A stretch of DNA of 56,489 nt, filler included, from Sphacelaria rigidula (GCA_964200075.2; 5 parts of 5 records of this genome joined end to end with filler, not necessarily neighbours in it); one strand, 5' to 3'. Positions 1-56,489 are shown, counted from the whole stretch's first letter. A program made the numbers and translations. The notes: generated by a model not told the origin, from the letters alone.

Positions 1-592
1 CGTGGTCAATGGTCAAACGACTAAGGCAAGCAACGAATGAGAACCCCCCCCCACCACCACCATCACCCCCCGCCTTAGGGTTGGCGTCGGTTGGCAACGA
101 CGGTGTCGAACACACCTCTCACTGCGTACGCTAAGCAACCAGGTGACCGTTTCTTGTTCTCATTTTCGTTTTTTTATAGTGACCATGATGGTGCTCGAGA
201 TAGACCGTGATGTGCGGGGTGGAGAACCTCAACTCCGCGCAAAGGAGATGATCATACCACGAAGTGCTCAAATGGTGAGACACCCATGAGGCAGTGTGGA
301 ACCCATGGCTGTCTCTGGAAGTAGCAATATCAGAAAATAAAGCGGTGCATTGGAGGCTCCCATCGATATGCACGATAATCAGTACGCTTCGGGCCGAATA
401 ATCTTAGCAGGGTGCAGCTCACCCTTCGTGCGACTCGCCGAAAATATCACGGCGCTTCGCGCTTGGTGACTGACTGAGAGCCTGGTCCGGCGAAAACCCG
501 GCGTGCTCCGTCCCGGCTTTGTAGGGATTCGAGGTCAATGGTCTCATCATGGAATGCGAGATCATGGGTAGCACCCCCCCCCCCCCCCCCAC
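1..592 (+). mobile_element. Poly(C)-ended retroposon composite: module A (partial) + C-run + ~430-bp body + module B + C-run
   Basis: Aligns by eye over its length with 30616-31212 (+) and 28383-28977 (-). Module B is at ~503-572. A further decayed B copy flanked by C-runs lies at ~646-740. Confidence 0.8.
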
Positions 593-2416
593 CCTCTCCC
601 CACCCTTCGCCCTATACTTCCCCAACCACCCCCCCNNNNNNNNNNAAACCCCGGCGCGCGCCGTCTCGGGTGTGTAGTGGTTTGTAGTCAACCGGATTCG
701 CATCGAAAGCAAGAGTATGTGTTCCCCCCCCCCCCCCCCTCCATTGTGCTTCTCTCAGCTTGTCCAACTTACCCACCCGCTTACCCTGCGTTGTTGCTGT
801 CACTCCTTGCCGTGTGCACACGCTGCACGCTGCCACGAACGCAGATGATGTTCATTCAATGCCAGCTCGCGGTATTGGGTGGATTGGTTTGTATGATACT
901 GGTTTGCTGGCGGCGACACGGCAGCATGATATCCGTGCTCTATGCCCTGCCCGGATCGGAAGACGCTTCTTATCAAGACACCCCTTGATTAATCATCTCC
1001 CAACTGACCGCAGGGAAAAGCGTGGGCGATCTGGGTACGGCATCACAAGTCATTTTTTACTTGAAGAAAAATGAAATGCTCATTCAGGACATGTCCACAC
1101 CCCACCCTGACAGGGAAACGGTTGACGAACCCCTTGGTTGGGGGTGTCGGATGGCGTCACTGGTCGGGTCCCACTCTAGATCGACCACGGGGTGAACAGT
1201 TATGTGAAAAAATAGTGCTCTGTGTTGTAGTTTAGTAGAAGGCACTCAAATGCGAGCCAGGGATAGACCGGGAAAATCACGTAAATAAACTGTGCCTCGG
1301 GTATGCTGCTGAGTGCTGTCATCAGGGATGCACGATGCTCGCAAGTATAGACAGGGAGAAGAACTGCTCGGCTGAGCACGGTTGTTTGATCAGGTGATTG
1401 ATTGAGGTTCGCATATCAACTAGTTCCCCGAGGATTCCATCCGTCATCACAAAATAGATCCATCTGTACCCCAGGAAAAAGTAAAACGAAGACACCCGCT
1501 GAAGGTAACTCGATAAGTTGTTCCGAAATGAGGTCTAGTGGCCTGGGAGGCATGATATGAGTTGATTGCCCCGACTTTTTCTTGTTTTTTCATGCGAAGC
1601 TCTCGTGGGATCTGTAGCGCAGTAAGAGAGAGTCGTATTATTAAGGTCAAGTTTATTACTGTCGACGTTAGCCTGTATGGATGGACGTACAGCGTACTTG
1701 CGAGTTGGAGGTTTTGAGTTGAGTTACCCCCTTCCCTCCCCCCGCCCCCCTCCCCAATGTGATCAATTGCGACCAACAAGATGGAGCGTTGGTGAGTTGG
1801 CTACTGTTCGTCTCTTCCTTTCGTGTATTGTGCGCTTTCAGTCGGTTAGGGCGCTGGGGCTGACTCGGAGTGATCAATTAGGATGACTGCGTCCGATTCG
1901 GAGTCGAAGGATCAAGTTGTCCTCTTTGATGGAGGGGGGAGATTATAATAATTGTTGTTTTGTTTGACCCTTTGGTCGTTGTTTGATGTATGTCCTTGGG
2001 TAAGGAGTCTACATATGAATATATTCAGGTTTCGCCGGAGAACCCGGGTACGGTATCAATCCCACTGAAAGTTAGTGTTTACCCGGTCGTTTGCTGAGAA
2101 ACTATCTGACTCACGCGGTGTACATATTGCTGTTGATGATTTGTTCGTAATGTACTACTGTATTGTACGAGAAAATGTGAGATAAAAAAGGAAAAAAAAT
2201 GGAAGTGAAAACGAGATTGACTAAGAAAATAAAATAAATGCTTTCATGAGAAGGCATCATACAGCACACTGATGATGGTGCAAACATGTTTACATACCTA
2301 CGTAGCCTGCTCTCCGGGTTTATGGTGTTTCCGGTGGATAGTCTTGGGCGGAAACAATTCTGTGGGAGGACTCTCGACTAGACATAGATCCTGAAAAATG
2401 GGAACAACATTTAATG

Positions 2417-2557
2417 TATGGAAACCAACTGAGGTCGAAATTGCATATTATATTGCATCTGGTAACCGTCAAGCGTGTATTTGAACGGTTCATAGATACG
2501 TTTGACGGATACCAGTTGCAATATAATATGCAATTTCGACCTCAGTTCGTTCCCATA
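2417..2557. repeat. ~140-bp imperfect foldback palindrome
   Basis: Left arm aactgaggtcgaaattgcatattatattgca... is the reverse complement of right arm ...tgcaatataatatgcaatttcgacctcagtt, with almost no loop. Confidence 0.9.
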
Positions 2558-2761
2558 GAAAATCTCGTTCACGCTTTTCAGATGCCCCTGTAACCAGCAG
2601 AGCTAACCCTTACACCACGATGCGGATGCGGGTAGTCCATCTGGATCATGCATACTTTTTTCAAGTGAACTTGGTGCCGATTCAAGAGATAACATACTCT
2701 CGCCGTCAAAGGGTTAAGTTTTGGTCGAGAATCTATGCTTGACATGATGGCTACTTGATTC

Positions 2762-3214
2762 AACAGCCGATCATTGAAAATGAGGATAGAGCTTTTCGTC
2801 GAGGGTGAGAACCCGGCGGATTAAAATCTTTGTACGAGATCCGCACCAAGTCTTCGAAATATGGTTTCATCCCTTCACCTACTGGTAGCTATTGACAACT
2901 GCTACACGCCCTACAAATTTGGATTTCGGTAACCGAAATGTTGGAGTCCTAGATGACGAAACAATTTCGGGAAATTTAGGTGATCCGATCGGATCGCCGA
3001 AATTGCCCGAAATTGGTTTTTCACCTAGGAACCCAAAATTCCGGTTATCGATGTCCAACTTTGTAGGGCGTATAGCAGTTGTCAATAGCTACCAGTAGGT
3101 GAAGAGATGGAACCATATTTCGAAGATTGGTGCGGATCTCGTCCGAAGATTTTAATTCGCCGGGTTCTCACACTCGATGAAAAGCTCCATACACAATTTC
3201 GATGATCGGCTGTT
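2762..3214. repeat. ~450-bp loopless foldback palindrome
   Basis: Centre gatccgatcggatc at 2988/2989. Arms match out to aacagccgatca (2762) and tgatcggctgtt (3214). The ORF track shows mirror ORFs 2879-3085 (-) and 2892-3098 (+). Confidence 0.95.
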
Positions 3215-3771
3215 ATTTGGAGTGAACACCGATGTTCGGATCTTGAGAGGTGCTGAGTATTCCTGGCTTGCCCAGAGCGCGCTTTTGAGGTTTTGCAACG
3301 CGTAAGTTGCCAGGGGCAATCTTTGCACCCCCCTCGCCCGAGACTTCTCGTACGCCTTGGATCGGGGTTAGGGTTAGGGTTAGGGTTAGTTAGTTCGGAG
3401 AAATGAACCATTAATTTTCCGACCAAAGCTAAGGGTCGCCTCGTTTGAACTTGGAGTTGTTCCGTCCACTTCATTATGGGCTCTCAAGACACGCTGTGGC
3501 TCCTGGTGGCCCAGCTGACGATCACCCAACGACACTCGCGCAGGACCACGAAAGAAATTACGTTCTGGGATCTGAGACAAGAGAAACGAAGCGTTTGTTT
3601 TTGCCAAGTAGTCAGGACGATATTGTTGGGCTCCTCACGTCCCCCTTTGTGGTGGCATGTCACTTCATTTTCCTCAGTTCTCGAACGAAAGAATCAACGC
3701 GAGAACCTCGCTCGCGGACAGAAACACGAACGGCAACAGCAGTGTCAACATGTCACTACTACTGAAGAACA

Positions 3772-4027
3772 ATCAATGCTACGGTAGGGGTGCACTTTTT
3801 GCGCGAAATCTTGTCTGGTTTAGGGGCTCTTAACTATTCTAGATGCACAAGAATATGGGTCAGGACATCTCTGTTTGCAAATTCATTCGGGATATTCCTG
3901 GTACATTGGAATAGTAATCCTGGCCTACTCTCACTTACTCCATAACTCTTGTTTTGGATTAGACCAAGGGCTCCAAACAATTCTAACCTCAGAAAGTATT
4001 TGTGCACTTCAACCCTAGCGTTGCTCT
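3772..4027 (+). mobile_element. ~250-bp MITE family (TIR consensus GAGCAATGCTACGGTAGGGGTGCAC), copy 1
   Basis: TIRs plus a shared internal sequence with the copies at 8772-9029, 20884-21137 and 40156-40412. GAGCA-type ends suggest PIF/Harbinger (Tourist-like), but the TSD is not resolved. Confidence 0.8.
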
Positions 4028-4301
4028 GAAGCGACTACCGTTATGATGTGGATACTGACAGGTTTCGGGCTTCTATGGAGTCAGCCCATTCGTCTGTTGA
4101 GGGGAGTGATTTACAGTACCAAAAAAAGAGTGATGAGGGTGCGCCCGTGGGAGGGGAGGGGTGTGTCGCCAAGCCCCAACAATATTCAGCATGGGAAGGA
4201 GATGAAAGGATGCCCACTTGCCCCAAGATGCATGCCCATTCTTGTTTTGATTTGACGCGATAGGTGTCGACGCCGACTATTTGAAGTGACGATCTGCGAC
4301 A

Positions 4302-5202
4302 TAGTAGTCAGCATTAGAAGTTTTCAGAATCCGTGGTTGTTGTAGTTTTTGAGTTTTCCTCGAGTACTATTCTTCACTACTACTTGAAAGTACTAGCGCC
4401 GGTAGATTTCGGGGGAAAGCGTAGGCCACGCTCAAACTGCAGTGTTCAAATTGGTGTTTTTGGGGGCGATACGGACTAGATATCCCGTTCATCAGGAGGG
4501 TGTTATTGACCGTCTTTGGCCCAACAAAAACAGTTTTCCGGCTCTTCCGCAATGAAACGGTAAATATTCAGATGAATTAATACGTATAAAATTCTTCATA
4601 ATAACGATCGAGATCGCGTTTCCCTCGTGTACTGCACAGACCTCAGTCTGGTATTTTCTGCGGATGCCCTCTTTTCGTCTTTTTTTAGCATACCATTTTT
4701 CATGAGCACTCGAACGTGCTAGCGTCGATAGTTTTGGCAAAACGATCAGACCGTGCTCAAATCGCAATGCCCAAGTTGGTGTTGTGGGGGCGATACGGAG
4801 TAGAGACCCCATTTATCAGGAGGGTGTTATTGACCGTAAATGGTCCAAGAAACACGGTTTTCCGGCTTTAGCGCAGTGAATGGGTGAAATAAAAATATAT
4901 CATTTTCGAGTCTTCACTTATATGATCAGGATCGAGTCGGTCCACTGAAAACACGAAAAAGCTAGAACCTGGGGTTGCAATTTTGCAGGATCCCCGAAGA
5001 TCGGTCAAGCCCGTAAGTCACTCAATATTGATCGTAGATATTTATTCTTTCAACAGTTGTTAAGAGGATTAAAACATCTCCTGATTCCCATTTTTTGGCG
5101 TCCAACAGCCACTGTGAAGGCGGTGGCAAGCGAAACAAATCTGGAAAATTTTTGGGAAAGTAAGAAATAACGAATTCTGCATACCTCTGACACTGACTAC
5201 TG
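4302..5202. mobile_element. Non-autonomous Tc1/mariner-like TIR element with internal ~175-bp direct repeat
   Basis: Degenerate ~35-bp TIR: tagtagtcagcattagaag... versus the right-end reverse complement cagtagtcagtgtcagagg.... TA follows the right end. Internal direct repeat ~4390-4567 / ~4714-4892 shares caggagggtgttattgaccgt. Confidence 0.6.
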
Positions 5203-5699
5203 TATGTAGGAAGTACGAGACATGGGGTTCAATCAACGAGAAAAAAAATGGCCCATATTTTTGAGCAGATGAGCACCTTCCCCTTGATTAGGCGATTAAT
5301 ACGATACGCGGATCACGGTCCAACTCGTCTATGTCGATGAGATGTTGCTTCCAGAGCTTGAATCCGTTTTTAGGCTGGCCCAGCTCGTATACACAGGCAG
5401 ACGTAGTTTCGCCGAGTTTCACTCGAACAGGTACTCATTTCGCCGCCTCTGTTGATGCTCCTCCACTATATTATAGCCACCTGCGCTGTACCCGGTACCC
5501 AAGCACTCTAAAATGGAGGCTAAGGCGGAGGCCAAAGGCTCTACTGGGCCGGAGTTGGCGGAACTAGCTAGGGGAGCCAAGGGTTTACGACACGCTAAAT
5601 CACCACATGCAAGTTTCAAACTATTTCCCCCTCACTGTCTTTCAAACCGAGCCAATCAAAACGACGGTGTGCAGTAGTACCAAGTACTGCGCGTTGTAG

Positions 5700-6370
5700 G
5701 TTACTTTGGGCATTAACTCCATTCAACCACCGCGCATAGCAGTGTGTCACACTGAGACACACACGGGCAGTAGCGTGAAACTCGAAGTGGTGCAGAATGC
5801 GAAGTGTGCTGCTAAGTACTCCTTCGACATCAACGCGAATCATACAGCTGACAACTACACAAGTGAGAGTTCAACTCGACCTACACGATCATCTCCACCA
5901 GAATGATTCGATCCAAACGCTCAGTCACGAAGAGTGGTGGGCTACACATTTTATTATCGACGTGATGTGTGCACGTAAAAAAGCTGCCATAGCAGCGAGC
6001 TATATCATATGGGCGCACATGACACGCGAGTGCACGCAGAGTGATCCTGAAGCTGTGCGGAAAGCTCCCGCTAGCAGGACGAAGTCGCTGGGCAGATGAG
6101 GCACAGCAGAGAGAAGAGGCTCCAGTGGTGCTTGAAGACGTTTCTCACTAGATGCTCAGATTTTGCGAAAGCTTTTTGAAACGAAATAGACACATGGACA
6201 TGCAAATAGCCAACTTCTCGAAAGCCAACCTTGAGGAAGTAATGCGATTTCACGATGAATCTACAAAACAAACTGCGACGAAACCCTTCCCTCATCTATA
6301 CCATGCACATCCGATGTACAAGTTCAAGTCACTAAGAGCAAACAGTACCCACGCACAACAAGTAGCATAG
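5700..6370 (+). pseudogene. Decayed transposase-like fragment (DUF6729/Zisupton-like, tentative)
   Basis: Broken frames give VVQN...YTSES, THFIIDVMC and VVLEDVSH*MLRF, which recall the N..T.SE / D..CC / D.FHWM.RF motif order of this group. Stops and frameshifts are present. Confidence 0.35.
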
Positions 6371-6468
6371 ATAGTCTGAAATCTTGTCGAGGTGGTTACC
6401 GCAGGTGCAAACTCCCCCCCCCCCCCCCCTGCGCGCACGCGCGTCATCTTGTACGATTATCCGTCTCG

Positions 6469-6616
6469 ACAGGGACGCGTGATTAATGATCAAACGACTA
6501 AGGCAAGCAACATATGAGTATGTCTCGAAAGGAATGCGTGGTCAATGGTCACACGACTAAGGCAAGCAACAAATAAATGAGTACGCCCCCCCCCTCTCCC
6601 CCCTCTCCCTCCCCCC
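6469..6616 (+). mobile_element. Two tandem module-A copies (LINE 3' ends) with C-tail
   Basis: gtctcgaaaggaatgcgtggtcaatggtc...gactaaggcaagcaac..atgagtac occurs twice, preceded (6414-6429) and followed by C-runs. Confidence 0.85.
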
Positions 6617-6643
6617 GCCATCGTCGTTTTTCATGTTTGGCAG

Positions 6644-6756
6644 GAACATGCAGAGAGGCAGGTGTCTGACGAGGAGTTAGAACCGTATATGAAACTGTTT
6701 GAGAAGCATCGAGGGGACATTCGGTCCATATTCGATGATTTGGGGGAAGATCCGGG
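6644..6756 (+). CDS. Possible isolated coding exon of an unknown gene (EHAERQVSDEELEPYMKLFEKHRGDIRSIFDDLGEDP)
   Basis: Pyrimidine tract + CAG acceptor, a stop-free protein-like frame, and a GTGAGT donor at 6757. No partner exons were identified. Confidence 0.4.
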
Positions 6757-8771
6757 GTGAGTTGATTTCAGGCCTGCTTATATTAGTTCAAGCGGCGTAG
6801 TCAATGGGAGAGGTAGTTAGTGGCATCGTATTCATGTCGCTGTACCTTCGAAACGGAACAGGGATTGGTTACCGCAAGCTCGCAGGCGGTTCTTTGCCTG
6901 CATTATTCGCAGTTCACGGTAGGATGCGAATTTCACACATTCCAATCAAATATCGAGAACGAAATTTACCGTAGAGTTTGTGGGGACATTGCCCAATTGA
7001 CAGAAGTAGACGGGAAAATTCCCAGCCCTACTGGAGTGAGGCCGCGATAGCACCCCTCAAACCAGCCCTAGAACTATAACGAAAAAAGATGGCCGTAGAG
7101 CGCAGGGTAGCTGGTTTCAGACTGCATGAAGTGTCTCACTCGGGAAAGATAGGCAGAAACATTCCTAAGCGTGCGAGTTTTTTATTTCATCTAGATCTTG
7201 CCGCCGCACCAGCAACGTTTCTAGGGAGGGGGCTGTCTCGGCATCCCTCATTGAATGACTCTTCGCTCATGGATATAGGTCTCGGCGACATATTTCTAGT
7301 ATCACATGTTTGAGCGCTACTAACTCTGTAGTCTTCGATAAGATTGAAGGTTGATCGATGAAGCCTTTCCTGGTTACAACTTGAGGGGACATTACTTTCG
7401 TGCAACCTATTGAGTCATCCTACGATAGGGGGGGGGGGATTTGGTTGCACGAAAAACGAGGCTCATAAGTGTGTCAGACCTACTTCACACCTTGGGNNNN
7501 NNNNNNCCAACAACACCTCCTTCTTTCAACCACAAACCACCACGAAATTTACACCAACAAACCCCCCAAACCCCCCCCCCCCCCCCCCCCCCCCTATCGT
7601 AGGATGACTCTATTATGGAATTCAACGCATCAGGTATTTAGCACGGTATCTCTGTACAGCAATTGCACAACAAAATTGTTGCTGGACACAAGGACTATGT
7701 TTACTCTCGAGAGCATGAGCGCGTGCAATCCACAGTGGCCTTGGGGGCGTACAGTTACCACACGATATCGCACACTCCTAAAAACAGGACTCGTCGACGA
7801 CGTGCAGACGATATTTCAGTCAACAACACACACAACCAAACGTTATTGAATACCATGTCTATCCTCCTGCAACACGACAAGAATAGTCTCAATACGGGAC
7901 GATTGAGTGACTACTTTCAGTCAACAACAGCGATCAATCTCCACCACCATCTCCACCACCACCACCACTCCCGCCGTAGATCACGTGAATACTGATCTAG
8001 AATGATCAGATCAGATCCGAATATGATCTAGATCACTTCAGTTCATCTAACTTGATCTAAGTATGAACAACGACAACAATACACACAAATCCTCCTCTTC
8101 TCCCGCGCCCCTGCCTGCGCGGCAGCCATCATGTTCTCGAATTAGCGACTACGATGTTGCTGACAACATAAGTTCACGGATAACACCACTCCCTACTACC
8201 CCGGAGTCCTCTAGCTCATTCTCCACGAAGACCGCCTAGATGTCGAAGTTCTGTAGTCTGTGCAGCGCCTAGTGTACAATATCCTTGCTCACCGCCCTTT
8301 CTTAAAGTACATATTTTTCGTGAGCAGTCATCGAAGAATCGGAAATACTAGTAGAGTGTTGAGCATGTTGATTGCAAGTTGTACCTGTACGTTAGTAATA
8401 GCACAACGTGGTCAAACGTTCATGCTGGGGTTTCTTCTTCCCTGATATTCTATAGTGTACCGTCTTATACGCACTGTAAACCATTCCCTGTGATGACGTT
8501 TCCTGGTCCTTGACGAATAAATTGCCCGCTTGTACTGTCTTCAACTTGGGATCTCTCAATCCCCGCCCTCCGTCGCAGCATGTAAGTCGGATGACGAAGA
8601 GACAGCCGTAGAATATGGTGTATACCACCCCCGGATGGTGAGATTTTTGGCCCAAAAATTCATTACCCAGATATTGTTTTGTTGTCCGGGGGTGTTATAC
8701 AACGTACCACTACAGCTGGACCCTAAAAATAAAAGAACCTACCAACCACGGGTCATACACGACATACTGGT

Positions 8772-9029
8772 GAGCAATGCTACGGTAGAGGTGAACATTT
8801 TGCGCACAACCCTGTGCGGTTCAGGGGCTCCCAACGATTTCAGATGCACAAGAATATGGATCAGGGCACTCCCGTTTGCAGAAACATCAATCGAAATATC
8901 TCTACCACATTGAAAAAGCAATCCCGACGTACTCTCAAATATTCCATCAGTCGTACTTAGATGCGATAAAGGGCTCCTAACAATTCTAAACCCAGAAAAT
9001 ACTTGTACATCCCTACCGGAGCATCACTC
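8772..9029 (+). mobile_element. ~250-bp MITE family, copy 2
   Basis: gagcaatgctacggtag ... ctaccggagcatcactc, with internal similarity to 3772-4027. Confidence 0.8.
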
Positions 9030-9635
9030 TACTGGTAAAATACATCGCAAGGGTAATCCGCCGTGTTCCACGGTATCCATTCGGAACCGGGCTTGCCCTA
9101 GTATATTTCACAGTTCGGAGTGACAATGCCTTCTCACTTGTCGGGGACGCGATCCTCACCACTTCCGCACGCCACCCACAACGTTCCACCTCCGTAGGAG
9201 GACCAAGTTAGTTACAACAACAGAAAATTAACCGGCGTTATAAGGGACGGGTAAAGCACCACCACTCTCGTGCAACACGAGTAGTTCGATGGGGATCGTT
9301 TTGTGTTTTTGCTCACGGGGGCATGCTGCCCCACTGACCGCCCCTGGTGTCGCCTGAAACACCCAATCCTCCTGTCAGAGAAATGGTATGTATGAATGCA
9401 AGCAATCAGACACAGATTTACCTTTGTACGATTGCAGCAACTAGTCTCAGTCTGGGCAGTAACAGCAGTAACAGTACAGGTGCAACCAAGAGAAGGATCT
9501 GACTAGTACACGGGTTGCTGTATCTCCGTAGAACTTGCTGTAAGTATGCTGAATTCTTCTGCGAACACTTCCAGAACGTTCTTCGTAGATCTAGATGATT
9601 CTGGATTCTGTGTATGTGGGGGGATTCTGTGTATG

Positions 9636-10010
9636 TGGGGGAGTGTTGGAATATTCAATGTCAAGCATTGGTAACGACTACTATCTATCGTAGGTTATCA
9701 TAAACAAGTAAGAAATCATTTGAGTGTTCCAGAAATAATCTGCGGTTCATTCTGCGGTACAGTATGTTTCCAGAACAAGTTGTCGGGAGATTCATCGCGA
9801 GTTATCGGTTGTAATATCCCACGAGTGTTCTAGACGTGTGGAAGTTCTGGAAGTTCACTAGCTGATTGGTAGGCTCGCACACTTGGTGCTCGCCCACCTG
9901 ATCACTCTCCTCTACTATTTCTCTTCTTGATCACCATAGGCGAAAACTTGACTTCGGGAGTCAGTCAATAATAAACATCTTCATTTCTTCAGTCAAATTC
10001 TCTGATGGAT
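9636..10010 (+). mobile_element. Possible polypurine tract + 3' LTR relic
   Basis: gggggag is immediately followed by TGTTGG at 9644, a typical PPT-LTR junction. A 19-bp tandem duplication lies at 9603-9640. The right boundary is uncertain and there is no partner LTR. Confidence 0.35.
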
Positions 10011-10314
10011 CAAACCGTGGCCCGATTGTAATCCTCCGCGGTAGGCTACTCAGTCTACAAAGCACACGCAGCACAGCACCGCTGCAGCTGCAGGACGCTT
10101 TACACTCTCACCTTCTTTTAATTATGTGGCAAGGAGTCACCCCACGATGTGATAGGGTGGATGCAGAACGTTTTGCGACAAAAGGAGGTTCATGGACGAC
10201 GTGATGTACGGCGGCATATTTCTGTGCGCGCAATTTCGGGACGGGGTGAGGCGTCGTTCAGCTGCCGACACACCGTGGGATGTCGACATCAAACCAATCC
10301 AAGTACTGATTACT

Positions 10315-10530
10315 GCAAAATTCGACTTTAACGGTCGACGAGGAAAAGGGACAGCTGAACCTCTCTCGCGAAAACAAAATAAAGGCAAGCACCGCAGAAG
10401 GAGGGTGGAGGACTAAAACAAATTGAAAAGAAAAGCTCCTGTGTTGGCCTTCCTCCTGTGTGCCCCCGGCTGGTGCGCCCGCATATACCGAAAGGTGTAG
10501 ACGGGCGTCCACAATAGATGGGATGACAAC
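10315..10530 (+). mobile_element. tRNA-SINE body, 5'-truncated copy
   Basis: Matches 19005-19217 and the reverse complement of 20200-20400 (aggcaagcaccgcagaagga...gtgtagac.ggcgtcca.aatagatg). Confidence 0.75.
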
Positions 10531-11104
10531 ACTGCCTCAAGCAAAGTCTCAAGATGGATATTTTCAAAAACAGTACAGTGCAGTACAACCGCATAGTACA
10601 GGGGTGGAAGCTTACATATATATATATATATGTGTGTGTACGCATATAATAAGATATAAACCACAATGCACCCGCGCATGCTGATGATAAACGATCTCTC
10701 CCCTCCCCCCCGCCCCCCCTCCCCTCTCAGGAAGGCGCTGAAATACCCTCCAAAGGATTCTGAGCACTTTGCTACGGTGTATGTGAGAGGGGGCTACACA
10801 TACGTTCCAGATGCCAAGTCCGCCCGGAAGTAATTCGCGCGTATTTCCAGACGTATCGAATATTATAGTGAACAGCGCGTAATGTTTCAGGGCGCTTAGG
10901 GTATAGAGTGGAATGTGGGAACGACATAGTTGTTCAGGGTTTTGAAGGGAGGTCGAAATACCCAGGGATTTTTGGGGGGTCTAAACTCAGGGTTCCCTCG
11001 AATACTTGGTATTATTCACGACAGTATACATACGCCAGGCACTCCGGAGTACTCGGAATAGTTCTTTTATATTTTTATTATTTTTTATTTGCCGCACTTT
11101 GAAC

Positions 11105-11219
11105 CCCACCCCTTCCTCGGGACGAGTCCGTGGTCTCAAGGGATCAACCCATCTCTCCCCGGTACACGCCTTGCATTTTGGTCTCGCGGATTGGGTCATG
11201 ACTATCAGCACTCCCGCAC
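11105..11219 (+). repeat. Dispersed ~130-bp repeat family (ccccttcctcgggacgagtccgtggtctcaag...)
   Basis: Similar copies at ~16790-16925 (+), ~25258-25390 (+) and ~37306-37410 (-). Class unknown. Confidence 0.75.
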
Positions 11220-11319
11220 NNNNNNNNNNNNNNNNNNNNNNNNNNNNNNNNNNNNNNNNNNNNTTAATTAATTAANNNNNNNNNNNNNNNNNNNNNNNNN
11301 NNNNNNNNNNNNNNNNNNN
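11220..11319. other. Artificial contig linker N44-TTAATTAATTAA-N44
   Basis: 100-bp spacer with stops in all six frames. Identical linkers occur at 22538, 33856 and 45173. Confidence 0.99.
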
Positions 11320-11597
11320 TCCCCGCGCTGGTCGTTCGGGTCTGGTCGATAAATTTTGCCTCGCCGTGGTAGGGCAGGTCGCTCGAAGACTTATGTTTTA
11401 TTATTTCACGAACACAGGGTCAACCCTGTGTTAGTGAGGGGTCGGTCCCAAAAGGGTTAATGGGTGTAAGAGAAGTTGTCTCGGGAGCCACGGACTTGGC
11501 CATGGGACGTGCCTAGGCAGTTCGTTCTTTTGTGGAGAGAGACTTCAGGGTCGAGACGAGAAATGAACTCAAGGGGTTATAGTACGAGGAGGCTAGC

Positions 11598-11901
11598 TCA
11601 CCGGCGTTGGGCTACAAATGTCCATGGTTGGCACAATTTTTCACGTATCGCTACCCCTAACCCTGACCCCAACTCAACGCATACCGAGAAACCTCGGGCA
11701 AGGGCAGTGCATACATTCCTGAGGGAAAGTGCGGCCTTGGTAGACCCCAGATCGGCGCCTGTGGCGCCAATTTCATCGAAAACGTGCTCTGCACATGCGA
11801 GGAGCACACGGGACGGTCAGCCTCACTAAATTCCGATCCTCGTTGTTCACACTCAGATGAAGTAAAATCAACAATGGCCATTTGTAGCCCAACGCCGGTG
11901 A
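11598..11901. mobile_element. ~300-bp MITE with ~33-bp TIRs
   Basis: tcaccggcgttgggctacaaatg at 11598 and its exact reverse complement catttgtagcccaacgccggtga ending at 11901. Confidence 0.8.
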
Positions 11902-12581
11902 ACTTTACTGGGGACGAGACGCCCGCTGGCGTTGGAGTATGACTATTACTCAGGGGCCAGGACAGACAATGCCCCGAAAGGACAGGCTATAGTGTTCCCG
12001 AGGGAACGTTCCCGGAACTACGTCGAGGGAGATATGGTCCCGTCGCGATTGCGGGCACGTGTAGACTTGTGGACTAACCTGGTACTTACAGTGGTGGGAA
12101 ACGCGTTCGTGAAAATCCATGCAGGATTATTCTGCTTTTTGTCGTGTTTGTCACATTCGCTGTGTTTTAAAAGGCCAAGAGCAAACAGAACCAGCGGCAG
12201 TCATGGACACACCTGAAAGCTAAAGCTAGAGATAGCGGAAATACAATCTTGAAGTTTTGCACGCGCCATCCCTGTCCCCTTCATCGCAGTACCCCGAATT
12301 TCAACGTTTCGATATGGAGCAATCAAGAGGCGGTTCATGGCATTCCATGTTCGTGAAAATAAAATGAGCGCCGTGCACGTAGTGGCATTGACTGCTCTGA
12401 CCAAGCGAACTACACCCTACGTAGACGCACTAAGGGAACAAAAAGTCCTCCGCATCCCCCACACTTATCATCATCTGTATGCATTTGACTGCACTTCATC
12501 CTTCCTGGCAGTGTTTGCCGTCTCCCTTTCCATATCCCCCTTCCGCCCCCGACGAACGCATGACCCACCCTCCACTCGCAG

Positions 12582-15500
12582 GAACGCCTAACACGCAATA
12601 AGCACGACGGCGGCGACACGGGCGAGCTGGTGCAGCACGCCCTGAGCTGCGTCGGTGCGACCCTGCGAGACGTCCGCCTAGTAGTCACCAACAACCACCA
12701 CCACCGTGTTCTGCCCTTCGAGCGGCGGATCCCGTGGTCCGTAAAAATGGGAGTTTACCCGCAGAGCTATGATAGCCCGCAAAATCTGATCCCCGAAGCC
12801 GAAGCCCGCGCCGAGCTGTCGCACCACTTGGCGCATGCCTGGAGCGCAGCGGAGCTGTCCCCGTTCGATCGCGGCTTGATCGTGGTCATGGACGGGATGG
12901 GGGAGGCCTATGGGGCGATGTCCAAGGCAGAAGCGACCTTGAACAGAGCGCGGGGGCGTCAACAGAACAAGGGCGTCGTTAGTGGTGCTGATGATGGAGG
13001 AAATGGCGGAACGGATAGGGTGGAGGATGACGTTCGATATTACAACGACTTGAGGCTCATGAGGGAAATGCGGGAGGAGGCGGGGGAGGAAGAGGGTGCA
13101 AGGATGGCGGCGGATTTTCAGCAGGTTCCAGAGGAGTTCGTCCCGCATGAGGCTTATCGCGAGGCGGAGAGTGCTTTCACTTTTGCTCCCAGCCCAGGTG
13201 TGGAATTTGTGTTTTATGCATGTGTGCGTTGTTTTGTGTAGCGTGTGTGCGGAAGGTCCTCCCAAGGTTGTTGGCTGCGGTGATGAATTCTGCGTGCAGG
13301 ATATAATGGACTGCGCATGCAACGCATCCCATGTGTGTACAGTGGAGTTGATGTACGAATGGACGCGAAATATGCAGTGTTGTGCTGCACTTGTTGCCTG
13401 GTCACGATCCCGGTGTGCGCCATTCGATGAAGAACGGGTTGTTCTGCAACCGTCCGAGGAACCACACCCTCGGCAGGGGCCTCCAGAGAGCATGTAGGCA
13501 TGAAAGACACCTTCGATCTCTCTCGTCGCTGCGTGGTACAGCATAGCTGCAGCATCCGCGGACGTAGAGTTAGTTCACTCGATCGACAATTCTCTCTACC
13601 CCCCCCCCCCCCTGGTCCGGCGGAAACCCAGCGTGCTCCGTCCCGACTTTGTAGGGATGCGAGGTCAATGTTCCTATGACTATGGTATGCGTGATCATGA
13701 GTACCCCCCCCCCGCCACGGCTCCCGAACAGATGGCGGACCGCCAGTACTGACCCCGGTGTACAAGCGTTGGACGCGGGAGCGATCCCCACCGGAGCTGT
13801 ACAATCACGGCTTCGAAAACATGGAATCCCTCGGTGCCGTTTACAGCCGCGTCAGTAGCCACATTTTCGGCGACTGGAATGCGTGCGGTGAGGAAGCAAG
13901 CGAGATCACTTGCGGTCTCTGATGAAAGAAACGATTTGTGCGTAGTGATAATTGCGCGACTCACACTGGCAGTGCCCCATACTTTTGACCGCATTTTTGG
14001 TCCTCTTTCTTTTCAACATAATTCCTTTTTTGTTGATAACACTTTGTTCAAGTGTTCAAAAAGTCGTGTATTTCATCTCCTACCGCACACCCTGCCGATC
14101 ATCTCATAGGCAAAGTGATGGGTTTGGCACCGTGGGCCTCGCAATGGAAATCAGTGGACCCGCCGCCGCAGCGATTGACCTCCGGTAACCTCCTTGGTGC
14201 GAGGAGTAAACGTGTAGGAGGCAAGGATAATGAGGACGTTGCGAAGTTCGGGGTGCACTGGGACGCTATAGAGGAACTGCGGCAGCCCAATGAGCTGAAT
14301 GATCCCGACGTCCGCCCGTACTACGCGAGTTTGGCATCTACCGTACAGCGGGATTTGGAAGAGGCCGCGATGAATTTCGTGTCAGGTTTACGGGAGCGAA
14401 CAGGCGAAGAGAACCTGTGCTTATGCGGCGGCGTTGCGTTGAACAGCGTGCTCAACGGAAAGATAGCGCGGGAGGTGGGTGGGCAAGGGGGAGCGAAAAG
14501 GAGAGAGTAGGAAGCATAGGGGACGGTGCTGGTGTAGTCGAGTGCTGTTGATCAACCCTGTAGGGTCGCTTCTGGACGAACTTCAAGCTGGGGAATACAG
14601 AGGGTGTTGCGGTCGAAATCTACGTGCAGCGCGTCGTCGGAGTCCCGCGCGGATAGAAGGATACCAAGATAACGCGTCGTCGTGGACAGGGTGTGCAAGT
14701 GTAGGACACTAACCGCTGACTTGGACGCGCGGGCGGGTGCAAGTGTTGTGATGGCGTATGCACAGCAGCAGCCGCCTTCGCGAGACAAGCGTAGTGTGGG
14801 AATCTAAGATCGGCGGGAACCCACTTCGCCGGATTCCAAGTTATCCCGACTTTACTCTTTATCGCTGTGTTGACTGTTGCTTGATCGCAGGCAGGTTTCG
14901 CGCGCGTGTTTGTGCCGCCCTGCCCGGGAGACGAAGGCATCGCGATAGGCTGCGCGGCGTTCGGGTACAGTCACCTACACCAGCTGCTGCCGCCTGCCTC
15001 GGGTACCGGCGCCGCTGTTGAACCTGAAGCTGTCAACAGGAAAGTGTCGGTGCCTGCCGCGGGGGTGGATCGGGAAGCAAATCCGGCAGCGGCAGTGAAG
15101 GCAGCACCGTTTTGGGGCAAGGGTTGGAGCGAGGAAGAAGTGGAAGATGAGCTGGAGGAATGGGTTCCATGGGTGGATGTTCGGCCGCTGACGAGATTGG
15201 AGGTGTGCATTCATGACATGTTGTGTAAATGTGTGCGTGCTGTGAGTTGATTTCTGTGCGTGATGGGCTGTACATTGCACAGCCTCATAATGCCAACGAT
15301 GGGAAACAGTGGCAGTTGTAGGGCCAAGCGACCTCATGTTTAGCGAGTGCCCCGTGTGGAAAGTTACAAAGACACCTTGCGGGGTTCTTGCGTGACCCGC
15401 CATCCCAATCTCGTTATGCGTCCGTGATGTTGCGGTTGCTGCCTTGTCTTCTCCCCTAGTGCTGTACGGGCTTGCACTTTGCATTTTTTCTGATGATTCT

Positions 15501-16493
15501 TTTTTGATAATCCCATGCTTGCGATAGGAAGTTGCGGAAGCGATCTCCGAGGGACAGGTGGTGGCGTGGTTTCAGGGCCGTGGAGAGTTCGGCCCACGAG
15601 CCCTCGGGTCTCGTTCCTTGCTAGCCGACCCAAGAGATCCTCAGATGCCCTCAAGGATAAACACTTACGTAAAGAAAAGGTGATCGTCCATATTTGTGTC
15701 CCGAATGCAGTTTGGTCCTCGTTCACCTTCTGAACTGCCCATTTTTTTCGCGAGTATCGAGTTTGCTGGCATTTCTCGATTGTGTCGAGCTCCCCAGCAC
15801 ACGAAGTCATGACCGCCATGCACTCCTGCATCTAGGTGCTTTGCGCGCCTTGAAAGCCACCTGAAATAGTATGACAAAAGTAAAGCCATATGTTGGCGCC
15901 CGGGAGAAAACGGCGTGAACGATAGAGAAAGTGCACAACGTCCAATCAACCCCGTGGAGCATATTTTCGTGGAACACATCGGTCCCATACATTTTTTCCG
16001 CGTTGCCCACACGCCAGAAATAACATGATGGTTACGCTCGATCCAGCGTAACAGCATGTACACCGCGTGTGCGCGAGAAGTGGTCACTTGCCCCAACCCT
16101 GCAATCCCGAGTATGCGCGTACTTATCCCCACCACAATCCCCCGCCTGTCCCTGTCGTCCGCCGTTCTGCCTTAGGGAGGACTTTCGGCCGTTCGCACCG
16201 AGCGTCCTCGCCGAAGAGGCAGATGACTGGTTCGAGGATCTGCCCGTAGACGGATCGCCCTACATGTCCATAACGGCACCGGCTAGGCGAGAAGCCTTGT
16301 TGAAGGTGCCCGCGGTGTGTCACGTGGATGGTTCGTCGCGCCTACAGACGGTGAAGCGTGAAGACAATCCGCTTTACCATAGGCTCATTTCGGCGTTTTT
16401 CAAGCTCACGGGCGTACCCATGGTCCTCAACACCAGCTTCAATGTCATGGGCGAGCCTATCGTGGATTCTCCGGCAGGTGTGTGTGTGTTTGG

Positions 16494-16570
<77 letters not shown>

Positions 16571-18152
16571 GCTTGCTTGCTTACTTGCTTCTCGCTCGCT
16601 TGCTTGCTTGCTTCTCGCTCGCTTGCGTCTGCTGCTAAGGCTGTGTTGCTGTACATGCCGGGATCTTCGTAGCGTGTTTCTTCTACAATGTTTTCGCGTT
16701 GCCGCCTTTTTCCTCGATCGAAAATGTGCCCATTTTGTTTTTTTACACGAATGTTACCGCATCGTTTTTTCTTCCGTGAAAGCTTCATCCTCTCCCCTTC
16801 CTCGGGACGAGTCTCTGGTCCCAAGACATCGCCCCATCTTTCCAGCTGCACACGCTTTGCATTTCAGTACCTCGATTTGGATCGTGACCAACACTACGGC
16901 ACGTCGTCGACTCTCGTCAAACAAACCCAAGTCAAACCCTATTTGCTACGCACGTCCTCACGCTTGCAAAGACGTGGATGGGATACTTTGAAGAAAATAC
17001 CCAAACGCATGTGGCGTGAGTTGAACCCGCGTTCTTTTGACCCTATTGGCGTCACTTGCACCATTAGATGGCAGCGTGCAATGTCTGTTTGAGGACGATG
17101 CCACACGTAATGCGCCAGGAGCGTCCTTCTTCCCCATGTTGTATAATTCTGCATCTTATCGATCTGACTTGACCCTGCGAGATTATGAGTTTCTCTTGCT
17201 GCTTGTTCCCCTTCGTTGACTGCCCACTTTTACACATCGCGACGACATGCGACATCTAAAATCAGATGCTATTCGGGCGTTGGTCGATTCGGCGGGGTCC
17301 ATCGACATGCTGGTCATGCACGACAGGGTGATCACGCTGCGTCCTTTCCCGCCGGACGTGGAAGTGGCGCAGGAGGAGCAGGAAGAGGAGGCTGAGGACG
17401 GCGACAGTCGCGGGGAGGCTGGACCAGAAGGCGGAGGCCAGGAGGAAGAGTACGATGATCGTGACGAGGATGGGGACTACATTTTGAATGACGAAGGATG
17501 GGAAGAGGGATTGCGACCGTTCCAAGCGAGACCGTTCATGTCGGAGGTTCTCGAACGGAATGGGGAAAATGTGAGTACTTGGTACGTGCTGCCGGTCTCT
17601 TCGCGGGCGGGAGTCGAGGTGGTGCCAGCCATGCAGATGTGCATGGTTAACAAACAGGTTTATCGTTGTACTTCTACCGCTTTGCCACACGTTTCGTTTA
17701 CACGGAAGCTGGATGTGATGGTACTCAGAGAACAACCTGAGGAGGTGATCGAGCGCCTGCCGCAATTAGAAACTAGACATTTGGTCCCCGCACCGGGCGC
17801 CGATTTGACTTGCAACATTCCCGTACCACGCAACTTTTTGCCCTGAACGTCCTTACGTGCGCACACGCAACAACAGGTGGTTCGAGTCCGGGTGAAGCCG
17901 GAGGATGGGAGGGGACAGTGGGTCGATCTGGACGATGAGTTTCAGCTCGAAATTCTGGTTCTCTCTGACGGATCGCGGAGTATCGGTAACATGGTAGATG
18001 AGACGATTGACGCGATGGAAGAGAATGAGGACGAGGATGAGGAGGGTGCAGAGATAGAAGAGAACGCAGAAAACGCCGTGCTTGGAGCGTTGCGTGTGCT
18101 GTACGCGAAGGGTCTCATCGGGTTCGATAGAATGGTGGAAGCGGTTTGGTAG
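12582..18152 (+). CDS. Carbamoyltransferase, NodU/CmcH/TobZ family (5'-partial, 8 exons, 827 aa visible)
   Basis: Exons 12582-13197, 13732-13887, 14110-14474, 14891-15202, 15528-15679, 16176-16477, 17266-17570 and 17877-18152, all GT-AG and phase-consistent. Motifs: ERLTRNKH, HHLAHA, DGMGE, SLGAVY, GKVMGLAP, GGVALN, GDEGIAIG, WFQGRGEFGPRALGSRS, KREDFRPFAP, HVDGSSRLQTV and LNTSFN..GEPIV. The first exon(s) were not found in the contig. Confidence 0.95.
13599..13713 (+). mobile_element. 5'-truncated module-B copy between two C-runs (intronic)
   Basis: gtgctccgtcccgactttgtagggatgcgaggtcaatg...atcatgagtac followed by a C-run. Confidence 0.85.
16494..16612. repeat. (GCTT)n microsatellite, intronic
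   Basis: Direct reading. It explains the LLAC/ASKQ repeats in the ORF track. Confidence 0.97.
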
Positions 18153-18865
18153 TTAGCAGTGGGTGTACGATTGTAAAAGTGATTGTAGCGCGGAGGATCA
18201 ATTATATTTGGTTACGATTGTATGTTCGTCTCTCGTTTTTCTTGTTCCCATGCTGTGTGTCTGTGTGCGTGAGCGTGTGTTTATCATCGTATCCTCTTCT
18301 TTGTGGAGTGCATACGTACGCACGAATGGATATTATTACATACGGTGTTGTGGAAACGGTGTTTCTGTGTGTGTGTTCGTTTTTATGATGGGCGACGCTG
18401 TAAGTATTCTATTCTCGAGAGCCCACGTCGTGGGAGGGTAGCATGCCCAACGACGAGGCTGTCTAGTCAAGAGCCCACGTTAATATGTCACGTATGTTAC
18501 CAACGTAGCCTTTGTGCAGCGCATCCAAAGTGTGTCTGCATTTTGCACTGTGGATAATTTAGGATCTGATTGGTTGGGCGGAGGAGAAAAGTCGGCTGCG
18601 CGTACCATAGTCGGTGCGAAGGAGGGACGTGTTTTTATTCGCGTGAATTTCCGAATTGAGGTACAGAAATCTCAAGGATGCTACAATATTCCTCCCAATA
18701 TTTGTTTTGATCGTGACTTCCGGAAGGCATTGAGTCGCGTGGCAAAACAACCATGCGGTCGGCTTGGTATCGGCAACGCGCACATCAAATGCCGGACAGT
18801 TGGGCACTCACTTACTGCGATCCTCCTATCATTTCGTTTTCAACCACTTCTTAAGCATTGCCGAT

Positions 18866-19217
18866 CGCCCCGGTGGTTCAGTTGGTAACCTCGACGCTTT
18901 CTGACGATAGGGTCGTGGGTCCAGATCTCGGTGCAGTCACACGATCTGGGTTTTTATCTCGCAGCATGCCCAACAGTAGTGGAGAGCGACCACGTCGTGG
19001 GTTCACAAAGTTTGACTTCACGGTCTACGAGGGAAAGGGACCGCTGAATCTTCCTCGGGACATGAAAATAAGGCAAGCACCGCAGAAGGAAGGTGGAAAA
19101 CCATGACAAACAAGAAGAAAAAAGCTCATGTTTTGGCCTTCCTCCCTTGTGACCCCGACTGATGCGCCCACATATACGGAAACGTGTAGACTGGCGTCCA
19201 GAATAGATGAAGTGACA
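18866..19217 (+). mobile_element. tRNA-derived SINE
   Basis: Head cgccccggTGGTTCAGTTGG (A box) with a decayed B box, followed by the body shared with 10315-10530 and 20200-20400. Confidence 0.75.
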
Positions 19218-20199
19218 TCACACATACCTGTATAGTTCCTCTCCGAGCGAAGCTGTTTGCGTATTTTGTCCACACGACCCCTCCCCCATCAAAGAAGTTC
19301 ATCCATCTGTCAAGTCACCCAGAGGTCGAACGTTGGTCTCGGATAATATCGCATTTTTCCCCCTCAACAGCGTTCTTTTCGAAGTTTAATTATAACACTA
19401 TATTCGTGAGATTCAGAATGGATGTTCTAGCATTCCTAACAGGCATTTTTTTTTTTGCTTGAGCACACGTCCTGTGCATGCAGTTACCGTACAGTACCCC
19501 ATTCGAGGAATTCGGCGGTCTGGTTGGTGAGATATCGCACAACGCATTTTCACGCCTGGGGGTCATTTCGGAACTGAAACTGTTTCAGGCACTAATCGGT
19601 TTTTCCTGAAAGAGGGGATCTTTTGTTGCAATGGACTACGTCGTTGCGATCAAGTGATGTGTTAAATTGATCGTGTAGGTGACCGCTTCCATTCAAGCCA
19701 CCGCTTTACCAGCTGGGCGCATTACTCCTCGAACTGTGGCGATGTCAAAATCGAGGGGAAAGTCATTTGTTTCGGGTCTGACTCTGAATCTGAAACTAGT
19801 CCTGAATCTCACGAATATAATATAGTTACTTGCTTTTGCGTCAACATGTGCGTATGAAGCAGACCTGTAACCGTCGCATGGAGTAAGCCTTGACTGTGCT
19901 CTGCAACAAGTCCAGGGGGATTGTATGTCTCTCGATCGACATCGATATCGTAAATAAAAGGACTCTCAACACTCTCACGACCCGCCTCCCTCATCCTCCT
20001 GTGATCGCTAGATTGCGTAGCACGTTCAGTGCTTGCTCCTTTTCAGTAAATTTTCACATCTCCCATCACCCCTACCTTTCCCCCCCGTGACTGGTGGTGC
20101 TGTACTGCTCACCGCTCTCGACGCATGTGAGGTAGAATTGTGAACTGGCTGCCGGTTTAACTGACCAGTTCCAGTTACGTGGTGTGTGTTGTATGTGTA

Positions 20200-20533
20200 T
20201 TGTCGTCCCATTTATTCTGGGCACCAGTCTACACCTTTCAGTATATGTCGGCGCATCAGCCGGCGTCACACAGGAGAAAGGTCAACACAGGAGCTTTTTC
20301 TCTTTTATTTGTTTTTAATACCCTACCTTCCTGCTGCGGTACTTGCCTTTCTTTTTTTATCGCGAGAGGGGTTCCGCCGTCAGTTTCCCTCGTCGACTTT
20401 TTGGGTACCCACGACATAGTCGCTCTCCATTGTTGGGCATGGTGTGAGAAAAGATTCCAAATCACTCCGGGAATCGAACCCCCCTACTCGGCGATCAGAA
20501 GGTTACAAGGTTACCAACTGAGCCACCGGGGCG
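20200..20533 (-). mobile_element. tRNA-derived SINE (possibly tRNA-Arg(TCT)-like head)
   Basis: The minus strand reads cgccccggTGGCTCAGTTGG...ttctga...GGTTCGATTCC (A and B boxes), then the shared body. Confidence 0.8.
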
Positions 20534-20883
20534 TGCGAGCAGTGGTACAATTGGTCGACGGGTCGGTTTGTAACCAACTGAACCACTTGTTTCAACCGAC
20601 ATGTGTTAAAGTACATGTGTGTCATACTCGAGTCAATATTTTCTGAAGTATTGTCGTACTACAATGACCGTGGGGACGCTGTTCCAGAGGCAAGTACTTA
20701 ACCGCACTGCGCACACACCTAGACGTAGACACGAATATCGTAGACAACATGTTTTAGTATATTTCTGTGCACGGGTTTCGTGCTCGAATTGCTGACGCTA
20801 GGCGACCATTACAAAATTTCCCGCGATTTCAACAAGGTGTCAAGCGACTAGAACTTCCCGCGATTGCCAAGCAACGCTGGCGG

Positions 20884-21137
20884 GGAATGCTACGGTAGGG
20901 GTGCACAAATATTTTCCGAGGTTGGAATTGTTAGGAGTCCTTCGCCCCATCCAAAACACGACCCATGAAATATGTAAGAGTACGCCAGGATTACTATTCT
21001 AATGTGCTAGGGATATCCCGAATGCATTTGCAAACAGGGATGCCCTGACCCATGTTCTTGTGCATCTAGAATCGTTAGGAGCCCCTGAACCAGACAAGAT
21101 CTTGCGCAAAAAGTGCAGCCCTACCGTAGCATTGCTC
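20884..21137 (-). mobile_element. ~250-bp MITE family, copy 3
   Basis: aatgctacggtaggggtgcac ... gtgcagccctaccgtagcattgctc. Confidence 0.85.
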
Positions 21138-21916
21138 TGGCAGAGTCGCGGAGCGGTTCGCCGCCAGTTATCCGGTTTGAACCGGTCACCAAACCAGTTC
21201 ACAACTCTAATGTGATGTCTGTCCGAAATGGACGGATGGCTACTGTTAGTACTACTCCAGTCCTGCTACTTTGAAAACTTGCCTATGGCGGGACAGCAGC
21301 GCCGTTTTTGATGAGAAGATTCGCACAACCGAGGTTTCGAATCACATCAATACCCGCTCAGGGCAAAGACAACAACGTCACCACCACTATAACCTCCATT
21401 CCCCCCGACAGTCCCATTTTTACCCCCCGTCATGTATGTATCCAGTTCTTGTATGTGCCCTTCGGTCAAAACACCCCATGGACCTAGTGTCCACCACGAA
21501 CCGCCTATGAACAAAACCGCAGTCAACTGCTTCCCATCATACTCATTAGATAAATATCTACGATCGCATGGTGATGGATTCTTCTCTCTCAGAGTGAGAG
21601 CAGAAAAAAACACTACCGTAGACTTCCCCGACAAAAAACAACAAAATAACGCTAGAATAATGAATTCTTAGTTCACGTCCCCTCGCCCGCGGAGCACACA
21701 CCGAATCGTGTAATCACCAAGAATTACCTTGACTCTCTCCCGCCTGAACTCGCACAACCTCAACTCAACAAACGGGAACAGGGGGAAATCACCCGTATGT
21801 GAGCTATTTTTCTTTACTCTTATGCTGAAGAGCTACTGTATCGATCACCCAGTAGACCGTGAAAACCAGCTCGTTTTTTTTCCCCTCCTTCAATTCAGAC
21901 CTTTTTTCCTTTTCTT

Positions 21917-22402
21917 TCAGAGATCATCGAGCCCCTTCTTCAGCGTCGCCAGGAGGTCTTCCGTGTCCTCTATCCCGCAAGACACGCGAACAAACCCGTC
22001 CGTAATGCCCACCTTCAACCTTGTGTATGCATTGCATTGCGCACATGGGAGGAGGGGGGACAATAAACACAGATCATCCATATCGCTATCGAAGAAAACA
22101 TCCCCGACACATCCACTGAAGAAAAGGGTAAAAAAAAACTTGCAAGCGAACCGCACTGAGGCAAACACCATCGTTTATGCGCTCTCTAACCCTTGACCTG
22201 AAACATCCGAATCATTACTGCCTCCGCCGTGCCATTGTTACCTCTATGCTCGATCTCTAGATTTCGGACACGGGTTAGCCGTGGTGCGGCGCAGATAGTT
22301 TGATCACCTGTCCTCCTTGAGCATATTGGCGTGTGTCATGACTGCTGGGCACGTGATGATAGACTCCGTCTGCCCCAAGTTCTCGCAGAGGCTCCACGGT
22401 CG
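21917..22402 (-). CDS. Cys/Met-metabolism PLP-dependent enzyme (cystathionine gamma-lyase/synthase family), last two exons
   Basis: Exons 22402-22308 and 22019-21917 splice to RPWSLCENLGQTESIITCPAVMTHANMLKEDRLKVGITDGFVRVSCGIEDTEDLLATLKKGLDDL*, the family's C-terminal signature. The exact enzyme cannot be assigned from 65 aa. Confidence 0.92.
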
Positions 22403-22426
22403 CTGGACAGCAGCCGGCAAAAGGCG

Positions 22427-22468
<42 letters not shown>

Positions 22469-22484
22469 CCAAACAAAAAGAACA

Positions 22485-22537
<53 letters not shown>

Positions 22538-22637
22538 NNNNNNNNNNNNNNNNNNNNNNNNNNNNNNNNNNNNNNNNNNNNTTAATTAATTAANNNNNNN
22601 NNNNNNNNNNNNNNNNNNNNNNNNNNNNNNNNNNNNN
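22538..22637. other. Artificial contig linker
   Basis: N44-TTAATTAATTAA-N44. Confidence 0.99.
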
Positions 22638-22724
22638 CTCCTCGTTTTTAAAGTTTTTTTTTTGTTTTTTTGAGTTTTTTTTTCCTCTGTTTCCCCCCCC
22701 CCCCCTCCCCTCCCCGCGCGCGCA

Positions 22725-23230
22725 CTGGTTTGAGGAAACAAAATCTACACGTAAATCGAAATGAAAAAGGCCGAGCACAACGAACAGCTGGGAATTCCCA
22801 CGCTTAGGCTCGTTGTCGCCAACGTAGCCCACATGAGGCGCTTCATGCAGCCTGAAATAAAGATCAGGCCCTGTATGGTCGTTTTCTTCGTTACAGTTCT
22901 GGGCTGGTTTTGGGAGGGTTTACAGCAGAAAGACTCGTTGGTGGTTTTTGCTGTTGGATTATCACATATCGAACGACTGACCGAGTGATGCTGCGAGAAC
23001 TCCCCCCCCCGCCAGGAAAGTGGCTGGTTTAAGGAGGGAAAATGTGCACGTAAATCAAAATGACAAAGAAAGGTCGAGCACACCGAGCAACCGGGAACCC
23101 CCGAGCTAGGAATCGCTTTCGCCGATGTCGTCAATATCACGTGTATCATGCAGTCTGGCATCAGCCATCATGCGCTACGCTTTCGTGAGACTTCGGGATG
23201 GGTTTTTTTTTGGGGGGGGGCTATCGCGAC
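22725..23230 (+). repeat. Two diverged ~300-bp-period copies of a dispersed repeat
   Basis: cacgtaaatc.aaatga...ccgagcaca.cga.ca.c.gggaa at ~22748 and ~23047, with a third copy at ~34690-34905 in another contig. Confidence 0.75.
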
Positions 23231-26200
23231 GTCTCTCGACTAACTTTTCGGAATGTGAACCCTTTGACAGCCAGGGTTCGCAATATGGGTCACGCAGTAA
23301 CTTTCAAGTGAAAATTATGCCGATTCCACAAACACTTTCGACGTTAAATGTCCGTTTGTGAAATGAGTACGAGTATCATCTTCATTTTTCTGCGAGCGAA
23401 AATTGGATTGAAAACAAATGATACTCTTCCTCTACCGAAAAGGTTGTTCATTCTCGTTTCCAACCTTGCTCGAGAGAGGTCACGCGCCACATACATATAA
23501 TATGATGATGATGGCGGAAACGTAAGAAACAGTCATGATTTTCATTGATTTGACTGTCCGGTGCTGCTGCAACCTGCAAACACATACTACCAGCTCGATT
23601 CTAGTGTCAACGATATCAATGACACTGGTCCGTGGAAATTTCCAAGGATGATAGATGAAAGCCGTCAATAAACAGAAGACATTGGGTTCATGAACCCAAG
23701 GGATAGTTTTTTTCAGATTGAGAATAATAAACTTCATAATTTGCTCCAACTTGGCCAATGGTTTCATTCTCTTCGTGTGCGTGTTTGCCTGTGGCACTGT
23801 CGTGTGCTTACAACTACACGTCGATATCCTACTCAGCTACTCGGGGATATCAAAGTCTTTGGTAGCATGCCAACAAATATACAGAAGCATGAAAGGCCTC
23901 GTGCAAGGCCTGGCGGGGCATTTCGGGAGTGAAAATGTTTCAGGAATGAATCGACCATTTATCGAAATCTCGAGGTCTTGATTTCTGCCAATGGCCCGGG
24001 CGATGCAAAAAATACTTACGTTGGATTGATCGCACGGCCAAGAGCTTTCATTCGAGCCGCCCCTCGCCTCGCTCGGCAAAGCATCCCCCAGGCAACACCA
24101 GTCGATGGACGGCTTACGATCTCCTCTTTGGATTCTCGCTCTCTCAATCAAACGCTAGATCCTCAGTCTGGCGAAAACCCTGTCAAGACGGGACCCTGGC
24201 GCCATCCACACCGGCGGGGCATTTCGCAAACGTCACATCGCTGGTGATGAGACGTTCCCCCGCCCTTCACCTCCTCGCGCTGACTGCTTTTCACTTGACG
24301 TAACAGCAGGTGGTCGACGTCGATTGAACATGGATGTGACCGCAGTTCACACATGAAGCCACCACCCCTTGTCCCCGCTGTAAGCACTGTGTCTTCTTGA
24401 AATCCGTCAGAGTACAAACGCACCACCAGTTGCAAGCGTTCGCCATCACCAACACTAGTACCCACATCAGTACAGCATCACGTGTTCATGTCTACAAAAG
24501 TGGACACTTTGCTGCACCTTGTGAACACCTTGCGAAGGTCTGAAACCTTCGACAATGTGCACGGTTTTGAATGTACCGCCTCATCATGTAACCTGCGACG
24601 ATAGCAAAGTGTCCACCTGTGCACCCTACTATCCTCACGGGTCCCTGTTTCAATAGCGCAGACGCACCCAAGCTCTTGAGGAACATTCGAGGATCGTTCC
24701 CGGATACCACCGAGGGAGACAAAAAGAACCCGAACATTACCAAGTGGATGACAACAAAAAACACGTTCACGTAGCAGAAGCGAAGGGCACGTAAAACGTG
24801 CGACCATGATTCTTGGAATATGCCATGATGAGATCAACACCATACTTCTCCAAAGACACAAAGCGCAACAGAGTTTTCAAGCACTTGAGAGAACGGCCAC
24901 GCCTTCGACGTGGTGCATATCCGCTCTTCGTGATTCAAGAATTCATGTCCCCCGAACTGATCCATGATAGTTGAGCGCACACGGTACCAGCAACTGCTAC
25001 AGTATTTTGTTTTCTCTCATGAGACAACGGAGAGAAAAAAACGAGAGGAGGACGACACTGCCTTGCTCAACTTTTCGCAAAAACACGCAACAAAATGTGT
25101 AGAGAGACTCGATATTTCCCCCCAAAAAATCAAACTTTGTCGACCAAAAACATTAATCAGAAGTGGACGGGTGTATCGCCATGATTCCACACCGTCACCC
25201 ACGATACCACAAGCCGGGTAGTCCTACCGCACAGCTTCCCTTCACGTCATATCCTCAACCCTTCCCTTTTACCGGGACGAGCCCGTGATCTCAAGTGATC
25301 GATTCGTCTCCCCCCCTGTGCGTGCCCGACATTTCGGGTTCGCGGATTGGATCAGCAGTACCGCACCGCGTGGACTCTGGTCGATTTTCTTCCACCTTCC
25401 CGTGTCCTCTTGTTCAACAACGGATATCAGGTATCATTAGCTAGAAAACGTATCTACCAAGATTGAAACCTTCAAAACCTTCCGCCCCCAACCGGTTTTA
25501 CACTGTTCTAGTTACACCAGCGGGGCGCGGCAGCACAGCTACACGGCAAGAATGCTGGATGTCGCATATCAAAACCCGCACCGGTCCGCCCGCCCCCGGC
25601 CGATATTCGCTACCGCAAGGCACAGGTGGAGAAAAGGCTCAATCCTTCGAGACCACGGGTTCGTTCAGAGAAGGGGGAGGGGCTTGCAGTATGCAACAAA
25701 GAAAATGAAAGGACAAAAAATAAGCAAGCAGCTCAAAAGGGCAGGGGCGTCGGACGCAACGAATCAATCCCCACATGAGAAAAAGCCCCACGAAATGAAG
25801 GCGTTTTTCAAGACGTCTTCCGTCGCGATATTTTACGGACATGCTCGGGAGTACAGTATTTTAGAGTATACCGTGAATCCTGTTCCACGTATAGCGGCAG
25901 CATGGGTGGGTGGTTAAAGGCGGCTTCATGCGGCGTCATGGTCAAACAAGTTCGCAGTTGCCACAATCCGCAAACGGTTCAGCCCTAAACGTGACCAGTG
26001 ACCCAAAACCCAACCTCAGGGAAACCGAGAACCCTCGGGTGAGGAGCATCCAGAAGGCACCATAGGAGACGAAATATGTGCGTTGGCAGAGCTAACATCG
26101 GCACCGCACAACGCCGATTTGAGCGAGCACACGTGTACACACGCCGGCGAGCGATTGAGGACTGCAAGGCCGACAGAGATCCGAAACGCGACGTTTACAG

Positions 26201-26585
26201 TGAAACTCATGAGCAGCAGAGCCAGCGACTATTTCGCTACAAATTCGCGAAAACAGTACATATTGACTGGGTGGTTGATTGCCTTGTGCGGTTTCACCCT
26301 TTCCGAACCCACCACAAGCATACAGAAACGCGCACAATAGATACACATACACAAAACATTGATACAGCACCAAAGTTGAATAAATACTGTTTAGACTTCG
26401 ATCACCACGATTTACCACCGCATTGCGCTGTAGAGAACCGAAAACTAGACCAATAAAAAATGGGGATTGAGGAGAAGTGTAAATTCCAAAAGGTGAGGTA
26501 CGTGTACCGTCGATAACCCGGATGAACAAACAAGAGAAAACGAGCCAAAACACGGATGACAAGAAATGACAACAAAGACAGTAGT

Positions 26586-26587
<2 letters not shown>

Positions 26588-26628
<41 letters not shown>
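26588..26628. repeat. (CAG)n microsatellite downstream of the BCAT stop (likely 3' UTR)
   Basis: Direct reading. Other microsatellites: (GTT)n ~27694-27725 and (CTA)n ~37870-37917. Confidence 0.95.
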
Positions 26629-26720
26629 CCGACAAGAAGAAAAACTAACACTAATAAAACGAGAATGAATAATACGACCGACTCAAGCTTCTTCTCTCCA
26701 TCGTCCGTAAAGCGCTTTCG

Positions 26721-27693
26721 TCAGACGACTTCCATCCAGCCAAACTTGTCTTCTATTTCGCCAGCTTGCACCTGTCGCACCGTGTCGTAAAGTGTTTGGC
26801 ACACTGGCCCCATATCGTCCGATCCCTCGTTGATCTGTATAACCTGGTCACCCACGCACCCGGAAGTGGGAAAGAATGGGGGGCGCGGGGGGCGGGGATG
26901 ATACTGATGTAGAAGCACATGACATGACATTTTGGCCCCAGATTTATGGTTAGAAAGTTGCACAACAATGGGGAAGCCCTTCTTGGGTGGCTCGCATAAT
27001 GTTAATGCCTTGTCGCGATTCGATTCCACTGAGGCATCAGCGCTCAAATCTAGGGGTTGAGGGAAGTAGCACTTCATGAATAGACGAGGCTCCTACCGAA
27101 CAGTTGTTCTTCACGTGTAGTAGCGGAAGGTCGGCTAAAGTGTGCATCTGGCCCGCATATCATCAGACCAAACTACATCGTTCAACAAGCAAAAAGCAAC
27201 GATGGAACGATTGAAACATCTCCTGCATACATTAAAAATGCCTCCTCTCACATATTGCAAACGAGGTTGCTTTCCAATTGCGGTGTGTGGCTTTAGTAGC
27301 TACAATATTTTGTATCACCCCGCCATGCACCAGCTGGATGCAACATGTTCGCCAACAGACAGCGCTGCGTAAGCTGAACGGGAAACATGTCTCAGAATAC
27401 CTGCATATGTCACAATATCTGGTACGCCGAGGTCCATGATTTAAATTGTTAACGACGCCTCGAGACACGTGCAGGTAATGTACGACAGTGAGTCGACAGT
27501 GCACGTGCGGTAGTATAGCGTGACTTCTGTACGATCGCGTTTGAAAAGAGGTCCCAGAAAAGGAGCATCAGGCTTTGTACGAGCGACTACGCGCATCTCC
27601 TCCGACGCTTTCAATAGGAGTACAAAATCGCCACTTTGTCACTTTGTGCACGATGGTGGACAAAACCGGGTCGAAGGTCTTGCAGCTCATCGC

Positions 27694-27724
<31 letters not shown>

Positions 27725-30700
27725 GCTGCTGCTGCCATCTTTACATCAAAAACCGCTCCGATATCTACGGAGTACTCCGTACTGGGCATCTGATGCGGAC
27801 GCCTTGCGTGGTCACAAGCTAACTTTCCCAATATAGGGTGAAAGAAAGTCAAGAAAAAAAACGGACCCAGAACAATTTCACACAGACGCGATAAAAAAAA
27901 ACAGTAAAAAAGACGAAAACGATATGAATACCACTGGCTCCTTAAGTTTCATTGCCGTATGCAACCATTCAGGCTACTGTAGACAGGACTCATTGGTCCT
28001 CTCGACACGCGAGGCCAAACAGGAAGGGGGCCAAACTCAAGAACCATGATCACCAGCCATAGCGACGAGAATCGCAGAGATTCATCCTTGTACTTCTAGA
28101 GGGACAGCCATGTGTACGAAAATACTAGACATAACAAGAAGAGCACCACATATCAACACACACCACCTCGGGGGAGGGGTGCATGAAAGTCAGGAAATAG
28201 TAGGAAAAAAGAAGACGAGGGGAAATTATGGGAAGTCCTGCCACTTCCGCCATGCTCAGTTCGGTACACGCTGGCTGCGCATTCTTACATCCCCTCCCTG
28301 CTCGCTAAACGATGTTCTTCTTGGCTATTTGCGATGACGATTCCTTTGAATCCACCGGGCCTCGTTTTCTGCGGAGGAGGAAGAGGGGTGTGTACTCATG
28401 ATCTTGCATGCCATGACCATCAACCTTTGACCTCGCATCCCTACGAAGTCGGGACGGAGCACGATGGGCGTTCGCCGGGCCAGGCTCGGAATCAATCACC
28501 AAGCGCGAAGCGCCTGATGTGTTCCGCGAGTCGCATGAGGGATGACCTGCATCCTATTAAGATTGTTCGGCCCAGAGCATACTGATTGCATTGCATACGG
28601 ATGATAGCCTCCAATGAGTTGCTTCATTTTCTCGTATCGCCACGTCCAGAGACAGCCACGGGTTCCACACTGCCTCATGAGTGTCTCACCATTTCAAGAC
28701 TACGCGGAACCATCATCCCCTTTGTGAGGAGTCGAAACTCTCCACTCCGCACAATATGATCCGAATCGACCATCATGGTAACCGCAAAAAAAATACAAGC
28801 GAGGAAAAAACGGCAACTTGGTTGCCTAGCTTACGCAGTGAGTGGTGTGTTTTATAGCGCCATTGCCAATCGACGCCAACCCTTCACTAAGGGAGCAGGG
28901 GGGGTGGGGGGCGTACTCATTTGTTGCTTGCCTTCGTCGTTCGACCATTGACCACGCATTCCTTTCGAGACGGAGCAGGTGTACTCATGACCATGCATGC
29001 CATATCCATTAGAGCAGGGGGAGATTAAAAGATGTGACTCTAGCCAGGCGCAACACTGTGCGTATGTTTTTGCAAGTCATTTTCCAGCGAGCCCCCCGTG
29101 TACGCCAGTGCAGACTTCTTGTTACTTGATTTCAATGTACAAAACATCCTACATTCAAAAGTACAAAACCTTCACAGTTCAGGGGTCAGCCTGTTTTTTC
29201 GGTTAGGCCTTCGCCTCCCCTCACTATCTCCGCTCCCTTCTCTCTCCTCACCTCCTCCCCCGTAACGATCCGCTTTATCGGCGTCATCACGACGGCTGTA
29301 CCACACGCGGCCACCTCCTTGAACGAAGCTACCTCGGCAAGGGGCACAGGCCTCTGCTCCACTACCATGCCCATGTCTGCCGCCAGCTCCATGAGGGACT
29401 TGTTGGTGATAGACGGGAGGACCGCGGGACTGTCCGGCGTGACGTACTTGTTGTCCTCCGTGACGGCGAAAAAGTTGGAAGTGGAGAATTCCTGTAGGTG
29501 AAAACATATAATGAGGCGTTTTTCAATGTCTTACTGCGTCATTATCACCATCATCGTCCACACAACGATTTTGAAAAGGCGTGCAAAAAACTTGAACATA
29601 TTTCACCACACTTGAAAGTTTTTTTTTTGTTCACTTTTTTTTGTCGAAATAAGATTTTGATAAAAAATCAAGACGTGAATAATAAAAACGCGCTATTGAA
29701 TCACACCACACGGTGCTCATGAGGTTGACGGCATCGGATCTAGTCGATGCAGACAAACACCATGTGGTTCACAGCTTGCAGTACGGGCGCCGAACGTCGT
29801 TCATCTCCGTTCACAGTCCACAGAAACGGAAACGCTGGAGGCGACACGACCGATTGGTTGCTTGATGGATTGAATACTTTTCGATCTGTCTAGAGTGAAG
29901 CGAGGTATTTATACGCCAACCGTTGATGTTTCTGAGAGCTTTTCCATCGGTCACTGCTGGAGGTCATCCCCCTTTACAGAGAGAAACCAGTACGTCGCTC
30001 CAATGTCAGATCCCACGATTGGTTTCTCATCGGAGACTATTTCTAATGTTTCCGCATCTTCGATACCAAAGCAGTGGCTATTCGGTCAGTGCATCCTGAA
30101 CGCACATCGGAGCTGTCACTCTTGGGGGACAACGTCGTGCAGTATCATGTAGTATTATGTACTGCATACTATTGGAATCGGATAACATTAGGCAAAAAAT
30201 ACACGAATGTCCTGTTTTAGTCATTATCGTAGCAAACAAAAACGAATAGGAACAACAGCAAATGGTAATCAAAAAACCATTTTGTAAGCCGGTTGATGTT
30301 GTCGGATTGACAAGTCAGACGAGGCATGTCGTTTCTAGAGGAGAGGGCTCCGATAGCTATTCCGGGGGAGGGAGGGTGACTGAACAGTATGACATCCGGA
30401 TCTTGACTGCAAAATCCCTAGCACCTGCAAACGAAGTCAGTGGGGATCCCGATCCCGACCAGAATGTTCATGTTACAGACGTTATCAACAGTTGAGGACA
30501 TATGAAAAAAAATGACTCTCCCCAGTCCCTCAGTATTGAACCAGCGACCATCGTTTCCGTCCACATACGCGTGCCCGCGATGCGCCTATATAAGCTCCTT
30601 CACCAGCATCAACACGTGCTCCGTCTCGAAAGGGATGCGTGGTCAATGGTCAAATGACTAAGGTGATAAACAAATGAGTACGCCCTCCTCCCCTTCAACG

Positions 30701-33533
30701 GCTGACGTCGGTTGGCAACGTTGTAAAGCACACAACTCACTGCGTAAAAAAAAGCTGGGGAACAAGGTTAAATATTCGTTTTGCGCACTTGCGTTTTTCT
30801 TGGGGCATCCACGACGGTGGTCGACTTAGATAGTACTGTGCGGGGTGGGAGAACTTGAACTCCGCGCAGAGGGAGTGATCGTACTACGCAGCGTCTAAAC
30901 GGTGAGATTCCCATGACGCAGCGTAACCCGTGGTTGTCTCTGGGAGTGGTGATACCAGAAAATGAAGCAGCTCATTGGAGGCTGTCATCCATATACAAGA
31001 TAATCAGCACGCTTCGGGCCGCACATCTTGGCAGAATGCGGATCACCATCCATGCGACTCGCCGAACACATCACGGCGCTTCGCACTTGGTGATTGCAAA
31101 ACTAATCCGGCGAAAATCCGATGTGCTCCGTCCCGGCTCTGTAGGGATGCGAGGTCAACGATCTTATACTACGGCATGCAATATCATGAGTACACCCCCC
31201 CTCCCCCACCTTCCCCTCCACCAACACCAACTCCTCCCAACCTCGGCTCCTGCTACTCCCCTGAAAACACTGCGGGAACAACAAAGCGATATCTAGATTG
31301 ACATATCATTACACATACAGCAAAGCACCTCGACAAACGTGTTGGTTTTGGCGTCCAGGTACAGCCCGATGGGAAAACCCGCTTTCTTGGCCAACATATT
31401 TGGCAGCATATCCGCCGCGTAGTTTCCCGCAACCTGCCAAGCGGCCATAGACACACGCACACACGCCGGCGTGACGCGCCCGGTGGGCGAGAAAGGGCGG
31501 ATGAGAAAGGTGAGGGTTGGTTATTATCAGAGCACCCACTTCCTGCTCTTTGCTTGCCGATAGAGGCTGGTTCACGCTTATCCAACTGAAGACACTCATC
31601 GGCAAAAGTTTACGCCGTTTTCAGGAGCGAGACCCTCAATTTTTGCACAAATGTGCTACGGATCATTTCGCAATTTCGAAGGCCGCAGCTAAGTTCAGGA
31701 TTTTCTTCGCCGTTTTCAGGGGGTCCCGGGTTTTTCGGAGAAACTTGCATCCTGTCTGACCCCCGAAAAACGGTGAAAAAATTGAAAAAAAATCATTCAC
31801 CCGAAGTTTGCGTAGTGACCCATAGCACATTTGTGCAAAATTTCACAACATAGCTGGCAGAACGGCGTGAACTTTTGCGCGTTTGTGCGATGAACTTTTC
31901 TGTGCCACGGTGAAACCGCGAACCACTTGACGTTAGTATGAAAACGGCGGTTGGGGGCCTTTTTTGCCGTTAACATGAAAATTTCAAACATCAGTCAATC
32001 AAGGTTGGCCACGAAACTTTGTGGGGCCCTTCCTTGGGTTATGCGGCGACAGTTCGTCCTAAAAAAGTGAAAAAAAAATATCGCAGTGCCGGTCTTCCGG
32101 GGTCCCAGAATGGACACTACTGTACTTCGAACAAACGACTCGGATTCCGTCTAACCCCGAAAAACGGTGAAAAACGGTGAAAATGAAAAAAAAAACTCGT
32201 CCATCCGAAGTTGCGTGGTGACCCATGGCATATTTGTGCAAAGTTTGAGGGTCCAACTCCTAATAACGGCGTAAAGTTTTGCGCATTTGGGCGAGACGGG
32301 AGCTTGAAACGTGCAGACTCCCAACTGCTTGGTTTTCGTATGAAAACGCGTCTTCTGGGTGAATTTCACGCCAAAGCAAGAAAACATCAACGAGATTTTC
32401 GAGTTTCTCGATCAAACTTCGTACATGTGTTCCTTGGACTATCCCGGGACGCATCATTTTATTTCTCTTCCTTTGAGGCATTCTGTACCGCCTTCCGACG
32501 ATCTTCATACTGGCACCGCCGGAAGCCGGTACAGAACATGAATTTTGAAATATTGTCAAGAATGTAATTTTCCATTTTGAGCATCAATACCTACGGAACA
32601 GTCAAGTTTGAGGGCGAGCTGAGCTGTTCTACAACAGATAAGAGGGAAACCGTCACGAGGCTCCCTGGGCCTTTCGCGCGTATCATTAGTGGAAATTTAG
32701 ACGACGCCGAAACTCCACATCACCCAAACATCACAATTTCGGGTATAATTCGACCCCGTAGAAACGATTTTCAAATATGTTCTTTTCAGTTGACACCTGA
32801 CGATGGCGGCTACTACGACTTGAGGTATGCGGAGATTGGGTGACAGTGGGCTTGGGATTCGTAATTTCGATCTCGGAACAATTTGAAGGGCGCTGAGTGG
32901 TCGAGGTACCTTTTTGCCTTTAGCGCAATCATTATGGCCTCGAACATAAATCCGGCTATGTCACGCTCTCCAGCTGTCCATGGCGGTCAGTATGATATCA
33001 TGTATGAGACTATTGGGTAAGTATTGCGAAACGCATTTACTGGTGACACAATTTTGGGTGGTGAGCGTGAACCAGCCTGTACCACACTACGTTTGCCTGT
33101 AAACTCATCATAGCGTTACATAACACAAGCGGTAAATAATTTGAGCACCGCATCCTGGTGCTTGTGCTCACTCGCCAATCATGCCGACTCACACTCACAC
33201 AATTGTTTCATGTTTTGGAGAGTGACGAAGACACAACCCGACACACCACACCAAAGCGGGCAGGAGCGCGGACAGCAACAGCAAACGCAAAATGCACGTT
33301 TATACCTTAACGTGGCCAACACCCTTGGGGGCCGCTCGGTCAAAATCCCCCATGACCACCGCCGTGTTGGCCTTGGCCCCGCCCTTGTAGTAGTTCCCCA
33401 CGGGGATAGCCATGACCAGCAGCGTGTACTCGTCCGCCGGCTGAAGGCCAATGCGCGGGCCGGACCCGAACAGCAGAGGGCGCAGGTACAGCGCTCCTTC
33501 GTATCCGTATGGGGGAACGAACTCCATGTTTGC
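26721..33533 (-). CDS. BCAT: Branched-chain amino-acid aminotransferase (class IV PLP), 5'-partial, last four exons (231 aa)
   Basis: Exons 33533-33306, 31433-31329, 29491-29252 and 26843-26721, all phase 0 and GT-AG. Motifs: GALYLRPLL, RAAPKGVGHVK|VAGNYA (PLP lysine), LYLD...FVE|EFSTSNFF, LPSITNKS, EVAACGTAVVMTPI and EDKFGWM. Confidence 0.96.
28383..29003 (-). mobile_element. Poly(C)-ended retroposon composite (B 3' fragment + A + body + B), in a BCAT intron
   Basis: Reverse complement of 1-592. Module A is at 28913-28977 and an extra B 3' end at 28981-29003. Confidence 0.8.
30616..31212 (+). mobile_element. Poly(C)-ended retroposon composite A-body-B, in a BCAT intron
   Basis: Starts at gtgctc (30616) and module B ends at gagtac (31193). 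Flanked by a degenerate 21-bp direct repeat 30595-30615 / 31213-31233 (16/21 identical). Confidence 0.8.
31590..32560. repeat. Intronic element with an internal ~395-bp-period direct repeat (probable non-autonomous DNA transposon)
   Basis: ccccgaaaaacggtgaaaaa...gtgacccat.gca.atttgtgcaaa at ~31760 and ~32155. Ends not resolved. Confidence 0.55.
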
Positions 33534-33740
33534 CTTTTTATATAATTTTGTTTTGTTCGAGAGGGGAAAAAAACAAGAATAAATTGAGCGAAATGGAAAA
33601 CCGGAAATGTCACAAAATGAGACACACTAGACAGCTTGAGGTAATTAGTGAAATCTATGCAAGTTCATATATCGGCCAGCGATGATGATTATCATCATTA
33701 TCAAATAAATTACTGGAGATACCAACAACAATTACAAGCG

Positions 33741-33778
<38 letters not shown>

Positions 33779-33855
33779 ACCCCCTCCCCCGCCCCCTCTG
33801 GTCGGCTGACACGTGGCACGAGAGGACGCCAATACCCACACCCCCCCCGCCCCGC

Positions 33856-33955
33856 NNNNNNNNNNNNNNNNNNNNNNNNNNNNNNNNNNNNNNNNNNNNT
33901 TAATTAATTAANNNNNNNNNNNNNNNNNNNNNNNNNNNNNNNNNNNNNNNNNNNN
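33856..33955. other. Artificial contig linker
   Basis: N44-TTAATTAATTAA-N44. Confidence 0.99.
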
Positions 33956-34150
33956 TTTGAGTGCGAGCCTGGCCCGGCGAAAACCCGGCGTGCTCCGTCC
34001 CGGCTTTGTAGGGATGGGAGGTCAATGGTCTTACGACTATGGCATGCATGATCATGAGTACACCCCCTCGGCTCCTCGGTGCTCCGTCTCAAAAGAAATG
34101 CGTGCTTAACGGCCAAAAGACTGAGGTGAGCAACAAATGGCTCCCCCCGC
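33956..34150 (+). mobile_element. Module B followed by module A
   Basis: B ends gagtacacccc (~34061), then gtgctccgtctcaaaagaaatgcgtg... (A, ~34079-34140) and a C-run. Confidence 0.8.
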
Positions 34151-36537
34151 CGCCCCTTCCCCCCTGCTCCTCCTTCCCCTGTTCCTCGGCAAACGGATTT
34201 CCATCACTATTAGCGTTCTTCGTGTGCCACGACTTCGAACGAAATGGAGACAAGGGGCACTCGATAGAGATCGCTGACTTCATCGCTCCATCAAAGCAGG
34301 TATTCACTTGGGCGCGAAATGTGTCATGGGCGGAACCACGTGTCTGCCAAGTAAGCCCGCTCGTTTCTGCCGCAAAACGCTTAAAACGTGTTGACGTGCT
34401 GTCGGTACATGACAGATTCATCAGGGGCATTGACACTTCAAATGCGCAGCTTTTAGGGATCTTTGGTGCGAAAACACTTGCACATTTAGAACAAATCAAC
34501 CAAGAGTTTACATCGGTATGGATTGACGATCGCGCTACAATGGAAGTTTGGTAGTTGAGGAGTGAATTCGTCTAGAAAGGTGATTATATTCAGATAACTT
34601 ATTTTGGCAATAGAACCATCGTTCGACGACAACTGAGTACGTGCTTTCTGCTTTTGACCGACACTTTCTACAATAGCCCCCCCCCCAAAAGTGCATGGTT
34701 TTGGGAGGCAAAATCTTCACGTAAACCAAAATGGAAAAAGCCGAGTACAACGAGAAGCTGGGAATTCCCACGCTTGGGTTCGTTCTCGCCGATGTCGCCC
34801 ATATGAGGCGCTTCATGCAGTCTGAACCCAAACATCAGGCGCTCGATGACAACTATTTTCGTGACACTTTCGGGCTGGTTTTGTGGGGGGGGGGGGGGGG
34901 GGCTACCGTAGAAAGTGTCGACAACTGATGCGACATGATTTCGTTGAAATTTTTACCCGCGACGTGAAGATGGGCTGATTTTGTCAGAGTGAGTGACACT
35001 TTCGCATATGAAAAACAATTATCTCAGGTGACGAGTCCCTACAGTATAGTGCGGCGACACTCTTGAGAACCACGATATCCAACCACCGCCACGGTCGCTT
35101 CAATACGAGGGTCTGAAGACATACAACACTTGCGTAACATAATCCTGGCTCGCACAATATCAACGATGTCAAAGTGACGAATGAATAGCAATGATTTGTG
35201 AGTTTGTCATCGATGGCAACATACTCATTTTGAGAGTTTTCGTTTTTCGTAGAATTTGTGACACGTCGTTCGCCGGCGAATAGGTTTGGAGAGCATGAGG
35301 CCAACGGATCGTGCCCAAGGATCGAAGCAGACTGTACCATCATGCATCCCAACACGCTTCGTTTGACACACATGCAGTTTACAGTCGAAAAACGGTAATG
35401 TCCACCCCGACTCGGAGGTTTACATCTCGTCAGATGCTGCAGAATTTCGCCCAGAGAAGACTTTGTAGCTGAGCGTGGGCCGGGCCCAGATATATTGCTC
35501 ATGTACTAGAATTTTTCCGTGAGTGTTGTTGAGCCGCCCGGCTGCAACGTCGGCCCACGGCTGTTTGTTGCGTTTGCTGTTCTTCACGCTCAAGAGGGAG
35601 CACCCAATTTATAGAAGTGCCTATAGTTCTTAACTATCAACTTCATTACTCTACTCTGATTGCTTTTTTGCTCGACATACAGTCGAAATGGGCGATGATT
35701 TTTATGTCATTTACATGGGGACGGTATTTTCTGTTTGCTTGTTGGGTGATGTCCGTATCGTGTGGTGTTTGCCTTGGAATATTATGCCTTTCAACCGCCC
35801 GACGCACTTGAAACGGTAACATCGGTGTTGAAAGGCTCAACGATGGGTGTAAGCACAGTTCCGCTGTGATGCGATTATTGAGACAAGATTCAAGGTCACG
35901 TTTTCAGATTCCGTGATGGGTTGACGCCGTTGCCCCAAAGAATGGGGTCTGTCGAAACATAACTGACACTTGTGAGTGTCGCCCCCTTCCTCTACGGGTG
36001 TTGAACCGTCCTATTCTCGTGCGCTTCCAACAAAATTAGATGGCTGCGAGATTTTGGCGTTCCCTGATGGCGGTGGCGGAGATGGTGAAGACACGTCGTT
36101 TACCGTCGGACAAGGACGAAGTCTCCAACCTATCCGACGCCGACGTGGTAGTGAAACGCTTCCAGCAGAAACTCGATTCTTTCGAATATTTGTACTGTGA
36201 AACTCGCGGTCGGTAGGATCTGGGTTGGTGGCGGTTGCGCAGTCACCACGACTGTACTGCTGAGCACTCAATACCCTCATCGTTCATTAGTTTGCAACTT
36301 AGCCGAGACGTTCTCAGTAGGTCATATTCAGAAGATAATACGAAATATAGATTGCAGACCAACAGACGGTTGAAGAAGATCTCGTTCGATACGATGTGGG
36401 GATGGATGATGTACATTTTGATATGGCGGTTATTCGGTTGTGATGATTCCCAGGTGTAGAAATTTCAAGGAACGGCATATCCTGCGCGGTAAACGCAGGA
36501 TCGGGCTAATACCTAGCATGAAGGGGGAGGGAGAGGG

Positions 36538-36890
36538 CGTACACATTTGTTGCTTGCCGTTGTCGTTTGACATTGACCATGTGTCCCTTTCAAGACGGAG
36601 CATCGCAAGCAAGGGGGCGGGGGAGGGGGGGGGAGGTGCTCATGATCTTGCATGCCGTAGTCATATGACCGTTGGCCTTGCACCCCTACAAAGCCGGGAC
36701 GGAGCACGCCAGGTTTTCGCCGGACGAGGCTTGCAATCAATCCCCAAGGGTGAAGCGCCGTGGGATGTGCGGCGAATCGCATGAAGGGTGAGCTGCATCC
36801 TGCTCAGATTATTCGGCCTGAAGAGTACTGACTATCTTGCATATGGATGACAGCCTCCAATGGGTTGCTTCACTTTCTGGTATCGCCACT
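36538..36890 (-). mobile_element. 5'-truncated body + B + C-run + A insertion
   Basis: Flanked by near-identical tgaagggggagggagaggg (36519-36537) and tgaaggggagggggaggg (36891-36908). Confidence 0.8.
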
Positions 36891-37868
36891 TGAAGGGGAG
36901 GGGGAGGGTACCCGAGAGTGCCATGGGGATGCCCGAGAATGCATGAGAGGACGGATTGGAACCCCCCGAGACGGACTCAGACGTATGACCACAACACGGG
37001 GGTGCACCGGAATGCTAGGGTAACGCATGACGACACCATGATATCGCATGAGAATACGAGATGATGATACCGCCGCGCCCAGGTGGTGTGAATTTAAATG
37101 GTACGAGTGACACCATCAGGGTGGTGAAAACTGGCGTTCGGTTCCCGCCAGATGTGTCTGGTTTGGTTTGTTATCTTAGAAGCACTACTAATAGCGATAT
37201 AGTGTCTGATTTCCGTCGTTTGAAGCGTGAAGACGTACGTGAAGAGCAGAAAAACAGTATGTTTGGCCGAGCTTGTTGGACGACAGTCGATGCGGTACGG
37301 GGGTGCTGATCCAATCCGCGGTACTGAAATGCAAGGCGTGTGTATCGGGGTAGAGGTGGGTTGATCCCTTGAGACTAGTAAACTGCGGACTCGTCCCGAG
37401 GAAGGGAAGGAGTTAGAAGTGAGAAGCAGACAAAATAGTCCCTCGTAGGGCTCCTTCCTGACGGAAAGTCACGTCCCGTAGGTGATATCATGGAAGCTGC
37501 ATCGAAATGGTATATGTCAAGCTGAGTCACAATAACGAGCAATGCTTGGGGAGTGGCAGACTCTGGGTCTGCTTCGGCAGTCGAACTGGGGCGGCGCTCC
37601 CATGTATGGACCAATACGTGTAAGACAAACTAGCAAATCATAAACAGCTTCGCTTGAGTTTTCTCATGTCGGACTATGCAACATATCAAGGGGACATGGG
37701 ATTATTCATCGTAGATCGCCTGTGCCGATCAGGCATTTGCGCCGTTGTCAGCGCTGTAATGTTTGCTCTTGTGCGGCATCTTTTCTCGCAAAAAGATGCA
37801 AGCAGCTACGTGCAAAAGAAGCGGCACCGCATACATCCTCCCGAAGGAAGTACCAAGTGAGCACTTCT

Positions 37869-37917
<49 letters not shown>

Positions 37918-38152
37918 GCTTTCCTCCGCAGCACAGCAATGTTTGGCCAGAGCGAATGTATCTACCGTACCTTCAACATTTACGAACAGGGATTGTGCAG
38001 CATTCTTCTTCGTAGCTCATTCAGGGTTCTTCTCTTCTCCTGTGTTTCCTTCTTTCTGTGTTGTGGTAAGGCCACACTGTTTGGGGTTGTCCCGCCGGAA
38101 ATATGCCTCCCATATCTCCTCGTTGTAGCATGTGTGCGTGTTGAGGGGGGGG

Positions 38153-38192
38153 GGCGTACTCATTTGTTGCTTGCCTTAGTCGTTTGACCATT
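38153..38192 (-). mobile_element. 40-bp 5'-truncated module A with perfect 15-bp TSD
   Basis: gtgttgagggggggg at 38138-38152 and 38193-38207. Confidence 0.9.
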
Positions 38193-40155
38193 GTGTTGAG
38201 GGGGGGGAGGAGGAAATCCCATCGGCAGGCGGCTATCGCAGGGTTCACATAACACAGAAGGGCGATGGATTAGCGTTGGACGATTGCGTCCTGAACCTGC
38301 ATCGTTCGATCGCGGGCTAGACACTATCGACGGCTGTGCCGGAAATGGTGTGCGGAGAGGTAGTAAGTACTGCCGGACTTGAAATGGAAGCATGTTCTGT
38401 TTCATCCTAAACCAAATACAAACCCTAAACGTCAATCGGCAGGTGTAATGACTACCCTTTTCCGTGCGTGTTTCTCGAGCACAGGACCCGGCACGCTTCA
38501 ACCTAAGTTCATGGATGTTTTGTCGACTCTGATCTGGATTTATCCATTCGTATGCTGAGTCGGCATCATGTTTACTTAGCGGGTGACTGCCAAAATTAGC
38601 CGTCATCCCGCAGGCACCCCAAGCCAAGTTTGAGCGGGTGTGGCTGGGTTGGAAACTTGTGAGCTGTATTTGTTTTCGTGTATGGGAGGTTCTCCTGGTG
38701 AAGCTGTATACCGCATAAATAATATCGGCCTCTTGTTGATGCCAACAAGCGCTAGAAGCTTACTCCGATTTTCACCTGATGTCTCGTCTAAATAACGGCA
38801 GCTTAGTGTGCTTCAGGCTTCTGCGGTGTGGGTAGTGTATCCAGCTTTCTTCCACGCTGAGGTCGCGGGTGCAGATACTCCGTAGAGACCTTCGAGCGTA
38901 CTAACTTGTACAACGCCTCCTGAACAAACACGAGTGTTTATGGTGTTTTATCACGTATTGTGAACTCCCACATGCACGGCGTTGCTTAACGCGGCCGGAG
39001 AAATAGTCATGTTACAATAGAGAGTGGGGTGTTTGATTCCACGAAACATAAGGCTTATAGGTGTGTCAGACAACCCAACACACTCGAGGTGAGCTTGAAG
39101 TTTGGTATAAACGGCGTAAAGTTGTATGAATGAGCGTTATTTATCGGTAACAAGCGTGTTCTAACAACCTTTGCTGCTTCCAACGACGATCTCAAAGTGG
39201 AGTTTTGGTGGGGAAAGGGCCCAAAATCCCCCCCCCCCCCCCTTTCCCCTATCGTATCATGACTCGGAATGGCCTTGTGTAACACCTTCGGATTCCCCCG
39301 ACGAACGATGTCTTTTAGCCCATTAGGAACCCATACACGGTGGTGTTCAACGCGGCCGGCGGAAGGGAATGGTCGAATACCTTAGAACATCCCCCAAAAC
39401 AGACGTTGCTCAACGCGACCGAAAACGCTATGTGCAAAAACACGAAAACCCACTCTCGGGGAATGTGGTTCATGAGGTGACGCGGACCTTTCACTGCACA
39501 GCATCGTTTTGGTATTTCGTGTTGCGAAGCGTGACCTCGACTGAGCAAGTCTCACACAGCCGCGACAACGCGGGGCTCGGTCTAAGAGTAATTTCTTTGA
39601 TAATCTAGCCTGTCGTTTCCGTAAGGATCCCCAACAACCCACGGATCTTTGTGTCTTCCGATAACCTTGGTCCGCTATACAGACCACTGGTCGTAGCAAT
39701 ACCTACTTTTCGCTGTTCTCCAACCGTTTCAGTTCGCAAGCGTTTATATACGCAGTAACTCCAGGCGACTTCACAGTGAGCGAAGTTCCCGATATTTTTG
39801 TGAATGACTGCGTGAAGCACTATGAGAACTTAAAATGGATATTTTCTGACAATGGCCAGCAGATTTGTTCCGATCACTCTTGACCATTACACAAGCTCAG
39901 GGACGAACTTTTTTATACGTGTGAGAATATATCTGGCGCATGTCTGCCGGATATAGTCATGGAGAGTATCACAGACGACGATGTGCAGATGAAGGATAAC
40001 GCCAAACGAGATCGTGACTATACGAGATAGAAACAATCATGCGTAATACATATGTAAATCGCGTAGCTCGTGGTGTATCTCCTAAAAAGCCAGGTTGACA
40101 TGATAGTGCTATGGTTTGCAGCATCACCTGCAGAATATTCAGGGAAACTGATGAG

Positions 40156-40412
40156 AAGCGATGCTACGGTAGGGGTGCACAAATTTTTTTTGAGGTAAGA
40201 ACTGTTAGGAGCCCTTGATCTTATCCAAAACACGACTTATGAAAATATGTGAGAGTACGCCAGGATTCCAATTCCAATGTGCTGGGTATATCCCGCCTGA
40301 ATTTTCAAACTGGGGTGTCCTGACCCATCTTCTTGAGCATATAGAATCGTTAGGAGCCCCTGAACCAGACAAGATTTCGCGCAAACAGCGCATCCCTACC
40401 GTATTATTGCTC
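40156..40412 (-). mobile_element. ~250-bp MITE family, copy 4
   Basis: atgctacggtaggggtgcac ... ccctaccgtattattgctc. Confidence 0.8.
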
Positions 40413-40499
40413 TTAGATTCCAAGCGAAATGCTTCATACTTGCGGTAAAATCGGTCCTTATGTGCGTGACGGCCGGTCTAGAAATTAGGCTAACAATAA

Positions 40500-41170
40500 T
40501 GGCAGGCAAACAAATGGTGTTCTGCACACAAGATTGATCGTGATGATTGCAAGGGATAGAGAAGTCGCAAAAGAGACGCGGGCGTGGCGAATGACGATGG
40601 CAACAGCAGTAATAGGAACTCCGACGACGACGACAACATCAATGGCAACGACAAAAAGGACGAGAATATCGGGCATCCCCATCAGCATGCAAATGCCGTC
40701 ATCCTGGACACAACCACAGTTTCGGAGCCTGCAAGCGCTAATGTTCTGCATACAGATGCATCTTTGGCGTCGGGAGTAGATAATTCATAGTGAGGCAAAA
40801 TAGAGTTAACCTTTTTCACCGAGCCTGCGGATAGTTATAAATAAGATACGTCAAGTTCATTTCCAATGGTAGTTGATTCCGGTGCATCGACCCATTCTTC
40901 TAACAGTCAATTACTATCTGGTATTGAGCGTACCATGTCTGAATATCTTATGTCAAGTTAAACCCTTTGATGAACGTACTCACAGCCGAACAGTGCATGC
41001 GAAACGACACAGGTAGAGGTTCATTCGGACGATATTTACAGATTCAAACATCACTGATCGCTCTGTGCGCCTACCAGCCATAATCATTCCAGGTTTAGGG
41101 AAACGTTTGTTTTCCCCCTGCGACGCCCTCAGAAACGGCGCCATTACAGTTTTTTCTGCAAACTCCCATG
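40500..41170 (+). pseudogene. Ty1/Copia relic (gag end-protease)
   Basis: KWCSAHK, then MVVDSGASTH (DSG at 40875-40883), then IIPGLGKRLFS. Interrupted by stops and frameshifts. Confidence 0.7.
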
Positions 41171-44100
41171 AGGAGTCAAGTCATCTTCAAACACCGATAG
41201 ATAGTGATGACAACAAGACGCTGAAGCCTATCAGTATGACAAAACTTCATGAAAACAAATACAAACACGAAAACAATTATTCAGCACTCCCGACTTTAGT
41301 AGTGCCGGGGAAGCAAATGGGCACGGGTACAGCTCTGTCAGCTAGCACAAGAATAAAAATGGCCGGATGTTCATGAGTTAAAATCATACAAGAGAAGAAT
41401 GGTAATAGCCATCGGTTTCAATTGATTGAGCCTACGGCTTCACATCTCCGGAATGATACATCGGGAAACGTATTTGAGGGAACGAAAGTGCCCCTTCGCG
41501 TGCCTGAGTCGAAATTTGGTTGCTGGAGACGTTTCGTGAGCGAGGAAAGGGACGGTTTCATTCATGGAAAGTGTGTGTACTTCACGATTTTTATTCTGTG
41601 GGCTTTGAAGAGGGGAACGACGTCGCCGGCTGGCAGCTGCCACGCTCCACGAAACCTAGCTCCACTATCTCAGACGAGACTTGTTTGGTCAGCGCTCGAC
41701 CGTGTGGGCCACAAATGAAGAGGCAAATAACTCATAATATGTTACGAGGACGCCCTTGCTCATAGTGGAATCATATCTCGCCTCAACCACGAGGTGGTTA
41801 TGGTGGCCTCGGTAAAATGAAGGATGATCAAATATTGGAGGCAGCACCCATCCCCAGGGTACGCATCGACTGTACATAAAAACGTGCCCCGCAGCTCACG
41901 GCTGACAGTATGCCAGCTCCCATGTTAGCCACGCCGGTAGTAGCCAAGAAACTGTCAGAGGTACCTTGCTACACACTAGGCATGCCAAGAAAGTCATTGT
42001 GGCCGTGGGTTCTTTAGTGCATGGCCCTAATCGTAACCTCTACTGCTGTCCTGGCAGCATTCCGTACATGATACTTCCGATGACATCCCTAACCACCGAT
42101 TGGATCTTGGCTCAACCGTCGTTGCTCGCACGTGTGCGTATGAGAACGGTAGCGGTAACGGGAACATCGCCCTGTTTTACGACGACGTGCTCCGTAGCGC
42201 ACAGAGACGCGTCCTGTGCACGAGAACAGGGAGAAAGGATTCGATCTTTGCACTGGTCAGCTCTACAGACAAGACACGAGTATATCAGTCAAGAGTTGCA
42301 AGCCAACCCGAATTGTTTTTGGGCTGTACAGCTATCCCCGCCGTTCTTGTGCAGACCGAAGGGCTGGAAAATGGTCTGTGCGCTGGTAAGCTGATGCCAA
42401 TCTCCCGACCGATGAGGAATCGCCGAACGAAGACACACAAAGGGCACGAACAAGGGGCTTCCCCTCCGCCAATGCTCCTCCGGTGGCATCGTCATCGACA
42501 CACGTGTACACCGAATGAATGGAGTGCACCAAGCCACACGTGCCTAGCTTTCAACAAAAATATACTAGCCGAAAGTGCTTCCCTAACCCGAACTATTTTG
42601 GCGGGAATCGCAAAATTCCAATAACAGCTGAAAACTCCCCGCGATGTCAAGCCCTATTTTCTAGAAGACCCACTTCATTTGGGGAGACATGTTGTACGAT
42701 TCAAATAACGATAGAATAGAGAGCGGTGCATTGTGGCGGTTCACAGCTGTTTCATCTACAGATTCGTATATCAGAAAAAAGGAAAAAGGAATATTAGCAC
42801 CAAGGGGTTGACAACACAGAGAGGTTAATGGCACTGTCAATCAATGAGGAGGTAAAGACAACTATGTCAAGTACGAAAGGGTCTAGCACTGGAAAGCCAA
42901 ATCGCACGGTTTCGAGTACGCGGAGACAATAGTGAGGGTCTGAGAAAGAAATAATTTGTTAAAAGCGTTTGTACCTTGCGCTCACACCCACAGCTATCAC
43001 TCTCCTCTCCTTACTCTACTCTTACCAGTTCTTCTCGGCTCTGTTTCAAGAGACTGAGTGGTTTATTCTGTTCGCCAAACAAGCGCCTGTAAAGACTATC
43101 GGCTTATTTTATTTGTGCACGGTGTGAGTGAGCTTTATCACCACCGTGCACCTTCTGCGAGCTCCTGTTGTTTGAGGACGGTCGACCCAACTTCTGTCTG
43201 CGGTTCAGTTGAGTACTTGAGCCTGTATACCCTGTATACAGCGAAGTACACGCCACTTTCAACATGCAGTAGTTCTGCCGGTCATCGCCCCTGGCTCAAA
43301 ATACGGATCGTGTCGTGCCCTCAACAACAAATTATCTCGCCATGGACGTTTTTGGGGCACATTAAGCTAAAGTGCCTCCAAAATTGAAATACAACGCACG
43401 CTACCACGCGCGATCAGGGCAACCGTACGATACAAGGCGTGCGTGAGGGTTGTTTACGGTATGATCTGCAGCTGTAGATGCAGTAGGTTCGCTGGTCACC
43501 ACTCCTCACCCGATATACAGGCGTGTTTGTGTTCCCAGGAGTCGCGATATCTTATATCAGTTTGGGGGGGACATTACGCTGGAATGCCTTCGACAAGAAA
43601 AATTTGAAGCACGCCACCATGCATGATTATGACGACCGAAGGATACCAGATACATCTGTCTGTAAGTTTTCTACTGCCTCTACTGCCACGGAAAGTGCAG
43701 TACTTCCGCCCGTCATTGATATCTAGCTCAGTATGCGGACGGTTTTGTGTCCTAAACGTGTCAGGATATATCTCCATCGCTTTTTCAGGGGCACATCAAG
43801 CTAAGGTGCTTCGTCGAGTCAAGAATATACACACGCGATTACGGCGACCGTAGAATACTAAATGTGTCTGAGGTTTGCCAACATCATCTATATATCTTGC
43901 GGGTGCAGTAGTTCTGCCTGCCATCACTTCTCACCCGGTATGCAGACGTGTTTGTAATCTCAATGGCCATGATCTCTGCAAGCCTCGCTAGTGGGTACTT
44001 TATCTTCTCGCAAAGCGCCTCTGAAACCTCGAGTGTGCATAGCACCCAACAACGCACTCAATAGAGGAAAGTGTTGAATTGGTAACGAAAAAAAACGTTA

Positions 44101-45172
44101 GTTCCGAAATCTTGCAAAATGGTACTCCTCTAAGGCACCGAGGAGACTGGAGGCCCCGAACAGGTTGAAACCCCGAGCCCAGAGGTTGGTGCTTTTAGTA
44201 AATGAAATGTGGGTTGTCTTTCTATGGGCTATAGCGCTTCATGTTCGGGCCTGGAATTTGTTCTGACCGAAAAATTCAAACTGCACTGTCCGTGATTTTT
44301 CAGAACACGCAGCAGCTGCTCCTTTCGGGCCATGTTGATATGCTCAATGTGTTTTTATCCTTCGTGGTCGTTGGGGAGGTATTGAGATGTTGGAAAATTG
44401 AGAATGGTTTCCGAAAAAAAGTTGTCGGCAAGTTGCGAGAGCCAGAACTAGTTTCTTGGACGCTTTCGGGCTATTGAATGCTCGAGATATTCACCCGTTC
44501 AACGTCGGCGTAGGACGTACACCATTTTTTACAATTTTGAGCTCCATTTCTTTTTTCCATCCTCACTAAGGGTCTATCGAAATAATATTTTGGGACACGT
44601 AGGCCCCAAGATCGAAAAGTCGAGTTTTTGAAGGGAGAAGGGGGGACACCCAGCCTGCCGTCTCCTAGTTTATTGCCGAGGCGTTGGCGGATGCGGTCAG
44701 CTGCCGTGTACAGAGATCCTTGGCATAGAGGCCGCTGAGATGTGACGGACACACCGTCCCTCCCAGCTCATCACCCACCATACAACAGCTACAGTTGTGA
44801 AATCATGTTCCGTGTCGTGTGCCTCGATTACCTACCACTAGTAGTCTGGGTAAATTTGGCGAGGTGTGAGATAATGTTGCTACCCTGGCTACAGGATGTC
44901 GCTACCGTGCGCTCGTGTATTGTCCGCGGATGTGTGTGAGCGTTGCCGGCATCCGAGGTCATCGGGACAGGGTGCGCAAGGAGCAAAAGCATGTATACGA
45001 ATCTCGTAAAGCCCGCCAGATGTTTCGGCTCTTATCAGCGGTTGTTGATCAATTTCTTTTCAACAATATCAACAAAAAAATCCAGAAAATCACCAAAAAA
45101 TCACAAAAAAAAGTCATGACAATTTCGAAAAATTGTCCTTCGGGAGGGGGGGGGGGGGGGCGGGGGGCCTCC

Positions 45173-45272
45173 NNNNNNNNNNNNNNNNNNNNNNNNNNNN
45201 NNNNNNNNNNNNNNNNTTAATTAATTAANNNNNNNNNNNNNNNNNNNNNNNNNNNNNNNNNNNNNNNNNNNN
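45173..45272. other. Artificial contig linker
   Basis: N44-TTAATTAATTAA-N44. Confidence 0.99.
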
Positions 45273-45717
45273 GGCAACCCTGTTATATATAGAATATCAC
45301 AAGAATTCCATACCGGTTGGTAATCCCGAAGTCAGGTTACACCGTAAGTCCAGCATGTATATTGCACAAGATATTACACATCATCCGGTAGCAGCACATG
45401 ATTACTCGTCGTACGCCGCCCTTTCCAGCATGGCGGCCGTACCACTGCAGCAGCTTGGCGGGAGTACCGAGTCGGTGACCGCCGGTCTTACCAAGGCTAG
45501 CACACTCAATACCCATTGTCCAGCGATCATCGCGACTCTAAAGTCATTACCCAGCCGCCGAATTTGCTCCCCGACGGCCACAAGTACGACTGACCCACCA
45601 ATACTCGTCGGGTTTAGGCTGCTCATGTCGAGGAGAACCCTGGGTGATGCGATTGATCGTTGAATTCCGTGTACTTGGCACAGCTGATGCGGTTATTTCG
45701 TCATTTTCGACTCCTTT

Positions 45718-48045
45718 GGGGCGGGGGGGGGGGAGGTTCGCATTCGTTGCTTGTCTTAGCCGTTTGACCATTGACCGCGCATCGCTTTCGAGATGAAGCA
45801 CCGTCCCTACTACTAATAGAGACAACTCCAACATTCCGGCGCTCATCACGTTTCTTTCCACAGCCCATTACGTTTCTTCCTTACTTTACACAAGAAAGCT
45901 TTCACATATCTCATCTCCGTCCTGTTTCGCCGTCTCTGGCCACAACCTACCTCCTGGTATAGTCATCGTTTTCTCCCTACTGCCAAATGCATCGAACGAT
46001 TACATGCTATCGTCGTTCGCGTCCCGCTCTTCCCCCTTCAGCACGTCCCGTTCCTCTTTGGAAAGTTCACATCACACCATTATATGACTTCTGCTCTTCA
46101 TTCTTTCGCCACAGAGGCAGTTCTATCCATTTACTTCCTCGTCCTTTCGACGACTGGTTCATCTTTTTCTCCTTTCTGGCAGGTCCAGGTCGCCCACCCG
46201 AAATCGCAGCTTCATATTTTTCGCGGCATCCATTGAGTCGTGCAAATGTGCTTCCATCCTTATCCCTTCCCTCAACCACCCGTATATCTCCAGGTGTTCT
46301 TCCTCGTCTACTTTGCGTGTAAGCGTTCTTTTCCCCTTATTTCTATCATGTCTCTTACTTTTGCCTTGTACCCCGCGCCTTCACCTATGGGCAGCATTTC
46401 ATCTTGGGTTCCGCCTATCTCCTTCCATATTTCTCGACTTCTTTATTCCACCTTATTCCAGCTTGCCCTTTCGTAAGCTTCTTCCATACAGCCTAATCAA
46501 CTATAGCTGTCAATCTCTTTCTCTGCATCTGCTTTACGCTATGTTACCATCGCAATTTCCTCATGTCTCTGTTTGGTTTTAGTGAGTACCTCCCCAACTC
46601 TGCTCTCAAAGCTGTATTACGCGTTGTTTTCGAGCATCCAAGTGTCCTCTTAGCTGGTGCCATCTGTACTGTTTCCAACCTCTCCACCAACTTCACGTTC
46701 CTCTCCCATACTTCCCTTGCATATTCCAGCTTTGGTACGGCCACGTTTATGAGGATACATCTCTCAATCCTTGTCTCTAAGTACGGGTCTCTGAGAATTA
46801 CATCCGTTCCGCCTACCTGTGCCTGACCCTTTTTTGTTACTTTGTTTATGTGTGCATCACAATATCAGTTTCTTGAGATCTCTATGCCAAGGTATGTGTA
46901 CTGGTCTACGATCGGCAGTTTCTCGTTTCCCCACTTCCATTTGAACTCTACCGGATCTTGCTTATCTTCGATACACACGAGTACCGCGCATTTGTTGACG
47001 TTCGCTGCCACTCTCCATTTCCTCGTGTGTTATAGCGCCTTGTCTATCTGTGTCTGCAACCCCTCTGGTATTGCTGAAATCCCCACAAAATCATCCGCAA
47101 GCATCAATCCTGATACCATATCTTCACCAACCCTGACCCCTTGCTTTGCTGCTTCTATTGCTATTGTCGAGTAATTGATGAATATCTTGATCAAAGTGGG
47201 TGATAACGTACATCCTTGTGCAACTCCCTGTAAGATATCGAAATGTTTCGATATTTCCCCGTCTAGCATCATGGTGTTTTTGGCACATTATGTAATCTTC
47301 TTCACCATTCTCCACATCTTTCCTCTGATCCCCCAGCTTCCCCCAACTGTTTCCACAACCCATTTCTCCATACTGTGTCATGAGCCTTTCGCACATCCAG
47401 AAGAAAACAATACGTTGTCCGTCCGGTGTCTCCTACCCTGAATAACCTTATTTTGTGCGTACACATAGTCTGCGCAACTACGCTTTGGTCTAAATCCTGC
47501 TTGTCCCTCGCTGATTAATTCATCCGTTTCTAGCATCGCTCCTACTCTATCGTTCAGAGTCTTACAGAATGTTTCTCTACCGTGCTCAGTAGGGTCATCC
47601 CTCTCAAATTCCCTGGGTCCGCTTTGTCTCCTTTTTTGAAGACGTTGACTACTACTCCTTCTCTCCACCTCTTGGGTGTGTACTCGTTTCCCAAATCAAG
47701 CTGTACAGCATAACCATAGGGGTAATCATTTCTTCCCCCCCGTACTCGAGAAATCTCTTCGTTACTCCGTTTGCCCCTGCCGCCTTGCTGTTCTTGAGTT
47801 TAGTTACGCACTCCTTCACTTCATCTCTAGTACACTCCTTGGGGGGGTGGCCCTGGTGCCGTGACATTCCGCTGTGGGGCCCCTTGGTCTAATAACGTCG
47901 ATATCGATATTTGTTTCGATACGCGGAAAATGACCCGATACGTATCGATACTTGATACTGAAAGTCGATACGATACGATACGATTTGGTTGTTTCCGTTG
48001 GGGCGCAGCTTGCAAACCCCCACGGTAGTACACTGACGACCTAGC
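45718..48045 (-). mobile_element. 5'-truncated, decayed LINE (RT + C-terminal Cys/His motif) ending in module A and a poly(C) tail
   Basis: Broken frames give KLKNSKAAG, EGQAGFRPKRSC, GVAQGCTLSPTL, LMLADDFVG, YTYLGIEIS, PKLEY, KLRFRVGDLDLPERRK, CLCG..SHIM..C and then ERRNVGVVSISSRDGASSRKRCAVNGQTAKTSNE. The last 20 codons are module A. The C-run is at 45718-45733. Confidence 0.93.
47837..48025. mobile_element. 189-bp MITE with 9-bp TSD inserted in the LINE
   Basis: TSD tagtacact at 47828-47836 and 48026-48034. Ends ccttggggg / cccccacgg. A 9-bp TSD suggests Mutator-type mobilisation. Confidence 0.8.
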
Positions 48046-48111
48046 AACCTAACCCGGAGTGGGTGCACGCCTGAGTGTATGAAGCTACAGCAGCTCAAGT
48101 GTGTGATTGGT

Positions 48112-51100
48112 TATCTGACATCTATAGCATCTGCCAGACGATCTTGACAAGACGACATTCAACGAGGGATTGCTCCAGTATCCCCGGCCTCGTGCTCGAC
48201 AAGTCCTTTCTTCTCACTTGTTATTGTGACGGAGTGATCCTCAACAGACCACATCAAGAGCCAGACAGCAAGGGGCCACGCAGATAAGGGAAACCAATCC
48301 AGGATCCCCTGTCCCCTGTCACTGCTCCAATACTGCATGTGATTATACTGAAACGTACGGCTTGGTATAATTTGGCTACAGCACCAAAGCATTCATCCTA
48401 CATTCACCTCGAGCATGCGAATGCTGAAATACATCTTTCACTTCCGCGGTGATGTGCAACTGAGAGTCAGCATAGAAACGCAAACAAACCTTGTCACGCA
48501 ACGAATCAGCATCCATGGCATCGACGTTCTACTCGCCGCCAGTGACAGAAACCAGCGCGGACAGCGCTGTACGCGGCGCACGCCCAGACATCACACAATA
48601 CGGAGTGTTACGGTAGCGTTCACGAAAATAAGTATTCAACGCCCACTGAGCGGATGGCAAACCATCAACCCATTCAGACACTGGCTGTCTCTATTCCGAC
48701 AAAATGGACCGCAACGCACGAATAACCTCTTTCACCATGCGCTCACAAGCACCATTTGACCAAGGGGTATATGCAACAGAAAATTGGTGTTGCACCTTTA
48801 GCTCGTCGCTTAGCTGCGCGATCACTCGAATGTTGAAGTGCGTGGCGGTATCACTAACCCACACACGCGNNNNNNNNNNCACGCGGCACCCCCAAAGTCT
48901 TGCACCAATGGAGCAAGTGCTTAGCCGTAACCTCGGCGGTGCAAGCCTCGGTCGGCTTCACGCAAACGAAATTGGACAAACCATCCGTGATAACCCAAAC
49001 GTATCGAAAGCAATTCTCCTCAGGCAACCCACAAGCATTTTCACGTCCACTATCCCCGACGTACAGGAAATCAAAGTGAACAACTTTACCTGGCGCAGTA
49101 CCATGTACAGTATCGCCATACGGACGAGGTACACTCGCACCAGCACGAGTGTCTACACAATGCAAATACTGACGAACGAACTCGCGAACGTGGGAATCCA
49201 TGTGAGGCCACTCACAGTATTTTTTCAAGCGAAAGACAGTCGGTGCCACACCACGGCGACCAGCCGACCGCATGTGAGCGCACACCATCAACCGAGTTTG
49301 TAGAGCCTTATCATCCGATATAATCCACAAAACGTCACTACAGCCATCACGCACGCGGAACAAACCATCGTCAGCCAAAGCAGCTTGACCGAAAATCGTA
49401 GGAAAATAATGAAAACCGCCGCCGACTGTTTTGCGCTGCGCGATACGAATGCCGTCTAACGAGAGTAGCGAATCATCGGCATCACGCGGACTGTACACGG
49501 CAACAGAACGAATAGGCACGGTGGAAACCTTTATCCAGCAAGACAATAAATGTCCCCAACAATTGCGCTCTCCAGGAATGTATTTAATGACATACAGATA
49601 TTGGTGTTGGGCTCCCAGCAACTCCCGCATATCTTCATGGCTTGGCATCACCACCGGAGGCTGTTCCACTTGCACGTTCATCGCCTGATAGTCGCTGATC
49701 AAACGGAATGTGTCCCTTTTCAGCACCGCCATCGCCGGACTCGCCCACACAGCCTGGATGTTTCTCACCACTAAACCAAACGCCACCAAAGCTGCGATGC
49801 ATGAGGCAAGCCACCCGGTCTTCGACGAATCGTACCGTCTGGGCTTGGCCTTCACCGCATCTATCTGGGGCTTGAGCTGCACCCTCATGGACTCTACGCG
49901 CGCTAGCGGATCACCGCGCAGCGCACGACGAAATGTATCTACGCGACGAGCCAAAATATCGCACTGACAATGTGCGCCATCGGCGCCTGGGCCCTTCTGC
50001 TCGGCCTGCTGCACGCTATCTTCAAGTGCACGTTCTCTGGCACCTCTTTCCTCCGCTGGGTCCATAAACATGTCGGGCCCCCGATCGACCAAGCGCTCCG
50101 CCGCTTCATCCGCAGGAGCCTCCTGCTCATTGGCGCTCTGGAATGACCGTATGGATACGGTCACGCGCCTTGCAGCAAGATAGCTGGGATTTCCCTCGCC
50201 GGTTTGCACCGGCACAGCACGCGGGCGTCACCTATCGAACGCCAGCGGATACAGATCAATCCCGAGCTCCTTCATCATCGCCATCTCAAATAAAACCACG
50301 TTGTCCCTACCGCTCATGACAGCGAAAGTAATGGGCTTCAACTTCACAGCCCCCCCACCGCACACGCACGCTAACAGTAATTGGCACGGTTTTGAGTGTA
50401 ACCGTCACGGGAGCACCCGTGGCGGTCTGCGCCGTTCGCGGTCTATTTTCGAACGGAATCTGAAGCTGAGCGCCGCCAAACTGTGAAAACATCTATTCTA
50501 GCAGTTCTAGCAACCCCACACCGATCGACGTAAGCGCGAACCCAGAATCCAGAATAACGCGGGCCATGAACGGACCTACAGAACCAGGCAAGGCTCAATC
50601 TGTGCGTAAGCACTCAGCCTTGCGATCGACAGGTACCGCGCCTGCCGAAGAACCCTGGTCGGTACTAAGCGTCACCTGACGCCAGGGCTGCCCTCCAGCA
50701 CTGGACATCGACTGCTGAGAATCGTCGGTCCAACCAGACCTAGTCGTCGAATATGCAGACGGCGCTGTTACGGCCGTCGCAGCCGTAGGAGATGCACCAG
50801 GCACGAAACCTGCCTGGCCGAGGAGTTGCGAGCTTCGCTCCAGCATCCCCACCTGAAGTAGTTTCATTTCCCACGTACACTGTTCGCCCCGCTACGGACG
50901 AACCATAAGATCCAGAGTCACCACCTGATGACGTAGTGGAAGAAACAGCAGCGGAGGAACCACCGTCCGCGGCCGATTGCTTGCAACCGCGGCCGCCGCG
51001 CCCGCGTCCCTGATTGGCACGGCCCCGTCCACCGTGACGACCGCTCCAAAATCCTGATGAATCTCGCGCATTGCCCTGTGCAGCGCCTTGAGCGCGAGGC

Positions 51101-52348
51101 TTGGGGCAGTCCTTCATCATATGTCCAGTGTCGCCGCAGTTGCAACACGCGCGAGTGGACAATGCTCGCGAAGACGGCTGCTGTTTCTGTTGCTGTTGAT
51201 GTTTGCGGCGCATACCACCTGCACTTGTTGCAGAATCGCGCCGGCTATGTGCTTCACATGAACTTCCACTGGTTGGCGGCATCAAATATTTTGTTGGAAA
51301 CCACCATCGAGTATTTTCCCATCCTTCTTCATACGTTAGTACGCTTCTAACATACGCCTTGAATTCCAGAGGCGAAATTCCGTCCACCAAAGCCATGGCA
51401 ACTGACTCAGCCAGGCCTGGCAACCCACTCCTGCCCCCCGCACGGTACATCGCTTGCACGGTGAGGTTTTCTGCCAAAAACGTTTCCATCGACAAACTGA
51501 CCATCATCGCACGAACCTTCACGGAATTTCCACCGCTTTGTGGCACAGTAAGAATTCCACGTAGGTCTGCTGCAGCCTGCACAGTGTCATGCTTGCCGCC
51601 TGTTGTGGTGTACTCGGCATGCTGCTTCACAGCATCTGGCAATTCATCGGAAGTCATAGCCCGACCGTCCTTGTACATATCTTCGAAGCACCGGTAAAAA
51701 TAGGTAGGGATGAGTTGTCCGATGCTTACTCTCTCATGTCGTATGACTCCTGTTCCGTTGGCCGGATATAGCATCTCTATGTAGTCCGGATATTTGGCAT
51801 AGAAAATTCTTGACGTTTCTTCAGTTCGCAATTCGCCATACTTGGGCGGCTCTAGTGGCTCACCTCAAACGAACGGGGCTGTCGCCGCTTGAGCCATGTC
51901 GACTAGAATTGAACACTTCACTGACAGACTCTTGCCTGACTTGTGCGTCCTCCAGCCCACGAAGCGTCCCCCACTGTTATGCGCTGCAAGTTGGGTCCTC
52001 TCTCTGCGGGCTAAACTAACTTTCAGCTGCAGCCCACTTTTCTGCAAAGCAAAACTCCTCCAACAGAGTGCCGGAAGAATATCTAGATAGTATAGCCTCT
52101 GCCAGATGATCTTGACGAGAGGACTTTCAACGAGGGACTCCTGCCGTATCACTGGCCTCGTGCTCGACAAGTGGTTTTTTCTCACTTTTTATTATCACGC
52201 AGTGATCCTCGACAGATCACATCAAGAGCTAGACAGCAAGGGGCCACACAGATAAGGGTCATCAATCCAGGATCCCCTGTTCCCTGCCACTGCTCCAATC
52301 ATGCATGCGATTATACTGAAACGTACGGCTTGATATCATTTGGCTACA
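48112..52348 (-). mobile_element. Ty3/Gypsy LTR retrotransposon, decayed and internally deleted
   Basis: 5' LTR 51975-52348 (TG...CA), PBS-like TGGGGGACGCTTCGTGGG at 51973-51956, and a truncated 3' LTR 48112-48380 (roughly 80% similar by eye). Gag has the knuckle CCNCGDTGHMMKDC. Protease ILDSG lies at ~50541-50555, followed by the RT start WASPAMAV, the RNase H end, and integrase HFDFL / WVSDTATHF / SNGACERM, in Gypsy order. Confidence 0.93.
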
Positions 52349-53766
52349 CATCAAAGGAGTAACGCCACAACACGCGGCGTGATGCTTCGGTTTAACAAAA
52401 ATGTTTCTTCGTCGTGCAAGAGGCAAGAAGCAAAATGTGTGTAGTATAATCGAAAATGCTCACCCTTAGTCGTGAACGAGAATGATGTAAGATATAGTGC
52501 GGTACAAGAGAAGCATTAACCATGTTGGGGGTGCGGAGGATTATGGTAACCAGTAAAGGAATAGGCTCTGACAATGACGAAGATTATGCGAGCACGATAC
52601 ACCTCTGTATCACGAACAAGCTTACTACTTCTGGCCCTCCGTCGGTCAGTCTGATTTGGTGCCGCTGTCAACGTGCCTTACTCTGGGAGTGTGCATAAAT
52701 GTGTGGGGCGTGTGCGTGTGTGAGGTATTGAGTGAGAGAGATTGAGTATGGGTTATTGTGTGAGAGAGTGAGATTGGTTGAGAGACGCAGGGTTTGACCA
52801 AAGATAACCGAAGCGTTATACACTACTGTTTCTGCTTTGACTGAACCAGGCTGCTTATCATCGTTCACGAGCATCTGAGTTGTGCGGACGATTACCCACA
52901 CATCAGTGCGACTTCCCCCGCTAGCGGAAGAGATTTTCCGCCTCAGCAGTTGGGTTAGACATTTGAGGGCGTTTGGGCAAGAGGAGAGTTTGAGTCGAAG
53001 AGGTTTTGAGTGAAGGGTGTGAGAGAGTTTTCACATTTAAGTAACGAGGTTGAGCGAGGTTGACAATTTGATTGAGTTTTAAAGACGGTGGAGAGAAACA
53101 AAATTCTAGAGGAAATCGATTAGTAGTCAAGTACAGGTTAAGGGCAATATGACAGAACACCAGGACCCGACTATGAATATGGCAGAACAACTGCGACGAG
53201 TAACTGAAGAGTTGAGTGAGATAAAGCAGACGATCAACAGCACACCAGTGACGCCTGCTACCACAGCTTCCCAAGCACCCCCAGTATCCGAGTCCCGGAC
53301 CGCACTGTCCCAACTTTCTCATTCTCACCGTGTTCGCAGCAATAAAATCATACCCCCTTGGGATAAAAAAGCTGCGACATCCACAAGTGTGAAGAACAGA
53401 TTTGACGTGTTTCACATCCAGATGTGTGAGTACTTCAAAAGCGAAGAGTGCTTCGACGCGTCGAAAACCGACGACCCCCGATCAGAGTACACCGTGAAAA
53501 CGGTGATGGTTTGAGAGCGTATTCCGGCAACTTAGCTGTCGATAGCAAAACGGGCCATGAAGAACATCCTCGATACGATTGCGTACCCCCATTGGCTGGA
53601 CAGATCGATATGCTTGGAAGCCCCAGCCAAGCATGGGATAATGCGGTGAAGTACCATCGCACACCATCAGCCGTGGACAAAGCCAAACTCGAATATGAAT
53701 GGCAGACGTTCGTTGCAGATGGCTGACGGAGAATCGCCGATGAATTTTCTCTCTCGGACTAAATTC

Positions 53767-53904
53767 CATACCCTGGACAATAGAATACACGGTAAAAAAA
53801 TATACTGCGTACAGTATGAAACCTACTGTCTATTGCAATAGACAATATATTCCATACTGTACGCAGTATATTTTTTCACCGTGTATTCTATTGTCCAGGG
53901 TATG
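53767..53904. mobile_element. 138-bp fully palindromic MITE with 8-bp TSD, inserted in Copia gag
   Basis: cataccctggacaatagaatacacggt... / ...accgtgtattctattgtccagggtatg. TSD ctaaattc at 53759-53766 and 53905-53912. Confidence 0.92.
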
Positions 53905-55700
53905 CTAAATTCATTCGTGCAAAACGCGAAGAGATCGATGTTATATTTCTCGGACTCGGAGGCGAATAGATATATTGTAAGGTGCCTATCGCCCGAGTAT
54001 GAGCACTTGCGTAGGACTTTGTCGGCCCACCGCGAAATCAAGACGAAGGTACTGAACCATCATCGAGAGACTGCATACGCTGACTTTCAGTTGCCTAGGA
54101 AGAGAGAGAAACAGGGACACTTCAAACCAAGCCCTCTTTGTCACTGCTACCGCATAGACGGGGAAATGGTTCACCAGGCAGACGGCACAACGCGGGGGCG
54201 ACGACCCCACAATTCCCAACAACAAAACAACCAACAAAACGCATGCCAATTTCGCCCCGACTCCCCATAGCAATCCGATTCCCATTCACATCATGGGTCA
54301 CCGCAACACTACCATGGTCATGGTGGTCGAGGGGGGTGATATTCCTCGGGACAACAATAACAGTGGCGTCCTCACAGTCGTTAGAAACGGGTAGGACTGG
54401 GCCGTTGTAGGACATACCAACTCAATCAACGAACGTACCAGATTCGTCGCCCATTCAACTACCCCAACTGCCCTTCTCGCCACACTATGTCCACCCAACA
54501 AACACAGGCCCAGATAACCCCCGCTTTTCAGGTAACCAGGGCTCAATTCACCACCAACACCAAACGAACCATACATCATCATCAGCCCACAGCCCACATC
54601 AATCACACCACGTCTACAGCCGTACACCTTGCGCCCATACCGTTCGACAAACCGATACCGCCCAGCAGCATCATGACGAGAGCGTTGATAACGTTGTCTA
54701 TGAGGACAATGCCTTCGACGAGGCAGGTTTCGCCCACACCGTACAGTATCATACCCCTCGACACCAACTGCAGTCGCAACAAACCCCCAACACGGAACAT
54801 CCCCCCAGCTACACATCACCCTCATCATCCTATGACCACCCACGACCGAACCAAGCACCCGACTACTGCTTATATCATTCCTCAACTGCGCCACCACCAC
54901 CATATCACCCATCAGCACCTCCACCACTCAGCCGATCCCGGCATCATGCCTCATCCACGGCACCGCCGACGTATCACCCATCACCAACTGAACGGCCCGA
55001 CCAATTCCATCATGATCCCTCCTCCGCTGTACAACCACCGCCATACTCTTCGCTCCGTAACTACGAGTCATCCGATCCAAATACCCATCCGGTAACCCTC
55101 GACCCTACGTCCACTGCCGAGCTGTCGCATGCTGATAACCCTGGTGTTCACATGTGTATGGCGCTTTCTGCCTTCCCAGGAAAAGTCAGCTTTCGGTTTA
55201 GGTAATTTCGATGTGAAGGATAGGATGCCATGACTGACGAAATTTCCGCCTGTTCCTGATTTAGAACTACGGATTGCAGACTCAGGTACATCGCACCACA
55301 CCACAGGCAGCATGACCGACGTTTTCGATACTCGTCCTCCCCCAGCGGGAAGAGCAAATATTGTTGTGGGGAATGGTAAAGTGCTACCGGTCAAGGCAGT
55401 CGGGAGTCTCAAGTTAAGATTCCATCAATCATATGGCAACAACTCCCCAGATACTGAAGAGACTACAGTGTACTGCTCATGGATGTGTACGAATTGGACG
55501 GGATTCAGTTTAATGTGTTCTCTGTTCACCGGGTGCAAAAGAGTCAACGAGTAATCTGCGATGAAAAAGGTGTACACCTGTTCGACGGCAGGCTACGTTT
55601 CGACTACAATAGGCGTTCCTCACCACAATTTGTCACACGCCTGCCACCGACCTACGGACAGATTTCATTAGTCACTCCTGTCGTCACTGAGAGGGGTGCT

Positions 55701-56070
55701 GATTCTGCATTCATCCCACAGCGAGCAAACGCCAGTAAGAGTCCCCCAGATTCTTCTTCCATTCCACAGCAAGTGAGTGTCGGTAAGATTCTCCCAGATT
55801 CTGCTTCTTCTCCACAGCGAGTGAGTGTCAGTAAAGATTCCCCCTGATTCTGCTTTTATTCCACAGCGAGTAAGTGTCAGTAAGATATCACGAAATATAC
55901 TAATGTTCCACACCTAGCGAGTGTCAGTAAGCCTCTCCCGAATTCTGCTTCCATTCCACAGCGAGTGTCAGTAAGATTCACCCGATTACTGCTTCCATTC
56001 CACAACGAGTGAGTGTCGGTAAGAGTCCCCCCATTTTTGCCTTTACCTCACAGCGTATGAGTGTCGACCA
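55701..56070 (+). repeat. ~48-bp minisatellite, ~8 copies, inside Copia pol
   Basis: Unit gattctgcttccattccacagcgagtgagtgtcagtaagattctccca (16 codons, about DSASIPQRVSVSKILP). Confidence 0.9.
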
Positions 56071-56310
56071 TAACGCAAATATTCTTGTCCTTGGTTTTCG
56101 AGTGTGAAGAAAGTGATTGAGGGGGAAAGAAAAGACATGGCACTTGCACCCAACCGACGACCCTCCACGGACGGCCAACCACAACGAGATATAACAACAA
56201 ATTGTGCGAATTGGGGTTTAACTGCGAGATGAGGTTCAAGCCTTCAACAGTGATTTTCCCACACTTTCAGCAATGGTGTCCAATGACGGTTTTGTCGGCC
56301 TAATGCCCCT

Positions 56311-56489
56311 CGATCGCGTAGATACTACTTCAGCGCAATTCACTGACTCTGTGAGCTTACAGTACTGACCAAAACCGTCATTTTCCCAGATATTACCCCC
56401 CTCAAAAACGAGGGGGAAATAACGGTTTCGGTCAGCGCTATAAGCTCACAGAGTCGGTGAATTGCGCTGAAAACGTATCTACGCGATCG
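56311..56489. repeat. Foldback inverted repeat running to the contig end
   Basis: cgatcgcgtagatac..tttcagcgcaattcac.gactctgtgagctta pairs with taagctcacagagtcggtgaattgcgctgaaaacgtatctacgcgatcg. Arms are ~77 bp. Confidence 0.9.

Follow-up and report, generated by a model that had tools for sequence, protein, structure and literature searches.

Two homologous modules of 66 to 72 nt, A and B, recur in a window of 56,489 nucleotides of Sphacelaria rigidula DNA (the whole stretch that we analysed). Module A is the final 66 nt of a LINE that encodes an endonuclease and a reverse transcriptase (RT), and module B terminates a non-coding, SINE-like unit. We think it probable that A is a 3'-terminal structure recognized by the RT of this single-ORF LINE and that B is the same handle on the partner, and the best reading of the pair, by analogy, is that it belongs to the known kind of LINE and SINE with a shared tail. 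For a marine alga in which this LINE and its partner reach very high copy numbers, the module offers a concrete candidate RNA handle.

The LINE, its non-coding partner and their copies

We reached the LINE body by way of loci retrieved from metagenomes and from MAG contigs carrying contamination, and by way of one decayed copy in the window (Table 1); a Pfam search of 37 window ORFs returned no RT. In three fetched loci (L001, L003 and L005) the ORF is intact, has 1253-1426 residues with the Pfam domains Exo_endo_phos and RVT_1, and ends in ..NGAPSRK(G/R)CVVNGQ(M/T)TKASNK-stop, the codons of which are supplied by the module. Because the final 21 codons of the ORF and its TGA stop fall within module A, the LINE has practically no 3' UTR: 4 nt (GTAC) lead from the stop to the module end, followed by a G and a poly-C tail. 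Poly-C and then unrelated flanks follow all five fetched LINE 3' ends (L001-L005). This eukaryotic LINE is present on two contigs that had been labelled bacterial MAG sequence; a comparison of its protein with viral contigs gave no relative, a protein atlas gave generic RT/endonuclease clusters only, and a whole-MAG model search added one extra B copy and nothing else. RTE-X elements are known from the brown alga Ectocarpus, and our LINE is probably a relative of theirs. AP endonuclease and RT are encoded in one ORF and the 3' UTR is very short, a short 3' UTR being a trait of RTE-like elements; the probable RTE-X link is based on the description in the Ectocarpus paper and on two Ectocarpus protein matches.

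Both nhmmer and a covariance model built on the structure in the initial annotation, whose quoted A and B strings we found where it had placed them, detected 16 module copies in the window, and the covariance model matched five more in the fetched loci. We counted 10 occurrences of the motif GTGCTCCGTCNC with at most one mismatch, where shuffled sequence would give 0.8. The 3' end is kept in every truncated copy, and the insertion duplications start with C runs. The four sequencing runs examined consist entirely of contigs and so carry no RNA start, end or strand; summed contig depth was about 9.8 million at module A vs 71 in the flanks. The module explains many assembly breaks at C/G runs. 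A diverged third module at 646-723 had a closing stem that seemed possibly covarying; it is a single and probably decayed copy and was left out.

Table 1. Module copies and associated features in the window
Feature	Position	Strand	Basis and remarks
Third A-X-B composite, cut by window start	1-602	+	A 1-44, B 503-573
Two A copies head to tail, then poly-C	6456-6584	+	6456-6521; 6522-6584 (second begins at module base 8)
5'-truncated B copy, starts 20 nt ahead of B	13613-13704	+	Poly-C on both sides; within carbamoyltransferase gene region
Second A-X-B composite	28391-28978	-	A 28913-28978, B 28392-28462; self-BLAST 74% over 617 nt
5'-truncated B preceding second composite	about 28979-29020	-	Adjoins 28391-28978
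Left copy of probable target-site duplication, TTCACCAGCATCAACAC	30599-30615	+	Read from flanks; tentative
Module A copy, 66 nt	30616-30681	+	Covariance model, 92.9 bits; 5' end of ~590-bp A-X-B composite
C-rich tract after A, then spacer X	30682-31122	+	Self-BLAST; contig-depth steps
Module B copy, 3' end of non-coding partner	31123-31193	+	C-rich tail 31194-31216 adjoins
Module B copy	33990-34061	+	Covariance model; cited in the initial annotation
Module A copy, begins at base 1	34079-34144	+	17 nt past preceding B
Chimeric insertion	36539-36890	-	Truncated X, B (36636-36707), C-rich linker, A (36539-36603)
A copy truncated at base 30	38152-38193	-	13-nt duplication CCCCCCCTCAACA on both flanks
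5'-truncated decayed LINE copy, 2.1 kb	45724-47837	-	BLAST to L001 and L003, 76-81% identity; ends in module A (45736-45801) and poly-C (45723-45733, G on + strand)

The SINE-like unit that ends in module B has its own C-rich tail and duplications and comes in two forms, an abundant one of ~265 nt and a ~590-bp A-X-B composite. The abundant unit is made up of the final ~185 nt of X (about 30938-31122 in the first composite) and of B (through about 31205); across this A-X-B region summed contig depth steps from 426 to 48,000 and to 2.2 million. The right copy of the probable duplication TTCACCAGCATCAACAC around this composite lies at about 31217-31233 and is imperfect (13 of 17 positions identical), so the duplication is tentative. 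In the tested window ORFs that overlap or flank composite units we found no Pfam domain, and B is out of frame relative to the LINE ORF because its loop is 5 nt longer.

The 5' ends of A copies are not spread evenly. Five of the eight evaluable A copies in the window (at 30616, 28978, 34079, 36603 and 6456) begin at base 1, give or take one, and their upstream DNA is unrelated. The enrichment of 5' ends at the base of the closing stem that the initial annotation pointed out is therefore a property of A and does not extend to B, since none of seven B copies begins at its own base 1. Processing, an RT stall, a template jump and microhomology are all candidate causes.

Predicted fold and constraint on the sequence

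The initial annotation proposed that A and B share an RNA fold despite different loops and that it is specific to the LINE sense strand; the shared stem sequences and the strand asymmetry behind these proposals are confirmed. The closing stem (GUGCUC/GAGUAC) and two hairpins occur in both consensuses, while both loops differ. Hairpin 1 reads CGUCUC-GAAA-GGGAUG in A, its GAAA loop being the GNRA tetraloop that had been noted, and CGUCCC-9 nt-GGGAUG in B; hairpin 2 reads GGUC-4 nt-GACU in both. There are four G-U pairs in the fold (3-64, 8-21, 11-18 and 33-44), and the folding energy is -17.3 and -18.2 kcal/mol for the sense strand vs -6.9 and -8.4 kcal/mol for the antisense strand. The minimum free energy (MFE) structure of the copy at 30616 is a three-way junction, and the MFE structures of L001 and L003 equal the proposed fold with modest z scores of -2.0 and -2.4 (antisense z, +1).

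Differences between the A and B consensuses avoid the stems, falling in 1 of 42 paired columns vs 8 of 21 unpaired ones (Fisher test: p=3.7e-4 under the MFE mask and p=0.013 under that of the initial annotation), and none of 62 circular shifts was as low. Stem-biased conservation between subfamily consensuses, one of the checks suggested for the fold, thus turned out positive; covariation, another, did not. Pair 11-18 is U-G in L001, U-A in L003 and C-G in B. In the B2 subfamily (L004:2645-2718 and L008), the arm gains one pair because a G has been inserted on one of its strands and a C on the other. Separately, four of five substitutions at paired sites preserve pairing; compared with what transitions by themselves would preserve, this is marginal (roughly p=0.07 under our own assumptions) and does not count as evidence.

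The coding overlap of A, which the initial annotation had not noticed, allows a further comparison, between the two independent intact LINE lineages available at the DNA level. L001 and L003 are 75% identical in residues overall, and over their last 25 codons all 25 third positions and all 22 synonymous codons are identical, while third-position identity in 49 other full 25-codon bins is 0.40-0.80. Both changes within these last codons are non-synonymous, and 3 of the 98 nt between -32 and +66 differ. The freezing of synonymous sites points to a constraint at the level of RNA, not protein. Protein relatives that are 63-74% identical over the last 200 residues retain the terminal peptide, as do two named proteins of Ectocarpus sp. 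CCAP 1310/34. By parsimony, the relatives' replacements C>R, V>A and K>T would correspond to U21>C, U28>C and A46>C, that is, to a change from G-U to G-C, one from U-G to C-G and one at an unpaired base.

From this we infer the fold itself, binding by the LINE protein and priming on the C tail. The sense RNA of the module would form a three-way junction of a 6-bp closing stem, a GAAA-capped hairpin of 5-6 bp and a longer, interrupted arm that ends in GGUC-NNNN-GACU. The LINE protein may recognize this fold along with junction bases that are conserved, GGUCAAU among them, and target-primed reverse transcription would then begin from the C tail, annealed to the nicked G-run of a C-tract target, with the non-coding partner borrowing the LINE enzyme through module B. 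The RNA signal for RT binding that had been suggested is thus backed by the 3'-terminal position in the LINE, sharing with the partner, synonymous freezing and avoidance of stems; covariation is absent among the 21 copies, and the binding step is our inference.

Other explanations of the module

It is unlikely that the module is recognized as primary sequence, in RNA or in DNA at integration, with an incidental fold and a sequence inherited from a common ancestor of A and B. Covariation over all 21 copies, in a model-based alignment, does not exceed shuffles (90.1% paired vs 89.9% shuffled; 229 of 500 shuffles as high), and RNAalifold on the same copies retains hairpin 2 alone, at -1.9 kcal/mol. 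B copies prefer other folds: their z scores are weak (-0.9 to -1.1), the A-like fold lies 6-15 kcal/mol above their own MFE in the seven B copies, and B has a rival 9-bp hairpin in which its long loop pairs with the junction. A rival pairing also exists in the LINE context, between an upstream GGAGUA and UGCUCC. The junction motifs GGUCAAU and GGCA.GCAA are as strongly conserved as the stems, so recognition of primary sequence and of fold are inseparable here. Against a purely primary signal stand the avoidance of paired columns by A/B differences, the three pairing states of pair 11-18, the compensatory insertions in B2 and the strong strand asymmetry of the folding energy. Selection for the LINE protein's C-terminal peptide, and not on RNA, is a very improbable cause of the conservation; the module does lie in frame, and relatives show a nearly invariant terminal peptide, but the synonymous sites are frozen where the only two changes are non-synonymous, and B retains the same bases although it is non-coding and out of frame. 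The reading that fits this evidence best is still that of a structured handle for RT.

The positions of the A 5' ends bear on a further explanation, in which the module delimits itself. Cleavage of its RNA would occur at the module's own 5' base, through a self-cleaving fold of a new kind or through an enzyme like RNase P that reads a 12-bp stacked helix and N-CCC, and the resulting RNA of ~75-90 nt would be copied by RT and concatenated by template jumping; this we consider distinctly improbable. We are equally doubtful of a wider version, in which the 66-nt module is a self-delimiting retroposon unit: a CCA-adding-type enzyme might lengthen the C tail of its ~80-nt RNA, and the LINE enzyme would copy this RNA and join it to others by template jumping. 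If true, the module would be the smallest LINE-dependent mobile unit known. Besides the starts at base 1 with unrelated upstream DNA, it would account for the joints in run X1, where, among the contigs listed, poly-C lies directly before base 2 in at least 392, vs at least 924 that continue into the LINE, and where many B ends join A starts. It would also account for the chimera of X-B and A at 36539-36890, which lies inside a single C-rich duplication (CCCTCCCCCT..TTCA), as would be expected if RT jumped templates at the 5' end of an RNA, and the closing stem and hairpin 1 do share a continuous 12-nt 5' strand. However, B has the same stems and none of its seven copies starts at base 1, and microhomology between C-rich targets and CUCC (bases 4-7) could make part of the hotspot, poly-C being joined at 30619.

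Searches for known RNA classes also argue against self-delimitation, and the ribozyme activity that the initial annotation had considered possible finds no support in them. No match to the modules appeared in Rfam at E<=10 (hammerhead, twister, pistol, hatchet, tRNA, 5S, 7SL and others, with every ribozyme class covered), nor any in the whole window at gathering thresholds, and ARAGORN found no tRNA or tRNA-like cloverleaf (0 genes in the window). Hammerhead architecture is lacking, and an HDV-like topology is impossible because the sole complement of bases 1-6 is bases 61-66, at the 3' end. We accordingly rejected an HDV-like ribozyme, L1TcRz/Pr77 included: the module is 3'-terminal, has no nested double pseudoknot and has no HDV-type match in Rfam at E<=10. 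Weak Rfam matches to MEG8_3, snoR86, pemK and others lie outside the modules and were taken as chance.

Relation to known LINE and SINE systems

Pr77/L1TcRz of the trypanosomatid L1Tc/ingi elements is likewise a short conserved module in autonomous and non-autonomous non-LTR elements, and one that defines the RNA 5' end. Pr77 is located within the element's first 77 nt, where it forms an HDV-like double pseudoknot (PMC3185411, PMC4035085). The sequence CCTGGC...CGTG upstream of B gives a superficial likeness to it, which prompted us to consider this class; we rejected it on 3' location and topology, as far as those accounts describe the latter (PMC3185411, PMC4035085, PMC4748587), since the module here is nested and has no HDV-like P1 partner. 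A closer parallel is found in a survey of Ectocarpus transposable elements, the available text of which describes RTEX-N1, a non-autonomous element of ~600 bp, with a 3' end common to autonomous RTE-X LINEs (PMC12477816). As in our system, an abundant LINE family is accompanied by a non-coding partner of about that size with 3'-end conservation. Identity with RTEX-1, RTEX-2 or RTEX-N1 is a lead, these elements having been compared by description, not sequence. The words "stem-loop", "poly" and "homopolymer" do not occur in the main text of that survey, which accordingly gives no account of the fold, the poly-C tail or the ORF overlap. Our literature searches found nothing relevant on poly-C-tailed non-LTR elements or RTE-X tails and no mechanistic study of LINE mobilization in this algal group.

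Further counterparts are eel UnaL2/UnaSINE1 and zebrafish ZfL2-1 and ZfL2-2, in which LINE and non-autonomous partner have a structured 3' element in common that the ORF2 protein binds and without which retrotransposition does not proceed (PMC1636434, PMC4176376). As in such stringent LINE/SINE pairs, our module is conserved at the very 3' end, shared with the partner and placed just upstream of a simple-repeat tail. Unlike the single hairpin and pentamer-repeat tail described there, it is a predicted 66-nt three-way junction with a poly-C tail; it also overlaps the end of the ORF, its loops differ between LINE and partner, and its host is an alga. What is unusual for the kind is that the handle overlaps a stop codon, that tail and target are C-tracts and that a discrete 66-nt mini-copy exists. 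With a stop codon inside the handle, translation would terminate and the protein would load on one and the same stretch of 66 nt, which could give cis-preference a physical basis.

L1 offers a precedent for the tail. Its poly-A tail merges with an A-rich target-site duplication, which implies that priming occurs by annealing of the nicked target to the tail, and here too a homopolymer tail merges with a duplication that starts with the same base. Unlike in L1, the homopolymer is C, and the structured module, too, seems to be required for recognition.

Module A as the 3′ end of a LINE

The region 30616-31193 contains, in order, module A (66 nt; 30616-30681), a C-rich tract, spacer X and module B (31123-31193), and the strings that the initial annotation quoted for the two modules are present there and in a second B copy (33990-34061). 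The window is not a single locus but strings together unplaced contigs of near-equal size, ordered by length, so features on either side of a linker are not linked in the genome and the module copies that we compared stem from at least five separate contigs. nhmmer identified 16 module copies in the window, and the 12-mer GTGCTCCGTCNC occurs 10 times where 0.8 would be expected. Judged by their sequences, A and B are clearly homologous.

None of the 37 window ORFs scanned with Pfam contains a reverse transcriptase. Two pattern scans for module A, one over public metagenome contigs and the other over contigs of GTDB genomes, together yielded five loci. Three of these (L001, L003 and L005) have an intact ORF, 1253-1426 residues long and with Exo_endo_phos and RVT_1 domains (Pfam), that reads into module A and stops at a TGA four bases ahead of the module's final base; the module is followed by a G, 8-20 C and then unrelated flanks. 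Since intact ORFs end inside module A and a decayed LINE copy in the window also ends in it, module A is the last 66 nt of the LINE RNA. It encodes ..APSRK(G/R)CVVNGQ(M/T)TKASNK*. The 5′ end of the LINE was not found in the loci examined.

L004 (titled as a Sulfitobacter MAG) and L005 (titled as an uncultured bacterium MAG) are contigs filed under bacterial MAGs and contain this eukaryotic LINE, its ORF being intact or partial; this probably reflects algal contamination of the bins. On the element strand of L005, positions 6-146 hold two direct repeats of ~80 nt, 82% identical and each with a T run, ~0.85 kb upstream of the ORF; they are either LINE 5′ UTR or flank. Two protein relatives, P0004 and P0005 (Ectocarpus sp. 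CCAP 1310/34 per source), are chimeric gene models in which unrelated domains, e.g., LTR-element polymerase domains, are fused to the C-terminal part of the LINE ORF.

Elsewhere in the window, the carbamoyltransferase pieces are spread over several frames, as though by introns, and a truncated B copy (13613-13704) sits among them. LTR-retrotransposon remains span 48857-51864 (-).

Features of the window and its linkers
Feature	Position	Strand	Detail
Interstitial telomere-like repeat	3368-3385		three TTAGGG units, inside contig
Linkers, 100 nt	11220-11319, 22538-22637, 33856-33955, 45173-45272		N44-TTAATTAATTAA-N44; pieces joined are 11,218, 11,218 and 11,217 nt
Carbamoyltransferase gene pieces	12564-16635	+	Carbam_trans_N, Carbam_trans_C; best E=1e-37
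Module B copy	13633		poly-C on either side; part of the truncated copy at 13613-13704
Module B copy quoted by the initial annotation	33990-34061	+	
Module A copy	34079-34144	+	
Duplication CCCTCCCCCT..TTCA	flanks 36539-36890		
Duplication CCCCCCCTCAACA	flanks truncated A at 38193		
Decayed, 5′-truncated LINE copy	45724-47837	-	2.1 kb, ends in module A
ORF, LTR-retrotransposon remains	48857-50227	-	integrase zinc-binding domain
ORF, LTR-retrotransposon remains	50743-51864	-	Gag zinc knuckle
Ty-capsid-like match	53842-54267	+	weak

The partner element and its C tracts

Module B ends a non-coding element, and its loop, 5 nt longer, shifts it out of frame. Steps in summed contig depth in DNA run X1, which are not copy numbers, suggest three forms of this element: an abundant form of ~265 nt (2.2-4.3 million), a rarer longer form (48,000) and a rare A-X-B composite of ~590 bp (426), with single-copy flanks at 71. 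Truncated module copies always keep the end with GAGTAC and C and lose the opposite one; the + strand of 30616-31193 is thus the sense strand, as had been assumed. A third, diverged module lies at 646-723, followed by poly-C (724-739). Over the first 32 nt it is 81% like B's start together with the upstream block, its 3′ end is ..GAGTATGTGTT and C16, and its ends GCGCG and UGUGU could still pair; as there is one copy only, it may represent decay and not a lineage.

The duplications that flank insertions start with C runs. L1 duplications begin with A, and the C-initial duplications parallel them. They suggest that a nicked G run primes on the C tail, which would explain why elements pile into each other's tails. 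The 56 kb of the window contain 21 homopolymer runs of C or G that are 9 nt or longer (including 22428-22466, 33741-33778 and 45146-45160). The longest of them (38-39 nt) lie near the ends of contigs and point to C/G homopolymers as places where the assembly breaks; several runs have no adjoining A or B module. Poly-C directly followed by TATCGTAGGATGA.. occurs four times (7428-7438 (-), 7571-7594 (+), 39228-39242 (+) and right after the poly-C of L003), twice as an inverted pair across a gap, and may mark the end of another repeat that lies beside C tracts. The sequence ..GACACTTTCTAC(A/G)(A/G)TAG followed by poly-C is present in two facing copies (34677-34686 (+) and 34885-34902 (-)) and represents a further family whose end is a C run.

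Fold, constraint and the 5′ boundary

The minimum-free-energy (MFE) structure of LINE-borne A is the three-way junction that the initial annotation had proposed, with an extension of the second arm (G27U28C29/G47G48C49, G22C23/G52C53). Sense energies of -17.3 and -18.2 kcal/mol (z of -2.0 and -2.4 against dinucleotide shuffles) versus -6.9 and -8.4 kcal/mol for the antisense (z about +1) are in line with its claim of a strand-specific fold. In the LINE context, an upstream GGAGUA competes for bases 2-7 of the module. Using as a mask the MFE of L001, picked without reference to B, we found that the A and B consensuses differ in 1 of the 42 columns that pair and in 8 of the 21 that do not (Fisher p=3.7e-4), and that none of 62 circular mask shifts does as well; with the originally proposed structure as mask the counts are 1/32 and 8/31 (p=0.013). 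The expected stem-biased conservation between subfamilies is therefore present. The one difference in a paired column changes pair 11-18 from U-G to C-G; this pair is U-A in L003 and thus has three pairing states. In a B subfamily of two loci a G inserted in one arm strand and a C in the other create an extra pair. The covariation anticipated along with it did not emerge: in an alignment of 21 copies with a model of the proposed structure, a test with little power because most copies are dead and decaying neutrally, 90.1% of cells pair versus 89.9% with shuffled columns (229 of 500 shuffles as high), and only one cell shows changes on both sides. RNAalifold on all 21 copies retains hairpin 2 alone.

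B copies fold with z about -1, and for the seven B copies an A-like fold would be 6-15 kcal/mol less favourable than the copy's own MFE. In part this is because the 9-nt loop GGCUUUGUA of B copies (e.g., 36636-36707 (-) and 28392-28462 (-)) is able to form a 9-bp hairpin with the complementary junction UGCGAGGUC, to the exclusion of hairpin 1. This predicted hairpin may act as a structural switch or may have arisen by chance; its pairs are preserved by the variants in four copies. For A we regard a conserved fold as likely, and for B as probable, if less secure. Module A has a GAAA loop at 13-16 and an internal loop AAUGG/CUAAG (bases 30-34 and 43-47) that presumably bears a loose resemblance to the 11-nt GAAA-tetraloop receptor; in B, both the GAAA loop and A46 have been lost.

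Conservation of the last LINE codons could reflect selection on the protein, and the terminal peptide is indeed kept in three of four relatives retrieved with the last 200 residues (two of the four attributed by their source to Ectocarpus sp. CCAP 1310/34; 63-74% identity for the three covering the tail). The nucleotide pattern is the opposite of what such selection would leave. The ORFs of L001 and L003, two intact lineages, have 75% of residues in common, and third-position identity is 0.40-0.80 in every full 25-codon bin but the last of fifty, where 25/25 third positions and 22/22 synonymous codons are identical and the sole two changes are both non-synonymous. The frozen block covers 98 nt (-32 to +66), of which 3 differ. 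By parsimony, three peptide changes in the relatives imply U21>C, U28>C and A46>C, which would be two wobble-to-Watson-Crick conversions and one change of an unpaired base.

Of the eight A copies that could be evaluated, five begin at base 1 (±1) and have unrelated DNA upstream, in agreement with the reported starts at the base of the closing stem. Against a purely structural cause of this 5′ boundary, none of seven B copies begins at its own base 1, and for some junctions, located at CUCC (bases 4-7), microhomology with C-rich targets could account for the joint. Among the run X1 contigs listed, at least 924 continue upstream as LINE, at least 392 have poly-C directly before base 2 of A, and dozens show B-end to A-start joints. 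At 36539-36890 an X-B/A chimera is inserted within one duplication, an arrangement that template jumping at the 5′ end of A RNA would be expected to produce. A self-processing role for the module seems to us quite improbable.

Comparison with known systems

We consider it fairly probable that the module is a 3′-terminal reverse-transcriptase recognition structure common to the LINE and its partner. The initial annotation had proposed an RNA signal of this kind or possibly a ribozyme; the location at the LINE 3′ end and the stem-biased conservation support the former, while no Rfam family matches the module, which speaks against a known ribozyme class. No tRNA match was found for the module. 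Identity with Pr77/HDV-like elements was rejected, as position and topology both differ.

A 2025 survey of Ectocarpus transposable elements describes, in the portion consulted, RTE-X LINEs and a non-autonomous element of ~600 bp with a conserved 3′ end (PMC12477816); its main text makes no mention of a stem-loop, homopolymer or poly tail, which its supplements may mention. Going by the parts of the literature drawn on here, the closest known kind is the shared 3′-tail stem-loop of stringent LINE/SINE pairs, such as UnaL2 and ZfL2. For a shared tail of this kind, the overlap with the stop codon, the poly-C tail with C-tract targets and the discrete 66-nt mini-copy are unusual details.
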